From contig CALXUO010000030.1 of NCBI GenBank assembly GCA_944391695.1, positions 5,100 through 69,099 of the forward strand: DNA of 64,000 bases, given 5' to 3'. The translations under genes and the position numbers were made by a program. This DNA is from an uncultured Alphaproteobacteria bacterium. GTDB taxonomy: Bacteria; Pseudomonadota; Alphaproteobacteria; RF32; CAG-239. Positions 1 through 64,000 of this stretch are shown here, one piece after another. The notes beneath the pieces were generated by a model. That model did no database searches, had not been told where the DNA came from, and worked only from the letters and a program-made list of their open reading frames with translations. Each line of letters opens with the position of its first letter. The stretch's first letter is position 1.

Positions 1-1000
1 AAATAACGGAATAGTGTATCAAAATAATATGCTGGTCGGCGATGAGAGAAATGCCAAAGAATTGGTGCTTGACGGACAAAAAATAAATTATCCGCTGAAA
101 CCAATCATTGACGGAGAAAAAGGAGAAGAGAAAAAAATAAATAACGGACTTAAAAATCTGTATTTGAGCCATGCCGGATTTTTTGAATATGATGTCGGTG
201 AAAATTTGAAAGTGAAAGAATTGTTGAGTGTTGAAAACAGTAGCGGAGAAATGCCGGCAGCGGCTATGGTTGATATGGATTATGATGAATTGTTGAAAAA
301 TTATTTGCCGACAGGTAAAAAATATTCGGTAGCAATTTTGGCTGAGGGAAAATTTGTTTCAATGTTTGACAAGCCGCTAATCGAAGATGCCGAGATGATG
401 CTTAAAATGCCGCCTTTTTTGAGTGTGCCGCTTAAGGAGGGAAAGCTTTTGCTAATTGGGGACAGCGATATGTTTTCGGCTGATTTGTGGGATGCAAAAT
501 ATAAAGAAAAGCACGGTGCTTATGAGGCTGTTTTTATCTCGGATAATATGCGCTTTTTGCTAAAGGCGGTTGATTATATGACCGAAAGCGGGTATGTAAC
601 GTTAACTGCAAAAGCAGGGCGCCTAAGTCTTGTCAGTGTTGCTCAGGTGTTGCGAGATAAGGCTATGGCAAATTATGCCAAACAAAAGGAAGATAGTGAA
701 AAAAAATTAATGCAAATTAGGCAGAATATGGCTATTATAGGTGATAAGACCAAAGCAAAAGGTTTGACAACAATTGCTCAGTTTAAGGAAATGGAAGAGC
801 TGCAGAGAGCAGAAATGGCAGAAAATAGAAATTTGGAGCAAATAGAATATTTGATTAATAAAAAATATCAGAGCTATTTGGATTGGCTGGCATGGATGTT
901 GATTGTTGTTATTCCTTTGGGAGTTGCGGCGGCGATATGGGGGATTTATTATGCTTATGAGCTTGGGGCTAAGCGAAAAGCCAGGGAGTATGTGAAATGA
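1..1000 (+). CDS. ABC-type transport auxiliary component, GldG-like (C-terminal part; gene continues upstream of window)
   Basis: Frame is open from nt 2, so the GTG at 14 is an ORF-caller artifact. 'LLLIGDSDMFSADLW' and 'MRFLLKAVDYM' resemble the ABC_transp_aux (GldG) C-terminal region. Single C-terminal TM helix, as in GldG. Followed by a DUF4340-like gene. Confidence 0.4.
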   Translation, partial: NNGIVYQNNMLVGDERNAKELVLDGQKINYPLKPIIDGEKGEEKKINNGLKNLYLSHAGFFEYDVGENLKVKELLSVENSSGEMPAAAMVDMDYDELLKNYLPTGKKYSVAILAEGKFVSMFDKPLIEDAEMMLKMPPFLSVPLKEGKLLLIGDSDMFSADLWDAKYKEKHGAYEAVFISDNMRFLLKAVDYMTESGYVTLTAKAGRLSLVSVAQVLRDKAMANYAKQKEDSEKKLMQIRQNMAIIGDKTKAKGLTTIAQFKEMEELQRAEMAENRNLEQIEYLINKKYQSYLDWLAWMLIVVIPLGVAAAIWGIYYAYELGAKRKAREYVK

Positions 1001-1971
1001 ACAGAAAAAATTTAATCAGTGTAATCGTGTTGGCCGTTATTGCTTTGGCGGCAGTATGGAGCGGAGTTTATTTTAGTGTTTGGCAAAATGAAACTAAAAT
1101 GCAAGGAAAGTTGGTGTTTGCCAAGACTTTTGATTTGGGTGATAAGGTCGATCGCATAGTTATTACAACATCTGATGATGTGATTGATCTGAGGCAGGAG
1201 AAAAGTTTTTGGTTGGTGGAAAATAAAGGTGGATATTTTGCCGATTTTTCGACCATACATAGATTTTTGAGCTCAATAAATGAGAGTGTGTATGCAGTAA
1301 AACTGCCTTATAAAAAAGAAACGTTGAAAGAAAATTATTTGCTAAATCCCAAAGAAGATAAAAATTATGGCGGAATGCTGATACAGACTTTTGCCGGTAA
1401 TGAGATGCTTGATGAAATGATTGTGGGGTTGCCAGTAAAAGACGATAAATATTTCTTCGCCAGAAATCTTGAAAAAAAAGAGATTTGGTTGATTGATGGT
1501 GATTTTAATTTGCCGATTATGGCTAAGTATTGGCTTTTGAGGCCGGTGTTGTCGATACCTGAAAATCAGGTGGAAGTTCTTACCATAGGTGAAACATATG
1601 CTCAGCGTGAAAATAAGACACCTTATTTTAAGAATAATTTGGAACAAAATGTTAATGTCGAGGCACTACTTAATGTGTTGAGCGGTATTGTTGTGGTTGA
1701 TGCCAGGAAAAAAGATGATTTTGAAAAAGAAGGACTTGATAAATTGCAATCAAAAGTGATTGATGTGATTACCGTTTATGGCTTGGAAGTTATTTGCAGG
1801 CTTTATTATGACGATAAAAATGTTTGGCTGAACATTAATTTGACAACCACACCTCTTCCAATGTCGGCAGTTAATGATTATATCAGAGATAACCGCTTCT
1901 TGTACGATGGATGGTATTTTGAGATATCTCCGGGTCAGGGGCATATTTTGAGAGATTTTCGTCTGATATAG
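997..1971 (+). CDS. membrane-anchored hypothetical protein, DUF4340-like (GldG-associated)
   Basis: N-terminal TM helix 'ISVIVLAVIALAAVWSGVYF'. 4-nt overlap with the upstream gene suggests translational coupling. Size and position are typical of DUF4340 proteins downstream of gldG. Confidence 0.4.
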   Translation: MNRKNLISVIVLAVIALAAVWSGVYFSVWQNETKMQGKLVFAKTFDLGDKVDRIVITTSDDVIDLRQEKSFWLVENKGGYFADFSTIHRFLSSINESVYAVKLPYKKETLKENYLLNPKEDKNYGGMLIQTFAGNEMLDEMIVGLPVKDDKYFFARNLEKKEIWLIDGDFNLPIMAKYWLLRPVLSIPENQVEVLTIGETYAQRENKTPYFKNNLEQNVNVEALLNVLSGIVVVDARKKDDFEKEGLDKLQSKVIDVITVYGLEVICRLYYDDKNVWLNINLTTTPLPMSAVNDYIRDNRFLYDGWYFEISPGQGHILRDFRLI

Positions 1972-1983
1972 TTTGATTGAGGT

Positions 1984-3378
1984 ATGAATAATATAAAAAG
2001 TGTTTCGCCGGAGTTTGTTGCCGACATTGCGACTAATATTTTGGTCGAAGTAGCAAAATCAGGAAAAATTTTGTTTTTTAACACTAAGGCTGCTTGTGTG
2101 TTTGCTAATATACGCAAGCCTGGAGTGTATTTGAAAAATGTAGTGGTGGATGATGATTTTAGAGTGTTGATGCAAAATATTGATACTGCTTTGTATCAGC
2201 AATATCCGCATCATTTTTACTGGATGCAGAAAGAAAGATTTTATTTGGTTTATGTTTATCCCAAAGATGACAGCGTATGGTTGGTGATGGAAGATATTAC
2301 CGAAAAACGAAGGCAGGCGCATTTGCTTTATTTGAGCTCTCAGAGGATGATGTTTGCCGAAAGAATTGCCAAATTGGGATATTGGGAATTGGATATTGCC
2401 TTGAAAAGGTTTTATTGGTCGGATGAAATGTATAGAATTTTCGGCATTAAGGATAAAAGCAAAACTTATCATCGTAATCTGATACGAGAGTTGTTGCATC
2501 CGGATGATTTGGGAATGTATAAGCAAAAACTTAAGGAACTTATTGGGACGCACAGAGATATTAAAGGTGATGCAAGAATTGTAACCTATGAAGGAGAGCT
2601 TAAGTATTGTCGCTTTATGGCCGGAATTATTTATGAAAGCGGTGAACCTAAGATAGCCGGAGCTTTTCAAGATATTAGCGATTTAATCAAGGCTCAGCAT
2701 CAATTGATTGACGCCAAAAAAGCAGCTGATGAGGCTAATTTGGCTAAGTCATATTTTTTGGCGCAGGCAAGCCATGATATCAGACAGCCTTTGCAGGCAA
2801 TGGATTTGTTTATTGAGGGTTTGAAAAATGCTCCGGTTGAAAAATATCCGGAATTGGCTGATAAACTGAGCGTCCTTAGCCGGAATCTGACTGGGTTGGT
2901 AAATAATTTTTTGGATGTGTCTAAGCTTGATTCTGGAGGTATGGTTTTTGAAGTGCAAAATTTTGATTTGGGCGGACTGGTCGCAAGAATTTGTGACGAA
3001 TATAAAGAAATGGCCGCGGAAAAGCAAATAATTTTGAGTTATAGAGTTGAAAATGTGATTATAAATCAGGATGTTTTTTTGGTTGAGCGTATCTTGCGTA
3101 ATTTACTGAGCAATGCTTTGAAATATGCCAAAACTAAAATAAGAGTTGGCAATACAAAAAATGGCTTTTGGGTTGTTGATGATGGAGATGGTATAGATAA
3201 AAACAAGCAAAAACACATATTTAAAGCTTTTTATCAATGCAACACTTTAAGTGATAGAAGGCGTGGCGGTGCCGGATTGGGGCTTAATATTGTGGAAAAA
3301 ATTGCCGAGGTAATTGGTGCTAAAATAAGGCTTAGATCAAAACTTAAGTGTTATAGCGCGTTTGAGGTGCGGATATAA
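1984..3378 (+). CDS. cytoplasmic PAS-domain sensor histidine kinase
   Basis: H-box 'AQASHDIRQPL'. ATPase G-boxes 'DDGDGID' and 'GGAGLGLNIVEKI'. PAS-like region around 'ERIAKLGYWELD'. No TM segment. No response regulator adjacent. Confidence 0.8.
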   Translation: MNNIKSVSPEFVADIATNILVEVAKSGKILFFNTKAACVFANIRKPGVYLKNVVVDDDFRVLMQNIDTALYQQYPHHFYWMQKERFYLVYVYPKDDSVWLVMEDITEKRRQAHLLYLSSQRMMFAERIAKLGYWELDIALKRFYWSDEMYRIFGIKDKSKTYHRNLIRELLHPDDLGMYKQKLKELIGTHRDIKGDARIVTYEGELKYCRFMAGIIYESGEPKIAGAFQDISDLIKAQHQLIDAKKAADEANLAKSYFLAQASHDIRQPLQAMDLFIEGLKNAPVEKYPELADKLSVLSRNLTGLVNNFLDVSKLDSGGMVFEVQNFDLGGLVARICDEYKEMAAEKQIILSYRVENVIINQDVFLVERILRNLLSNALKYAKTKIRVGNTKNGFWVVDDGDGIDKNKQKHIFKAFYQCNTLSDRRRGGAGLGLNIVEKIAEVIGAKIRLRSKLKCYSAFEVRI

Positions 3379-3451
3379 ATGTAAAAGCATTTGCAATTAT
3401 TTTGGTTTTGGCATAGACTGCATTACAGTTTTAACAGCTATAGTGATACAA

Positions 3452-5215
3452 ATGTTTGAAGATATTAAAGAAAAAATCGTTAATTCGCAGATGTGCCGCA
3501 ATTATAAAAAAATGTGGAAATATGTTAAGCCATATTGGGGAAGGGCCGTATTGGCTTTGGTGATTACAATTCCAATCGGCGCTATGGATGCGGTTATTGC
3601 TTGGGCGTTAAAACCTTACATGGATATTGTTATGATTGAAAAAGGAAGCAATTATACGGCTTATATTCCGCTTTTGATTATATTATTTACTTTGATACAA
3701 AGTGTTTTTAATTACTCGGCAACTTATCTCAATACTTGGGTTGGACAAAAGGTTTCGATGGGACTTAAGGTGGATTTGTTTAAAAAATTGTTGCATTATG
3801 ATGCGGCTTTTTTTGATAGCCGTAATTCGGGAGAAATTGTTTATCGGTTTAATAATGATGTGGATATGAGCTGTAATGGTTTGTTGGCTAATCTTAAGCT
3901 CTTTACCACAAGATTGTTTTCTTCGATATCTTTGATTGTGGTATTGTTTTATAATTCTTGGCAATTGGCAATAGTGGCAGTCGTGGTGCTGGGAGCGGCA
4001 TTGTATCCGCTTACGACAGTTAAGAAAAGAATTAAAACGGTAATGGATAAATCGGTCTTTTCCGGTTCGGCTGTGGTTACCCATTTTAATGAAACTTTTA
4101 GCGGAAATAGAATAATCAGCTCTTATAATCTGTATGACTATCAGGAAAAAAGATTTAGCGATACTTTACGGCAATGTTTTAAGCTGGGAATTAAGATGAC
4201 ACAGCGTACGGGTATTTTATCGCCGATGATGCATTTTATTGTGTCGGTTGGTATTGCCGCGGTTATTTGGCTGGGAAGTTACCTGATTGTTACACACGAA
4301 ATTACTCCGGGTAATTTTGTATCGTTTATTGCAGCACTTATTATGCTTTATACACCGATTAAGGCTATCGGAAATAATTTTAATGCGGTGCAGATGGCTT
4401 TGATGGCTATGGATAGAGTTTTTTCGTTGTTGGACGGAATGCCTGCCATAAGATCTAAAGAAAATGCCATTGTGCTTAAAGGAATAAACAAGGGAATAGA
4501 ATACAAAAATGTTTGTTTTGAGTATGAAAAAAATAAACCGGTATTAAAAAATATAAATCTTAAGATTGCAAAAGGAGAAACTATTGCGTTTGTCGGTAAT
4601 TCGGGCGGCGGAAAAACAACCATGGTTAACTTGCTGCCAAGATTTTATGACGTAACATCGGGAGAGCTGTTGATAGACGGGATAAATGTTAAAGATTTGG
4701 ATTTGGATTCTTTGCGGGATAAAATTGCAATAGTTTTTCAAGATAATTTTTTATTTGCAGGAACAATCAGAGATAATATTTTGCTTGGGAATGAGAACGC
4801 AACCGAAGAGGAAATAAAAGAAGCCGTAAAGGATGCTTGTTTGGAAGAATTTGTCAAGGGATTGAAGCAAGGACTGGATACGCCAATAGGAGAGCGAGGA
4901 GCTTTACTTTCTGGCGGGCAAAAACAGCGTATTGCCATTGCCAGGGCGTTTTTGAAGAATGCTCCAATAGTTATTTTGGATGAGGCGACATCGGCTTTGG
5001 ACAATAAATCTGAGGCTGTGGTGCAGCAAGCTGTTGACAATTTGATGAAAGACAGAACCGTGTTTATTATTGCACACAGGCTGTCAACGGTTAGAAATGC
5101 CGATAAAATCGTGGTGATAAACTATGGTGAATTGGTTGAAAGCGGAACGCATGACGAGTTGCTTAAAAAAGAAAATTCGATTTATGCATCGCTGTATCAA
5201 TCGCAACTTAAATAG
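3452..5215 (+). CDS. ABC exporter, fused permease-ATPase (MsbA / lipid A-multidrug export family)
   Basis: Six-TM N-terminal domain. Walker A 'GNSGGGKTT', signature 'LSGGQKQRIAIARA', Walker B 'VILDEATSALD'. Start chosen at the first in-frame ATG (3452); alternatives at 3491 and 3512. Confidence 0.85.
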   Translation: MFEDIKEKIVNSQMCRNYKKMWKYVKPYWGRAVLALVITIPIGAMDAVIAWALKPYMDIVMIEKGSNYTAYIPLLIILFTLIQSVFNYSATYLNTWVGQKVSMGLKVDLFKKLLHYDAAFFDSRNSGEIVYRFNNDVDMSCNGLLANLKLFTTRLFSSISLIVVLFYNSWQLAIVAVVVLGAALYPLTTVKKRIKTVMDKSVFSGSAVVTHFNETFSGNRIISSYNLYDYQEKRFSDTLRQCFKLGIKMTQRTGILSPMMHFIVSVGIAAVIWLGSYLIVTHEITPGNFVSFIAALIMLYTPIKAIGNNFNAVQMALMAMDRVFSLLDGMPAIRSKENAIVLKGINKGIEYKNVCFEYEKNKPVLKNINLKIAKGETIAFVGNSGGGKTTMVNLLPRFYDVTSGELLIDGINVKDLDLDSLRDKIAIVFQDNFLFAGTIRDNILLGNENATEEEIKEAVKDACLEEFVKGLKQGLDTPIGERGALLSGGQKQRIAIARAFLKNAPIVILDEATSALDNKSEAVVQQAVDNLMKDRTVFIIAHRLSTVRNADKIVVINYGELVESGTHDELLKKENSIYASLYQSQLK

Positions 5216-5223
5216 CTTAAAAA

Positions 5224-5258
5224 ATAAGGTTTGTCGGGTGAGGATAAACCTTATTTTA
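5224..5258 (+). terminator. possible rho-independent terminator after the ABC exporter
   Basis: 9-bp stem ataaggttt/aaaccttat with a long 13-nt loop, followed by TTTT. Weak. Confidence 0.35.
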
Positions 5259-5315
5259 ATAATTTGATGATAAAATTTTTAAACTGTGGAGAATTTTTAT
5301 GAAAGGTCGCAAATA

Positions 5316-7910
5316 ATGGCAAATAAGGAAATTAAAACACCTAAGGATTTGGAAAACCTGATTAAAAAAGTGAAAGAGGCGCAGAGGCGCTTTGCAACTT
5401 TTGATCAGGAAACGGTAAATAAAATTTTTAAGGCGGCGGCGACTGCTGCCGACAAGGAGCGAATCCCGCTGGCCAAGATGGCGGTTGAAGATACCGGAAT
5501 GGGAGTGGTGGAAGATAAAATTATTAAAAACCATTTTGCCTCAGAGTATATCTATAATAAATACAAAAATGATAAAACCTGCGGTATTATCAAATCGGAC
5601 AAAACAAACGGCGTTAAAATAGTGGCTGAGCCGTTGGGTGTTATGGCCGGAGTGGTGCCGACAACCAATCCTACATCAACAGCAATTTTTAAGGCACTTA
5701 TTTGTTTGAAAACTCGTAACGCTATTATATTTTCGCCGCACCCGAGGGCTAAAAAGTCGACAATTGAAGCGGCTAAAGTTGTTTATGAGGCGGCAGTTAA
5801 AGCCGGTGCACCGGAAAATATTATTGCCTGGATTGATGAACCATCGATTGAGCTAACGGATATTTTGATGACGCATCCTTTAGTTGACGGGATTTTGGCA
5901 ACCGGCGGGCCGGGGATGGTTAAGGCTGCTTATTCATCTGGAAAACCGGCGCTTGGAGTAGGGGCTGGTAATGTGCCGGCAATTATTGATGAGACGGCTG
6001 ATGTCGAGATGGCGGTTTCTTATATTTTGATGTCGAAAACCTTTGATAACGGAATGATTTGTGCTTCGGAACAATCGGTTATTGCGCTGAAGCAAGTTTA
6101 TGAAAAAGTTAAGAAAGAGTTTGTTTTGCGCGGAGCGCACTTGCTGGCTCCAAAAGAGGCTGAAAAGTTATCCAAAATTATTTTGACGCCCAAAGGCGTT
6201 AATCCGGAGATTGTTGGGCAGCCGGCGGTTAAGATTGCTAAAATGGCAGGAATTAACGTGGCTGATCATACTAAAATATTGTTGGCCGAACAAAAAGTCA
6301 TAGATGTGGCTAATCCGTATGCTCATGAAAAATTGTCGCCGATTTTGACACTTTATCAGGCAGATGATTTTGAAACGGCGGTTGACAAGGCTTTGCATTT
6401 GGTAGAGCTTGGCGGTATGGGGCATACTTCGGTTTTGTATACCGATACCAGAAAGCAAGACAGAGTTGATTATTTTGCCAAAAAGCTGCCGACCGGAAGG
6501 TTGCTGGTTAATTCGCCTTCATCGCAGGGAGGAATCGGCGATTTGTTTAACTTTAGATTGGAGCCGTCGTTGACATTGGGTTGTGGCTCGTGGGGTGGAA
6601 ACTCCGTTAGTGAAAATGTTGGGGTTAAGCATTTGTTGAATTATAAAACCGTTGCCGAGAGGAGAGAAAATATGTTGTGGTTTAGAGTACCGCCAAAAAT
6701 TTATTTTAAACGCGGAGCAACGGATTTTGCTTTGCGCGAGTTGGAAGGCAAAAAAAGAGCCTTTATTGTTACTGACAGGTATTTGTTTGATTCGGGTATG
6801 GTTAGCGCCATTACCAATGTTTTGGAAGAAATGGATATTGAGTATCAGATTTTCTTTGATGTGAAACCTGATCCTACAATATCTACCATTGAGGAAGCTT
6901 TGGTGATGATTAATGTGTTTAAGCCGGATGTTTTTATATCTTTTGGCGGCGGTTCGCCGATGGATGCGGCCAAAATTATGTGGCTTAAATATGAAAGGCC
7001 GGATTTGGAATTTGAAGATGTGGCTATGCGTTTTATGGATATCAGAAAACGTATTTGCGCTATCGGCGAATTGGGCAAAAAAGCTATGATGGTTGCTATT
7101 CCGACAACATCGGGTACCGGTTCTGAGGTTACGCCGTTTGCGGTCATTACCGATGATGTAAGTCATGTAAAATATGCTATTGCCGACTATGCTTTGACAC
7201 CTAATATGGCAATTGTTGATGCCAACTTTGTGGATAATATGCCAAAAGGCCTGACTTCGGCCGGCGGTATTGACGCCCTGGTTCATGCTTTGGAAGCCTA
7301 TGTTTCGGTTATGGCGACAAACTTTACCAACTCGGCGGCTTTGGAGGCGGCTAAGCAGGTGTTCCGATATCTGCCGCGAGCCTATAAAAACGGCGCCGAT
7401 GATCCGAAAGCCAGAGAGAAAATGCATCATGCGGCAACAATCGCCGGTATGGCTTTTGCCAATGCCTTTTTGGGTCTGTGTCACTCCATGGCGCATAAAC
7501 TCGGGGCCGCATTTAATATTCCGCACGGAATTGCCAATGCGTTGTTGATTTGTCAAATTATCAAATATAACGCAACTGATTGTCCGCGCAAGCAGGCGAT
7601 ATTCCCGCAATATAAAGTGCCGGAAGCTAAAAAACGCTATGCGCAGATTGCCAACAACCTAAAGCTTAAGGGCAGAACCGATGATGAAAAGGTTGCTGCT
7701 TTGATTGAGGCTATTGCCGAATTGAAAAAAGAAATTGAAATTCCGGCATCGATTAAAGAATGGGGCATATCGAAAAAAGATTTTGAAGCCAAGCTTGATT
7801 GGTTGGTTGAGAATGCTTTTGACGATCAGTGCACGGGAGCAAATCCGGTATATCCTTTGATGGAAGATATCAGGAAAATTTATATGGATGCCTTTGAAGG
7901 AAAAATATAA
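5316..7910 (+). CDS. adhE: bifunctional acetaldehyde-CoA / alcohol dehydrogenase
   Basis: N-terminal aldehyde dehydrogenase and C-terminal Fe-ADH domains ('GGGSPMDAAK'), 865 aa. N-terminus 'MANKEIKTPKDLENLIKKVKEAQRRFA' matches typical AdhE. RBS 'aaagg' upstream of ATG 5316; the GTG at 5286 is a caller artifact. Confidence 0.95.
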   Translation: MANKEIKTPKDLENLIKKVKEAQRRFATFDQETVNKIFKAAATAADKERIPLAKMAVEDTGMGVVEDKIIKNHFASEYIYNKYKNDKTCGIIKSDKTNGVKIVAEPLGVMAGVVPTTNPTSTAIFKALICLKTRNAIIFSPHPRAKKSTIEAAKVVYEAAVKAGAPENIIAWIDEPSIELTDILMTHPLVDGILATGGPGMVKAAYSSGKPALGVGAGNVPAIIDETADVEMAVSYILMSKTFDNGMICASEQSVIALKQVYEKVKKEFVLRGAHLLAPKEAEKLSKIILTPKGVNPEIVGQPAVKIAKMAGINVADHTKILLAEQKVIDVANPYAHEKLSPILTLYQADDFETAVDKALHLVELGGMGHTSVLYTDTRKQDRVDYFAKKLPTGRLLVNSPSSQGGIGDLFNFRLEPSLTLGCGSWGGNSVSENVGVKHLLNYKTVAERRENMLWFRVPPKIYFKRGATDFALRELEGKKRAFIVTDRYLFDSGMVSAITNVLEEMDIEYQIFFDVKPDPTISTIEEALVMINVFKPDVFISFGGGSPMDAAKIMWLKYERPDLEFEDVAMRFMDIRKRICAIGELGKKAMMVAIPTTSGTGSEVTPFAVITDDVSHVKYAIADYALTPNMAIVDANFVDNMPKGLTSAGGIDALVHALEAYVSVMATNFTNSAALEAAKQVFRYLPRAYKNGADDPKAREKMHHAATIAGMAFANAFLGLCHSMAHKLGAAFNIPHGIANALLICQIIKYNATDCPRKQAIFPQYKVPEAKKRYAQIANNLKLKGRTDDEKVAALIEAIAELKKEIEIPASIKEWGISKKDFEAKLDWLVENAFDDQCTGANPVYPLMEDIRKIYMDAFEGKI

Positions 7911-7952
7911 ATTGGTATAAATCAACCCCTTTGGTGGTAAAGGAGGCGCTTG

Positions 7953-8195
7953 ATGCCCAAAAAGATACAGATTTGTATGGGAAGTTCGTGTTTTGCACGT
8001 GGCAATAACAAAAATTTGGATGCCATTATGCGTTATATTAAAGATAACGGATTGGAGGCAGAAGTGGAAATTTCCGGATTGCGGTGTTGCAATCAGTGTG
8101 CAAACGGGCCGAATATTGCTATTGAAGGGGTTGAGTATCATAATGTTGATACCGGAACAATAATTGATATTTTGGATAAGACTTTTAAGGAGTAG
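7953..8195 (+). CDS. thioredoxin-like [2Fe-2S] ferredoxin (NuoE/HydC-type small protein)
   Basis: C-x4-C ... C-x3-C pattern ('CMGSSC' ... 'CCNQC'). Perfect RBS AGGAGG 6 nt before ATG 7953. Confidence 0.6.
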   Translation: MPKKIQICMGSSCFARGNNKNLDAIMRYIKDNGLEAEVEISGLRCCNQCANGPNIAIEGVEYHNVDTGTIIDILDKTFKE

Positions 8196-8200
8196 GACTG

Positions 8201-9958
8201 ATGTCTAGCCGCGAGCATCCGTTGTTTACAATTAAGAACGATTGCCAAGACTGTTATAAATGTGTGCGAGAGTGCCCGGTTAAGGCAATTAAGATTGAAG
8301 ATAATTCGGCGCAAATCGTGCCGGAATTGTGTGTGGCTTGCGGTAAATGCTACAAGGTTTGTCCGGTTAGGGCCAAACAAGATCGAGATGATGTTCCTCG
8401 GGCCAAAAATATGTTACAATCTGGTGAAAAAGTTTATGTATCGTTGGCGCCGTCGTGGGTGGCTGAATTTGAAAATGTTACCAAAGAGCAACTGTTGACG
8501 GCAATTAAGGCTTTGGGGTTTGCAGGGGTTAGTGAAACAGCTCTCGGAGCAGAAGAGGTTTCAGCTCATGTGGTAAGGTTTTTATCAAAGCAGAAAAAAG
8601 GATTGTTTCTGTCAACTGCTTGTCCGGCATTTGTTGAATACATTAATAAATATATGCCTGATTTGAGCGCTAATCTGACGCCAGTGCTTTCTCCGGTGTT
8701 GTCGCATTGTAAATTAATGCGAAAGAAATTGGGAGACGATATTAAAATAGTATTTGTGGGACCTTGCATTGCCAAAAAATTTGAGGCTGACAGAAATGCC
8801 GATTTGTTGAATTTGAGTATATCTTTTAGAGATTTGCGGCGCTGGTTTAGAGAAAAAGGAATTGATTATCATAATATAACCCCAGAAAAAGGAATTGATT
8901 TTGTTTATAAAAGAGCAGAAGAGGGGCGCTATTATCCGATTGAGGGGGGAATGATTGAAACAATTCGTCCTTATGGCGGAATGGATCATGTTTATATGAT
9001 GCAATTGACTGGGCTAGAAAACATTCAACGCGAGCTTGAAACAATAAGAGGAAATATACCTGAAAAGCCGGTGTTTATGGAATGTTTGGCTTGTGAGGGA
9101 GGATGTGTTAACGGGCCTTGCACCAGAAAACTTAAGTCTGGATTTGAAAAAAGAACCAAAATATTGGAGGATGCGAAGGTTTCGGAAAAAACCGGAAAAC
9201 GTAAGCCTGAGGTTGATATAGATAAAGAATATGCCCAAAATCCGGTGGAAAATCATACATATACCGAAGAGCAAATTAAGAGAGTTCTTAATATGCTTGG
9301 TAAATATACTTTGGAAGATGAGATTAACTGCAATGCCTGTGGGTATGATAATTGTCGTAATTTTGCCAAAGCTATTTTGGATGGCAAGGCTGAAATTGAT
9401 ATGTGCGTATCGCATATTAAACAGCAGGCGCAGCGCAAGGCCAATGCTTTGTTGAAATGTATTCCTTCACCGATTGTGATTGTTAATTCCAAGTTGTCAA
9501 TAATGGAATATAATGATTATTTCGTTAAAGAGTTTTGGAATGATGAAGAACATGGTGATATCTATGATAAAAACAATTTGATCGGGGCAAATTTGAGAGA
9601 TTTTATCGGTTTTACCAATTTGTTTTCCGCCTCGCTTGATTTGGGAGAAGATGTTAAAAGAGAAAATGCAAAACATCAGGGAAAAGTTTATGATGTGATG
9701 GTGTTTAATATTGAACAAAAGCAAGTAGTCGGCGGTGTTATTCAAGATGTGACCAATGTGGAAATAAAACGTGAGAAAATTGCCGAAAAGGCCAAAGAGG
9801 TTATAGAGAAAAACTTGGCAACGGTGCAACAAATTGCTTGTACTTTGGGTGAGCATATGGCAGAAACCGAGGTCTTGTTGCGATCAATTGCCAAAGATTA
9901 TGCCGCGGACGATTATGACAAGCCCAATATCACAATTCGCAATAAGAGGGATGAATAG
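8201..9958 (+). CDS. hydS: putative H2-sensing [FeFe]-hydrogenase with C-terminal PAS domain (HydS/HfsB-like, group C)
   Basis: Two N-terminal 4Fe-4S ferredoxin motifs (CxxCxxCxxxCP). H-cluster motifs are present but degenerate: L1 'TACP' instead of TSCCP, L2 'GPCIAKKFE', L3 'MECLACEGGCVNGP'. C-terminal ~180 aa is PAS-like. RBS AAGGAG. Confidence 0.8.
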   Translation: MSSREHPLFTIKNDCQDCYKCVRECPVKAIKIEDNSAQIVPELCVACGKCYKVCPVRAKQDRDDVPRAKNMLQSGEKVYVSLAPSWVAEFENVTKEQLLTAIKALGFAGVSETALGAEEVSAHVVRFLSKQKKGLFLSTACPAFVEYINKYMPDLSANLTPVLSPVLSHCKLMRKKLGDDIKIVFVGPCIAKKFEADRNADLLNLSISFRDLRRWFREKGIDYHNITPEKGIDFVYKRAEEGRYYPIEGGMIETIRPYGGMDHVYMMQLTGLENIQRELETIRGNIPEKPVFMECLACEGGCVNGPCTRKLKSGFEKRTKILEDAKVSEKTGKRKPEVDIDKEYAQNPVENHTYTEEQIKRVLNMLGKYTLEDEINCNACGYDNCRNFAKAILDGKAEIDMCVSHIKQQAQRKANALLKCIPSPIVIVNSKLSIMEYNDYFVKEFWNDEEHGDIYDKNNLIGANLRDFIGFTNLFSASLDLGEDVKRENAKHQGKVYDVMVFNIEQKQVVGGVIQDVTNVEIKREKIAEKAKEVIEKNLATVQQIACTLGEHMAETEVLLRSIAKDYAADDYDKPNITIRNKRDE

Positions 9959-9961
9959 TTA

Positions 9962-11137
9962 ATGAGTGATTCCTTGTTTATTGAGATTGGTTCACACCAG
10001 GAACACAAAGCAACGGAGAGTTGTTTCGGTGATGCCATAGCTTCGGAAAAATTGCCAGAGGAGCAGAGAATTATTTCGGTGCTGTCGGATGGGTTGGGCA
10101 GCGGAGTTAAGGCTAATATATTGTCTTCCATGACAACAAGAATGGCTTTGAAATTTGTCGAAAGCGATTTGGATTTGGTGCGCTCAGCCGAGGTGATGAT
10201 GCAGGCGTTGCCGGTGTGTCAGATAAGAAAAATAAGTTATGCCACATTCTCAATTATTGACGCAACGCTTGAGGGTAAGACACGTATTTATGAGATGGAT
10301 AATCCGCAATGTTTTGTGGTACGCAATTTTGAGCAATATCATCCTTCGCACCATGAAATATCTTCGGATAACTGGAAAGACAGAGTGATAAATATTTATC
10401 AGTTTGTGGCTAAAGAAGAAGACAGAATTATTATAATGTCGGACGGAGTTACGCAGGCTGGACTTGGTAATCCTAAATATCCTTTGGGGTGGCAACGTGA
10501 AGGTGTTTGGAAATTTATTGAAAATCAAGTCAGACGTCATCCTCATATTTCTGCTAAAGATTTGGCTGAGACTATCGTGCATGAAGCCTTGGATAAAGAA
10601 CCGGAAGGAAAAGCCGGTGATGATATCAGCTGTACGGTGGTTTATTTTAGAAAGCCCAGAAAGCTTTTGCTTTTGAGCGGGCCGCCGTTTGATGAAGAAA
10701 AAGACCATGAAATTGCCGAAATGATTGATTATTATGATGGTAAAACCGCAATTTGCGGCGGAACTACCGCTAATATTATTGAGCGCGAGCTTTGTTTGAA
10801 ATGTGAAATGGATAAGACGACATTTGATCCCAATATTCCGATGGCATCGATTATGCCCGGTATTGATTTGGTAACAGAAGGTATTTTGACATTGACCGAA
10901 GTGTACCGTATGCTAAAAGAAGGAATCGATGAGGACAAGGATAATGCGGCTACCAGATTGGCAAAGCTTTTGCTTGATTCTGATAAAATAGATTTTGTTA
11001 TCGGTACCAAAATCAATGAAGCGCATCAGGATCCTAATTTGCCGATGGAGCTTGACATTCGCCGAAATATTGTTAAAAAGATTTTTAGGCTTTTGCAGAG
11101 CAAATACTTAAAAGAAATAAGTGTTAAGTACGTTTAA
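9962..11137 (+). CDS. PP2C-family serine phosphatase (SpoIIE/RsbU-like)
   Basis: 'VLSDGLGSGVKA' and 'MSDGVTQAG' metal-binding motifs of PPM phosphatases. Sits immediately after hydS, as in hfs-type clusters. Confidence 0.7.
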   Translation: MSDSLFIEIGSHQEHKATESCFGDAIASEKLPEEQRIISVLSDGLGSGVKANILSSMTTRMALKFVESDLDLVRSAEVMMQALPVCQIRKISYATFSIIDATLEGKTRIYEMDNPQCFVVRNFEQYHPSHHEISSDNWKDRVINIYQFVAKEEDRIIIMSDGVTQAGLGNPKYPLGWQREGVWKFIENQVRRHPHISAKDLAETIVHEALDKEPEGKAGDDISCTVVYFRKPRKLLLLSGPPFDEEKDHEIAEMIDYYDGKTAICGGTTANIIERELCLKCEMDKTTFDPNIPMASIMPGIDLVTEGILTLTEVYRMLKEGIDEDKDNAATRLAKLLLDSDKIDFVIGTKINEAHQDPNLPMELDIRRNIVKKIFRLLQSKYLKEISVKYV

Positions 11138-11159
11138 TTGAGAAAAAAGGATAAAGCAC

Positions 11160-11435
11160 ATGGAAAAAATACAAGTTAAACTTTGTGCCGGGACAGCCTG
11201 TTTTGTTATGGGAGCTCCGCAAATACAGGCTTTGGAGTTTGCCGCACCTTCCGATATTGCCGATAAAATAGAGGTGAAAGAAGTTAGGTGTATGAATCAT
11301 TGCAGCCAAGGTCAAGGTTATAACAAAGGGCCGTTTGTGGAGATTAACGGTGAAGTTATACAAGAGGCTACCTTGGAAAAAGTGGTTGCCAGAGTTAGAG
11401 AATTGATTGCCAAAGAGGAAGAAAAATCGTGTTAA
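11160..11435 (+). CDS. thioredoxin-like [2Fe-2S] ferredoxin (second copy)
   Basis: 'CAGTAC' ... 'CMNHC' gives the C-x4-C ... C-x3-C pattern. Overlaps the hydA start, suggesting translational coupling. Confidence 0.6.
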   Translation: MEKIQVKLCAGTACFVMGAPQIQALEFAAPSDIADKIEVKEVRCMNHCSQGQGYNKGPFVEINGEVIQEATLEKVVARVRELIAKEEEKSC

Positions 11436-12880
11436 TACCCAAAAATTATGCCAACCAAATGCGTAGCAGAATTCTGGTTAAAGTGGTTGAAAGCTTTTAT
11501 AAAGACAGATTTGAAACGGCCGATGAGATACCTATAGAAATGCGCCCGAAAGATTATGATTCCAGCAGGTGCTGCATTTATAAAGACAGGGCCATCTTAA
11601 AATACAGAATGATGGCGGCGATGGGCTTTACGCCGCAAGATGAAACAAACGAGGCAAAGCAGCTTAAAGATTATGGCAAAGAGGCGTTAAAAAGACAAAA
11701 TCATGCCAAAAGTTGTTTGGCGGTGATTGATATTGCTTGCTCGGCTTGTGTCAAATCGCAATATATGGTTACCGATGCGTGCCGGGGGTGTTTTGCCAGA
11801 CCTTGTGTGATGAATTGCCCTAAACAGGCGATTTCGATTGTTCATGGGCGTTCACACATTGACCCTGGTCTTTGTGTGTCGTGCGGAAAATGCATGGAAG
11901 TTTGTCCGTATCATGCAATTGTTAAGCTGCCGGTGCCGTGCGAGGAGGCTTGTCCGGTGGGGGCTATCAGAAAAGACGAGTTTGGGGTTGAGCATATTAA
12001 CGAGGATACCTGTATCTCTTGCGGCAAATGTTTGCAGTCTTGCCCATTTGGCGCAATTGTTGAACGCTCGCAATTGGTTGATGTCTTAAACCTTATTCAT
12101 AACAGTGATAAAAAGGTGGTGGCTATGTTGGCACCGGCGATTGTGGGACAGTTTCCGTTTGAAATCGGTCAGGTTGTCGGGGCTTTGAAAAAGGCTGGCT
12201 TTGACGATGTTATCGAGGTGGCGGCCGGGGCAGATGTTACATCTAAAAATGAGGCTGCCGAATTTATTGAAAGAATGAAAGAAGGCAAGAATTTTATGAC
12301 AACCTCTTGTTGTCCGGCTTATTACAGAGCTGCCAAGGTACATATTCCGGAGTTGGCGCCGTTTGTTTCTAACACCAAAACACCAATGTATTATGCTGCA
12401 GAAATGCTTAAAAAAGAGCAACCTGACAGTGTATCGGTATTTGTTGGTCCTTGTTTGGCCAAGAGAACCGAGGCGGAATATGATCCTAATGTTGATTATG
12501 TTTTGACCTTTGAAGAAATAGGTGCGATGTTTGTTGGTGCCGGAATTGAAATCGGCGATTGTGAAGCTCAAGAATTTGCCAAAGTATCGTCAGCTCAAGG
12601 GCGAAACTATCCGCTTTCGGGCGGAGTAGCCGGAGCGGTTGGTAATTTGGTGGACGGCAAGGTCGATTTTAGGCCGGAAAGAATTGACGGATTGAGCAAA
12701 GAAAATATGAAGTTGCTTAAGAAATACGCTACCAAAGGCTCAGAGAACAATATGATTGAAGTTATGTGTTGTGAGGGCGGATGTGTGGCAGGGCCTGGTT
12801 GTATTGCTTTGGCCAAAAAGGCAGCACGGCAAATTGAAACCTATGTTGCTCAAGGTACTAACCAAAAAGACATGAAATAG
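11429..12880 (+). CDS. hydA: [FeFe]-hydrogenase catalytic subunit with ferredoxin-like 4Fe-4S domains
   Basis: Canonical H-cluster motifs: L1 'TTSCCPAYY', L2 'VGPCLAKRTE', L3 'MCCEGGCVAGPGC'. Three CxxCxxCxxxCP clusters. Unusual N-terminal extension with a 'SSRCCIYKD' motif. Start is GTG at 11429 or ATG at 11459. Confidence 0.85.
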   Translation: MLIPKNYANQMRSRILVKVVESFYKDRFETADEIPIEMRPKDYDSSRCCIYKDRAILKYRMMAAMGFTPQDETNEAKQLKDYGKEALKRQNHAKSCLAVIDIACSACVKSQYMVTDACRGCFARPCVMNCPKQAISIVHGRSHIDPGLCVSCGKCMEVCPYHAIVKLPVPCEEACPVGAIRKDEFGVEHINEDTCISCGKCLQSCPFGAIVERSQLVDVLNLIHNSDKKVVAMLAPAIVGQFPFEIGQVVGALKKAGFDDVIEVAAGADVTSKNEAAEFIERMKEGKNFMTTSCCPAYYRAAKVHIPELAPFVSNTKTPMYYAAEMLKKEQPDSVSVFVGPCLAKRTEAEYDPNVDYVLTFEEIGAMFVGAGIEIGDCEAQEFAKVSSAQGRNYPLSGGVAGAVGNLVDGKVDFRPERIDGLSKENMKLLKKYATKGSENNMIEVMCCEGGCVAGPGCIALAKKAARQIETYVAQGTNQKDMK

Positions 12881-12884
12881 AAGA

Positions 12885-12918
12885 AAAATCCCTTTGAGTG
12901 ATTCAAAGGGATTTTTTT
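12885..12918. terminator. bidirectional rho-independent terminator (hydA / proS convergent)
   Basis: 13-bp perfect stem aaaatccctttga / tcaaagggatttt, loop gtgat, then TTTTTTT. Confidence 0.75.
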
Positions 12919-12960
12919 CATGATTAAATTTAAGCCCCGATGATTTCGGTGCTTTAGAGT

Positions 12961-14478
12961 TTAGTAGCATCTGGCGTAGATTACATCCATGGTTGCAGGT
13001 TTGCCAGTTAAAAGACACTCGCCGGTAGTTTCGCTTTGGTCAAAGGGCAGGCAACGGATGGTGATTTTCATCTGTTTTAAGATTTCTTCCGTTTCCGGAT
13101 CACCGCACCATTTGCCGCGCACAAAAGCAACTTTGCCCTTTTTGCCGTCTTCAATCCATTCGTTGGCATTGGCAAAATAGTCGGCAAAAGCTTGTTTGGT
13201 GGTGATATCGGTGCGGATGTTGTCATCCAAGCGCTTTTTGGCTCGTGCAAACATCTCGTTTTGAATATTTTCAAGATATTTAGTTGCTTGGGCAACAAAA
13301 TCTGATTTGGCGATGACTTGTTTGCCTTGAGGCGTATTGATATAGATACGTTGTTTTAACATCAGGTTATTGCCGTCTACATCGCGTTTGCCAATCTCTA
13401 AAATTATCGGAGCGCCTTTTTTGGTCCATTCCCAGAATTTATCGACAGATGGCTTGTCGCGTTTGTCAAGTTTAATGCGGATTTTTTCGCCAAAAGGAGT
13501 TTGCTTCATTAAATCTGCTTGCAGGCCCTTGATATAGGCCATAACTGCATCGGTATCATCGGCATTTTTAATTACCGGAATAATCACAATTTGATAAGGC
13601 GCAATCTTGGGCGGAGTTACCATACCTTCGTCATCGGCATGGGTCATAATCAAGCCGCCGATTAAGCGAGTTGATACGCCCCAAGAAGTGGTGTAGGCAA
13701 ATTCTTGTTGATTGTTTTTGTTGACAAACGAAATATTGGCCGCCTTGGCAAAATTTTGCCCTAAGAAATGCGAGGTTCCGGCTTGCAGGGCTTTGCCGTC
13801 TTGCATCATGGCTTCAACACAGTAGGTGTCTACGGCACCGGGAAATTTGTCGTATTCAGGTTTGCGACCGCATATTACCGGCATAGCCAAAGTTTGTTCG
13901 CAAAGCTCTTTATAAGCTTCAAGCATGGTAGTAGTTTCCTCTAAAGCCTCCTCGGCTGAGGCGTGTGCTGTATGTCCTTCTTGCCATAAAAATTCGCGAG
14001 TGCGCAAAAACAGGCGAGGGCGCATCTCCCATCTTACCACATTGGCCCATTGGTTGACCAATACAGGCAAATCGCGATAGGATTTGACCCATTTGGAAAA
14101 AGAATCGGCAATAATGGCCTCGGATGTCGGGCGGACAATCAAAGGTTCTTCCAGTTTGGAAGAAGGGGTAAGTTTGCCGTTTTCCATAGCAAGGCGCGAG
14201 TGCGTTACAACCGCCATTTCTTTGGCAAATCCCTCAACATGCTCAGCTTCTTTTTGGAAGAAAGAAAGCGGAATAAACATTGGAAAATAGCAGTTTTCAT
14301 GGTCGGTAGATTTAATCTTTTCATCAAATACGTCGCGGATGCGCTCCCAGATACCATAGCCCCAAGGTTTTATGACCATGCAGCCGGGAGATGATGAGTT
14401 TTCGGCCATGTCAGATTCTGATACTACGGCTTGATACCATTCGGGATAATTGTCTTGGCGTAATTTTTTTAGTGTCAT
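12961..14478 (-). CDS. proS: prolyl-tRNA synthetase, eukaryote/archaeal-like type (no editing insertion, C-terminal Zn-binding domain)
   Basis: Class II motifs throughout. C-terminal '...IYARCY'. This ProRS type is typical of alphaproteobacteria. Confidence 0.95.
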   Translation of the reverse strand: MTLKKLRQDNYPEWYQAVVSESDMAENSSSPGCMVIKPWGYGIWERIRDVFDEKIKSTDHENCYFPMFIPLSFFQKEAEHVEGFAKEMAVVTHSRLAMENGKLTPSSKLEEPLIVRPTSEAIIADSFSKWVKSYRDLPVLVNQWANVVRWEMRPRLFLRTREFLWQEGHTAHASAEEALEETTTMLEAYKELCEQTLAMPVICGRKPEYDKFPGAVDTYCVEAMMQDGKALQAGTSHFLGQNFAKAANISFVNKNNQQEFAYTTSWGVSTRLIGGLIMTHADDEGMVTPPKIAPYQIVIIPVIKNADDTDAVMAYIKGLQADLMKQTPFGEKIRIKLDKRDKPSVDKFWEWTKKGAPIILEIGKRDVDGNNLMLKQRIYINTPQGKQVIAKSDFVAQATKYLENIQNEMFARAKKRLDDNIRTDITTKQAFADYFANANEWIEDGKKGKVAFVRGKWCGDPETEEILKQMKITIRCLPFDQSETTGECLLTGKPATMDVIYARCY

Positions 14479-14732
14479 AATGTTTATTCCTTTTCTTCAT
14501 AACGTAATGAAAGACCCACACCCCCATTGGTGCGAGCCTGTGAGGCTTTATGTATAACATATTTTTTATTTTTGTGAAGTGTTTTTATGCGCAAAGTAGT
14601 TTGTTAATTTTTAAGAATGTTTGTAAATATATCTTGCCAAGCTCAAAATAGTGTATTAAAGTTAGTGTCATGATGAAAATCATGAGGCGTTGAGGCCTTT
14701 GTATTAACCTGTTTTATGTGAGGATATTCGAG

Positions 14733-14951
14733 ATGGCAACAGGAACAGTTAAATGGTTTAACAAGAAAAAAGGTTATGGTTTTATTACTCCGGATGAGGG
14801 CGGAAATGATGTATTTGTTCATATTACCGCTGTTAAGGCTGCCGGTATGTATACTTTGCAGGAAGGTGCAAAGGTAAGTTACGAGCTGAAGACAGAAAGA
14901 GAAAAAACTGTTGCCGGCGATTTGAAGTTGGTTGAAGAGGCTAATTCGTAA
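14733..14951 (+). CDS. cspA: cold-shock protein (CspA family)
   Basis: '[30 protein letters not shown]' with RNP1/RNP2 motifs. RBS GAGGA precedes ATG 14733; GTG 14718 is an artifact. Long (~250 nt) 5' leader. Confidence 0.9.
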
Positions 14952-14976
14952 ATCGCAAGTCTCGGTTAGACAAATA

Positions 14977-15003
14977 AAAGCCCCGTTTTTTTACGGGGCT
15001 TTT
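14977..15003. terminator. bidirectional terminator (cspA / rbr convergent)
   Basis: Stem aaaagccccg / cggggcttt with a U-rich loop, followed by TTTT. Confidence 0.6.
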
Positions 15004-15011
15004 CGTTTTAA

Positions 15012-15551
15012 TTAGAACTGCTCTTGCAATTCAAAAAAGTATGCTTGCGGATGATCGCAAACCGGGCATTTTTCCGGTGCAGAAGGAGCTTCTACACGGT
15101 GGCCACAGTTGGCGCACTCCCATATAACTTTGGTTGGACGATTGAATATGGTGCCTTCTTCCAAAGATTTGAGCAGAGCTTGATAACGCTCCTCATGGCC
15201 TTTCTCTATCTTGCCTACCATCTCAAAAAGAGCGGCAATTTTGGTGAAGCCTTCTTCTTTGGCTTCTTTGGCCATGCGGGCATACATATCGGTCCACTCG
15301 TAGTTCTCACCGGCGGCAGCATCTTTTAAGTTGGCCATGGTGGAAGGAACTTCGCCGCCGTGAAGAAGCTTGAACCAAATTTTGGCATGTTCTTTTTCAT
15401 TATTGGCGGTTTGTTCAAATTTGTCTGCTATGATGTTATAGCCTTCTTTTTTGGCTTTGGAGGCATAATAGGTATATTTGTTGCGGGCTTGAGATTCGCC
15501 GGCAAATGCTTCCATTAAGTTCTTTTCGGTTTTAGAGCCTTTGAGTTCCAT
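15012..15551 (-). CDS. rbr: rubrerythrin
   Basis: Ferritin-like diiron domain (ExxH motifs) plus C-terminal rubredoxin-like 'CANCGH...CPVCDH'. Confidence 0.9.
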
Positions 15552-15569
15552 CGTTTTCTCCTTTAGTTG

Positions 15570-15959
15570 TTATAAGTTTTGGTTTAATCGGAGGCAGTCA
15601 GGGCAGATTCCTTTTAAGGATATGTCTGCACTTTCTACTGCCAGACCTGTTTGATCTGTAATCTGCTGGATAAAAGACGGAAGAATGTTGCTGTCAATGT
15701 CTATTATGCGAGAGCAGGAAGTACAGATAAAATGGTAGTGCTTGACCAAAGTATGGTCAAAGCGGGCAACCTTGTCAATATGAGAAAGTTTGCGTATCAT
15801 GCCGTTTTCGGCTAGTCGATTTAGGTTGCGGTATACGGTTGCCAAGCTGATGTTGTCGTCTTTTTGACGCACAAGTGCAAAAATCTGTTCTGCCGTCGGG
15901 TGGCAGGGATTTTGCCTCAGAGTGTCTAGAATTAGAGAACGTTGCTTGGAATATTTCAA
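15570..15959 (-). CDS. perR: Fur-family metalloregulator, PerR-like (peroxide stress)
   Basis: Fur fold with 'HHF' and 'CTSCSRI' Zn site. Directly upstream of rbr and divergent from the FDP gene. Apparent TTG start, with no in-frame ATG upstream. Confidence 0.7.
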   Translation of the reverse strand: MKYSKQRSLILDTLRQNPCHPTAEQIFALVRQKDDNISLATVYRNLNRLAENGMIRKLSHIDKVARFDHTLVKHYHFICTSCSRIIDIDSNILPSFIQQITDQTGLAVESADISLKGICPDCLRLNQNL

Positions 15960-15985
15960 ATTTTTACCTTGTGTATAAAATTAAG

Positions 15986-15998
15986 AATGATTATCATT
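15986..15998. promoter_or_regulatory. Fur/PerR-box-like palindrome AATGATtATCATT in the perR / FDP divergent promoter
   Basis: One mismatch from the core of the E. coli Fur box (AATGATAATCATT). Lies 27 nt upstream of the perR start. Confidence 0.45.
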
Positions 15999-16080
15999 TT
16001 TAATAAAATTATTTTATCTTGTCAATCAAAATAAAAAGCTTATCTTATAGTCATATGTAAATTTTTAAGGAGAAATGCGA

Positions 16081-17259
16081 ATGAAAGCCGTTGAGATAAA
16101 AAAAGATATATTTTGGGTGGGTGCTAAAGATTGGAATTTGAGAGAATTCCACGGGTATAACACGCCGGATGGATCAACCTACAATAGTTATTTGATTATG
16201 GATGACAAGATTACTTTGGTTGACGGAGTTAAGGCTTATATGAGCAATGAGCAGATTGCAAGAGTTAAATCCGTAATCGATTTTTCTAAAATAAATTATC
16301 TAATCGTTAATCATGTGGAGCAAGACCATTCGGGAAGTGTGCCGGAGATTATGAAATTGGCTCCGCAGGCGATAATTGTTACCAATGCCGCGGGTAAAAT
16401 GGCTTTGGAGGCGCATTTTGACACGACAGGCTGGCAATATCATATTGTTAAGACCGGCGATGTGCTTAATATCGGCAAACGTAACTTGAGTTTCTTGACA
16501 ACGCCGATGCTGCATTGGCCGGATTCAATGATGACCTATGTGGCAGAGGATAAACTATTGTTGCCCAATGACGGATTTGGTCAACACTTGTGCTGTGAGG
16601 CTTTGATGGTTAGGGATTATCCTAATGATTTGGTAGTTAAAGCAGCCAAAAGTTATTATGCCAATATTTTGTTTCCCTATGGTATGCAGGCCGAAAAAGC
16701 TTTGTCTTCGGCAGCCGAGATGAAGCTTGATATTGATATGATTGCGCCATCGCACGGGCTTATTTGGTCGGGCAAAGATGAGGTTAATCAAATTTTGTCG
16801 CTTTATGCCGATTGGGCCAAAGGCAAAACGGTTAAAAAAGCAGTGATAGCTTATGATACGATGTGGGGGGCAACCGCAAAATTGGCCGAGGCGGCCATGG
16901 CCGAATTTCAGGATGAAGGAATCGAGGTGGTTAAGCACAATTTGGGGGTCAGCCATATCTCTGATGTTATGACCGATATCTTGGATGCCGAATATGTTTT
17001 GGTCGGGACACCAACACTTAATAATCAAATCTTTCCTCGGGTGGCGGCGTTTTTGACCTATATGAAAGGCCTTGCGCCCAAGGGAAAGAAAGGACTGGCT
17101 TTTGGTTCCTACGGCTGGCGGCCGGGGGTTGTTAAAGAGGTCAAACAAGTGATGGATGATCTCGGTTGGCAGACGGCAGAAGTTTTTGAAGAAAAGTATA
17201 CGCCGAAGTCTGATATTTTGAATCAGTTTGCGGAAAAAGTTAAAGCTTTTATCGGATAA
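16081..17259 (+). CDS. flavodiiron protein (A-type FDP; O2/NO reductase, metallo-beta-lactamase plus flavodoxin domains)
   Basis: 'HxExDH' diiron motif ('NHVEQDHSG') and a C-terminal flavodoxin-like domain. RBS AAGGAG spaced correctly for ATG 16081. Confidence 0.85.
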   Translation: MKAVEIKKDIFWVGAKDWNLREFHGYNTPDGSTYNSYLIMDDKITLVDGVKAYMSNEQIARVKSVIDFSKINYLIVNHVEQDHSGSVPEIMKLAPQAIIVTNAAGKMALEAHFDTTGWQYHIVKTGDVLNIGKRNLSFLTTPMLHWPDSMMTYVAEDKLLLPNDGFGQHLCCEALMVRDYPNDLVVKAAKSYYANILFPYGMQAEKALSSAAEMKLDIDMIAPSHGLIWSGKDEVNQILSLYADWAKGKTVKKAVIAYDTMWGATAKLAEAAMAEFQDEGIEVVKHNLGVSHISDVMTDILDAEYVLVGTPTLNNQIFPRVAAFLTYMKGLAPKGKKGLAFGSYGWRPGVVKEVKQVMDDLGWQTAEVFEEKYTPKSDILNQFAEKVKAFIG

Positions 17260-17351
17260 TGAAAAAGTAAAAAAAAAACTTGTTTTTTGTCGAATTTTGT
17301 GCTAGAGAGCACAAAGTGTCGGATCAATTTTCTTTTATAAGGAAGCAAAAG

Positions 17352-18281
17352 ATGGAACAAAAAAGTGTTCGAATAGGGCAGATTGAAATTAATAACCGCA
17401 AGGCTTTTTCTTTGTTGTGCGGACCGTGTCAGATTGAGAGTAAGCAACACGCCGCGGATATTTGCGGCGCGATGTGCGAGATTACCAAAGAGTTGGACAT
17501 TCCTTATGTCTTTAAGGCCTCGTTTGACAAAGCCAATCGCTCGTCAATTCGTGGCGCGCGCGGTGTCGGTCTCGAAAAAGGGATGGAAACGTTTGACGAA
17601 ATTAAAAAGCTTTATAATAATATTCCGATTGTGACCGATGTGCATGAGCCGTGGCAATGTGCCGAGGTTGCTCAGCATGTTGATATGTTGCAAATTCCGG
17701 CTTTTTTGTGCCGCCAGACCGATTTGGTGGTGGCCGCAGCCAAGACCGGAAAAGTTATCAATATCAAAAAAGGCCAGTTTTTGGCGCCGGAAGATATGAA
17801 AAACGCGGTGCAGAAATGCTTGGATGCCGGTAATGAACAAGTCTGCCTGACTGAGCGCGGCGTTTCGTTCGGGTATCATACATTGGTGGTGGATATGACG
17901 GGTTTTTCCGTTATGGCCAAGACAACCGGGTGTCCGGTTATTTTTGACGCGACGCATTCGGTGCAAAAACCCGGCGGGTTGGGAACATCTACCGGAGGTA
18001 ATCGGGAATTGGCTCCGGTATTGGCCAGAGCGGCAATTGCAGCCGGAGTCGGCGGGTTGTTTTTTGAAACCCACGAAAACCCCGACAAGGCTTTATCTGA
18101 CGGACCGAATACCATTGCTCTTAAGGATATGAAACCGATTTTGGCGTATTTGAAAGAGTATGATTTGATTACAAAATCAAAAATTACGGATTATTACAGC
18201 GAAACAGCCTCTAATCTGGCTGATTTTGGCGCGGCTTATCAGGCCATACAGGCGCAGAAAGAGGGCAAAAAAACAGCCTGA
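17352..18281 (+). CDS. kdsA: 2-dehydro-3-deoxyphosphooctonate aldolase (KDO8P synthase)
   Basis: 'FSLLCGPCQIES', 'VFKASFDKANRSS' and 'DATHSVQ' are characteristic of KdsA. ATG 17352 with RBS AAGGAAG; the upstream TTG extension is an artifact. Confidence 0.85.
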   Translation: MEQKSVRIGQIEINNRKAFSLLCGPCQIESKQHAADICGAMCEITKELDIPYVFKASFDKANRSSIRGARGVGLEKGMETFDEIKKLYNNIPIVTDVHEPWQCAEVAQHVDMLQIPAFLCRQTDLVVAAAKTGKVINIKKGQFLAPEDMKNAVQKCLDAGNEQVCLTERGVSFGYHTLVVDMTGFSVMAKTTGCPVIFDATHSVQKPGGLGTSTGGNRELAPVLARAAIAAGVGGLFFETHENPDKALSDGPNTIALKDMKPILAYLKEYDLITKSKITDYYSETASNLADFGAAYQAIQAQKEGKKTA

Positions 18282-18305
18282 CAGCGGCTTTATGGTTCAA
18301 AGACG

Positions 18306-18337
18306 GCTCCGATTGTATGATTCGGAGCTTTCTTTTT
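18306..18337 (+). terminator. rho-independent terminator after kdsA
   Basis: Stem gctccga / tcggagc, 9-nt loop, then TTTCTTTTT. Confidence 0.6.
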
Positions 18338-18396
18338 GGTTGATTAATATCTTCGGATGATTGACGAAACATAAGGTTAATGATATGGCTTAAGGT

Positions 18397-19122
18397 ATGA
18401 AATTTGTTGACGAGGGCTATATCATTCATTGCCGCAAACACGGCGAAAATTCGCTTATTTTGACCGTTTTATGCAAAGAATACGGCAAGGTGTGCGGTTA
18501 TGTCAGATCGGGCCTCAATAAAAAGACATTGGCGGTTTTTCAACCCGGAAATAAAGTTAAAATTGATGCCTGGTCGCGGGTGGATGACAATATGCTGTCA
18601 TTGAAGGTGGAATTGATTACACCATATGCGGTTAATTTTTTGGATAATGCAGACAAGCTTCAAGCTTTGTCGTGTTTTTGTGCGCTTAGTAATGCTTGTT
18701 TGCCCGAACTACAACCATTAGACAGATTTTATTACTGGGCTGAGAGTTTTGTTAATCTAATAGATGAAGATAATTGGATAATTCATTATTCTTTCTTTGA
18801 ATTTTATTTGCTAGAGTTTTTGGGTATAGGGCTTGATTTGAGCGAGTGTGCAGCAACGGGGACAAGAGAAAATTTGGAGTTTGTCTCGCCAAAAAGCGCT
18901 AAGGCCGTTTGTTTGGATGCGGGGAGGCCGTATAAAGACAAAATGTTTAGATTCCCGCATTTTATTGTGGAAAAAAATTATTATCCCGAACAATCGGAAG
19001 TGGCGGATTTGCTTAATATGACGGAGTTTTTCCTCAAAAAAAATTTTTTTGCAATTCATAACTTGAAATTTCCGGAATGTCGTGTTAATTTGGCTCAAAT
19101 TGTTGAAAATACTCAAGGATAG
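18397..19122 (+). CDS. recO: DNA repair protein RecO
   Basis: N-terminal OB-fold. '[27 protein letters not shown]' matches the alphaproteobacterial RecO Zn-region consensus. Confidence 0.8.
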
Positions 19123-19124
19123 CA

Positions 19125-21347
19125 ATGTCTGAAACACAAGAAAAAATTAAAACCGTGCAGCTGGCTGAAGAATTGAGCAGCCGCTATTTGTCTTATGCAA
19201 TGTCTACCATTGTATCACGCTCGTTGCCTGATGTGAGAGACGGATTAAAGCCGGTGCACAGAAGGCTTTTATTTGCTATGAGACAATTGCACCTTGACCC
19301 TAAGTCAGGATTTAAGAAATGTGCACGCGTGGTGGGCGATGTTATCGGTAAGTATCATCCGCACGGCGATAGTGCGGTTTATGGGGCGATGTGTCGTTTG
19401 GCGCAGGATTTTTCGGTAAGATATCCGCTGGTGGACGGGCAGGGTAATTTTGGCAATATTGACGGTGACAGTCCGGCGGCAATGCGTTATACCGAGGCCA
19501 GGTTGACCGAATTTGCCATTGCTTTGATGGATGGATTAAACGAAAACGCCGTTGATTTTATGGATACTTATGACGGTGAGGAGCAAGAGCCGGTTGTTAT
19601 GCCGGGGGCTGTACCTAATTTGTTATGCAACGGTTCAAGCGGAATTGCGGTTGGTATGGCGACTAATATTCCGCCGCACAATTTGTCGGAAGTGTGTGAT
19701 GCACTTTTGTTGATGATTGAAAAGCCTGATGTGACAATCGAAAATTTGGTCAGAAAAATTAAAGGGCCTGACTTTCCAACAGGCGGGGTGATTGTTGACA
19801 AATTTGCCACCATTTTGGATGCTTATACTACCGGAAAAGGTAATTTCAGAATCAGAGCCAAGTGGGAAAAAGAAGACTTGGGTATGGGGCAATACCAGAT
19901 TGTGGTTACCGAGATACCGTATCAGGTGATAAAATCAAAGCTGATTGAAAGAATTGCGCTTTTGTTGCAAGAAAAGAAGCTGCCGCTTCTCAATGATGTC
20001 AGAGATGAGTCAGCGCAAGATGTCAGAATTGTGTTGGAGCCAAAAAACCGCAACGTTGATGCCAATATGCTGATGGAGTTGTTGTTTAAGAACACCGAAT
20101 TGGAAGCCAAATTCAATATGAACATGAATGTGCTTGATTCTGACGGTGTACCGAGAGTTATGAGTATCGCCGAGGTGTTGCGCGAGTTCTTAAACCACAG
20201 AATGATTGTTTTGCAAAGAAGAACCGATTATCGTTTGCAAAAGATAATTGCCAGATTAGAGATTTTGTCGGGTTATCTAATCGCATACCTTAATTTGGAT
20301 GAGATTATCCGTATTATCCGCGAAGAAGACGAGCCAAAGCCTAAGATGATTGAGAAATTTGGTCTATCGGAAGTACAGGCGGAATCAATTCTTAACATGA
20401 AACTTAGAAATTTGCGGAAACTGGAAGAAGCCGAAATAAGGCGCGAATTTGATGATTTGAGTGCCGAGAAGCAGGGGTTGGAAGAATTGCTTGCAGATGA
20501 AGCTAAACGCTGGCAAAAAGTGGCTGAGGAAATAAAAGCAATAAAAGAAAAATTCGGTAAAAAGACGGCTTTGGGCCGCAGACGCACCGAATTTGCCGAG
20601 GTTGATGTCGAAAATATTGATATTTCAATTGAGGCGATGGTTGAAAAAGAGCCGATTACGGTAATCTTGTCCGAAAAAGGGTGGATACGCTGTGTTAAAG
20701 GGTATGTAAATCTTGCGGAAGATTTTAAATTTAAGGATGATGACGGTTTATTGAAAGCAATACACGCGCAAACAACCGACAAGATAATATTGTTTGATAC
20801 GGCAGGAAAATTCTTTAATGTCAATGCCTGCGATATTCCATCGGGCAGAGGGTTCGGGCAGCCGTTGCGATTGATGATTGATTTGGGCAACAATGACTCT
20901 ATCACCGAGATGTTTGTGTTTGAACCCAAAGCCTCATATCTGATTGCCACCAATAAAGGATATGGTTTTATTGTTGATGAAAATCATATTATTGCTCAGA
21001 CCAGGCAGGGACGCAAAATTATGAATGTGGCCGAAGGCGAAAAGACCATGTTTTGTAAAAAAGTGGTTGGCGATATGGTGGCAATGATTGGAGATAATCG
21101 CAAAATATTGGTATTTAAAACAGAAGAAATTCCCACAATTGCCAGAGGACGCGGTGTTTGCTTGCAAAAATACAAAGACGGTGGGTTGAGCGATATACAA
21201 ATCTTTAACGAAGCAGACGGATTTGCTTATAATCGTGCCGGCGGAATAAGTGTTGAAAAAGATTTGCTTACTTGGCTTGGGCATCGGGCGCAAGTTGGTA
21301 AGTTGGCGCCGTTTGGTTTTGCTAAGAACAACAAGTTTTTGAAATAA
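19125..21347 (+). CDS. parC: DNA topoisomerase IV subunit A
   Basis: '[18 protein letters not shown]', catalytic 'RYTEARL', 740 aa without the GyrA-box region. Confidence 0.9.
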
Positions 21348-21348
21348 A

Positions 21349-21528
21349 ATGGCAGATGTTTTGTTTGAATATGTAAGAATGGGAGCTTCGGTTAGGGTTA
21401 CGGCAATTGAACCTGACACCAAAACCGAGGCGGTAGTAGTTGTGCCGGCAGGATTGTCGGAAAAAGAAATGCAGGCAAGAGCCATGCAAAAATTGTTGTA
21501 TATTTTGAAAAAGAAAGATGAAGCCTGA
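21349..21528 (+). CDS. small hypothetical protein (59 aa), absent from the ORF track
   Basis: ATG lies 1 nt after the parC stop (TAAaATG). Translation is 'MADVLFEYVRMGASVRVTAIEPDTKTEAVVVVPAGLSEKEMQARAMQKLLYILKKKDEA'. Codon usage is consistent with neighbouring genes. Confidence 0.45.
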   Translation: MADVLFEYVRMGASVRVTAIEPDTKTEAVVVVPAGLSEKEMQARAMQKLLYILKKKDEA

Positions 21529-21654
21529 ATTCCTTGTGGATAAAGTATTGTCGTAAGCTGATTGTATTTCCAATTTAAAAAAATATGCTTATAATGCTCT
21601 CTGAAGTCCGTTGATTTGGACTTTGGGGAATATTTGTTATGGGGAATTGACCAG

Positions 21655-24600
21655 ATGTCTGATAAAGCAGCTGAGAATATCGGCAATGTTACGGTTTTGC
21701 CGCAATTTATGAAAGAATCAAAAACACCTATTGAAATTGAAGAAAAAGAATCTTGGCTTAATAATAATTTGCACAAGCTGATGATTAGTGTCAGTGTGGT
21801 ATGGTTTGCCGTGGTTTTAATCTATATCACCCAGTTTTTTGGATGGTCTAATCTGTTTTTGATGATGCCAGATGAGTTTGGTGGATTTTTGGCCGGGGTT
21901 ACGTTGCCTTTGGCTATAATTTGGGTAGTGATGGCTTATATTGATCGTGGAAGCTCTTTTAAACATGAGGCCAAATTTTTGCGGGCTTATATGAATCAGT
22001 TGGTATATCCTGAAGATGGCGCTCCGCAAACAGCTAAAGCGATGGCTGATGCAATTCGTTCACAAGTGGTGGAGTTGCAGCAGGTGTCTAAGCTTGCTCA
22101 TGAGCAGACATCTAAAATTAAAGATGCTATTAAAGAAAATGTGGATGATTTTGCTAAATTGGTTGGTACTTTGGATAATTATTCTTCAAAAACCATTGTT
22201 GAATTGAGCGATGGGGTTAAGTTTTTGATGGCAAATTTTGAAAACATACTTAATAAAGCTGAAAATTCTACTCAGAGTTTGGCCAAAATAAATCAGGATT
22301 TTATTGACAGCGGTAACGGGATAGAAACTTCTCTTAATGATTTGTTTGTTAAGATGTCGCCTCAGTTAAAAGAGTTGAAAGAAGCTGCTGAACAATTGAA
22401 AGATATTAATACATGTTCGGCAAATGATATAGCAACGGCAAATCAGAATCTTAAAAATTTTGCCGAAAATACCAATGTAACCTTTAATGCCGTACGTGGT
22501 GTTTTGGAAGGGCAGACTAATTTACTTAAGCAAATTGGTGATACTGCCGTAAATAACTGTAATATACTTAAAAATTCAATTGCATCTGAAGTATCTGGTC
22601 TTGAAGACAGTTTACAAAATCATGTGCAGAAGCTTAATTTGTTTTTGGAAGAAGTGGGAAAAGAAGCAAAACAAAAAACAGAAGAAGTTACAAAGTCTGC
22701 CATATCTAATATAGGAATTATTAATAATAATCTGAAAACCGGAATGAATAATATTGATGATGCCGTCGATTTACAAATTAGAAAAATGGATGAAGCTTTA
22801 GCTAAACACAATAAGGATATTGCCGCGTTTATAAAAGTTTTGGAAGAAAAAGCTGAGGGGGTTAACAAGAAATTTACAACTCATGGCGAACTAATTAATC
22901 AAGAGCTTGATAGACTTATGGTTAGAAGTTCTAATTTGGAAGATGCTATTGCTATGCAGGTATCTAATCTTAGCGGTGTATCCGATAAGGCTATTGCCGC
23001 TATGCAAGAGGTGGAAAATGCTTTGAGCAGCAATGTATCCGTTTTGGACGAGAAAGTATTGGCAGCCAACGGAGATATTGTGTCATATATGACTACATTA
23101 CAAGAAAAGACATCTGACTTTGGGGAGATCAGCAAAGACAGTATTGATAAGATTGTTGATTTTACCGAACTCTTGAATCAGCGATACGGTGAATTGCAAA
23201 AGACTATTGCAGCCGGATTTTCCCAAATGCAAGATGCTGATAAAGGAATTAATCTGTCGACCGAAAATTTGATGGTGCAGACAGCTCAATCTGTCGAAAA
23301 TCTTAATCAGGTCGCCGCGTTGATGCAAAAGCAAACTTCGGTATTGAACGAGGCTTCATCAATAGTGGTTACTCAAAGCCAAATCAGTGAAGCATCTTTG
23401 GCGCAACAACAAAAATATATTACCGATACGGCATCTCGAGTAGAAGATATTAAAAATGAATTAAAGCGTCAGATTGATGAATTATCGGCATCATCTGCCA
23501 GTTTGGAGCAGGACGCCGTAAGTATTTTGGAATTGCTGAAATCTAATATTGCTAAAATGCTTTCGCAATGTAATGATGCTCTCAATAAAAGCAAAGCTCT
23601 TAATGATAATTTATCGGAGCAGGCAAATCAGTTTGATACTTCTGCCAACAGGACTTTGGCAAAAGTTACGCAGTTTGAAAATGTTTTGATTAAACAATCG
23701 CAAAATATGGAAACTTTGGCTAATAATATTGAAACAAAAAGTGATGCAATTGCTAAATCGTTGGATGCTCACACACGAAAATTAAGCGAAACGACGGACA
23801 ATTCAGAAATTGTTTTGGCTAAGTCCATAACTGATTTTGAGGCTAAGAGCGACAATATTAATACTATTTCTCAAAATGCTGCCAAGTATATAAGTGAAGT
23901 AACTGCCGGAATGGATGAAAAAGTGGCGGCGCTTAATGTTATGTTTAGGCAACAGCAAGCTGATTTTTATGCTTATTGTGATAAAGTGTCAGAAAATACA
24001 AATAAGATGGCGGATATTTTGAAATCACAAATGGCAGGAGTTGAGGAGGGTGCCGATAAACTGTTTGCTCGGTTGGTTATTTTGGAGGAAGATACCGGAC
24101 GCAGAGCAGAAACAGTTATTGCCAATTCTCAGAAATCAGTACAGGATTTGGCCGAAATTGAAAAAATGTTGGCAAACAAGCATGAATTAACCGAAAAAAC
24201 AGTTGATGCAGCTATTAATAAACTTAAGACAATAAATGATGAAATTAATAATCATTTGCATGGTTTTGATGCTGCAATGATGTCTGTGAAAACAAATATG
24301 GGTGAAACTTTGCAACAAATTGAAGATAGCGAAAAAGGGATGAAAGAAGTTCATCAAAATATGCTTAAAGATAATGAAATATCTTGGCAGAAACTTAATG
24401 AACAAACCAAATATATGGAAAATGCAGCTTTGAAATTGTCTTCACAAAGTGAAAATATTGCCAATATGCTTGATATGCAGAAAAATAATATTACTGAGGT
24501 TATTAATAATTTGGCTACTCAGGCAAGGTTGGGAGAAGCCTCTCTGGCACAACAGTATAAATATCTTACGGACGCAACGGTTAAAGTGGCTGATAAAGTT

Positions 24601-25830
24601 CAGGAAATAAGCACTTCGTTTAATGATGGAACATCTGATATATTTGAAGTTACCAACAAATTATCATATGAATTTGAGGTGTTGGGTGACAGATTGCTTA
24701 AGGCTTGTGATGCTATTAGTAAATCTTCAAAAGATTCGATTAAAAATATTGATCAAGTAAGTTTACGCTTAAATCAATGCAGCGAGGATTTGGATACGGC
24801 TATTTATCATTCGGTTGAAAATATTAGCGGAGTATTTAACGAGTATGAAAAATATTTGGCCGGGTTTAATACCGTTACGGCTGAAACTTCTACCGGGGTG
24901 GTCGAAATTAATAATTTGATTACGGCACAAAGCGATAAGATGGTGAAAATATCGGAAGATACCAAAAAATTGGTTGATTGCTTTAATAACGTTTTGAGCG
25001 ATACATCAAATCAATTGGCGGACAGAGCCAATGACGCTTATGAAAAGGTGAAGAGCCTGGGACAAGATTTGAAAAAGCTCGGACTTGAAATGGATGATGC
25101 GGCGAAGTTAAGCGCTACGCATTTGGAAAAATCTGGTGATAAGTTGCGGGCTTCAATTAATGAAATTGCTGCAAATGCCGAAAGAATATCAAATACTATT
25201 TTGTCATCGGGAGAGGTTTTTGTTAAACAATCACAAGCTCTGACAGCGATGGCAGATGATACGGCGGCTAAAGTTAATGACAGTATCGGTAATTTGGTTG
25301 AGGCGGGTAAGTCTTTTGAGGCTCAGGGACAGGCTATTGTCAAAGAAAGTATCAGATTTAATGATACAATTAATGCTCAGACCAAGAATTTGAGTGAAAG
25401 TGCGGTTAAAGCCGAGAAAGCCATGAAAGGTTTGGCTACAACCTATAAAGACGTTAAAATTGATTCTTTCCTTAAAGATGCCGGCAAGATTATTAGTCAT
25501 TTGGAGAATATATCGGTTGATGTTAACAGACTTTTGAATCCTAGGGATGAAGATGATTTGTGGAAGAAGTTTTATAATGGCGATACTCAGGTATTTATTC
25601 GTTCTATTGCCAAAAATATGACCGGTACCCAAATAAACGCTTTACGCAAAGAACTTGAGAAAAACGGGGATTTGAGAAAGTTAGTAAATGTTTATATGAG
25701 TGAGTTTGAAACTTTGGTCGAAAAATCAAAAACACATGAATATTCGGCAGCATTGATGGCGGTGATTTCGGGAGCTGATTTGGGTAGATTGTATTATGTG
25801 TTGGCCAAAGCCTTAAACAAAATAAACTAG
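21655..25830 (+). CDS. giant membrane-anchored alpha-helical coiled-coil protein (1391 aa), function unknown
   Basis: Two predicted TM helices near the N-terminus. About 1100 aa of N/Q/S/E/K-rich helical heptad-like sequence with an internal duplication (see findings). Distinct C-terminal globular region of about 150 aa. Start is ATG 21655 (RBS gggga) or TTG 21616. Confidence 0.7.
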   Translation: MSDKAAENIGNVTVLPQFMKESKTPIEIEEKESWLNNNLHKLMISVSVVWFAVVLIYITQFFGWSNLFLMMPDEFGGFLAGVTLPLAIIWVVMAYIDRGSSFKHEAKFLRAYMNQLVYPEDGAPQTAKAMADAIRSQVVELQQVSKLAHEQTSKIKDAIKENVDDFAKLVGTLDNYSSKTIVELSDGVKFLMANFENILNKAENSTQSLAKINQDFIDSGNGIETSLNDLFVKMSPQLKELKEAAEQLKDINTCSANDIATANQNLKNFAENTNVTFNAVRGVLEGQTNLLKQIGDTAVNNCNILKNSIASEVSGLEDSLQNHVQKLNLFLEEVGKEAKQKTEEVTKSAISNIGIINNNLKTGMNNIDDAVDLQIRKMDEALAKHNKDIAAFIKVLEEKAEGVNKKFTTHGELINQELDRLMVRSSNLEDAIAMQVSNLSGVSDKAIAAMQEVENALSSNVSVLDEKVLAANGDIVSYMTTLQEKTSDFGEISKDSIDKIVDFTELLNQRYGELQKTIAAGFSQMQDADKGINLSTENLMVQTAQSVENLNQVAALMQKQTSVLNEASSIVVTQSQISEASLAQQQKYITDTASRVEDIKNELKRQIDELSASSASLEQDAVSILELLKSNIAKMLSQCNDALNKSKALNDNLSEQANQFDTSANRTLAKVTQFENVLIKQSQNMETLANNIETKSDAIAKSLDAHTRKLSETTDNSEIVLAKSITDFEAKSDNINTISQNAAKYISEVTAGMDEKVAALNVMFRQQQADFYAYCDKVSENTNKMADILKSQMAGVEEGADKLFARLVILEEDTGRRAETVIANSQKSVQDLAEIEKMLANKHELTEKTVDAAINKLKTINDEINNHLHGFDAAMMSVKTNMGETLQQIEDSEKGMKEVHQNMLKDNEISWQKLNEQTKYMENAALKLSSQSENIANMLDMQKNNITEVINNLATQARLGEASLAQQYKYLTDATVKVADKVQEISTSFNDGTSDIFEVTNKLSYEFEVLGDRLLKACDAISKSSKDSIKNIDQVSLRLNQCSEDLDTAIYHSVENISGVFNEYEKYLAGFNTVTAETSTGVVEINNLITAQSDKMVKISEDTKKLVDCFNNVLSDTSNQLADRANDAYEKVKSLGQDLKKLGLEMDDAAKLSATHLEKSGDKLRASINEIAANAERISNTILSSGEVFVKQSQALTAMADDTAAKVNDSIGNLVEAGKSFEAQGQAIVKESIRFNDTINAQTKNLSESAVKAEKAMKGLATTYKDVKIDSFLKDAGKIISHLENISVDVNRLLNPRDEDDLWKKFYNGDTQVFIRSIAKNMTGTQINALRKELEKNGDLRKLVNVYMSEFETLVEKSKTHEYSAALMAVISGADLGRLYYVLAKALNKIN

Positions 25831-25846
25831 GGGTATATAATATAAA

Positions 25847-26182
25847 GTGCCGCAAACGTATATTAACAGTTATGTCGAAAGCTTGCAAAAGCAAATTGCT
25901 GATGTTGCCTCAAGAATAAAACGAAAAAACTCAGCAAAAGAGTTTGCCGACAATAAGGATACGTTACAAAATTATGGGTTTAAACTACGTTCTGAGGTCG
26001 AAGTGCAAGCATATAGGCTTGTTTGTGAAGAGACTGCATATACGTTATTGGGGCAAGGTGAGGGGGCTAATAGTTCGTATGTTGCGGGTTTATATGGTTT
26101 TATAAGCAAGGTGGACAGGCCTTCGTCGGTAATTGACGGGCTGGAATTTGAAAATAATCAGCAATTTGATTTTAAGGTATAG
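25847..26182 (+). CDS. hypothetical protein (111 aa)
   Basis: Open frame with a GTG start and a weak RBS, packed between the giant gene and dusB. No recognisable motif. Confidence 0.35.
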   Translation: MPQTYINSYVESLQKQIADVASRIKRKNSAKEFADNKDTLQNYGFKLRSEVEVQAYRLVCEETAYTLLGQGEGANSSYVAGLYGFISKVDRPSSVIDGLEFENNQQFDFKV

Positions 26183-27163
26183 ATGATAGCAAAAGGTTTT
26201 GACAGTAAAGTTTTTTTGGCACCAATGGCCGGTATTACCGACAAACCAATGCGCAAGCTTGTGCATTCTTTTGGTAAGGGAAATATTGTGTCGGAAATGG
26301 TGGCAATAAATGCTTTGTCGAGGCGTAATCCTAAAACCTATAGAATTGCCGATGTCAGAGATGAAAATTATCCGGTTGCGGTGCAATTGGTTGGAAATGA
26401 TCCGCAACTTTTTGCTGAGAGCGTAAAGTTAATTGAAGAATTAGGAGCTTGTGGCATCGATATAAATATGGGGTGTCCGGTCAAAAAAATTGTGGCTAAT
26501 CGTTCGGGATCATATTTGATGAAAGACATGATCTTGGCGGCCGAAATTATAAAAGCTGTTAAAAATTCAACCAAGCTGCCGGTAAGTGTTAAATTTCGCA
26601 AAGGATGGGATAATCTTACTGTTAATGCTGTTCAATTTGCCAAAATGTGCGAGGACTGCGGCGCGGATTATCTGACCATTCACGGCAGGACAAAAACAGA
26701 TATGTATTCCGGAAAGGCTGATTGGGATATTATTGCCGAGGTTAAGGGAGCTGTTAAAATACCTGTTGTCGGAAACGGTGATATAGATTCTCCTTACAAA
26801 GCTAGAGAAATGTTGGATTATACCAAAGTTGACGCAGTGATGGTAGGGAGGGCTGCTTTGGGAAGGCCTTGGCTTATATCTCAGATACACAATTATTTGG
26901 AAAAAGGTGTCGAGCCAAAGGGTGTTGATATTGGGAAGATAAAAAACACGCTTTTAAAACATATAGAAGGATTGGAAGAATATTACGGAGAAAAGTTGGC
27001 TTTGGCTTTGTCGCGAAAATATGTTTGCTGGTATTGCAAAAATTTACGTGAAGCTCGAAAATTTAGAGAAAAATATGTGCGAATTGGAAATTTGGAACAA
27101 GCAGTGGCTGAGATAGAAAACTTTTTTATACAAGATAATTTAGATATTGAAGAGAGGTTGTGA
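26183..27163 (+). CDS. dusB: tRNA-dihydrouridine synthase (NifR3 family)
   Basis: 'LAPMAGITD' and 'DINMGCP' FMN/TIM-barrel motifs. Confidence 0.85.
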   Translation: MIAKGFDSKVFLAPMAGITDKPMRKLVHSFGKGNIVSEMVAINALSRRNPKTYRIADVRDENYPVAVQLVGNDPQLFAESVKLIEELGACGIDINMGCPVKKIVANRSGSYLMKDMILAAEIIKAVKNSTKLPVSVKFRKGWDNLTVNAVQFAKMCEDCGADYLTIHGRTKTDMYSGKADWDIIAEVKGAVKIPVVGNGDIDSPYKAREMLDYTKVDAVMVGRAALGRPWLISQIHNYLEKGVEPKGVDIGKIKNTLLKHIEGLEEYYGEKLALALSRKYVCWYCKNLREARKFREKYVRIGNLEQAVAEIENFFIQDNLDIEERL

Positions 27164-27166
27164 GAG

Positions 27167-28522
27167 ATGAAAATTATTGTTTGCGGAGCAGGGCAGCTCG
27201 GAAAAAGCGTCGTGAGCTATTTGGCAAAAGGAAATAATGATATTATTGTGGTTGATGACAACCAATACGATTTGGACGAGCTTTCAAAAGAATTTGATAT
27301 CTTGCCAATTCAGGGGAAGCCATCTCATCCCGATGTTTTGGAGCGCGCAGGGGCAAAAGACTGTGATATGATTTTGGCAGTTACCGAGACTGATGAAATT
27401 AACATGATTGTATGCCAGTTGGCTTATACATTGTTTAATATTCCTAAAAAAATTGCCAGCGTTAACAGCAAGACGTTTATTGACCCGTTGTGGGGAATGC
27501 TTTACAACGATAATCATTTGCCGATTGATTTGTTGATATCTCCGGATATCGATATTGCCGATAATATTTTGAAAATATTGCAATATCCCGGATGTGCCGG
27601 TATCTTGCCGGTATTGGACGGAAAATATTATGTTATGACCTTAAATATCAAAAAAGATTGTCCGTTGCTTGAAGTGCCTTTGGTGGAAGCTAACCGGCAT
27701 GATGATTTGAATATTGGTTTTATAAATATTATCAGAAATAACGTAAGTTTTGTGCCGGATATGTATGAAACTTTGCAGCCAGGTGATGAGGTTAATATTT
27801 TGGTGGCCGACAAAGACATCTATAGCACCATAAGCGCTTTTGGTCTTGAAAAGCAGGCAAATGAACGCTTGGTTATGTTTGGCGGAGATGAAATTTCGGA
27901 ATATATCGGAGATAAGGTAGAACATGACGACAGTATTATATCTTGTCGCTTGATTGAAGAGGATATTGAAAAAGCTCGCAAGCTGGCGCGCAAGCTTAAT
28001 CATGTGGTAGTTATTCACGGTGAGATGATGAGCGATGTCATATTAAAAGAAGCTGATTTGGCTCATGCCGATGCCGTAATTGCTTTGACCGATAATGACA
28101 AAGATAATTTGCTGGCTTCGCTTTTGGCGTCTAAAAACGGTGTGGGGACTACTATATCGGTTATTAATACTCCGTCTTATAATAACTTGATGTTTAATAT
28201 TACCGATAACATCTTAGTTGACAGAAGCGCAATTACAATTTCTAAAATCTTGAAAGAAATCCGCAAGGCCAGGCTGAAAGAAGCTTATTCGGTGGCAAGA
28301 GAAATGGGTGAAATATGGGAAATAAGACTTGAGGAAGAAAATATGTGTTGCGGCAAAAAAATCGGAGAACTGGGACTGGCAAAGACATCCAGAGTATTTG
28401 CCGTTTTGCGGGGAGAAGAGTTGATTTATTCGGATCAAACGATTAAATTAAACTGTGGAGATGTTTTGCTGATATATGTTGATTCTGCGGCTATTAGACA
28501 GGCAGAGCAAATTTTTTGCTAA
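27167..28522 (+). CDS. trkA: Trk potassium uptake system NAD-binding protein
   Basis: Two RCK_N Rossmann motifs ('IIVCGAGQLG', 'VVVIHG') with RCK_C domains. Confidence 0.9.
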   Translation: MKIIVCGAGQLGKSVVSYLAKGNNDIIVVDDNQYDLDELSKEFDILPIQGKPSHPDVLERAGAKDCDMILAVTETDEINMIVCQLAYTLFNIPKKIASVNSKTFIDPLWGMLYNDNHLPIDLLISPDIDIADNILKILQYPGCAGILPVLDGKYYVMTLNIKKDCPLLEVPLVEANRHDDLNIGFINIIRNNVSFVPDMYETLQPGDEVNILVADKDIYSTISAFGLEKQANERLVMFGGDEISEYIGDKVEHDDSIISCRLIEEDIEKARKLARKLNHVVVIHGEMMSDVILKEADLAHADAVIALTDNDKDNLLASLLASKNGVGTTISVINTPSYNNLMFNITDNILVDRSAITISKILKEIRKARLKEAYSVAREMGEIWEIRLEEENMCCGKKIGELGLAKTSRVFAVLRGEELIYSDQTIKLNCGDVLLIYVDSAAIRQAEQIFC

Positions 28523-28528
28523 AAGTCT

Positions 28529-28557
28529 TTGACAGCTCGGAAAAAATAATATTAAAT
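28529..28557 (+). promoter_or_regulatory. sigma-70-like promoter for hfq
   Basis: TTGACA (-35), 17-nt spacer, TTAAAT (-10), about 40 nt upstream of the hfq ATG. Confidence 0.45.
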
Positions 28558-28598
28558 GACTGTTAATAAATATAAACTAATAAAAAGGGACTAAACCT

Positions 28599-28814
28599 AT
28601 GAGTGCAGATAAAGAAATTGAAAATAAATTCTTGGATAAACTGAAAAAAAGCGAAATATCGGTTACGGTGTTTTTGGTAAACGGTGTTAAGCTGCAAGGA
28701 ATTATCACCTGGTTTGATGATGCAATACTGTTGTTGAGAAGAGACGGGCATACACAATTGATTTATAAACATGCCGTTTCGACGATTATGCCGGGTGAAG
28801 CCGTTGAAATCTAA
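28599..28814 (+). CDS. hfq: RNA chaperone Hfq
   Basis: Sm1/Sm2 motifs '[15 protein letters not shown]...[10 protein letters not shown]' in the alphaproteobacterial form. Confidence 0.95.
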
Positions 28815-28824
28815 GTAAAAATCA

Positions 28825-30150
28825 TTGCCGTTGATTGAGTTTGATAATAAGGTTGATAAGATAAAAGCCGCGGTTATCTTTCCGGAAATATACGGGCAGA
28901 GGATATCTTTGTCCGCGGAGGTGCGTTTGGCTGAGGCTGTCGGTTTGGCTGAGGCTATTGATCTTTGTGTCGCTTATAGGAATATTATCAAGGTTAAAAA
29001 TATTAAGCCGGCAACCTTGATGGGGCAGGGCATAATTGCAAAATTGCGAGAAATTGCCCAAGATTTAGAAATCGGGTTGTTTGTTTTTGATACCAGTTTG
29101 ACGCCGGTGCAACAAAGAAATTTGGAAAAAGAACTTGGGACAAAGGTTATTGACCGGACAGCGTTGATATTGGAAATATTTGGTGAAAGGGCGCAGACAA
29201 AAGAAGGAAAGCTTCAGGTTGAGCTTGCTCATTTGACATATCAGCGCAGCAGGCTGGTGAGAAGTTGGACCCATCTTGAGAGGCAACGCGGAGGTGCCGG
29301 TTTTTTGGGCGGCCCGGGTGAAACTCAGATTGAGCTTGATAGGCGTATTATCGATGATAAAATCTTGCGAATTAAGAAAGATTTGGAAAAAGTAAAGAAA
29401 ACTAGAGGAATTCAGCGCTCAGCTCGTAAGAAAGTACCCTATCCTATAGTGGCTTTTGTTGGGTATACCAACGCCGGAAAATCGACATTGTTTAATCTTT
29501 TATCAGGAAGCAGTGTTTTAGCTAAGGATTTGTTGTTTGCAACACTTGCTCCGGCAATGCGCAAAGTTAGGCTGTCAAACGGAAATGATGTAATATTATC
29601 AGATACGGTCGGTTTTATATCTGATTTGCCGCATGAGTTGGTAATGGCTTTCAGAGCCACGCTGGAGGAGGTTTTGGAGGCCGATTTGATTGTGCATATT
29701 AGAGATATTGCATCGCAAAGTACCAAAGAACAACGAAGTGATGTATTAAAAGTATTGAAAAGTTTGGGTATCGTTGATGTTGAAAATTCAGAGATATATA
29801 TTGAAGTATTAAATAAAATTGATTTGTTAGATGATAACAAAAAAGCAGAATTAAAAAATAAAATATCATCTAATAAAGTGGCGGTTTCGGCTATAACCGG
29901 TGAGGGAATAGATAATTTGCTTCGGCTTATGGCCGAAAAAGTATCATCTGATTTTGAGATGGTAGAAATCAGGATACCTTCGATAAATGGTAAAAATTTG
30001 GCCTGGATTTATGCCAATGCTACAATTTTGGAAAAACAAAGCAAAGATATGGCGGTTATTTTTAAAGCAAAAATGAGCCGTAAAAATCTTGCTGTGATGA
30101 AAAGTAAAAATATTTCGTACAAGCAATTAAAAATATCTTGCTTTAATTAA
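28825..30150 (+). CDS. hflX: GTPase HflX
   Basis: HflX N-domain 'GKLQVELAHLTYQRSRLVRSWTHLERQRGGAGFLGGPGETQIE'. G-domain 'GYTNAGKSTLFN', 'DTVGF', 'NKID'. Apparent TTG start. Confidence 0.9.
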   Translation: MPLIEFDNKVDKIKAAVIFPEIYGQRISLSAEVRLAEAVGLAEAIDLCVAYRNIIKVKNIKPATLMGQGIIAKLREIAQDLEIGLFVFDTSLTPVQQRNLEKELGTKVIDRTALILEIFGERAQTKEGKLQVELAHLTYQRSRLVRSWTHLERQRGGAGFLGGPGETQIELDRRIIDDKILRIKKDLEKVKKTRGIQRSARKKVPYPIVAFVGYTNAGKSTLFNLLSGSSVLAKDLLFATLAPAMRKVRLSNGNDVILSDTVGFISDLPHELVMAFRATLEEVLEADLIVHIRDIASQSTKEQRSDVLKVLKSLGIVDVENSEIYIEVLNKIDLLDDNKKAELKNKISSNKVAVSAITGEGIDNLLRLMAEKVSSDFEMVEIRIPSINGKNLAWIYANATILEKQSKDMAVIFKAKMSRKNLAVMKSKNISYKQLKISCFN

Positions 30151-30178
30151 AATATTGATATAAACATATCTGTGCTTT

Positions 30179-30255
30179 CGGGACTTAGCTCAGCCTGGTA
30201 GAGCGCTTGCTTTGGGAGCAAGATGTCGTTGGTTCGAATCCAATAGTCCCGACCA
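30179..30255 (+). tRNA. tRNA-Pro (anticodon UGG)
   Basis: Cloverleaf folds: 7-bp acceptor cgggact/agtcccg, D-arm gctc...gagc, anticodon loop tTTGGga, T-arm gttgg-ttcgaat-ccaat, encoded CCA. Confidence 0.9.
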
Positions 30256-30310
30256 AAGTTTTTTAGATGCCCTCGGATAACGGGGGCATTATGGTTATGA
30301 TTGAGGCGAA

Positions 30311-30625
30311 ATGAAACAATTTCAACGCAAAAAAGAAGATTTTGTTTGTGAGCATTGCGGAGCAAAAGTTAAAGGCAACGGATACACCAACCATTGCCCC
30401 AAATGCTTATACTCCAAACATGTTGACATTAATCCCGGCGACAGGCTTGAGTGTTGCGGCGGATTGATGGAGCCGGTGGATTTGGAGATTAAAGACGGAA
30501 AATATGTTTTGGTGCATAAATGCCAAAAATGCGGCTTTATCAGACGCAATAAAGTTTGCGATGATGATGATTTTGAGGCGGTATTAAAACTTGCAAAACA
30601 AAAAGTAAACAATCTTAAAAGATAA
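30311..30625 (+). CDS. RNHCP-domain protein (Zn-ribbon, function unknown)
   Basis: 'YTNHCPKC' plus further CxxC pairs ('CEHCG', 'CQKCG'). Confidence 0.55.
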   Translation: MKQFQRKKEDFVCEHCGAKVKGNGYTNHCPKCLYSKHVDINPGDRLECCGGLMEPVDLEIKDGKYVLVHKCQKCGFIRRNKVCDDDDFEAVLKLAKQKVNNLKR

Positions 30626-30668
30626 CCGCCGATATGATAACCGGCGGTTTCGTTTAAGTAGGTGATTT

Positions 30669-31154
30669 TTATTTCTTGGTTGAAGATGATTTTTTGCCTT
30701 TGCTTACGGTTATTTTTTGTTTTTTGCTTTGTTCTTGCGTGGTTTTGGGAATATTAATCGTTAGGACACCATTGTCATATTCGGCTGCTGCTTTGGTATA
30801 TTCCAAATCCCAGGGAAGAGGGATGGTGCGGCTGATGTGGCCATAGGATATCTCAGAAAAATAGTTATCCTGAGATACTTCGGTGTTTTCATGCCTTTTT
30901 TCGCAGTTGATGGTCAAATAACCGTTGGCCGATATTTCCAAATCAATATCTTGCTCATTTATACCCGGAATTTCGGCAGTTACAGTTACATTTTTTTTGG
31001 TTTCGGAAACCTCTATTTTAGGCTCCATTTCCTGTAACATAAAATTATGAGGCATATCAAATATACTTAGCAAATTCCCAAATGTGCGATTACGGTAAGT
31101 GGAGGCAGAGTGATTGCTGCTTGATTTTTCGGTAGTGCTTAGTTGATTTTGCAT
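30669..31154 (-). CDS. Hsp20/alpha-crystallin family small heat-shock protein
   Basis: Alpha-crystallin domain 'VTVTAEIPGINEQDIDLEI...GVLTINIPK'. RBS AAGGAG 8 nt before the ATG. Confidence 0.8.
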   Translation of the reverse strand: MQNQLSTTEKSSSNHSASTYRNRTFGNLLSIFDMPHNFMLQEMEPKIEVSETKKNVTVTAEIPGINEQDIDLEISANGYLTINCEKRHENTEVSQDNYFSEISYGHISRTIPLPWDLEYTKAAAEYDNGVLTINIPKTTQEQSKKQKITVSKGKKSSSTKK

Positions 31155-31230
31155 AATAAAAACTCCTTAAAATTGAATAACACTAAACCAGATAATCAAC
31201 TTTAAGGAGTTTTCAATACACAAAAATACT

Positions 31231-32262
31231 TTATTTGAGGTTGATGCCTTTTTGTTTGCAGCGGTTGTTCCATTTTAGTTTGGCATAAACCTGCATATCG
31301 GTAATGGTGTCGGTTTCGTCGACAATTTCTTTGCCGATAATGGTCTCTATAATGTCTTCCAAGGTTATGATGCCAATCCAATTGCCAAGCTGATCAACAA
31401 CCAAAGCCATGTGGTTGTGGTCTTCCAACATTGCCGAAAGAACATCTTGAAGCCGTGCCTCGGGAGAAAATGAACGCATGTCGCGGGCAAATTTGTCAAC
31501 TTTGTCTTCTTCTTTGGCTTTGTAAGTGCTTGATTTGTGGATGTAGCCTTTGAATATTTGCTTTTTCTCATCAATAATCGGAAAACGAGAAAAAGGCGTT
31601 GATGATAAAAATTTGGCAAAATCTTTTATCTTGGTTCCTGGTTTTATGGTATGAACAACCGTGCGTGGCGTCATGACATCTTTTACATCAAGCTGGCGCA
31701 AGTTAATAGTATTTATGACGACACGATATTCAATATCGTCAACAACTTTGGCCGCTTGTCCCATTTTGGCCAGAGCTTTAATTTCTTCTTTAATATTTGA
31801 ACAGTCAGTATCAGTTGTAAACCATCTGGTAATTAACGCTGATAGCCAAATAAACGGTTTCATTACCCAAATAATGATATTAAGCGAGGGAACCATAATC
31901 GGTACCAGAGCTTTCCAATATTTGGCACCAATCGATTTGGGCAAAATCTCCGAAGTGGTGAGAATTAAAAATGTCATGATACCACTGGCCCAGCCAACAT
32001 ATGCCTGACCATAAATTTCTGCAACTTGAGCACCTACACCGGTCGCACCGACGGTGTGGGCAATGGTGTTTAGAGAAAGAATGGCGGCTAAAGGCTCATC
32101 AATGTGTTCTTTCATATATGATAATTTTTTAAAAAGTGCGGGATTTTTGTCTTCAAGTTGGGCAACATAGCTCGGAACAATCGATAAAAGTGCGGCTTCT
32201 AACACAGAACATATAAATGAAACCGCAATTGCCATAATGGCAAAAACCAATAAAATAAACAT
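31231..32262 (-). CDS. CNNM/HlyC-CorC family transporter (DUF21 plus CBS pair)
   Basis: Four N-terminal TM helices followed by tandem CBS domains. RBS AAGGA. Confidence 0.8.
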   Translation of the reverse strand: MFILLVFAIMAIAVSFICSVLEAALLSIVPSYVAQLEDKNPALFKKLSYMKEHIDEPLAAILSLNTIAHTVGATGVGAQVAEIYGQAYVGWASGIMTFLILTTSEILPKSIGAKYWKALVPIMVPSLNIIIWVMKPFIWLSALITRWFTTDTDCSNIKEEIKALAKMGQAAKVVDDIEYRVVINTINLRQLDVKDVMTPRTVVHTIKPGTKIKDFAKFLSSTPFSRFPIIDEKKQIFKGYIHKSSTYKAKEEDKVDKFARDMRSFSPEARLQDVLSAMLEDHNHMALVVDQLGNWIGIITLEDIIETIIGKEIVDETDTITDMQVYAKLKWNNRCKQKGINLK

Positions 32263-32431
32263 TTTTTCCTTATTTGTTGTTAACGACTATTTGTTAATAA
32301 CATCTTTTTTTATAAAAATAAAGTATAATTATAGTTTTATTTACTATTTTTGTGCGGGGAGGAGATGTTATTTGTCGTTGTGGCAATTATATAAAAACCA
32401 GAAAATTATAATATTGAAGCGAGAGAAGGGG

Positions 32432-33634
32432 ATGCGGACGCAAAATTTATCGACTAAAGTTTATAATATCGGACATAATTATAAGATGGTAAGGCCCGAA
32501 AAAAACAAATGTCTGTTGTTTTTTGAAGACGGAGACGACAAATTGTTGGCTTCAATCGAGGGATGCCAAAATATATTTAACCGGGTGATTTTGCCACCTT
32601 ATAAGCAAAGCCTTAATCAGGATGAAAAAAGATATTTGTTATCTTTTATCAGGCAAAATAATTTTTTTATTACGGCTGAGATGGCTGCTGATCTTCAAAT
32701 CTCGGTTATTAAGTATGCCGGCGGAGAAGAAGAATATTTGTCGGAAAATCAGTTGGTGAATAAAATTGCCGAAGGAATAGATTTTGCCAAAATTTATGTC
32801 GGAAAAATGAAAGTTCATACTCTGAAAATTCCATCTGAGGCCAAAGGAACATATTATAACTTTTATAATGCTGAAATAAAAAAACTCATTGTGGCGGAAA
32901 ATTGTGATCTTAATATTGATTTTAGAGATAACAATGTGGTCGAAACTATTGTTATGGGCGATAATTTCGCCGGAACAATAAATATGTCACGAACTGTTGT
33001 CGAAAATATCTCATTGGCTGATAATTGTCGTTGTAATTTGACTGTAAGCGATGCCAAAAAGTGCTTTAATTTGCGGCTTGGCGATTTCTACCATGGTAAT
33101 CTTATAATCAATAATTCGTGTTTGGCGGATATGAAAATAGGAGATTTTTCTTATGCCGATATAATACTCAATAACGATGTAGTAAAAAAAGAAATGGCTT
33201 TGGGTGATTATTTTAGAGGTAATCTTCATATAATCAACCAAAATGCTAACATTCTTGAAATAGGCAACAATTGCAAAGGATTGATTAAAATTGAGAATCC
33301 AAATCATAATATGAGCATAAGAAAAATTATAGTCGGTGATGATTTTGCCGGAGATATGATTATAGACGATGATCAAAATATCAGAATATTGGAGTTTGGT
33401 GCCAGAGCTGTGGGAAATTTTAGTGTTTTTGCCTGTAAACGCTTGTCTTTGATAAAGGCCGGAGCTGATAATATGCTTAATATAGAGAGCAAATGTTTTA
33501 TAAAAGATATTAAATCTTTTGAAAATATACGATATTATGTTTTTGATAATGATGAAAAAACAAATACTTGTATGCCTTTTTATAAAAAAGTATATTATAC
33601 TATTCGTAAAATGGTACATAATCTTTTTATTTAG
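32432..33634 (+). CDS. BspA-type leucine-rich-repeat (LRR_5-like) protein
   Basis: At least 8 tandem ~21-aa units of the form 'L..I.IGD.F.GN..I', for example 'IVMGDNFAGTI', 'LRLGDFYHGNL', 'IGDFSYADI', 'LGDYFRGNL', 'VGDDFAGDM'. Very AT-rich. ATG 32432 chosen; the upstream ORF extension overlaps the CNNM gene. Confidence 0.5.
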   Translation: MRTQNLSTKVYNIGHNYKMVRPEKNKCLLFFEDGDDKLLASIEGCQNIFNRVILPPYKQSLNQDEKRYLLSFIRQNNFFITAEMAADLQISVIKYAGGEEEYLSENQLVNKIAEGIDFAKIYVGKMKVHTLKIPSEAKGTYYNFYNAEIKKLIVAENCDLNIDFRDNNVVETIVMGDNFAGTINMSRTVVENISLADNCRCNLTVSDAKKCFNLRLGDFYHGNLIINNSCLADMKIGDFSYADIILNNDVVKKEMALGDYFRGNLHIINQNANILEIGNNCKGLIKIENPNHNMSIRKIIVGDDFAGDMIIDDDQNIRILEFGARAVGNFSVFACKRLSLIKAGADNMLNIESKCFIKDIKSFENIRYYVFDNDEKTNTCMPFYKKVYYTIRKMVHNLFI

Positions 33635-33734
33635 GAAGAATTGTTACGATTTTGTTACAAAATACTTGTTTTAAAGCTTGTTTTGTGTTATAGTATAAGT
33701 ATTAGGAAAACCTTCAATTTATTGGGAGGGTATT

Positions 33735-34100
33735 ATGATGAAAAGCAGCAGAGAGCAAGGGCTTAAGTTCTTAAGCGAAATGCAAAAGCAGATTACTTCA
33801 AAAGAGCAGATTTTTGATGCACTTTTTGAGGCCTGCGGTGCCGGTGATAATGTTAACACCAAGCACGTCTTCTTCCAAGAGGTTATTATTAAATTTAATG
33901 CCTCTAAAGCTAGAGCTGTTATTGCTAATTGTCTGCCCTATGAAACCGAAAGTCATTATGTCGATGTGGCATTATATGCCTATATTAATGCCGGTTTTAA
34001 GATGAAAGATTTTGACAAGGATTTATCGGAATATAAAGCAAAATACAACTTTTTATACACCCCGCTTGCAAATGGCCAAACTGCCTATGCAAACGCTTAA
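33735..34100 (+). CDS. hypothetical protein (121 aa)
   Basis: RBS GGGAGGG. -10-like TATAGT upstream. Followed by a terminator hairpin. Confidence 0.4.
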   Translation: MMKSSREQGLKFLSEMQKQITSKEQIFDALFEACGAGDNVNTKHVFFQEVIIKFNASKARAVIANCLPYETESHYVDVALYAYINAGFKMKDFDKDLSEYKAKYNFLYTPLANGQTAYANA

Positions 34101-34108
34101 AACCCCGT

Positions 34109-34150
34109 AAGGCTTCTGTTTTTTACTCCTTTTTGACAGAAGCCTTTTTT
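34109..34150. terminator. bidirectional terminator hairpin
   Basis: 10-bp stem aaggcttctg / cagaagcctt with an 18-nt loop, then TTTTTT. Confidence 0.5.
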
Positions 34151-34191
34151 ATGGCCTTTTTTGAACACTAAAAGATATTATGATAAACGTT

Positions 34192-35955
34192 TTAGTCTGC
34201 GCCAATAGCCTTAAAGATGCATCCTGTTACCGGAACGCTGTTTTCGTTTCTTAAGATGATATCTTCTATTTGTATATCCTTAAAGCCGTTTTGCTCCAAC
34301 AACTGCTTAATATAAGATGGGTTGTGTTTAAGACGTCCGTTGGTTTGGAGTTGGCAAGGGGAGGAGATGTCTGATTTTTCAATGGAAAAAATTATGTTTT
34401 TGCCACGGCATAACCCTATTAATTTTTCGACAGATTGAACATAACCTAAAACATCGGCAGCTATAATCCAATCATAATCAGAGCGGTTTTTCAGAAAATC
34501 AAATAGGTCTGATTGAACCAATTCGGTGTAGATTTGTTTGTTTTTTGCCTGCTTGAGCATCTTTGATGACAGATCGACACCTATAAGTTGATTCCGATTA
34601 TTCTTAACAGCTTGGCCAACAAGCCCCGAGCCACATCCCAAATCCGCAATACGGCCTTTGATATCCCCTGCAATTCTTCTAATAGCCAACGGAGCTTGAT
34701 AGTCCAAATTTTGCATAACCAATTCGTAATTATCAGCAAAATTGTCAAACAACTTTTCAACAAAAATTTGATTATTTTCAATGTTTCCTCCTTCAAAAGC
34801 TGCATTAATGTGGTGGGCGAATTGATCATCAGGAAAATTATTTAACCAATTTTTTGCTATTTGCAGCGCAATCTTTTCGTCTTGTGAAAATAAAAGAATT
34901 AGGGTTTCGGATAAGTTTACGGAGGCGGCAACAAGCTCTTGGTCGCAACGAAGAGCATTGATAAATAAATCTGATGCTTGCTGATATTGGCCCAAATCTT
35001 TAAGCACAACTCCCAAATTGTTGCTGGTTTCGGCAGTATCGGGACGTAAAATCACGGCTTTCCTATATTCTTCCAAAGCCTCGGGCAGGCGTTTTTGGCG
35101 GTAGAGCATTTCGGCATAGTTGTTGTGCGGCTCAAACCGCTTGTCATCCAGCTCGATTAATCTGCGGTAACGTTGTTCGGCCTCGTTAAAAAGGTCTGAG
35201 CGGCTTAAAATGTCGGCCAGGCATAGTTTGGCTTCGTAATTGTCGGCATTTATTGCTTCGGCTTTGATAAAACATTTTTTTGCTTGTTCGGTTTGTTCCA
35301 GTTCCAAATATATTAAGCCCAATATATAATTTACGGCGTCTGAGTTTGGAGACAATTCGATAGCTTTTAGGGCATAGGTGAGGGCATTTTGATAGTGGCT
35401 TTGATTGTAGTTAAGCCAGGCCAGATCGTAAAAAACCAATACCTCTTTGGGATATTGCTCAGAAAGCTCTTTAAGTTTGGTTTCGGCAAAGGAAGGATTG
35501 TCTTGGCGATAGCTGTTGGCCAGATTTATGGCCGCGGTTGAATAATCGTGATCAAAGGACAGCGCTGTTTGCCAATATTGTCTTGCTTGGGGCAAACCGG
35601 CCAGGGTTTCGTAAATACAGGCAATTTCATTATAGGTTTCTTTGATTTGCGGCGCCAGATTAACAACCTGCATAAAATTGTTGAGGGCATCGGCATATTC
35701 GCCGTTGGCCTTGAGTGAAAATGCCAAATTAAAATAAAAAGAAGCTTCGTCTTTTTTTTGTCTGATGGCGGCTGAAAACCAAGAACATGCTTCTTGATGC
35801 AGCCCCTGAGCCTGAGCTGTTAATCCCAAGAGATTTAGGATATTGGGATTGTCAGGTGATGTTTGTAGAATTTGGCGTGCAAAAGCCTCGGCAGAGATAA
35901 AATCTCCGCAATCAAAGCTCTTGAGCGCTTGTCTAAATAGATCATCGTAAAACAT
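34192..35955 (-). CDS. TPR-repeat protein fused to a class I SAM-dependent methyltransferase
   Basis: About 400 aa of TPR repeats. C-terminal motif I 'IADLGCGSGLVG' and post-I 'IGVDLS'. Confidence 0.75.
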   Translation of the reverse strand: MFYDDLFRQALKSFDCGDFISAEAFARQILQTSPDNPNILNLLGLTAQAQGLHQEACSWFSAAIRQKKDEASFYFNLAFSLKANGEYADALNNFMQVVNLAPQIKETYNEIACIYETLAGLPQARQYWQTALSFDHDYSTAAINLANSYRQDNPSFAETKLKELSEQYPKEVLVFYDLAWLNYNQSHYQNALTYALKAIELSPNSDAVNYILGLIYLELEQTEQAKKCFIKAEAINADNYEAKLCLADILSRSDLFNEAEQRYRRLIELDDKRFEPHNNYAEMLYRQKRLPEALEEYRKAVILRPDTAETSNNLGVVLKDLGQYQQASDLFINALRCDQELVAASVNLSETLILLFSQDEKIALQIAKNWLNNFPDDQFAHHINAAFEGGNIENNQIFVEKLFDNFADNYELVMQNLDYQAPLAIRRIAGDIKGRIADLGCGSGLVGQAVKNNRNQLIGVDLSSKMLKQAKNKQIYTELVQSDLFDFLKNRSDYDWIIAADVLGYVQSVEKLIGLCRGKNIIFSIEKSDISSPCQLQTNGRLKHNPSYIKQLLEQNGFKDIQIEDIILRNENSVPVTGCIFKAIGAD

Positions 35956-36170
35956 TGCTTATTCTCAGTTATCAATATATGTTCAGGTTATAGCAGATGT
36001 ATTAAAAAAATCCAGTAGTTTTATCAAAAAAAAGACTTGATTTTGTCAAAATATTATTATACATTGCCATCACTTCCGAGAATGAAGACGGTGTTTTTAT
36101 CGTCTCGTTTGGCATGTGGTGTCAAAACTATCGGGACAATAACGTTAATTAATATATAAGGAAATTTAAG

Positions 36171-36782
36171 ATGAAAAGCATTGTTTCTACAAAGAAAAAG
36201 AAAGAACGTCAATATGGCGTTATTTGGGGTGCGCCCAACGCTTCGGTTGCCAAGAGAGAATATGCTCCGGGACAACACGGCCAAAGAAGAAAAAAACCTA
36301 CCGATTATGGTGAGCAATTGGCCGCAAAGCAAAAATTGAAAACTTATTACGGCAATGTTTCGGAAAAACAATTCCATAAATATTATGTTGAGGCTATTCG
36401 TCGTTCGGGCGATGCGGCCGAAAACTTAATCGGTATTTTGGAATCTCGCTTGGATAATATCGTTTATAAAGCAAAATTTGTTCCGACTATCTTTGCGGCA
36501 CGTCAGTTCGTAAACCATGGTCATGTTTTGGTTAACGGCAAGAAGGTTAATATTCCTTCTTATATGTTGAAGGCCGGTGATGAGATTGAGGTTAGGGCAA
36601 AATCTAAGCAATTGCCTATTGTTATTGCTGCTTTGGAATCTGCGGCGCGTGATGTACCGGCTTATGTTGAGCTTGATGCCAAAAAGGCCGTTGCAAAATA
36701 CGCTTTTGTTCCTAAGCTTGATGACATTCCTTATGCATCGGTTATGCAGCCAAATATGGTTATCGAGTTCTACTCAAGATAG
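36171..36782 (+). CDS. rpsD: 30S ribosomal protein S4 (alphaproteobacterial long form)
   Basis: '[14 protein letters not shown]...[12 protein letters not shown]' and '[29 protein letters not shown]...MVIEFYSR'. Confidence 0.95.
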
Positions 36783-36804
36783 TAGGGATTGCCTGTTTAC
36801 TACA

Positions 36805-36846
36805 AAAATCCTCAGAAGTTGTGCAAACTCTGAGGATTTTTGTTTT
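36805..36846 (+). terminator. rho-independent terminator after rpsD
   Basis: 11-bp stem aaaatcctcag / ctgaggatttt, then TTTTTGTTTT. Confidence 0.65.
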
Positions 36847-36907
36847 AAATAGAATAAATATAAGATACACTCTGTCTATCTTTTGGTATTGTGATGTTAA
36901 CCCTAAT

Positions 36908-39652
36908 ATGAAAAGGACAGAATTTATGGATGATATTCATCTGGATGATCCGAGGAAATTTTCTGCCAAACAAATAAAAATAGAAATAGAAAACGCCTCT
37001 AAAAAAAGAAATATTTGGCAATATTTGGCTGATTTGCTGGTTAAAACTTTAATTTGCGCTACATTAGTAGCAATTGATTTTACCCTGTTTGCCAACGCCG
37101 GAAACTATAATATATTTGTCTCTAATACTGATTTTACTCCTGAAGTAGGACATATTTATATTGCTATATTTTTATGTAGTTTTGTTATAATGCTGATTGC
37201 TTCGTTTTGGCCAAAATTGGAAAATATGGTTTTGTCTTTGTGTTTTGCGCTTATGACAATTGCGTTGATTAATCAATTTGCCACGTTTGAAAAGCACTCG
37301 GGATTGCTCATAATTTTTAACGGAATTTTCAGCGATGGTATAAATGCAGTATTGTATGAGTATGCTTTCTTGATTATCGGTGTTATTGCATTTGTTGTTT
37401 TTTGGATAGGGATTAGTGCGCTTAAAAGATCTTTTCGGTTTTATTTTTTGTGTGGATTGTTGGCCGTTTGGGGATGGATATTAAGTGAGGCTTATTTTAA
37501 TACGTCATCACAATATTTTAGGACTGTTGCATCTTCGCCTACACTTCGGGGGGATGATAATGGAAAGTTGTTGATTGTTTTGTCTTTTAACAATCTGACC
37601 TCGGTTGATAATTTGTTGAGCTTGAGCAATGAAAAAACACAAAATGTTGAGATAAAAAAGAGTGCTAATAATTTGCTTGGTTTTTTTGATATCAACAATT
37701 TTGTTTTGTATCCTAATGCAACGGTGAATAATCCTTATGAGCCGTTTTTGAATTTGGTATCGCTTTATAATCCTGGGAATGAAACGGAGGCCTCTTCTCA
37801 TGTAATGTCATCTGCGGAAAGGCAAGATTATTTCGATTTTAGCGCTATACAAAAAGACAGGCTTTATATTAAGGATAGTTCTCTTTACAAAATGTTACAA
37901 AAAGAAGACTACCGGATTAATGTTTATCAGACCAGAGATATTGATACCTGCTATTTGGATAATAAGTTGGCGGCGGCCGTATGTCGAGAAAAAGTTAATA
38001 TGCCGATTGCGTTCAACGAGGATATTTTTACCTCTGTGGATAAAACAGTATTGTTGACAGCTCAATGGCTTAATTCTATAGGTCTGATGCAATCAATAAA
38101 CTCAGTATTAAAGGCGGCGGAATACATAATACCAGGCAATAGTTTGAAGCCTTTGGGGTTTGATATAGATAAACTTTATGTATTGAACTCCTTTAAGGTA
38201 TTTGATTTGATTGTTGAAAGTATTGATAAGCAAAGCGGTAATCAGGCGTATTTTGCAATTATTGATTTGCCGTCTGATATGTATGCTTATGATGAGTTTT
38301 GCCAACTTAAAAAAGTTGATGAATGGAAAAGTGAGGAAAGTGTTGCTTTTGCTAAGTCTTCTTTGGAAAGTAGGCGCGAAGCTTATGCAGATCAGGTTAA
38401 TTGTTTGGTTGGTAGTTTGGAGCGTTTTATGCAACAGCTTGATAAAATGGGGCAACTTGACAATGCTACAATAGTTATTGACGGTCTGAACAATCCGCAA
38501 AGTTTGCTAAAAGATGAAGACGATTATTTTAGGCGACAACAAAGTAAAAGTCAGGTGATGTTTGCTATAAAACCAGAAAACGCTCAAAAACCAGAGATTG
38601 ATTATAGCGTTTGTAGGGTTGATGATATTGTAAATTCATATTTAATTACTCATAAGCCATGCGAAGAGTTTGTCGGAATTAGAACAACCGAAAAGAATAT
38701 GAAGCAGATTCGTGATTTTATTGAAAAAAATAAGTATAAAGACGATGTTGTGGAGGTCGCATCTCAAAACTTTGAGGAATGGGTAAGTGCTTGGATGGCT
38801 CATAATCAGTATGAAAACTATGCTCAAAAGAAAAAATTTGAGTCATCGGAAGAACAAAATGTCGATGATAACCAAATTGTAGAACTTAAGGAGAATGCTG
38901 TAAGCGAAAAGGTTGTCGAAGATGTGCCGGAGCAAAAATTGCCAAGTATTAGTGTAGCGGCTCAAGAGATGGATGTTGCTGAGAACGACGAACAGAATGA
39001 TGAAGTTTTGGGATTGGAACAAGATGCCGTAAATGAAAATAATTCGAATCAAGATGTTTTTGAAAATTCGGAAACCAAAGAGGAAAATACGGTTGAGGTA
39101 ACTAAGCCGGAGATGGAAAAAACAGAAGATATCACTGCTACAGAGAATCCTTTGACTGATAATACAGAACCTGATGTGGATGTTGCTGATAATAATGTTT
39201 TGCCAGGAATTAATAATACAGAGCAAACTACCACAGATGCAAAATCTGATATTGATACGCTTGGCAAGGATAAAGAGACTATGACAGAAGAGGTTGTTGA
39301 AGATGCTGTAGTTTCGGAAGATGTTATTCCGGATACGGTTTTTGATGTTAATGAAGACAGCAACACTACCGAAGCGGCTATTGAAAAAGCCAAGCAAGCG
39401 CTTAAAGTAAAAAAAGAAAAGAAAAAATTGTCAGAACGTGAAATTCCTAAAAAGAAACTTGATACTTTGGTTAAGGATATTGATATCCTGACTAAAAATG
39501 AAGACTTTAGGCAGGTGTTGGAAGCTCCGGTTGCTGAGGGGCAAAATCTTTCACCGGAAGAGTTAAAAAAACAATATCATCAAAATATTAAGGAGGCCGC
39601 CGATAAAATCGAAAATAACGTTAATCTTGAGGTTAAAGTTATTGAAAATTAG
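36908..39652 (+). CDS. polytopic membrane protein with a large extracytoplasmic domain (distantly sulfatase/LtaS-EptA-like architecture) and a long acidic disordered C-terminal tail
   Basis: Five or six N-terminal TM helices. Middle domain of about 350 aa. The last ~270 aa are E/D/N/T-rich low complexity. The ORF-track start at 36821 lies inside the rpsD terminator, so the first plausible ATG is 36908. Confidence 0.55.
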   Translation: MKRTEFMDDIHLDDPRKFSAKQIKIEIENASKKRNIWQYLADLLVKTLICATLVAIDFTLFANAGNYNIFVSNTDFTPEVGHIYIAIFLCSFVIMLIASFWPKLENMVLSLCFALMTIALINQFATFEKHSGLLIIFNGIFSDGINAVLYEYAFLIIGVIAFVVFWIGISALKRSFRFYFLCGLLAVWGWILSEAYFNTSSQYFRTVASSPTLRGDDNGKLLIVLSFNNLTSVDNLLSLSNEKTQNVEIKKSANNLLGFFDINNFVLYPNATVNNPYEPFLNLVSLYNPGNETEASSHVMSSAERQDYFDFSAIQKDRLYIKDSSLYKMLQKEDYRINVYQTRDIDTCYLDNKLAAAVCREKVNMPIAFNEDIFTSVDKTVLLTAQWLNSIGLMQSINSVLKAAEYIIPGNSLKPLGFDIDKLYVLNSFKVFDLIVESIDKQSGNQAYFAIIDLPSDMYAYDEFCQLKKVDEWKSEESVAFAKSSLESRREAYADQVNCLVGSLERFMQQLDKMGQLDNATIVIDGLNNPQSLLKDEDDYFRRQQSKSQVMFAIKPENAQKPEIDYSVCRVDDIVNSYLITHKPCEEFVGIRTTEKNMKQIRDFIEKNKYKDDVVEVASQNFEEWVSAWMAHNQYENYAQKKKFESSEEQNVDDNQIVELKENAVSEKVVEDVPEQKLPSISVAAQEMDVAENDEQNDEVLGLEQDAVNENNSNQDVFENSETKEENTVEVTKPEMEKTEDITATENPLTDNTEPDVDVADNNVLPGINNTEQTTTDAKSDIDTLGKDKETMTEEVVEDAVVSEDVIPDTVFDVNEDSNTTEAAIEKAKQALKVKKEKKKLSEREIPKKKLDTLVKDIDILTKNEDFRQVLEAPVAEGQNLSPEELKKQYHQNIKEAADKIENNVNLEVKVIEN

Positions 39653-39668
39653 TTCGGAGTATTGATTC

Positions 39669-40709
39669 TTGTCATTTAAAATAAAAAAAAATTATGCTTC
39701 CACAATAAGAAAAAAAATGAGGCTGTTTGCCAAAAACAAGCGGGCATACTATTCGCTGATTATTTTGAGCGTTTTGTTTGTCTTGAGTCTTTTGGCCGAA
39801 CTTATAGCCAATGATAAGCCTTTGGCGGTCAGGTATGATGGTGATTGGTATTTTCCGGCGTTTAAGACATATACGGAACAGACTTTCGGCGGGGATTTTC
39901 CGACCGAGGCCGATTACAAGGATCCGTTGATTGTTAAAAACATCAAAGAAAACGGCAATATGTGGTTTACGTTGATACCATATGCTTTTAATACGGTTGA
40001 TTATCATTTGGACGGGCCAACTCCTTCGGCGCCGGATAGAAATCACTGGCTGGGAACAGATGATGAGGGCAGGGATATTTTGGCGCGTATTTTATACGGT
40101 ATCAGATTGTCGGTGGTATTTGCTTTTGTATTAACATTTATTTCTTCGATTATAGGGATTATTGTGGGGGCGGTTCAAGGGTATTTCGGCGGTAAAACGG
40201 ATATTGTTATTCAGCGATTGTTGGAAATCTGGGATTCTTTGCCGCAGTTATTTATTTTGATTATTATTGCCAGTGTATTTGCTCCGACGTTTGGGGTATT
40301 GTTATTGATTATGCTGTTTTTTAGTTGGACATCACTGGTCGGGGTGGTAAGGGCTGAATTTTTAAGAACGCGCAATTTTGAGTTTGTTAAGGCAGCAAAA
40401 GCTCTTGGAGTGAGCGATATTCGCATTATGTTTCGTCATATTTTACCTAATGCCTTGGTGGCATCTATAACATTTATTCCTTTTATTTTATCAGAATCTA
40501 TTGTGGCATTGACTGCGCTTGACTTTTTGGGGCTTGGGCTATCACACGAGTATCCATCTTTGGGCGATTTGGTAAGACAGGGCAAAGATAATTTGCAGGC
40601 GCCTTGGATCGGTATATCTATATTTGTGGTTTTGTCGTCTTTGCTGACAATGCTTATATTCATCGGCGAGGGAATAAGAGATGTATTTGACACCAGGAGA
40701 ACCCGCTGA
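39669..40709 (+). CDS. yejE: ABC transporter permease, YejE-like (peptide/microcin C importer family)
   Basis: OppC_N-like N-terminus plus BPD_transp_1 core. Confidence 0.8.
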   Translation: MSFKIKKNYASTIRKKMRLFAKNKRAYYSLIILSVLFVLSLLAELIANDKPLAVRYDGDWYFPAFKTYTEQTFGGDFPTEADYKDPLIVKNIKENGNMWFTLIPYAFNTVDYHLDGPTPSAPDRNHWLGTDDEGRDILARILYGIRLSVVFAFVLTFISSIIGIIVGAVQGYFGGKTDIVIQRLLEIWDSLPQLFILIIIASVFAPTFGVLLLIMLFFSWTSLVGVVRAEFLRTRNFEFVKAAKALGVSDIRIMFRHILPNALVASITFIPFILSESIVALTALDFLGLGLSHEYPSLGDLVRQGKDNLQAPWIGISIFVVLSSLLTMLIFIGEGIRDVFDTRRTR

Positions 40710-42316
40710 TGAGTGATTTGTTGGAAGTTAAAAACTTTAGCGTCGGATTTAGGAAAGATGACGGATATTGTTATAAGGTGGTAAAAGATATTTCGTTTAG
40801 TTTGAAAAAAGGCGAGGTTTTGGGGATCGTTGGCGAATCAGGCTCAGGAAAATCAATAACCGCGTTATCGATTTTGGGGCTTTTGCCTTATCCCAAAGCG
40901 TTTCATGGCAAGGGAAGCTCCATAAAATTTGAAGGAGTTGAGCTGCTTGATAACCCCAATATAAGGAACTATCGCGGCGGCAAAGTCGGGTTTGTGTTTC
41001 AGGAGCCGATGTCATCACTTAATCCCTTACATAAAGTTGGCAAACAAATTGTTGAAACTATTATTTTGCATCAGAAATTATCTGCAAAACGTGCTAAAGC
41101 AAAAACTATAAGATTATTAAAATTAACCGGCATTCAAAATCCAAAAGCCAAATTTGAGGCCTATCCGCATGAACTTTCGGGCGGGCAGCGGCAACGCGTT
41201 ATGATTGCTATGGCTATTGCCAATAATCCGGATATTTTGATTGCTGATGAACCAACAACAGCATTGGATGTTACGATTGCGGCACAAATAATCGATTTGC
41301 TTTTAAAATTAAAAAAAGAGCTAAATATGGCTGTTATATTTATCAGCCATGATTTGAACGTTATTCGCAAGATTGCTGATCGGGTTTTGGTGATGAAAAG
41401 CGGCAGGATTATTGAGCAGGGCAAATGCGAAGATATATTTAATCATCCTAAAGAAAGGTATACCAAATCGCTGATTTATGCCTCTAATGTGTCAAAAGAA
41501 CCCAATAACAATCAAAACGATTTTGTATTGCAGGCTCATCGTTTGGTGGTTAAATATCCGCTAAAAAAAAGCTTTTGGGGCAAGGTTAGGGAATATCTTT
41601 ATGCCGTTAATAACATATCTGTCAAGCTAAAGGCAGGAAAAACATTAGGAATTGTGGGAGAATCAGGCTCGGGCAAAACCACATTGGGGATGGCAATAGC
41701 CGGATTAAATAAGTTTGAAGGTGATATATTTTATAAAGGGCAAGACATAAAACTGATTAAAAACAAAGAGTTGAGAAAAAAAATCCAGATTGTGTTTCAG
41801 GACCCTTATAACTCGCTTAACCCACGCATGACGGTTGGTGATATTGTGGGCGAGGGGCTGTTGGTTCATTTTAAAAATTTGAGCAAAAACGATAGGATAA
41901 ACAAAGTTGTTAATGTATTACATGAAGTTGGGCTAAAGGAAGATATCCTAAATAAATATCCGCATGAGTTTTCCGGCGGGCAGCGGCAGCGTATTGCCAT
42001 TGCCAGGGCTTTGGTGGTGGAACCGGAGGTGCTTATTTTGGACGAGCCGACATCGGCTTTGGATGTTACCATCGCGGCGCAAATCCTAAAATTATTACAG
42101 AAAATTCAAAAGGATAGGGGTTTAGCTTATCTTTTTATTACTCACGATATGAAAGCAATTAAGGCGATGGCAGATGATATCGCCGTGTTGAAAGATGGCA
42201 AAATCGTCGAGCTTAATGCTGCCGGCAAAATATTTAATCAGCCGCGGCATCCTTATACCAAAAATCTGATTTATTCGGCTAATTTGAAAAAACAATTTAT
42301 CTATAAAAGGAGATAG
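40709..42316 (+). CDS. yejF: ABC transporter ATP-binding protein with duplicated ATPase domains, YejF-like
   Basis: Two Walker A motifs ('GESGSGKS', 'GESGSGKTT') and two signature motifs ('LSGGQRQR', 'FSGGQRQR'). Confidence 0.85.
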   Translation: MSDLLEVKNFSVGFRKDDGYCYKVVKDISFSLKKGEVLGIVGESGSGKSITALSILGLLPYPKAFHGKGSSIKFEGVELLDNPNIRNYRGGKVGFVFQEPMSSLNPLHKVGKQIVETIILHQKLSAKRAKAKTIRLLKLTGIQNPKAKFEAYPHELSGGQRQRVMIAMAIANNPDILIADEPTTALDVTIAAQIIDLLLKLKKELNMAVIFISHDLNVIRKIADRVLVMKSGRIIEQGKCEDIFNHPKERYTKSLIYASNVSKEPNNNQNDFVLQAHRLVVKYPLKKSFWGKVREYLYAVNNISVKLKAGKTLGIVGESGSGKTTLGMAIAGLNKFEGDIFYKGQDIKLIKNKELRKKIQIVFQDPYNSLNPRMTVGDIVGEGLLVHFKNLSKNDRINKVVNVLHEVGLKEDILNKYPHEFSGGQRQRIAIARALVVEPEVLILDEPTSALDVTIAAQILKLLQKIQKDRGLAYLFITHDMKAIKAMADDIAVLKDGKIVELNAAGKIFNQPRHPYTKNLIYSANLKKQFIYKRR

Positions 42317-42318
42317 AG

Positions 42319-42663
42319 ATGAGCAAAACTAAAACTTATGTTTCGATTTTGATTGCGGCGATTGTGATAATTGCCATCGGTTTTATTATGAATATCAATA
42401 TGATAAAATCTTTTGTGATGATGTGTCTTAATTTCGCCGGCAACAATATTCAATCGGTTGCGGCGGCAGTATGCGCTTTTATCTTCTTGGGTAACAAGAA
42501 TTATTGGCTGATTATGCTGGGTTGTGCGATTGTTACGGCGTTGGTGGTGCAGGTTGTGGTTATGGGGCAGAGCGCAGGATTGCTTGTTTTGGCAGCCAGA
42601 ACAGTAACATTTATGGCGATTGTGTTCTTAATGAATTTTGTTAAGCTGCTGATTAACAAATAA
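42319..42663 (+). CDS. small integral membrane protein (about 4 TM), coupled to yejF
   Basis: Starts 3 nt after the yejF stop. Hydrophobic throughout. Confidence 0.5.
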   Translation: MSKTKTYVSILIAAIVIIAIGFIMNINMIKSFVMMCLNFAGNNIQSVAAAVCAFIFLGNKNYWLIMLGCAIVTALVVQVVVMGQSAGLLVLAARTVTFMAIVFLMNFVKLLINK

Positions 42664-42669
42664 AAAACC

Positions 42670-42698
42670 AAAGGGCTCTTGCGAAAAGAGCCCTTTTT
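42670..42698. terminator. bidirectional rho-independent terminator
   Basis: 10-bp stem aagggctctt / aagagccctt, loop gcgaa, then TTTTT. Confidence 0.75.
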
Positions 42699-42699
42699 G

Positions 42700-43482
42700 T
42701 TACTCCCAGGTTTGAACCAAGTTAAGCGACATCTGCAAATCCTCAGGATAACCGGTTGATGTTGCAAGCGAAAATATGACGTCAGTATCGTTTAACTTAT
42801 CATGAAGCAGGTCTTCATAATCAATATTTCCTTCGCCGATAACCACACAGCGCTTGAGCTCGGCATCGTAGTCTTTTAAGTGAAAATATTGGCATTTGTT
42901 GATGATATCTTGCAACTCTTGCGGCTTGAAATCATCGGCCATGGCGATGGTGTTACCCATATTTAGCAACGGAAAAATATTGGAAAATCCATACAATTCA
43001 AGTAGTTGATGCATGGAGCTGATGGTCGAGATGTTGCAAGCGGCATCGTTTTCCAGCAAAAGCGAAATACCGCGCTCCAAAGCCATTTGGCTATAGACAT
43101 CAAGTTTTTTACCCAAATCTTCTATCGATATTTTATTATCTTTCAAATAAGAATATATGACAATATTGGGAGCGCCGAAAATATCGGCCAAATCCATCAA
43201 TTTGGTAAAATATTCGGCCTCATCGGCGACTTTTTGCCCGCAAATGCTAAAATCAGCCTTGCTTTCAGACCATTTAAGAAAAGGCGAGGCGATGGACGAT
43301 ACCAAGATCCCTGACGACAATATCTTGCCCGCCATCTCAGAGGCCTCAGCAAGCGTAAAATCGCAGATATTGCGGCTGTTGATATTGCGCAACTCGATAT
43401 AGCGCAAATTGTTCTTTTTAGCAAAGCGAAGGCTATCTTCTAGGTTGGAAGAATATTCGTCATTGATAAAGCTTATTTCCAT
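42700..43482 (-). CDS. sugar phosphate isomerase/epimerase (xylose-isomerase-like TIM barrel)
   Basis: 'LLLEN' and 'FHLKD' motifs of the AP-endonuclease-2 / TIM-barrel family. Confidence 0.7.
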   Translation of the reverse strand: MEISFINDEYSSNLEDSLRFAKKNNLRYIELRNINSRNICDFTLAEASEMAGKILSSGILVSSIASPFLKWSESKADFSICGQKVADEAEYFTKLMDLADIFGAPNIVIYSYLKDNKISIEDLGKKLDVYSQMALERGISLLLENDAACNISTISSMHQLLELYGFSNIFPLLNMGNTIAMADDFKPQELQDIINKCQYFHLKDYDAELKRCVVIGEGNIDYEDLLHDKLNDTDVIFSLATSTGYPEDLQMSLNLVQTWE

Positions 43483-43545
43483 AATGTGTTTCCTATATTA
43501 AAAGATGTGTTTATGGGGCATAAATAAAACCATAAATATCAAAAA

Positions 43546-44115
43546 TCAAGAGTTTTTTAGTTTGGCAAAGACTAATCTGTCATGAAATTTATTATCACTA
43601 AAGATTGCATCTTTATTGGCTCCTTCAAAGATATAGCCTGAGCGCTTGGCCACATTGGATGAGCGTATATTTTCTTGCTGAGTGGTGATAACCAGGCGGT
43701 GCAGACCTTGCAAAAAAGATGCTGTTTCAATCAATTTGACGGCCTGTGTCATATAGCCGAAACCATTATATTCCGGAGCCAGCCAATAGCCGATCTCGGC
43801 ACTGTGATTTTCGCAATCGACATTATGAATATCTATCGAGCCAACAGCTTTGCCGGTTGATTTTAGGACGATAGAGTAGGCAAAATCGGTGCCTTTGTGC
43901 CATTTGTCGGTAAACATATCGGTGGCGGAGTTGCAATCTTGCAGGGAATGAGTTTTATCAACCCAGGGCATATAAGTGCGTAAAAAGTTGCGGTTCTTAT
44001 CAGTTTCAGACCACATATCTTCGTCATATTTATGATTATTACGAGATGACAACAGAATGGTGTCATTTTCGATGATTTCTGGCATTACAAAGTTTTCGAG
44101 CATATAAAACCTCAT
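43546..44115 (-). CDS. GNAT N-acetyltransferase (RimJ/RimL-like)
   Basis: Acetyl-CoA binding region 'IGYWLAPEYNGFGYMTQAV'. Confidence 0.8.
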   Translation of the reverse strand: MRFYMLENFVMPEIIENDTILLSSRNNHKYDEDMWSETDKNRNFLRTYMPWVDKTHSLQDCNSATDMFTDKWHKGTDFAYSIVLKSTGKAVGSIDIHNVDCENHSAEIGYWLAPEYNGFGYMTQAVKLIETASFLQGLHRLVITTQQENIRSSNVAKRSGYIFEGANKDAIFSDNKFHDRLVFAKLKNS

Positions 44116-44305
44116 TGTAAATGTGTTGTAATTTTTGTCAAGTATATAACATCAGTTTGATTTTGCAACATTATTTTGCTCTGTTTTTTGAGGGAGCTTT
44201 TTTTATCAGGGGACATCTTTTATTCATAAATATATTGTCGCATAATATATATTATGTATACAAAAACATATTAAAAAAGAGGGATGATGTGAAATAGCCC
44301 CAGAT

Positions 44306-44557
44306 TTATACCAATCTGAGCTTACCTAACAGTGGCAAATATATTTGCTCGGCTTTTGATATTAGCTCTTGCGGCGATAATTCGGTGATATCTTTCTTTA
44401 TTTGCTGCATTTTTATAATGCAATCTTCTTTTGTCGCTGCGTCTTGCAACAATCTGATTGAATACTCGCGATATAATAACAGCAAAACAAAATGCGCGTC
44501 TTCAATATTTTGCACTTTGTGCTTGTTTTGCATCAAATCCATCCGATTATTTGCCAT
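44306..44557 (-). CDS. hypothetical small protein (83 aa)
   Basis: Open frame overlapping the 3' end of the phosphatase gene by 25 nt. No motif. Could be spurious. Confidence 0.25.
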   Translation of the reverse strand: MANNRMDLMQNKHKVQNIEDAHFVLLLLYREYSIRLLQDAATKEDCIIKMQQIKKDITELSPQELISKAEQIYLPLLGKLRLV

Positions 44558-45114
44558 GTATCGTTTTCCTTTTTGAGGTGCAATATAGCCCCGTTTGAGA
44601 CATTTTGGCAGCTTTGTCCTAAGGCGATCATCGTTTGGGCCAACGCAATGCCATGCGATGATATGGCTATAACATCATAATCTTTTTGGCTTACCCAATA
44701 CTCAAGGCCGGCAAAAACACGCTCGCGCACTTGTTTTTTGGTCTCGCCACCCGGATAGCAGATGTTTTCATCGGGTACTACATTATGCAGTTTATCATAT
44801 ATATCTTTGTATTGGCTTAATATTTTGTCTTGAGGCCAGCCCTCGACACAGCCAACGTTAATCTCTATAAAGCGCTCGTCCTCAACTATATTGACATTTA
44901 GGCTTTGATTGGCAAGCTCGGCGGTTTGGCGGGCGCGTTTGAGAGGCGATGTAACAATAAGCTCTATGCCTTTGTCTTTAAGCTTTTGGCCGATACCAGC
45001 CGCCTGCTCTTGTCCAAGCTCTGTCAACACCGAATCATTGGTATGGCCTTGAGTACGCCCAATGAGGTTATAGGTGCTTTGTCCATGCCTAAATATATAA
45101 AAATCTTTTGTCAT
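44533..45114 (-). CDS. histidine phosphatase family protein (phosphoglycerate-mutase-like)
   Basis: 'RHGQSTYN' catalytic RHG motif. Confidence 0.8.
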   Translation of the reverse strand: MTKDFYIFRHGQSTYNLIGRTQGHTNDSVLTELGQEQAAGIGQKLKDKGIELIVTSPLKRARQTAELANQSLNVNIVEDERFIEINVGCVEGWPQDKILSQYKDIYDKLHNVVPDENICYPGGETKKQVRERVFAGLEYWVSQKDYDVIAISSHGIALAQTMIALGQSCQNVSNGAILHLKKENDTWQIIGWI

Positions 45115-46031
45115 TTCAAGGCTCTATTAAATTCTTTGGTTATGGTTTGGTTAAGCAGCTTGCTGACATGGCCAAAATCAGGCACTATTTCAAGGTGCGA
45201 ATTCTTTAGGCTGCAATGCACATCCCATGCACCTTTGAGAGGTGCTATCAAATCAAGCCTGTTGTGGACAATACATGCTTCTATCTCTTTGATTTTGTTT
45301 ATATTATCCAAAATATCATTGGCACTTAAAAAGAAATTGTTGGCGGAATAGTGCATATAAATCCGCTGGGAAGCCAATTCTTTTTCGGAAAGCTCGGTAA
45401 AAGTGCCAAATGCCGGGTTCATACTGCCGCAAACACGCTCAAACCAGCCATAATGATTGGCGGCGGTGAGCTGATCTTGTAGGTTATCGGACTGGATTAA
45501 TTTGTTGTAATAATCGATTGTTTTTCCAGCGGATTCTTCTTGCATATATGATACAAATTCAGGGTATAAGTACCCGCTTCCACCAAACTCCCACTGGTGG
45601 AAATCCTGGTTGGCCAAAAACACCTGCGAGAGCAACAATTTTTCTACTCTTTGCGGGTGTTTTTCAGCCCACAACAACGCTAAAGTCGATCCCCAAGAGG
45701 CTCCGCGCAAAATTACTTTGCCCTGGATATTTAGATGCTCCAATAAACGATCAACATCATCTAATAAATCTTGAGTGGTATTATGCTCTAATTTGCCCAA
45801 AGGCTGGGATTGTCCGCAACCGCGCTGATCAATCATAATCGCGCGATATTTGCGCAAATTAATGGTTTTGGCATATTTGGCTTTGCAACTGCCGCCGGGG
45901 CCGCCGTGAAAAAATATTACCGGCATACCTTTTTTGTTACCGAACTCGGCAAAATAAACCAAATGACCGTCTTTTTCCGGCAAAAAGCCACTATTAAAAG
46001 GTTTGGGAATAAACCAGTCTTGCCAAAACAT
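45111..46031 (-). CDS. pip: proline iminopeptidase (alpha/beta hydrolase, S33)
   Basis: 'FFHGGPG' and nucleophile elbow 'GASWGS'. Start refined to the ATG 3 nt after the queH stop, with an AGGAG RBS. Confidence 0.85.
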   Translation of the reverse strand: MFWQDWFIPKPFNSGFLPEKDGHLVYFAEFGNKKGMPVIFFHGGPGGSCKAKYAKTINLRKYRAIMIDQRGCGQSQPLGKLEHNTTQDLLDDVDRLLEHLNIQGKVILRGASWGSTLALLWAEKHPQRVEKLLLSQVFLANQDFHQWEFGGSGYLYPEFVSYMQEESAGKTIDYYNKLIQSDNLQDQLTAANHYGWFERVCGSMNPAFGTFTELSEKELASQRIYMHYSANNFFLSANDILDNINKIKEIEACIVHNRLDLIAPLKGAWDVHCSLKNSHLEIVPDFGHVSKLLNQTITKEFNRALK

Positions 46032-46033
46032 TC

Positions 46034-46564
46034 TTACTCCTTTCGCGGTTTGCAACCGCAATAAGTTTGATTATACAACTCAAGCTCTTTTATCAATTCT
46101 TGGCGGCGCTCTTGCATGCCGCCCTTGCGACCCTCTATCTCCAAATAGGGCAATCCGGCTTTTTCTGCTGCCGCCTGAGCCGCCCGATTGACCTGCGCTA
46201 AGTCTTTGTAGCGCGAAACGCCCAAAACGCTGGCAACAGCGTCAAAGCCCTCATCTTTGGCATAGGCAAAAGCACGCTCAAACCGCATCGAAAAGCAAAT
46301 ACTGCAACGCTTATCCCTTTCAGGCAAATCTTCCAATCCTTGGGTTAACTCACACCAACGGGTATTATCATACTCAAGCTCAATAAACTTAACACCATAT
46401 TTTCGGCACAAGCGCTCATTCTCGTCGCGGCGTTTTTGATACTCGGCCAAAGGTCTGATATTGGGATTATAAAACAAAACTGCAAAATCGGCCTTTTCCT
46501 GAGCCAATTTCTCAATTACCGCGCAAGAACACGGAGCACAGCATGACAATAGTAAAAAGCGCAT
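46034..46564 (-). CDS. queH: epoxyqueuosine reductase QueH (DUF208)
   Basis: 'LLSCCAPCS' and 'CSICF...CGCK' cysteine motifs. Confidence 0.8.
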   Translation of the reverse strand: MRFLLLSCCAPCSCAVIEKLAQEKADFAVLFYNPNIRPLAEYQKRRDENERLCRKYGVKFIELEYDNTRWCELTQGLEDLPERDKRCSICFSMRFERAFAYAKDEGFDAVASVLGVSRYKDLAQVNRAAQAAAEKAGLPYLEIEGRKGGMQERRQELIKELELYNQTYCGCKPRKE

Positions 46565-46641
46565 TTTACTTGTTTTCCTCTTATTTTGGAATTATAAAAA
46601 AATAACTAGTTATTGCAACAGATATTTTGAGGTTTTTGGGT

Positions 46642-47361
46642 ATGAAAATTTTTAAGAATATAGTTATTTTGACCGGTGCTGGGATATCAGCCGAATCAGG
46701 CTTGGCAACTTTTAGAGCCTCCAACGGGCTTTGGAATAACCACAAAGTGGAAGATGTGGCAACAATTGAGGCTTTTCAAAAAAATCCGCAATATGTGCAT
46801 GAATTTTATAATGAGCTTAAGAAAGAACTGGTTAAGGCCAAGCCTAATGCCGCTCATCTGGCAATTACCAAGCTGCAAAACGAATATCCGGCCGACATCA
46901 ATATTGTTACTCAAAATGTTGACACCCTGCACGAAAAAGCCAAAAGTAAAAATATCTATCATGTTCACGGGCAGATTAATCAGGCGGTTTGCCTTAATTG
47001 CGGGCATATTTTGGAAACTTTTGGCGATGTCGACACCGAAACCGTATGTCCTAATTGTCAGGTTGCCGGAATGATGAAGCCCAATATCGTATTTTTTGGC
47101 GAAAATCTTTTATATATGGACAAGGTTGATGAGTTGTTAAGGAGTTGCGACCTATTCTTATCTATCGGCACATCAGGGGTGGTATTTCCGGCGGCAGCCT
47201 TTGTACAGACAGCCAAATATTACGGTGCCTTAACCTATGAATTTAATCTGGAGCCAACCTCAAATAATTTTTATTTTGATCATCATATCATGGGAAAGGC
47301 AGGCGTTACCCTGCCCGCCTTTGTCGATGAAATGACAGCATCTCTTAAAAACGGCGATTGA
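46642..47361 (+). CDS. cobB: NAD-dependent protein deacylase (Sir2 family)
   Basis: 'LTGAGISAESG' and Zn ribbon 'CLNCGH...CPNC'. Confidence 0.85.
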   Translation: MKIFKNIVILTGAGISAESGLATFRASNGLWNNHKVEDVATIEAFQKNPQYVHEFYNELKKELVKAKPNAAHLAITKLQNEYPADINIVTQNVDTLHEKAKSKNIYHVHGQINQAVCLNCGHILETFGDVDTETVCPNCQVAGMMKPNIVFFGENLLYMDKVDELLRSCDLFLSIGTSGVVFPAAAFVQTAKYYGALTYEFNLEPTSNNFYFDHHIMGKAGVTLPAFVDEMTASLKNGD

Positions 47362-48316
47362 GCTCCCAATTCCAAGCCGTGCGGACAATATCCTCGATAT
47401 TGATATATTGAGGATGCCAGCCCAAAATATCTTGAGCCAGCTTGTTGTTGGCATAGAGCTCGGCCGGGTCGCCTTCGCGGCGCGGAGCAATGCTTATGGG
47501 ACAAGCTTTGCCGCTTACTTTTTCGGCTGCTTTTATAATCTCGTAAACCGAGGTCGGTATCCCGGTGCCAAGATTTATAAAGCCCTGATATTTATCCAGC
47601 TTTTCCAATGCCAGCCGATGGGCCAAGGATAGGTCATTGACATGAATATAGTCTCTTAAACAAGTCCCGTCAGGCGTATCATAGTCATTGCCAAAAACTT
47701 TGATATCGGCCCTCTCCCCTTTAATAGCCTTTAGCACCAGCGGAATAAGATGGCTTTCGGGGCTATGGCTTTCGCCGATTAGGCCTTCCTCATCTGCTCC
47801 GGCGGCATTAAAATAACGCAGAGCGATATACTTTAGCCCATAGGCTTTGTGATAGTCGCGGAAGACATTTTCTATTGCCAGCTTGGTTTGACCGTATGGA
47901 TTGATGGGGGATTGCGGGTGTTTTTCATCCATGGGCGTATGCAAAGGATTGCCATAGGTGGCACAAGTACTTGAAAATACTATTTTATCAACCCCAAATT
48001 CGCGCATGGTATCAAGCAAATTGAGTGTGCCGACAACATTATTGCGATAGTATTTGCCAGGATCTGTCACACTCTCGCCCACAAGCGAAAAAGCGGCAAA
48101 GTGAATTATCGCATCTATCTTATATGATGAAAACAGCTTTTTGAGACTATCTAAATCCAGCAAATCGGCGATTACCAATTCGCTGTCTAAAACTGCTTCT
48201 TTGTGGCCGGTTGCAAGATTATCGGCAGCCAAAACATCATAGCCTTTTTCTTTTAAGTGCTTTAGGGTGTGCGAGCCAATATAGCCCGCACCTCCCATAA
48301 CCAAAACTTTGCCCAT
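47345..48316 (-). CDS. galE: UDP-glucose 4-epimerase
   Basis: 'VMGGAGYIGSH' and catalytic 'YGQTK'. Confidence 0.9.
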   Translation of the reverse strand: MGKVLVMGGAGYIGSHTLKHLKEKGYDVLAADNLATGHKEAVLDSELVIADLLDLDSLKKLFSSYKIDAIIHFAAFSLVGESVTDPGKYYRNNVVGTLNLLDTMREFGVDKIVFSSTCATYGNPLHTPMDEKHPQSPINPYGQTKLAIENVFRDYHKAYGLKYIALRYFNAAGADEEGLIGESHSPESHLIPLVLKAIKGERADIKVFGNDYDTPDGTCLRDYIHVNDLSLAHRLALEKLDKYQGFINLGTGIPTSVYEIIKAAEKVSGKACPISIAPRREGDPAELYANNKLAQDILGWHPQYINIEDIVRTAWNWELNRRF

Positions 48317-48325
48317 TACCTGCTC

Positions 48326-49486
48326 CTATTTACCGTTATAGGCTTTTTTATAAACCTCCAAAACAAGAGCTTTGGTGCAAGGACGCGGATTGCCTCCGGT
48401 GCAGACATCGGCCATGGCAGCATCGGCTAACGCCTCCAAATCTTCTTTTTTAACTCCGATTTCTTTTAAGGTTTTGGGAATGCCAACATCTTTTTTAAGT
48501 TTGGTAACAGCCTTGATGGCGGCCTCGCGATACTCGGCCTGTTTCATTTTATCAACATTTTTTACACCCATGGCTCGAGCAATTTCTCTAAACTTGGTGC
48601 CGGTATAGGGAGCATTGAACTCCATAACATAGGGAAGTAATACAGCATTGGCCACCCCGTGCGGAGTATCATAAAAAGCAGACAAAGGATGGGCCATACC
48701 GTGAACCACGCCCAAGCCGACATTAGAAAATGCCATACCGGTTACGTATTGGCCCAAAGCCATAGCCTCGCGAGCATCGGGATCATTTTCAACCGCTTTG
48801 CGCAAATTCTTGGATATCAGCTCTATTGCTTTTAAGTTCAAAGTATCGGCCAACTCCCAGGCTGCCAAAGTAGTATAGCCCTCGATAGCATGCGTTAAGG
48901 CATCCATACCGGTGGCGGCGGTTAGGCCTTTGGGCATGGACGACATCATATCCGGGTCAACAACGGCTACAACCGGAATATCATGTGGATCAACACAGAC
49001 AAATTTGCGGCGCTTTTTCTCATCAGTAATGACATAGTTAATTGTGGTCTCGGCGGCGGTACCGGCCGTGGTGGCAACCGCAATTACCGGCACACTTTTA
49101 TTCTTGGTGGGAGCAACACCCTCTAATGACACAACATCGGCAAATTCCGGATTGTTGATAATGATACCTATACCTTTGGCAGTATCTTGCGGAGAGCCGC
49201 CGCCAATGGCTATCATATAATCGGCTTTGGCTTTTTTGAAAGCTTTAACCCCGGATTTGACGATATCAACACTCGGGTTGGCCTTGACCTCGTCAAAAAT
49301 TTCATAAGCTAATTTATTTTTATCCAACAAATCGGCTATTTTTTTTACCACTTTAAATTTTACTAAATCTTTGTCGGTAACAATTAAGGCTTTTTTAAAA
49401 CCTCTGGATTTGACCTCGGTTACAATTTCTTTAATTGCACCATGGCCGTGATAGCTGGTTTCATTTAAAATAAAGCGTTGCGACAT
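48326..49486 (-). CDS. iron-containing alcohol dehydrogenase (lactaldehyde / propanediol oxidoreductase-like)
   Basis: 'GGGSPQDTAKG' and His-rich metal site. Start set at the ATG preceded by a perfect AAGGAGG RBS; the upstream ORF extension was rejected. Confidence 0.9.
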   Translation of the reverse strand: MSQRFILNETSYHGHGAIKEIVTEVKSRGFKKALIVTDKDLVKFKVVKKIADLLDKNKLAYEIFDEVKANPSVDIVKSGVKAFKKAKADYMIAIGGGSPQDTAKGIGIIINNPEFADVVSLEGVAPTKNKSVPVIAVATTAGTAAETTINYVITDEKKRRKFVCVDPHDIPVVAVVDPDMMSSMPKGLTAATGMDALTHAIEGYTTLAAWELADTLNLKAIELISKNLRKAVENDPDAREAMALGQYVTGMAFSNVGLGVVHGMAHPLSAFYDTPHGVANAVLLPYVMEFNAPYTGTKFREIARAMGVKNVDKMKQAEYREAAIKAVTKLKKDVGIPKTLKEIGVKKEDLEALADAAMADVCTGGNPRPCTKALVLEVYKKAYNGK

Positions 49487-49652
49487 TGGTTTCCTCCTTA
49501 TAACAAAATAATTTATTTTTATCTTAAGCGCAAAAAAATTAAGCAAAAGTAAATATATACCATTTTATAACATAAACGTTTTTGGTGCTTTACTTTTAAG
49601 AATTAACGCATTAAAACAACTCCGTTTTGCTTGAAAGAAATATGGTGATAAA

Positions 49653-51044
49653 ATGATAAAAGACTTAACACGAGGGAATCCGATAAAACTGATTATATGC
49701 TTTGCCTTGCCTATTTTGGTTGGCAATTTGTTTCAACAATTATTTCAAATATCGGATATCTTGATTGTCGGCCGCTTGCTCGGGGTTAAATCTTTGGCCG
49801 CAGTCGGTTCATCGGCGCCGTTATTTTTTATGTTTTTGATGATTGCTTTCGGGTTTACTGCCGGGTTGACGATTATTACGGCACAACGCTTTGGTGCCAA
49901 AGATTGGAAAGGAGTTAAATCATCGGCTTTTCATGCTTTGGTGGCTTCGGTTTTATTAAGTGTTATCATAAGCTTGAGTTTGGTATTTTTCTTGCGCCCG
50001 TTGCTGAGGCTTATGAATGTACCTGAAGAAATTATGGATGAAGCTCATCGCTTTATGTTTATTTTGGGAGTGGCGATAACATCTATTGTCTTATACAATT
50101 TATTATCCGGGCTTATCAGAGCTTTGGGCGATTCTAAAACTCCGCTTTATTTCCTTATTGCCTCGTCATTGTTGAATATCGTTTTTAATTTTATGTTTAT
50201 TTATTTCTTCGGTTGGGGAGTTGCTGGTTCGGCTATGGGAACGTTTTGTTCCATGACTTTAAGCGTGGTGGCTTGCGTTTGGTTTATTGCCAAAAAATTT
50301 CCTTTATTAAAACTGTCGTGGAAAGACTGCAAATATAATCACAAATTTATGAAAGAACATTTGAGAGTGGCCGCACCTATGGCAATTCAATTTTCGATTT
50401 TGGCCTTGAGTATGATGATTGTGCAAAGTGTGTGCAACTCTTTTGGAACGGATATTATTGCAGGATTTACCGCGGCAATGCGAATTGAACAGATATCAAC
50501 TCAGCCTTTGTTTGCACTTGGTATTGCTTTTGCTACCTTTTCGGCTCAAAATTATGGCGCGGCGCTTATTAAACGTATTCGCCAAGGTGTTCGCCAATGC
50601 TTGATGCTTTGTCTGATATTAAGCATTACAATTACGTTATCGGTAAGGTTCTTCGGCTCGCACATGGTGTCGGCATTTATTGAGGGAGAAAACGGAAATA
50701 TCATCCATATCGGGCAGCAATATTTGATGATAAGCTCTTATTTCTACTTTTGTTTATCGTGCATATTTATTGCCAGAAATGCTCTTCAAGGTATGGGAAG
50801 AACCAATATTCCGCTTATCTCCGGTATTGTAGAACTGGGAGTAAGGGCTTTTGCCGCCATGTATTTGGCACATGTAATCGGATATATCGGCATTTTTTGG
50901 GCCGGCCCGATTGCCTGGGTCGGCGGTGCTGTTGTGGTTTGCGGCGGCTATTTCTTTATTGTTATGCGGATTAGCAAAGACGAGATGCGGCAGATATTTA
51001 TTAAGAAACATATGATACAATATCACACAGACCCAATATCATAG
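49653..51044 (+). CDS. MATE family efflux transporter
   Basis: 12-TM protein with a NorM/DinF-like N-terminus. Confidence 0.85.
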   Translation: MIKDLTRGNPIKLIICFALPILVGNLFQQLFQISDILIVGRLLGVKSLAAVGSSAPLFFMFLMIAFGFTAGLTIITAQRFGAKDWKGVKSSAFHALVASVLLSVIISLSLVFFLRPLLRLMNVPEEIMDEAHRFMFILGVAITSIVLYNLLSGLIRALGDSKTPLYFLIASSLLNIVFNFMFIYFFGWGVAGSAMGTFCSMTLSVVACVWFIAKKFPLLKLSWKDCKYNHKFMKEHLRVAAPMAIQFSILALSMMIVQSVCNSFGTDIIAGFTAAMRIEQISTQPLFALGIAFATFSAQNYGAALIKRIRQGVRQCLMLCLILSITITLSVRFFGSHMVSAFIEGENGNIIHIGQQYLMISSYFYFCLSCIFIARNALQGMGRTNIPLISGIVELGVRAFAAMYLAHVIGYIGIFWAGPIAWVGGAVVVCGGYFFIVMRISKDEMRQIFIKKHMIQYHTDPIS

Positions 51045-51048
51045 ACAT

Positions 51049-51087
51049 AAAAAAATGCCTTTCTTTATCACAAAGAAAGGCATTTTA
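51049..51087. terminator. bidirectional terminator (MATE / OMP convergent)
   Basis: 14-bp stem aaatgcctttcttt / aaagaaaggcattt flanked by an A-run and a T-run. Confidence 0.7.
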
Positions 51088-51098
51088 TGATGGATTAT

Positions 51099-51662
51099 TT
51101 AGAAGGAATATCTCAAACCTGCTGTTACTTCTGCTATATGGTTTAACTCATTAGAGCCAACATAAGCAAAACGTCCAACAACACGGGCTGAAATATGATC
51201 GGTCATGTTATACATTGCACCGCCACCAATACGCCAGCCAACATGGTTGCTGCTTGAGCTACCACCATCTGTCTCACCTTTATAATAGTAATCAGCTACA
51301 CCGATGGTTGCCAATAAATCAAATTTGCCTTCGCAACCAAGGGGTTGATATCCGTAAAGATCAAGACCATATGCATTTACCTTGCTTTTTAATTTACCTG
51401 CGGCCAAGTCTTTGGTTCTTTTGCCTGTCCACTGACCAAAAACTTCGGCACCGATACGATCCATTCTCGCACCGATGTTGAAAATAGCTGAATTGTAGCT
51501 CTTTTTGGCTTCATCCAAACCACCTTTGAAATCGGCATAATCATAACCGTAGTCTATACCTACATACATTTTTGGATTGCTCATTACATCTTTCCACTCG
51601 GCAGATGCATTGGTTGAAATCAAAACACAGGCTACTCCTGCAAGTAATAATGATTTTTTCAT
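51099..51662 (-). CDS. small outer-membrane beta-barrel protein (OmpW/Opa-like)
   Basis: Signal peptide. Alternating amphipathic strands. C-terminal '...GLRYSF' signature. Confidence 0.75.
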   Translation of the reverse strand: MKKSLLLAGVACVLISTNASAEWKDVMSNPKMYVGIDYGYDYADFKGGLDEAKKSYNSAIFNIGARMDRIGAEVFGQWTGKRTKDLAAGKLKSKVNAYGLDLYGYQPLGCEGKFDLLATIGVADYYYKGETDGGSSSSNHVGWRIGGGAMYNMTDHISARVVGRFAYVGSNELNHIAEVTAGLRYSF

Positions 51663-51849
51663 TGTATTTTTGCTCCATTTATAAACAGATTTTATTTAAT
51701 ACATTATAATATAGTCCTGTTTATAAACCGCATGGATATACGGTTTATGTCTGTTAGATAATGGCTATATTTTTTATTTAAAGGGGGTATTTAAATATTT
51801 TTTTACATAATTGCGATATTTTTTTATTATTGATGAAAGGATTTTAATT

Positions 51850-52497
51850 ATGGTATTTTGTCCACCTGATAAGACTTGCGATAAGTGTAAAAGATTACTC
51901 CAATTCAGAGCTGATAATATAAAAAAATTTCCCGCTTATTTTAATGCTCCAGTGCCGCCGTTTGGCTCTTTGGATGCAAAAGTGCTTGTCATTGGGCTTG
52001 CTCCCGGACTTAACGGCGCTAACCAAACCGGAAGGCCTTTTACCAATGATTATGCCGGCGATGTACTCTACCCTATTTTGAAAAAATACGGCTTTGCCAA
52101 AGGAAATTACGCCAAAAAAGCCAATGACGGTTTTGAGCTTGTTGATGTTAGGATTACCAACTCGGTCAGATGTGTGCCGCCGCAAAATAAGGTTACCGGG
52201 GAGGAAATTAGAAATTGCGGAACCTATCTCAAGCAAGAAATTGCCAACATGCCAAACCTTAAAATCATCCTTACTTTGGGGGCCGTGGCACATAATGCAG
52301 TACTTAGTGTCTTGGGGTATAAAAAGTCGGCTTTCAAATTTGCTCACGGGGCCTGCCATAAGCTTGATAGACATAATTTGTTGATGCTTAACTCTTATCA
52401 TACATCGCGCTATAACATAAATACCGGGGTGTTAACTTATGAGATGTTTGAAGATATTGTACAAAATTTGAAAAAAATATTGACAACCATGTCGTAA
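51850..52497 (+). CDS. uracil-DNA glycosylase superfamily protein (family 4/5-like, Fe-S)
   Basis: 'GLAPGLNGANQTGRPFT' motif A and N-terminal Cys cluster 'CDKCKRL'. Confidence 0.8.
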   Translation: MVFCPPDKTCDKCKRLLQFRADNIKKFPAYFNAPVPPFGSLDAKVLVIGLAPGLNGANQTGRPFTNDYAGDVLYPILKKYGFAKGNYAKKANDGFELVDVRITNSVRCVPPQNKVTGEEIRNCGTYLKQEIANMPNLKIILTLGAVAHNAVLSVLGYKKSAFKFAHGACHKLDRHNLLMLNSYHTSRYNINTGVLTYEMFEDIVQNLKKILTTMS

Positions 52498-52558
52498 AAG
52501 TTCTACTATTAGCGAACATTTATTACAATTAGTGCTAATTTTTTTAAACTTTATTTTT

Positions 52559-52918
52559 ATGGAAAAGGAATTTTATCGCTTCGGCATCAGCGATGCTTTT
52601 CAAACGGAAAGTGAATTGAATTATATGTCATCGAGAGATGCCGTCATCGAAGCTGTTAGCAAAGGATTAGGCTTCATTGTCAGACATTATCAATCTGAGG
52701 ACAAAAAAGCCCGGCGCGCCATTTTGGGTTGGAATATAAAGGTTTTGTCTTATGACGAGGCTTTTAGACGGTATGAACACAACCCAAAAATGTTGAGGAT
52801 TGTGCTGGACAGCGAAGAAAAAGACGTATTCGTCATTTCGCCAAGTAATGACGGCGAAATTGTCTTCCCGTTCAAGGCTGACAGCCTGACGGTGGTGGAT
52901 ATGCAAAAATTGCTTTAG
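52559..52918 (+). CDS. hypothetical protein (119 aa)
   Basis: Open frame followed by a terminator. No motif recognised. Confidence 0.4.
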   Translation: MEKEFYRFGISDAFQTESELNYMSSRDAVIEAVSKGLGFIVRHYQSEDKKARRAILGWNIKVLSYDEAFRRYEHNPKMLRIVLDSEEKDVFVISPSNDGEIVFPFKADSLTVVDMQKLL

Positions 52919-52939
52919 CCACCAGATAAAAAACTACAG

Positions 52940-52981
52940 AGAGTCTTCGGTTTATGAAATAAACCTAAGGCTCTTTTTTTT
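52940..52981. terminator. bidirectional terminator (hypothetical gene / rnfA convergent)
   Basis: 14-bp stem with one mismatch, loop atgaaat, then TTTTTTTT. Confidence 0.6.
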
Positions 52982-53555
52982 AATATGAAATTCCGGCAAA
53001 GCCCATAAATGCCATCGACAACAAAGCGGCTGATATCAACACTATCGGCGTGCCTTTTAGGGCTTGCGGAATATCGGTACGCTCCAATCTCTCCCTGATG
53101 CCGGCAAAAATAACAATTGCCAAAGTAAAGCCCATGGCCGAGGCCAACGTATAGCAAATGCCTGCCAGAAGCGTATAGTTTTTTTGGATTGTCAAAATTG
53201 CAATACCCAAAACCGCACAATTGGTGGTGATAAGCGGTAAGAAAATACCCAAAGACTGATATAGGGCCGGTGATGTTTTCTTGATTACCAACTCAACCAT
53301 TTGCACTAGTGAGGCGATGACCAAAATAAAGGTTACCGTGGTCATAAATTTTAACTGATAGGGCTGCAAAAAAGTATAATAAATCAAAAAGGTTACAACT
53401 GTTGCCAAGGTCATGACAAACATTACGGCAAAACCCATGCCTATAGCGGTTGAAATACGCTTGGAAACCCCCAAAAACGGACATATTCCCAAAAACTGCG
53501 ACAGAATTATGTTGTTTACAAATATCGCGGTAATAAAAATCATTAGATAATCCAT
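52980..53555 (-). CDS. rnfA: Rnf complex subunit A
   Basis: 'FLGICPFLGVSK' membrane subunit. Confidence 0.9.
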   Translation of the reverse strand: MDYLMIFITAIFVNNIILSQFLGICPFLGVSKRISTAIGMGFAVMFVMTLATVVTFLIYYTFLQPYQLKFMTTVTFILVIASLVQMVELVIKKTSPALYQSLGIFLPLITTNCAVLGIAILTIQKNYTLLAGICYTLASAMGFTLAIVIFAGIRERLERTDIPQALKGTPIVLISAALLSMAFMGFAGISY

Positions 53556-53557
53556 GG

Positions 53558-54154
53558 CTATTTTACTCCCCGAAGTTTGTTAACAACAATGATGATACCG
53601 GCCAAGGCTAAAAACGCTCCGGGCGGCATAATAAACAAAAGCATCGGATGGGCATCCTCTCCGATAAATGACCACCCAAATACCGAACCATTGCCCAAAA
53701 TCTCTCTGATGGTGCCAAGAATTGTTAGAGCCATGGTAAAGCCTAACCCCATGCCAACACCATCTAAAAGCGATTGCCACACACTGTTCTTGGAGGCAAA
53801 AGCTTCGGCGCGGCCCAAAATTATGCAATTTACCACAATAAGCGGAATATATATGCCCAAAGCCTGATATAATGTCGGCAAATAGGCCTGCATCAGCATT
53901 TCTATCACTGTTACAAATGAGGCTATAATCACAATAAAGCTTGGTATTCTTATAATATCAGGAATTAAGTTCTTAACCACCGATATAAATACATTGGACA
54001 ATATCAAAACAAATGCTGTGGCCAAGCCCATGCCCAAGCCGTTTATGCCGGAGGTTGAAACACCCAGCGTCGGACACATGCCAAGCATCATGACAAATAT
54101 CGGATTTTCTCTTATAATGCCGCGAGTGAGGTTTGATATGCTCTCTTTATTCAT
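53558..54154 (-). CDS. rnfE: Rnf complex subunit E
   Basis: 'MMLGMCPTLGVSTS'. Start refined to the ATG preceded by GGAGG. Confidence 0.9.
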   Translation of the reverse strand: MNKESISNLTRGIIRENPIFVMMLGMCPTLGVSTSGINGLGMGLATAFVLILSNVFISVVKNLIPDIIRIPSFIVIIASFVTVIEMLMQAYLPTLYQALGIYIPLIVVNCIILGRAEAFASKNSVWQSLLDGVGMGLGFTMALTILGTIREILGNGSVFGWSFIGEDAHPMLLFIMPPGAFLALAGIIIVVNKLRGVK

Positions 54155-54737
54155 GGTTGCCTCCGGAATTAAAATTGCTAAATGCATCAAATGCCCGTTC
54201 AAGAGCTTTAAGGACGGCTCGAGAGCTTATGGTTGCTGCCGTTACGGCATCTACATCGCCACCGTCTTGCTTGACTTTTAATACCTGACGACGTGGATAA
54301 AATCCGTTGAATTGCTCCTTAAATTTCGGCTCATCAACTTTGGTCCCAAGCCCAGGTGTTTCGTGGCTTGAAATAACCTTGAAATTTTTAATGGAACCAT
54401 CAACATTAAATCCGGCCATAATTTCTATTCTGCCGCCAAAGCCGGTGTTGGTGTAAGCCTTGATGGCAACAGAGGTAAGCGCTCCATTTTGGCGGGCTGG
54501 ATACATCGTCAACTTATGTTTTTTGTTTTTGGTGGTGATTTTCATCTTCTCGGCAAACGGGTTGTTGTCAAACTCCCCTACGACCTCGGCTATGGCAGCC
54601 AATTCTTGATTATCTTTGGCTTGACGTATCGGTTCTAACGTAATGTCATGAACATAGCCTAAAATAAAAGCTGACAAGCAGGCGATGACAACTAAAGTTA
54701 CAATCGGTTTTATCGGACCTTGTTTTTTCTTTGACAT
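54147..54737 (-). CDS. rnfG: Rnf complex subunit G (FMN-binding)
   Basis: N-terminal TM helix and FMN_bind domain 'DAVTAATISSRAV'. TAATG-type overlap with rnfD. Confidence 0.85.
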   Translation of the reverse strand: MSKKKQGPIKPIVTLVVIACLSAFILGYVHDITLEPIRQAKDNQELAAIAEVVGEFDNNPFAEKMKITTKNKKHKLTMYPARQNGALTSVAIKAYTNTGFGGRIEIMAGFNVDGSIKNFKVISSHETPGLGTKVDEPKFKEQFNGFYPRRQVLKVKQDGGDVDAVTAATISSRAVLKALERAFDAFSNFNSGGNHE

Positions 54738-55726
54738 CAGCGTTTCTCCCCGTAGCAACGTTGAACTGCATATTTGTCAATTAGCGGCACAAGCGCGTTC
54801 ATTATCAAAATGGCAAAAGAAACTCCCTCGGGATAGGCGCTAAAAGACCTAATAATCACCGTTAATATTCCGCAGCCTATGGCAAAAATTATTTGCCCTT
54901 TAAGTGTCATTGGCGAAGTAGTATAATCGGTTGCCATAAAGATTGCACCAAGCATTAAACCACCAGATAACAAATGCGCTAAGGGCAAAAATTTCATATC
55001 GCCGGTCGTAAAATATAAGACGGAGGTAAACACCAAAACTGTTGCCACATAATAAACCGGAATATGCCAAGTGATTACTTTGCGATACAAAAGCCAGGCA
55101 AAACCCAACAACAACGCCAAAGCCGATATCTCGCCTATACAGCCGCCAATATTGCCTAAAAACATATCAAGATAGCTGGGCAAATCCTCCGGTGAATACA
55201 TCTGCGCGCTGGCCGAAGATGATGCGTCAATGCTCTTTAATATCCTAAGCGGTGTGGCTCCGGTCGAGCCGTCGGGGCTTACCATTTGCAAAAAGTGAGG
55301 CTTGGGCCAAACAGTCATTTGTACCGGAAACGAAATAAACAAAAATACTCTTCCAACCAAGGCCGGATTAAAAATGTTTTTGCCAAGCCCGCCAAAGCAC
55401 ATCTTGGCAACGATTATGGCCATGAAAGCTCCGATTAATATCATCCAGCAAGGCATGGTAGACGGTAAATTATAGGCCAACAGTATTCCGGTAATAACCG
55501 CTGAAAAATCAACCGTTGAGTTTTGGGTCTTAAGCCAATAGCGGCAAGCTAAATACTCAAACATGACACAAGCCGCAACCGAAGTTAAAATCACCCTTAG
55601 GGCATCTATTCCAAAAAATAATATTGCCGATATTGCCGCTGGCATTAAGGCTATTACCACATCAAGCATCAAAGCTTTGGTATCTCGATTGGTTTGCATA
55701 TGCGGATTGGTTGATATCTTTAACAT
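54737..55726 (-). CDS. rnfD: Rnf complex subunit D
   Basis: Polytopic NqrB/RnfD family protein. Confidence 0.9.
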   Translation of the reverse strand: MLKISTNPHMQTNRDTKALMLDVVIALMPAAISAILFFGIDALRVILTSVAACVMFEYLACRYWLKTQNSTVDFSAVITGILLAYNLPSTMPCWMILIGAFMAIIVAKMCFGGLGKNIFNPALVGRVFLFISFPVQMTVWPKPHFLQMVSPDGSTGATPLRILKSIDASSSASAQMYSPEDLPSYLDMFLGNIGGCIGEISALALLLGFAWLLYRKVITWHIPVYYVATVLVFTSVLYFTTGDMKFLPLAHLLSGGLMLGAIFMATDYTTSPMTLKGQIIFAIGCGILTVIIRSFSAYPEGVSFAILIMNALVPLIDKYAVQRCYGEKR

Positions 55727-55728
55727 GG

Positions 55729-57051
55729 TTACTTCTTTCTTATTTCCTGCTTAGCTATTTTACAGTAATCTAACAACGGAATGTTGGCCGGGCAAACATA
55801 GGCACAACAGCCGCATTCTATGCAATCTCCGGCGTGGAGTTTGCGCAAATCTTCGGCCGTGTCGTTAAAACTTATGGCTTGCTTGATGGCAAACGGACGA
55901 AGTCCTGCCGGACAACTTAGAGCACATTTGCCGCAACGAATGCAGCTTGATGCTTCTTTCTTGCTGAAATTTTCGTCCTTAAGAAGCAGTATACCCGATG
56001 TTAGCTTGGTAACCGGAGCTGATGTATTGACAATGGCATTGCCCATCATAGGACCGCCCAAAACTATTTTGTGAACATCAGTGCTCAACCCTCCGGTGGC
56101 CTCTATCAAATCAGAAACCGGCGTGCCTACCCTAACCTTATAATTGCAGGGATGCTGACATCCATCACCGGAAACAGTTACAATGCGCTCAAACAAAGGT
56201 TTGTTTTTTAGTACGGCTTCATAGACGGCAAAAACCGTGCCGACATTTTGGACTATGCATCCGACATCTATGGGCAATTTGCCTAAGGGAAGCTCTTTGC
56301 CGGTAATTGCTTTTATAAGCTGTTTTTCTCCTCCTTGGGGATATTTGGTGCGGCATACCTTAACGTTGACACCTATATAGCGCTTGCTTAAATTGGTTAA
56401 AATTTCAATTGCACGAGGTTTGTTTTCATCAATGGCAATAATGGCGTTTTGTATCCCTAATGCCCGGTTGATTACTCTGGCTCCCATAATGATTTCTTCG
56501 GCATGCTCTACCATTAATCTGTCATCGGCGGTCAAAAAAGGCTCACATTCAATGCCGTTTATAATCAACAACTCAACCTTTTTACCCTCGGGAACAGAGG
56601 TCTTTATCGGTGTGGGATAGCCGGCACCGCCCATGCCGACAATACCGCCTTCCCTTATCTTGGTGATAATCTCTTCTTGCGTCAGATTGATCTCTTTAAT
56701 GACCTCAGGTTTGCGGTTAACTGATTTTTCCCATTTGTCACCTTCGGTTTTGATGGTTATCATCTTTTCTTCGTAGCCGCTTGCTGACGGTAAATCTTCA
56801 ATTTTTATAACCTCGCCGGAAACGGAAGAATGAACGTCTGATGAAACAATGCCGTCGGCATCGGCCAATAAAGTGCCTACTTTTACTTTGTCTCCTTTGG
56901 ATACCAAAATTTTGGCCGGTGATCCGATGTGCTGCTTTACCGGAATATTGACAATCTCGGGGATTTGAGCCTCGACTATTGGGCAATCAGCGGTTATTTT
57001 ATATTTTTCAATATGCAGGCCGCCCATCGGAAATGTATATTCTTTAATCAT
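55729..57051 (-). CDS. rnfC: Rnf complex subunit C (NADH-binding, 2x[4Fe-4S])
   Basis: 'GGAGYPT' plus C-terminal 'CIRCGKCALSCP' and 'CIECGCCAYVCP'. Confidence 0.9.
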   Translation of the reverse strand: MIKEYTFPMGGLHIEKYKITADCPIVEAQIPEIVNIPVKQHIGSPAKILVSKGDKVKVGTLLADADGIVSSDVHSSVSGEVIKIEDLPSASGYEEKMITIKTEGDKWEKSVNRKPEVIKEINLTQEEIITKIREGGIVGMGGAGYPTPIKTSVPEGKKVELLIINGIECEPFLTADDRLMVEHAEEIIMGARVINRALGIQNAIIAIDENKPRAIEILTNLSKRYIGVNVKVCRTKYPQGGEKQLIKAITGKELPLGKLPIDVGCIVQNVGTVFAVYEAVLKNKPLFERIVTVSGDGCQHPCNYKVRVGTPVSDLIEATGGLSTDVHKIVLGGPMMGNAIVNTSAPVTKLTSGILLLKDENFSKKEASSCIRCGKCALSCPAGLRPFAIKQAISFNDTAEDLRKLHAGDCIECGCCAYVCPANIPLLDYCKIAKQEIRKK

Positions 57052-57874
57052 GAATCCTCTCTTTATAAATGATGGCTGAGGTCGGACAGTTTTGGGCTAA
57101 TTCGGCCCCAAACTCTCCGGCGTCTACCTCCGGAGGAATATAGGAAAGATTGTTTTCAATCTTTATCTTGTCGCAGATTTTGGCGCATTTCATGCAGCCA
57201 ATACAAGCTTTGGAGCAATTTTTACGAGCAACCGCCCCTTTTTGTTTGTTGCGGCAGGCAACATAGACCATGCCGCCAGCCAGACTCTGAGGACGAATCT
57301 CAAACAAACCGCGCGGACATATCTTTACACAGGCTCCGCAAGAAGTACACTTCTTGCTGTCAACAACCGGCATGCCGCTTGCCTCATCAAACGACAAAGC
57401 TCCGAATTTGCACACCTTTACACAATCGCCCAAATGCAAACATCCATCCGGACAACCACTCTGTCCGCTTGATATGCGATTGGCAATGCGGCAGGAACTT
57501 ACGGCTTCATAGTTTACTTTGGCCGGAGCATTCTGACAATTGCCTTGACAGCGTAAAACAGCAACGGTGGGGGCCTTGTCGGTGGCTGCAAACCCCCTTA
57601 GAGAGGCAATTTTCTGCATTACTGCCGCCCCGCCTACCGGACAATATAAATTGGCAAACGATGCCTCATCGGCTCTGGCACAGGCCGTGGCAAAGTCGGC
57701 ACATCCGGCTTTGCCGCATGCACCGCAATTGGCCTGCGGCAAAGCAGCCGCTATACTTATTACCATTTCGTCGGTTTTGACGGCAAATCTTTTGGATACA
57801 ATGTATAGTACCAAAGCGGCAATAAAGGCCGTGCCGCCGAGGATAAGTATGTTTAGCAATATCAAATCATCCAT
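57044..57874 (-). CDS. rnfB: Rnf complex subunit B (polyferredoxin)
   Basis: N-terminal TM helix and multiple 4Fe-4S motifs. Confidence 0.9.
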   Translation of the reverse strand: MDDLILLNILILGGTAFIAALVLYIVSKRFAVKTDEMVISIAAALPQANCGACGKAGCADFATACARADEASFANLYCPVGGAAVMQKIASLRGFAATDKAPTVAVLRCQGNCQNAPAKVNYEAVSSCRIANRISSGQSGCPDGCLHLGDCVKVCKFGALSFDEASGMPVVDSKKCTSCGACVKICPRGLFEIRPQSLAGGMVYVACRNKQKGAVARKNCSKACIGCMKCAKICDKIKIENNLSYIPPEVDAGEFGAELAQNCPTSAIIYKERIHD

Positions 57875-58292
57875 TTGCTTTGTGCCTTATAATCTTAAAT
57901 TTAATATCTGAGGTAATTTTACTTCTCATCAAGAATAAAACAAAATAATAAGGAATCAAGACAATTATGCCAGATATTCCGCTCTTAAAATCATCGAATC
58001 CTATAAACTGAAGTCCGATAATTGTTGCAACCAACAAAATAAGCGGTATGACATAGGCGTAAATGACTGCTTTTATTCCACCGGTTAGCGATGTTGCAAT
58101 ATCCACCTCCTCGCCTATTTTAAGGGTTGAGGCTTTGGGGTCTTTGATGACAATAATCTTTTCTTTGCTCTCGCTTAAACCGCAAACTCCCTTGGCCAAG
58201 CAAGAAGAACACGCACTTTGGCTTGTTATCTTCAACTCCACAACATCGCCTTTGATACTGATTATGCGAGCCTGATGTCTTATTTCCTCCAT
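57867..58292 (-). CDS. rseC: RseC/MucC-family (SoxR-reducing-system-type) small membrane protein
   Basis: N-terminal 'CSSCLAKGVCG' motif plus two C-terminal TM helices. Immediately upstream of rnfB. Start refined to the ATG with a GAGGA RBS. Confidence 0.65.
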   Translation of the reverse strand: MEEIRHQARIISIKGDVVELKITSQSACSSCLAKGVCGLSESKEKIIVIKDPKASTLKIGEEVDIATSLTGGIKAVIYAYVIPLILLVATIIGLQFIGFDDFKSGISGIIVLIPYYFVLFLMRSKITSDIKFKIIRHKANG

Positions 58293-58296
58293 AAGT

Positions 58297-59298
58297 TTAT
58301 TCCTCAAAAATTGCTTTGGCCGCGCTTGAAAGATTGGGCTTTAGATTATTGTCAAATATTATGACTTTGAGGTCATATTTATTGGCAAAAGCCAAGCCCT
58401 CTTCTACCCCCATGGCCATAATTGCCGTGGCGTAGGCATCGGCGTACATGCAAGAATCGTGAAAAACACTGACCGATAGAGCATCGGTTTGGATTGGACG
58501 ACCTGTCTTATAAGAAATGGTATGGGCCAAAATATTGCCGTCTTGCTTATAAAAATTACGATAGTTGCCTGAGGTGGCAACCGCTAAATTGCTGATTGAA
58601 ACAACCATTACATTGTCATAGGCGCCTGATTGCGGACGATTAATGCCTATATTCCAGGAATCTCCTTGGTCAGAACGTGAACCTCCTACTTTTATTTCTC
58701 CGCCAATTTCTATCATGTAATCATGATATCCTTTGCTTGAAAGAAGCTCGGCAACTTTATCTACCCCGTATCCCTTGGCTATGGCCGAAAGATTGATATA
58801 AGTTGCGGAATCTTTTTTGCGAAGCTGCTTGAAATCTTTTGAAAATACCAATTTGTCAAAACCAGATGTCTTTAGGGCTTGGGTTATTTCTTGAGACGAC
58901 GGATTTTTCATATCTCCGGCGCCAAAACCCCACAAATCTATAAGTTTGCCAAGTGTTGGATCAAACCACCCTTGAGATTGGCGGTTGACTTTTGCCGCCG
59001 CTGCCATAACTTCTGCCATATCTTGAGATAAAGGTATGTCTATTCCTTTATTGCTGCGATTAATTTGCGATATTTCGCTTGTTTCATCAAATACCGACAT
59101 CGACCGGTTTACTTTATCAAGTACTGAGGCAATTTCGGCACTTATATTTTTATCAGGTTTTGCGGTCCTGATTTTTATTGTGTAGTAGGTGCCAAAAATG
59201 TTTCCCTTTATAATCTGCTGGTTGGGAGAATAAAAATATATCCCGATTGCTGATGCTACCACAACAACCAATATTGAAATGTAAGCAAAAATACGCAT
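58297..59298 (-). CDS. apbE: FAD:protein FMN transferase (ApbE)
   Basis: ApbE family protein with signal/TM N-terminus. Expected partner for flavinylation of RnfG and RnfD. Start refined to the second ATG, with an AAGG RBS. Confidence 0.85.
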   Translation of the reverse strand: MRIFAYISILVVVVASAIGIYFYSPNQQIIKGNIFGTYYTIKIRTAKPDKNISAEIASVLDKVNRSMSVFDETSEISQINRSNKGIDIPLSQDMAEVMAAAAKVNRQSQGWFDPTLGKLIDLWGFGAGDMKNPSSQEITQALKTSGFDKLVFSKDFKQLRKKDSATYINLSAIAKGYGVDKVAELLSSKGYHDYMIEIGGEIKVGGSRSDQGDSWNIGINRPQSGAYDNVMVVSISNLAVATSGNYRNFYKQDGNILAHTISYKTGRPIQTDALSVSVFHDSCMYADAYATAIMAMGVEEGLAFANKYDLKVIIFDNNLKPNLSSAAKAIFEE

Positions 59299-59412
59299 AT
59301 TTATACCTTGCATAAATGTGAAGTAGTTTTTTACAAAACATAAAAAATGTTTTATCGTTAACGGGATATAAAGTCAACAACTCAAGTATTTTTATATATA
59401 AGGGGCTATACC

Positions 59413-60108
59413 ATGCTTGATAAAATAATCAATAAATTCAAACTGTTAATCGCAGAATATCGCAATTCTGAATTTTGCAAAAATGCCAAATGCACCAAAG
59501 AGGCTTGGCAGAAAAAAATTAATTCTTGGGGAAAAGAATTATATAAAAACGGAATTAACGCCAACATGATTTCAATCTTTGGTTTTGTTATCGGTATGAT
59601 GGCGATAAACTTTTTGGCTATGAATATGTATTTTGAGGCTTTGATGTGTATCCTGATTAACAGATTTTGCGATGTTTTGGACGGCGCGGTGGCCAGGTGC
59701 GAAAAAGCAAATAAATTCGGCATATTTTTGGATGCTTGTTTGGATTTTATCTTTTACGCCGGAGTTATTTTTGGATTTGCGCTTGCTAATCCGGAAGAAA
59801 ATGCCGTGGCGGCTTGCTTCTTGCTGTTTGGTTTTACGGCTTCGGCCTCGGCTATGTTGGCGTATGGTGTCGTAACATATGACAACAGGGCCCCGAAAGA
59901 ACAAGAGACGCTTGGTGCTTCGCCTTTTTATTTGGGCGGTCTGGCGCAAGGTTTTGAGACTTTGGTTGCTTTTGTGTTGTTATGCATTATGCCGTTTGCC
60001 TTTTTGCCGATTGCCATTGCTTTGGGATGTTGGTGTATTATAAAGGCTTTGATCATAATCTCTTCGGCTTATTATAAACTGGTAATTTTGGAAAAAAGCA
60101 AAAAATAA
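59413..60108 (+). CDS. CDP-alcohol phosphatidyltransferase family protein (PgsA/Pcs-like)
   Basis: 'DVLDGAVAR...G...D...D' motif matches D-x2-DG-x2-AR...G-x3-D-x3-D. Polytopic. Confidence 0.6.
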   Translation: MLDKIINKFKLLIAEYRNSEFCKNAKCTKEAWQKKINSWGKELYKNGINANMISIFGFVIGMMAINFLAMNMYFEALMCILINRFCDVLDGAVARCEKANKFGIFLDACLDFIFYAGVIFGFALANPEENAVAACFLLFGFTASASAMLAYGVVTYDNRAPKEQETLGASPFYLGGLAQGFETLVAFVLLCIMPFAFLPIAIALGCWCIIKALIIISSAYYKLVILEKSKK

Positions 60109-61628
60109 TGAGGTGGCTTTTTGCACTTTTGCTGGTTATTTTCTTATCTCCGTTGCCGACAAAAGCGGCAGACGAAATCAATATAACAACCTTTACACGT
60201 TATGACAAAGACGGGTTGTTTGAAGCGCTGATGGAATTTGATATTAAACCGGAGTGGCACATCTTTGCACCTTATGAACAAGAATTTGGCTCGCCGCTTA
60301 CCATAAAATGGCGTTTGCCCGAGGGTGCAACCATCTTGGAAGAAAGTTTTAGCAAAACTAAGCATTATAATCTGGACGGATTGTCTTTCGACGGGTATGA
60401 AGGAAAGGCTTTTTATAAGACAACCATTAAAACTCTTGAACCTGTTGATAAATTTGAAGCGGTAATTAATTGGCTGGCTTGTAAAGACGAGTGTATCAGA
60501 GGACAAAAGGTGCTGACGATATTGCCGATTGACACCATAGATTTTGACAAGATTATTGATAATGCCAGTAAGAGTTTTGCTGATGAGCAATCTTTGCCCC
60601 CAATAAACTGGTTAATTATTTTGGCAATGGCTTTGGGCGGCGGAATAATTCTTAACCTGATGCCTTGTGTGTTGCCGATTTTGAGCATAAAAATAATATC
60701 CCTGGCCGAAGTGAAAAAAAGAACGCGTCATTTTGAGGCTTGGTTTTATACCTTGGGCGTGGTGATTTCGATGTTGGCAATGGCTACATTATTAATGATT
60801 GTGAGAAAAACCGATGCGGCCGCCAACTGGGGATTTCAAATGCAATCACCGTGGTTCGTCGGAATTATGCTGATTATCTTTATCATTTTAGCCTTGATGA
60901 TGCTTGATATTGTGAATTTTAAATATGCTTGGCTGAATAAGCTCTCGTTATTAAAATTTGACGGGGTGAAAACCAATGCTTTTATGACCGGATTGCTGGC
61001 GGTGTTGATTGCCAGTCCTTGCTCGGCTCCGTTTATGGGGGCTGCTATCGGGTATGCCTTGATGGCTCCGGTTTATATCTATTTTCCGGTATTTTTGGCT
61101 CTGGGGATAGGATATTCCCTGCCCTTTGCGTTGCTGGCTTACTCGCCCAAATTGCTTCATAAAATACTGCCCAAACCCGGTAAATGGATGGTTGTTTTGA
61201 AAAAAATACTCAGCATCCCAATTGTGCTTACTTGTTTGTGGTTGGCATGGATTTTGGCAACACAAACAGGAATTATACAACCTAAAGAAAATGTCGCGTG
61301 GGAAGAATATTCCGGCGACAAAGTCAAAACCGCACTGGCTGATAAACAGCCGGTATTTATTGATTTTACCGCCAAATGGTGTATTACTTGTTTGGTTAAT
61401 AAAAAAGCGGCTTTGCAATCGGATAAATTAAAAAAATTGGCCAAGAAAAAAAATATTTTGTTACTTAGGGCCGATATTACCGATCAAAACGTAATAGCTT
61501 CTGCCGGGCTTAAAAGTTATGGCCGGGCAAGCGTGCCACTTTATATATATTATAACGGCAAATCAACAGATTATGTCGTTTTGCCGCAAATATTGACACC
61601 GCAAATTTTGGAAGAATATTTGCAATAG
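60108..61628 (+). CDS. dsbD: thiol:disulfide interchange protein DsbD-like (signal peptide, N-domain, CcdA-type TM core, C-terminal thioredoxin)
   Basis: TM core with 'LMPCVLPIL' and 'ASPCSAPF' cysteines. C-terminal Trx 'FTAKWCITCLVN'. Confidence 0.8.
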   Translation: MRWLFALLLVIFLSPLPTKAADEINITTFTRYDKDGLFEALMEFDIKPEWHIFAPYEQEFGSPLTIKWRLPEGATILEESFSKTKHYNLDGLSFDGYEGKAFYKTTIKTLEPVDKFEAVINWLACKDECIRGQKVLTILPIDTIDFDKIIDNASKSFADEQSLPPINWLIILAMALGGGIILNLMPCVLPILSIKIISLAEVKKRTRHFEAWFYTLGVVISMLAMATLLMIVRKTDAAANWGFQMQSPWFVGIMLIIFIILALMMLDIVNFKYAWLNKLSLLKFDGVKTNAFMTGLLAVLIASPCSAPFMGAAIGYALMAPVYIYFPVFLALGIGYSLPFALLAYSPKLLHKILPKPGKWMVVLKKILSIPIVLTCLWLAWILATQTGIIQPKENVAWEEYSGDKVKTALADKQPVFIDFTAKWCITCLVNKKAALQSDKLKKLAKKKNILLLRADITDQNVIASAGLKSYGRASVPLYIYYNGKSTDYVVLPQILTPQILEEYLQ

Positions 61629-61693
61629 CTTGGCCTCCCCCTTTTTATTTGGAAGTCAATAATTATATCTTCCGATTAAACGGAGATATAAAA

Positions 61694-62365
61694 ATGAAAT
61701 TATTTAAACATAAAAATACTGATATCAAGAAATTTATTACCGCAATATGGGACTTTTGGACCAGCAAAACCGGAGCGTTTTTGTTGGCGGTATCCGCAAT
61801 TGTCATCGGGTGGTATCAATTTTATATCAATAAACCGATTTTGAAATATGATACCGAAACAATATCTTTTATCTCATCGCAGAACGACAATGACTACAAA
61901 GTAAATGTCCATGGCAAAGAATATAATGACCTATATCTTACAAGAGTAACTTTACAAAACAAAGGCGCCTCGGCCCTGTCAGGGAAAGATGTGTCAAAAA
62001 TCGGGCATAATCCGATAAGAATTGTTGTCCCCGATGATGCCAAGATGGTGCATTTTACTCTGGATAAGACCATAACCACACCTGATTTGACAGCAAGCTT
62101 AAAGAAAATTGACGGTGATTTGGTGATTGAGTTTGACTTTTTGAACTCTGATTATCAAATCGGGGCATCAATTTTGCATGAAAACCCAAATGCCAAATTT
62201 AAGGTTGAAGGAAGCGCGCTTAATGTCAACTCCATCACAAAAGAATGGAGCGACAAGCAAATCAAATTTTGGACATTTTGGATTATGGGCGGATTATATC
62301 TGATATTGGTGGCAGTTTATCTCTACAACCACATCAAAAGAAGATTTAGACTAAAGAGAAACTAG
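61694..62365 (+). CDS. hypothetical membrane protein (TM helices at both termini)
   Basis: ATG 61694 preferred over the upstream extension. No motif recognised. Confidence 0.4.
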   Translation: MKLFKHKNTDIKKFITAIWDFWTSKTGAFLLAVSAIVIGWYQFYINKPILKYDTETISFISSQNDNDYKVNVHGKEYNDLYLTRVTLQNKGASALSGKDVSKIGHNPIRIVVPDDAKMVHFTLDKTITTPDLTASLKKIDGDLVIEFDFLNSDYQIGASILHENPNAKFKVEGSALNVNSITKEWSDKQIKFWTFWIMGGLYLILVAVYLYNHIKRRFRLKRN

Positions 62366-64000
62366 CGACCTTGTGGAATTTTGGCCATGGCTACAGCCCT
62401 ATCCCAAGGCAGAGTTTTGCCAGTGTTCGACTGTGGCTTATTTAAGGCCAGTACTTTTCCGTCTTGCTCGACAATGTTGTATTTGGCAATTAATTCTTTG
62501 GCAATATCAGGATGTAATTGCCCTACTATGCTTTCTTTAATGGTCGAGGCGGTAAATTTGGCTTTAATATCGGCATTAACCTCGGCTAGTTCACGCACGA
62601 CAAAAGTTCTATCGTCGTTTTCTAACGGATTACGAGAGTGTTTATTGGGATACTGGTAATATTTCATATCTTTGCTGCCGATAATATTTTTATTGAGGCA
62701 TAATATGTCGGCCATATTGGCTTCATATAGCCAACCAGTAAAACCGTTGCGGTTAAGCAATCCAAAGTTGCGCTTACCTCCAACATTACGATAATAGGAA
62801 AAAGCTTCACGAACTTTGTAGTCATCATTGACAGCGCAGCAAACTTTGGAACTTTTAAATTTACCTTCGTCATTGTTATAAATGAACATCTCAACCGCCA
62901 ATAATTGCTCTGCCGATAATTCGCGATTGATGTACTTAAGTTGCGGATATACGTATTTTTCCAAATGCCTTTTGACTGCAGCTACGGCCTCATCATGTGT
63001 AACCTTAGTGTTTTTGTTAACCAAAGTACCATCGGCTAATACGCGAGAACCGTATCCTACGGTATATTTGCCGGCCGAACAACGATATGCTTTTTCATGA
63101 TACCCTTCATAGCCGGATAATAAAAAGATAAACTCTTTTTCATATTCTTTGGCGGTTTTGCAGTTTTGATAAAAATTTTCATCGGTGGTATTGTATTTAG
63201 CAAAAAAAGCCTCTTTTGCTTTTTGCTCGGCCAGTTTTTGATCCTCTATTTCTTGTTTTAATCTGATATTATCTTTTATAGCCGGAGTTATTTTCATACC
63301 GCCCCATACACTAAGCGGAATAAGCGCTTTCAACGCTCCTTTGCGAATATAAGGCAATGCTTTTTCATCAATACAGCTTTTAAATTTGTTATCTGCAAAA
63401 CGTAGTTTTTTATCAAGGAGATAATAAACAGCAGCCGGTAAAGCTCCGGCAGTACCAGCCAAAATATTTAGGGTTTGTTCTCCGCTCCATTTGAATGTTT
63501 GAGCCAAACCTTGTCCAATTTTTTTGAAACAATATTTGGTATGGAGCTCGCTAAGATTTTTAATGACCTTCTTGTCAAGAGTTATGGCAAAATGTCGTTG
63601 CGGATGTTCTTTTTGAGCTCTGGCGGTTTTTCTGATGGCCGATAAATATTGGCGCCGTGCTTTTTTGAGCGATTTTGCTATAATTTCCTCTGCTGATAAA
63701 CCTTGTTTCGTTTGCCTAAACGTGGGGCTAATGGAAAATTCCGGGATGATTTCCTTATTCTGAGCATGAGCTAAAATTGTTTTTAGTCTTTCCGAAGGTT
63801 TTATGCCATCTGTTAAAAGCTTAGGTGTGTTCGTTTGAATTTTTTTTATATCTGTTATTTTGACATTAAGCGGTTCTAGCATATCTTGAGAATGACGTTT
63901 GTTATATCTGTCATACCTTTTGTAATGTTCATCTTGGAACGAAAAAAGATCTTCTACAAATTTTTCGGCATCGCCTTTATAGCTGGGAGGTAAAACAAAG
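62362..64000 (-). CDS. large hypothetical protein with a GH24 (phage/T4-type) lysozyme-like domain; 5' end beyond the window
   Basis: 'EGYHEKAYRCSAGKYTVGYGS' matches the GH24 catalytic Glu and Y-[RK]-[CD]-xxG-x-[WY]-TVG-[YH]-G motif. The reading frame stays open upstream of the ORF-track start (63882) to nt 64000, so the gene is truncated by the window. Confidence 0.6.
   Translation of the reverse strand, partial: FVLPPSYKGDAEKFVEDLFSFQDEHYKRYDRYNKRHSQDMLEPLNVKITDIKKIQTNTPKLLTDGIKPSERLKTILAHAQNKEIIPEFSISPTFRQTKQGLSAEEIIAKSLKKARRQYLSAIRKTARAQKEHPQRHFAITLDKKVIKNLSELHTKYCFKKIGQGLAQTFKWSGEQTLNILAGTAGALPAAVYYLLDKKLRFADNKFKSCIDEKALPYIRKGALKALIPLSVWGGMKITPAIKDNIRLKQEIEDQKLAEQKAKEAFFAKYNTTDENFYQNCKTAKEYEKEFIFLLSGYEGYHEKAYRCSAGKYTVGYGSRVLADGTLVNKNTKVTHDEAVAAVKRHLEKYVYPQLKYINRELSAEQLLAVEMFIYNNDEGKFKSSKVCCAVNDDYKVREAFSYYRNVGGKRNFGLLNRNGFTGWLYEANMADILCLNKNIIGSKDMKYYQYPNKHSRNPLENDDRTFVVRELAEVNADIKAKFTASTIKESIVGQLHPDIAKELIAKYNIVEQDGKVLALNKPQSNTGKTLPWDRAVAMAKIPQGR

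Follow-up and report, generated by a model that had tools for sequence, protein, structure and literature searches.

A half Yej importer, one permease and a double ATPase, always encoded behind a dead phosphatase-like membrane protein suggests a re-wired transporter

Structure of the Locus

The window, i.e., the whole 64-kb stretch of DNA analyzed here, from an uncultured alphaproteobacterium, harbors a set of four co-oriented ORFs with a strong hairpin terminator on either side; the second and third ORFs are intact YejE- and YejF-type genes. The upstream boundary is an intrinsic terminator (36802..36846, + strand) located 3' of rpsD (36171-36782), whose hairpin (36802-36843), followed by a U-rich run, has a fold energy of -23 kcal/mol (z = -7.2), with 0/200 shuffled sequences folding equally well; its loop is irregular, which is why the consensus terminator scan did not pick it up. 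At the other end, a bidirectional intrinsic terminator (42670..42696), common to the convergent gene at 42700-43482, exhibits an 11-bp stem with 5 G-C pairs; its fold energies are -17.8 (+ strand) and -17.2 kcal/mol (- strand), and both strands carry U-runs/T-runs.

The stop codon of gene 1 is separated by 16 nt from the TTG start codon of yejE, a GGAG sequence lying 9 nt 5' of the TTG; there is a 1-nt overlap between yejE and yejF, and gene 4, with its GGAG Shine-Dalgarno sequence, begins 2 nt past the stop codon of yejF. No obvious promoter of their own was found for yejE and yejF. The four ORFs and the terminator-bounded unit proposed by the first-pass annotation are confirmed by the ORF list and by the folding of both hairpins; however, the four genes are not a cohesive set, the conserved unit being made up of three of them (see below).

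The Transporter Genes

The yejE gene (39669..40709, + strand) has a TTG start and encodes a 346-aa OppC-type ABC importer permease with PF00528 and OppC_N domains; its top NCBIfam match is PRK15021 (microcin C permease, 428.7 bits, the next family scoring 212 bits), and it shares 54.6% identity with E. coli YejE (48% in the periplasmic loop). The yejF gene (40709..42316, + strand) encodes a 535-aa fused double ABC ATPase with two ABC_tran domains and oligo_HPY; its top match is PRK15134 (615 bits), the identity to E. coli YejF is 45%, and the Walker A/B and signature motifs of both ATPase domains are intact when the translation is read by eye. Since both scores fall under the NCBIfam strict equivalog cut-offs (439 bits for PRK15021 and 834 bits for PRK15134), the products are referred to as YejE/F-type, and in this form the initial assignment of the two genes is upheld by NCBIfam, Pfam and the identity to the E. 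coli proteins. The YejE- and YejF-type subunits, the fused double ATPase and the 1-nt yejE/yejF junction are the same as in YejABEF, the microcin C/antimicrobial-peptide importer.

Across about 75 species, the two ORFs are complete at each assessable locus, with 56-95% (YejE) and 53-95% (YejF) identity to the window proteins. The clade conservation of YejE is 0.75 in the periplasmic loop vs 0.82 in the membrane core; the loop, nearly on a par with the core, is under strong constraint, and the two proteins are predicted to belong to a working transporter.

As first noticed, the window lacks yejA and yejB: a tblastn search with E. coli YejA and YejB retrieved only a weak YejB match, on yejE itself, and a Pfam scan of the other sizeable ORFs of the window gave no SBP_bac_5 and no second BPD_transp_1 domain. 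Nor do yejA and yejB adjoin the unit beyond its local operon, as neither YejA nor YejB was found within ±10 kb in any of 78 loci.

In PepT-type importers, the two permease genes are almost always adjacent. This, together with the absence of both yejB and yejA from the window and from the surroundings of the 78 loci, argues against the main rival to the reading proposed below, a scenario hardly less probable than that reading: an ancestral rearrangement might have cut yejABEF between yejB and yejE and moved yejEF behind the promoter of gene 1, with yejB and a yejA/yepA-like gene located elsewhere in the genome, a canonical YejB-YejE-YejF assembly and an envelope role of its own for gene 1, which would be merely co-transcribed. 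Such a split is consistent with the unremarkably canonical sequences of YejE (periplasmic loop included) and YejF, and genes tied to the gene 1 promoter would stay together even without a shared function; moreover, Yej binding proteins can sit far from their operon, as in the case of YepA (PMC9790009).

Conservation of the Gene Order

Gene 1, yejE and yejF form a clade-specific three-gene operon of uncultured gut and rumen Alphaproteobacteria. yejE lies directly 3' of gene 1 in 75/75 assessable species-level loci (including L077, where the two genes overlap), and yejF comes next in 70/70 loci, the spacing ranging from -34 to +78 nt; in most loci, the identity is 24-49% for gene 1 and 66-82% for YejE. 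The trio is kept as a block while its flanks change, and four or more genomic settings can be told apart. Gene 1 is preceded by TPR-methyltransferase/rpsD in some loci, by gatA-gatB in others, where its start lies 2 nt past gatB, and by different genes in further loci; in L038 and L052, the whole block is inverted between rpsD and gene 4.

The first-pass annotation had envisaged a decaying importer as one possibility; yejEF would then be remnants left after the deletion of yejAB and heading for loss. The lack of yejA and yejB nearby is the only point in its favor. Against it, the trio is adjacent in all 75 assessable genomes and across four or more contexts, the ORFs are intact over about 75 species, the ATPase motifs are intact, the YejE loop is constrained and the junctions are tight; this conservation effectively refutes it.

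The situation of gene 4 (42319..42663, + strand) is different. This ORF, co-transcribed here, encodes a 114-aa protein with 3-4 TM helices and no Pfam or NCBIfam match, whose homologues (45 unnamed clusters, about 114 aa) represent a clade-restricted small membrane protein. Only about 32 of the 78 loci have one, and neither its place nor its orientation is fixed: it often lies 0.4-2.4 kb downstream on the opposite strand. No homologue occurs within 7 kb in close relatives, including L003, L006, L007 and L012-L019; in L038 and L052, gene 4 is upstream of gene 1 because the trio is inverted between fixed flanks. Given this low frequency and variable orientation, gene 4 can be considered a neighbour and not a subunit. 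It is very improbable that its product is an obligate membrane subunit of a four-component machine, even though in the window it closely follows yejF with its own Shine-Dalgarno sequence inside the terminator-bounded unit, and its homologues often lie near the trio. Related genomes thus retain the gene 1-yejE-yejF part of the proposed arrangement, and the fourth gene has been acquired by the operon in the lineage of the window.

Architecture and Fold of the Gene 1 Product

Gene 1 (36926..39652, + strand) was characterized on the basis of its ORF, the family alignment, an AF2 model and Foldseek. Its true start is most likely the ATG at 36926 (M7), giving 908 aa, and not the ATG at 36908 (914 aa) initially chosen: M7 is invariant in the family alignment, it is used by the MAG annotation, and AAGGA lies 8 nt 5' of it. 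Residue numbers nevertheless follow the 914-aa numbering. The window protein matches no Pfam or NCBIfam family; about 50 close homologues and 884 representative clusters were retrieved.

The N-terminus is cytoplasmic, and the TM domain (37025..37492, + strand) comprises five helices (40-58, 83-101, 104-122, 154-172 and 177-195), on which hydropathy, the positive-inside distribution and the AF2 helices agree; of the 5-6 helices first suggested, a sixth finds no place. This domain gives no BPD_transp_1 signal and, modelled alone, it has no significant fold match. Since its cytoplasmic loops are only 2-5 residues long, with neither a coupling helix nor a permease fold, it is unlikely to replace YejB as a transport domain.

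The periplasmic domain (37505..38812, + strand; residues ~200-635) adopts an alkaline-phosphatase/sulfatase fold in the AF2 model (pLDDT mostly 85-96) and contains six invariant Cys. It is followed by a disordered acidic tail (38822..39370, + strand; residues ~639-821, pLDDT <50), periplasmic by topology, with 61 D+E vs 25 K+R in residues 641-860. The acidic stretch had been thought to span ~270 aa up to the C-terminus, which is instead occupied by a helical module (39371..39649, + strand; AF2 helices 820-900), more conserved in the alignment columns than the tail before it and carrying the motif VLEAPVAxGQxLSPEELKKQYH; P0207, a distant stand-alone relative, ends in a comparable L[ST]P[EA][EQ]L.

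The closest structures retrieved by Foldseek are PbgA/YejM (6xlp, E = 2e-8) and MCR-1, then LtaS, with sulfatases also matching; PF00884 gives weak matches in 9/40 gene-1 family members. The fold and the overall build, which combines five TM helices with a periplasmic domain of the alkaline-phosphatase superfamily, are those of the EptA/MCR-1 phosphoethanolamine transferases and of the lipoteichoic acid synthase LtaS, although EptA gives no match at the sequence level. Three features of these enzymes are missing from the window protein and from 74/74 linked orthologues: the acidic metal ligand where strand β1 ends (DH), the Ser/Thr nucleophile (position 282 is Asn in 72/74) and the Asp-His pair (HGD on a late strand). 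Since all the metal-ligand and nucleophile positions are lost, gene 1 is an inner-membrane pseudo-enzyme of the alkaline-phosphatase superfamily, in keeping with the LtaS/EptA-like domain devoid of catalytic residues described at first, which is borne out by AF2, Foldseek and the active-site columns.

PbgA/YejM/LapC (6xlp, 6v8q), the top Foldseek match (~620-637 aligned columns), also combines five N-terminal TM helices with a periplasmic arylsulfatase/LtaS-type α/β domain without catalytic residues (PMC13125744), and neither protein has the Asp-His pair on the late β-strand. However, the two share no detectable sequence homology (hhalign probability of 8%; no Pfam, NCBIfam or PDB sequence match), and a similarity of their TM domains is not demonstrable, that of gene 1 alone failing to match. 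Six invariant Cys, the acidic tail and a place in one operon with the genes for an ABC permease and its ATPase further distinguish gene 1 from PbgA, an LPS sensor described in Enterobacteriaceae and not in Alphaproteobacteria.

Relatives of Gene 1 Unlinked to yejEF

The gene-1 family is older than the linked unit: it is found without yejEF in other Alphaproteobacteria and, therefore, has a YejEF-independent function, a point in favor of the split of yejABEF. It is widespread and has unrelated neighbours in distant genomes, but it is not a well-characterized family. The stand-alone relatives retain candidate active-site residues (DH, LPH and HGD, within LLxDHxGY, LPHYPY and IHGD(K/R)G), with Ser at position 282 in 9/16, and since these Asp/His/Ser candidates are retained, they may be active EptA/MCR-1/LtaS-type enzymes; at the site of their LPH, the linked orthologues have LPS/IPS. 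Q123, F124, K362, P366 and K468 are invariant in the linked clade only. The loss of the active site thus appears to track the linkage to yejEF; a split operon would leave both this loss and the clade-specific invariant residues unexplained.

The acidic tail is 0-380 aa long among linked orthologues, many of which have none, and it is even longer in the stand-alone relatives, where tails are periplasm-spanning and some bear TolA-like repeats. The tail is thus ancestral and dispensable and, given also its variable length, not specific to the YejEF system. Such tails, together with PbgA being the best structural match and having the same five-TM plus pseudo-hydrolase architecture, might suggest that gene 1 acts independently as an envelope sensor or tether of the PbgA/LapC kind. 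It would share its regulation with an importer made up of a YejE homodimer and YejF and served by an orphan binding protein, with no complex formed, under a common theme of envelope homeostasis or peptidoglycan/peptide recycling. The many tailless linked orthologues, the lack of sequence homology to PbgA and the failure of the TM domain alone to match that of PbgA make this reading unlikely.

A Possible Re-Wiring of the Importer

Gene 1 goes back to an old inner-membrane protein of the Alphaproteobacteria, built of five TM helices, a periplasmic alkaline-phosphatase fold and a long acidic periplasmic tail. In the ancestor of the gut/rumen clade, its candidate residues for metal binding and for the nucleophile were lost, other residues became invariant, and it became tightly coupled to yejE and yejF, which supply a single permease and the whole fused ATPase of the Yej peptide/muropeptide importer. 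The reading that we tentatively put forward, quite possible even though far from assured, is that the dead enzyme was recruited as a putative tethered periplasmic partner of the YejE/YejF translocator. Its domain would act as a membrane-tethered receptor or adaptor, a functional stand-in for YejA, capturing a ligand in the periplasm where the active site used to be and handing it to a translocator based on YejE, probably a homodimer, and powered by YejF; the three proteins would be physically associated, and the known Yej substrates suggest a peptide, muropeptide or cationic peptide as cargo. The idea of YejEF embedded in a new machine with unusual partners is plausible for three genes; gene 4 is an inconsistent neighbour, and the acidic tail is not a system-specific part.

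Some observations do not favor this recruitment. YejE and YejF look entirely canonical, and a changed periplasmic partner should have left a visible mark on them; yejEF having no obvious promoter of their own, reliance on that of gene 1 could alone maintain the adjacency. The family works without yejEF elsewhere, and in the closer stand-alone relatives P0193 and P0208 the candidate site is already partly lost without linkage to yejEF. Moreover, the alkaline-phosphatase fold is not a known fold of ABC substrate-binding proteins.

ABC importers with a membrane-tethered or permease-fused receptor of the classical SBP fold are represented by OpuA and GlnPQ of Gram-positives. The concept of a substrate receptor held at the membrane beside the translocator is the same as that proposed for gene 1, whose putative receptor, unlike theirs, which is fused to the permease, would be a dead domain of the alkaline-phosphatase fold, anchored by five TM helices of its own. 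A precedent for exchanging the substrate-capturing partner exists in the Rhizobiales muropeptide importer YejBEF-YepA, the Yej core of Agrobacterium using YepA as the alternative partner (PMC9790009). Unlike YejABEF and YejBEF-YepA, the operon described here has no yejA or yejB nearby in about 75 genomes, and its upstream slot is occupied by a membrane protein that is neither an SBP nor a permease.

Structure and organization of the four-gene operon

The unit consists of four open reading frames, all on the + strand and enclosed between two hairpins that fold strongly, in agreement with the terminator-bounded operon described in the first-pass annotation. The upstream hairpin lies directly after rpsD (-23 kcal/mol, z = -7.2), and the downstream one (42670-42696) is a bidirectional terminator (-17.8 and -17.2 kcal/mol) common to a convergent gene. 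The first gene (gene 1, 36908/36926-39652), coding for a membrane protein of 914 or 908 aa, starts at M7 (ATG at 36926) according to the family alignment and the MAG annotation; residue numbers hereafter follow the 914-aa version. It is followed by yejE (39669-40709, 346 aa), whose TTG start codon has a GGAG 9 nt upstream, by yejF (40709-42316, 535 aa), overlapping yejE by 1 nt, and, after a gap of 2 nt, by gene 4 (42319-42663, 114 aa). A consensus scan of positions 36846-36926 found no promoter for the unit.

YejE contains the BPD_transp_1 and OppC_N domains (Pfam), and its best NCBIfam family is PRK15021, the microcin C permease (428.7 bits vs. 212 for the runner-up, with a strict equivalog cut-off of 439); YejF contains two ABC_tran domains, its best NCBIfam match being PRK15134 (615 bits, with a cut-off of 834). 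Since both scores fall under the strict equivalog cut-offs, "YejE/F-type" is the safe label, and in this form the two gene identities first assigned are borne out by families, domains, and identity with the E. coli proteins (54.6% for YejE and 45% for YejF). Inspection of the YejF translation disclosed intact Walker A/B, signature, and H-loop motifs in both halves, and the periplasmic loop of YejE has a conservation of 0.75 in the clade, vs. 0.82 in the core. Both proteins are intact and under constraint.

PepT-type ABC importers (Opp, Dpp, Yej) are made up of five components: one binding protein, two permeases, and two ATPase domains. The canonical YejABEF operon accordingly harbors, together with the YejE-type permease and the fused YejF ATPase that are also encoded here, a second permease (YejB) and a binding protein (YejA, SBP_bac_5), neither of which is encoded in this operon. 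When the E. coli YejA and YejB sequences (retrieved from locus L080) were used as tblastn queries, YejA had no match in the 64-kb window nor within ±10 kb in the 78 loci described below; YejB gave a weak match on yejE alone in the window, and nothing within ±10 kb in the 78 loci. Among the remaining ORFs of the window that are sizeable or exported, Pfam scans revealed neither SBP_bac_5 nor a second BPD_transp_1 domain. The absence of yejA and yejB from the window is thereby confirmed, and the unit differs from a canonical YejABEF system. The literature searched describes no YejEF-only system.

Conservation of the gene 1-yejE-yejF arrangement

The organization of these genes was compared in 78 loci (one genome per species), all belonging to MAGs of uncultured gut, rumen, or faecal Alphaproteobacteria. 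The yejE gene is directly downstream of gene 1 in all the 75 assessable loci (the script counted 74, L077 having been flagged solely for its overlapping genes), with a spacing ranging from -34 to +78 nt, and yejF comes next in 70/70 loci. In most of them, identity to the window protein is 24-49% for gene 1 and 66-82% for YejE. The upstream gene is rpsD in 54/73 loci; one subclade has gatA-gatB in that position, with gene 1 starting 2 nt past gatB, and the remaining loci have other upstream genes. In two loci (L038 and L052), rpsD and gene 4 flank a block inversion of the three genes. Hence, the flanks turn over and the trio persists, i.e., the operon is cohesive. Since the three genes are kept while their surroundings change, the idea that the unit represents a decaying importer, previously put forward as one of two explanations, can be set aside as extremely improbable.

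The four-gene arrangement looked for in related genomes holds for the trio, present in all assessable loci, but not for gene 4, which an iterated HMM search recovered in only about 32/78 loci and which is missing in several close relatives of the window. Its family comprises 45 unnamed clusters of proteins of ~114 aa with no Pfam domain. Where present, gene 4 is either adjacent on the same strand or located 0.4-2.4 kb downstream on the opposite strand, and it is upstream of gene 1 solely in the two inverted loci. Given this incomplete occurrence and the variable position and strand, its assignment as a subunit was rejected; gene 4 is a syntenic neighbour that is co-transcribed here.

Architecture and fold of the gene 1 product

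The gene 1 product has a cytoplasmic N-terminus and five TM helices at residues 40-195, as judged from hydropathy, the positive-inside charge distribution, and the AlphaFold2 helices, followed by ~440 extracytoplasmic residues; since no TM helix occurs after the fifth, the tail is placed in the periplasm. The AlphaFold2 model, built from a 40-sequence alignment, has a pLDDT of 85-96 over most of residues 40-635; residues 820-900 are helical, and residues 639-821, in the acidic tail, are predicted to be disordered. The best Foldseek matches in the PDB are full-length PbgA/YejM (6xlp_A, E = 2e-8; 6v8q) and full-length MCR-1, followed by LtaS and many sulfatases, which substantiates the LtaS/EptA-type fold that had been faintly perceived in the extracytoplasmic domain. 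This domain also contains six invariant Cys residues; a DsbD-type thiol-disulfide transporter (DsbD_TM and thioredoxin-like domains), which fits a disulfide-rich periplasmic domain, is encoded at 60108-61628 (+).

The active transferases of the alkaline-phosphatase superfamily, which share this fold, bind metal through an Asp/Glu at the end of β1 and an Asp-His pair after a late strand, and their nucleophile is a Ser/Thr that begins a helix; at these positions, mapped on the AlphaFold2 secondary structure and on a segment aligned by hhalign with E. coli LapC, gene 1 has, respectively, LSFNN/MLPNL, IQG-x-S/N, and Asn282. Neither DH nor HGD occurs in any of the 74 orthologues adjoining yejEF (the linked clade), and the metal-ligand and nucleophile positions are non-catalytic in every one of them, so that the loss of the catalytic Ser/Thr context noticed at first extends to the whole clade. 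EptA/MCR-1, LtaS, and OpgB transferases have metal ligands and a Ser/Thr nucleophile, whereas gene 1 lacks them; on the basis of this mapping, the protein is predicted not to be an active EptA/LtaS-type enzyme, and gene 1 is best described as a pseudo-enzyme with a periplasmic domain.

PbgA/YejM/LapC proteins, which have been defined as pseudo-hydrolases with an arylsulfatase/LtaS-type fold (PMC13125744), share with gene 1 a large periplasmic domain preceded by five N-terminal TM helices, as well as the fold devoid of a catalytic or metal site; no sequence homology is detectable, however, by Pfam, NCBIfam, PDB-sequence profile, or hhalign searches. The window protein matches no Pfam or NCBIfam family, PF00884 is matched weakly by 9/40 homologues, and the profile searches of PDB sequences returned low-complexity noise alone. 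The hhalign comparison of the family profile revealed no relation with E. coli EptA and, with E. coli LapC, a probability of 8% (E = 0.0043) over one local segment, that is, the helix-strand segment preceding the Asp-His ligands of active enzymes ("TIVIDGLNN" in gene 1 and "TVVIITAGRG" in LapC). PbgA/YejM/LapC proteins also carry a lipid A-binding motif and control LpxC by way of LapB-FtsH; the window showed no lapB or lpxC context. Thus, gene 1 resembles PbgA/LapC in architecture and fold, and membership in that family fails on sequence homology.

The full-length model aligns to PbgA over ~637 columns with a TM-score of 0.2-0.3. Since the TM domain modelled alone (pLDDT 79.5) gave no significant fold match (none with E < 1), no TM-domain homology to PbgA or EptA is claimed. 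The possibility that this domain is a diverged YejB was rejected (hhalign probability of 0.1% vs. YejB): gene 1 has no BPD_transp_1 match in Pfam, no permease appears among the Foldseek matches of the TM-only model, and the cytoplasmic loops span no more than 2-5 residues. Unlike the permeases of type I ABC importers, the domain has neither the BPD_transp_1 fold nor the cytoplasmic EAA coupling loop.

The gene 1 family beyond the linked clade

With the acidic tail in the profile, which swamped the word index, the search retrieved only the ~50 proteins found before; an exhaustive search with a tail-free profile widened the family to 884 representative clusters (E ≤ 1e-3; 133 of them with E ≤ 1e-30), including a distant group of proteins of 1,070-1,490 aa. 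The context of seven distant, stand-alone members was compared (the contig of an eighth, P0214, consists of the gene alone and was left out). In P0213, P0198, and P0207, the gene-1-like gene lies between a divergent TPR-methyltransferase gene and a glutaredoxin gene; in P0193, it lies between rpsD and a convergent gene; P0208 has a divergent glutaredoxin gene upstream, and P0231 and P0223 have other contexts. No yejE or yejF was found near any of the seven within the 8-10 kb of flank recovered. The protein therefore belongs to a widespread family with unrelated neighbours elsewhere, as had been considered at first, but not to a well-characterized one. As to the neighbours, a small glutaredoxin gene recurs beside stand-alone members, and the window itself carries, upstream of rpsD, a TPR and SAM-methyltransferase gene (34192-35955, -, 587 aa), whose counterparts are found at L083 274-2091, L084 5335-7146, and L087 6075-7919. 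Even in distant Alphaproteobacteria devoid of yejEF, this gene lies divergently upstream of gene-1-like genes, a synteny deeper than the yejEF linkage that may offer a clue to the original role of the family.

The tails of the distant members are longer (430-850 aa), acidic, and rich in Pro/Ala/Glu/Thr, and those of the linked clade range from 0 to 380 aa, so the tail is both ancestral and dispensable. The tail of P0198 (L084 7244-10819) contains TolA-like AEAKA repeats; these long "AEAKALAEKQAAEKAAAE" repeats resemble TolA domain II, which suggests that ancestral tails span the periplasm. P0207 terminates in a motif of the L[ST]P[EA][EQ]L type, similar to the one at the C-terminus of the window protein. 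A function of the tail as a system-specific bait for cationic peptides was rejected as a defining feature, given that many linked orthologues are tailless and stand-alone tails are longer.

In most stand-alone members, "LLxDHxGY" (β1 end), "LPHYPY", and "IHGD(K/R)G" are preserved, and residue 282 is Ser in 9/16. None of these features survives in the linked clade, which has its own invariant residues (Q123, F124, K362, P366, and K468); in the intermediate stand-alone P0193 and P0208, the candidate site is partly lost. The family is a large uncharacterized alphaproteobacterial set of envelope proteins of the PbgA/EptA-like kind, whose periplasmic tails are long and acidic, and the change from probable enzyme to pseudo-enzyme within it can be dated.

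Possible roles of the gene 1-YejEF unit

In a deep, species-rich clade of gut/rumen Alphaproteobacteria, YejE and YejF are always joined to a dead-enzyme membrane protein; either the Yej core runs with a non-canonical partner, or this is a clean and long-lived split of a transporter operon. In the former case, gene 1 would serve a YejE-based translocator as its receptor or adaptor, tethered on the periplasmic side, a reading that we put forward tentatively, at somewhat less than an even chance. The concept has a precedent: in Agrobacterium, the alternative binding protein YepA redirects YejBEF to muropeptides (PMC9790009). Against this reading, YejE looks fully canonical, its periplasmic loop having 48% identity with the E. 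coli loop, which is what would be expected if its partners were unchanged and the operon had merely been split, with yejB and the other genes elsewhere in the genome; such a split is only slightly less likely. Moreover, dependence on a promoter could alone keep the genes together, and that gene 1 and YejEF have independent, co-regulated functions is a decidedly unlikely reading.

The recruited-partner idea might be extended to a new ABC-importer architecture, in which gene 1, a catalytically dead protein of alkaline-phosphatase fold anchored by five TM helices of its own, takes the place of the second permease as well as that of the soluble binding protein; a gene 1-YejE(2)-YejF complex would then capture and import a periplasmic peptide or an envelope-derived ligand. 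We consider this unlikely; if true, it would represent an enzyme-to-receptor conversion feeding an ABC transporter in gut Alphaproteobacteria. Yej systems govern sensitivity to host antimicrobial peptides and peptide antibiotics, as well as peptidoglycan recycling, and for this reason the variant may matter for how abundant uncultured gut bacteria cope with the host.

Other features of the window

From 1 to ~44 kb, the GC skew has strongly positive values (0.1-0.36), beyond which it falls to about 0 or slightly below, and the genes, mostly + up to the bidirectional terminator, are mostly - past it; the two changes, at ~42000-46000, would fit converging replication forks (terminus region) or an assembly/rearrangement junction. 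A [FeFe]-hydrogenase large-subunit homologue (Pfam) is located at 11429-12880, and AdhE-like, rubrerythrin-like, flavodiiron-like, and Rnf-like genes are apparent from their translations alone at 5286-7910, 15012-15551, 16075-17259, and 52980-58307; together, these genes would equip an alphaproteobacterium for anaerobic fermentation, in line with a gut/rumen habitat.

At the left edge, ABC_transp_aux and DUF4340 genes (14-1971, +) form the auxiliary pair of an uncharacterized ABC system; the same pair is found again at L088 16757-18277, near a distant gene-1-like gene, probably by coincidence. The window also harbors a very large ORF (21616-25830, +, 1,404 aa) and a gene for a 506-aa protein with a phage-lysozyme domain (62362-63882, -). 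Lastly, a 465-aa ORF (32237-33634, +) without Pfam matches contains many degenerate "GD.F.G.L.I.N" repeats and may encode a β-helix-like repeat protein; its true start is probably further downstream, since the 5' end overlaps a CNNM/CBS gene on the opposite strand.
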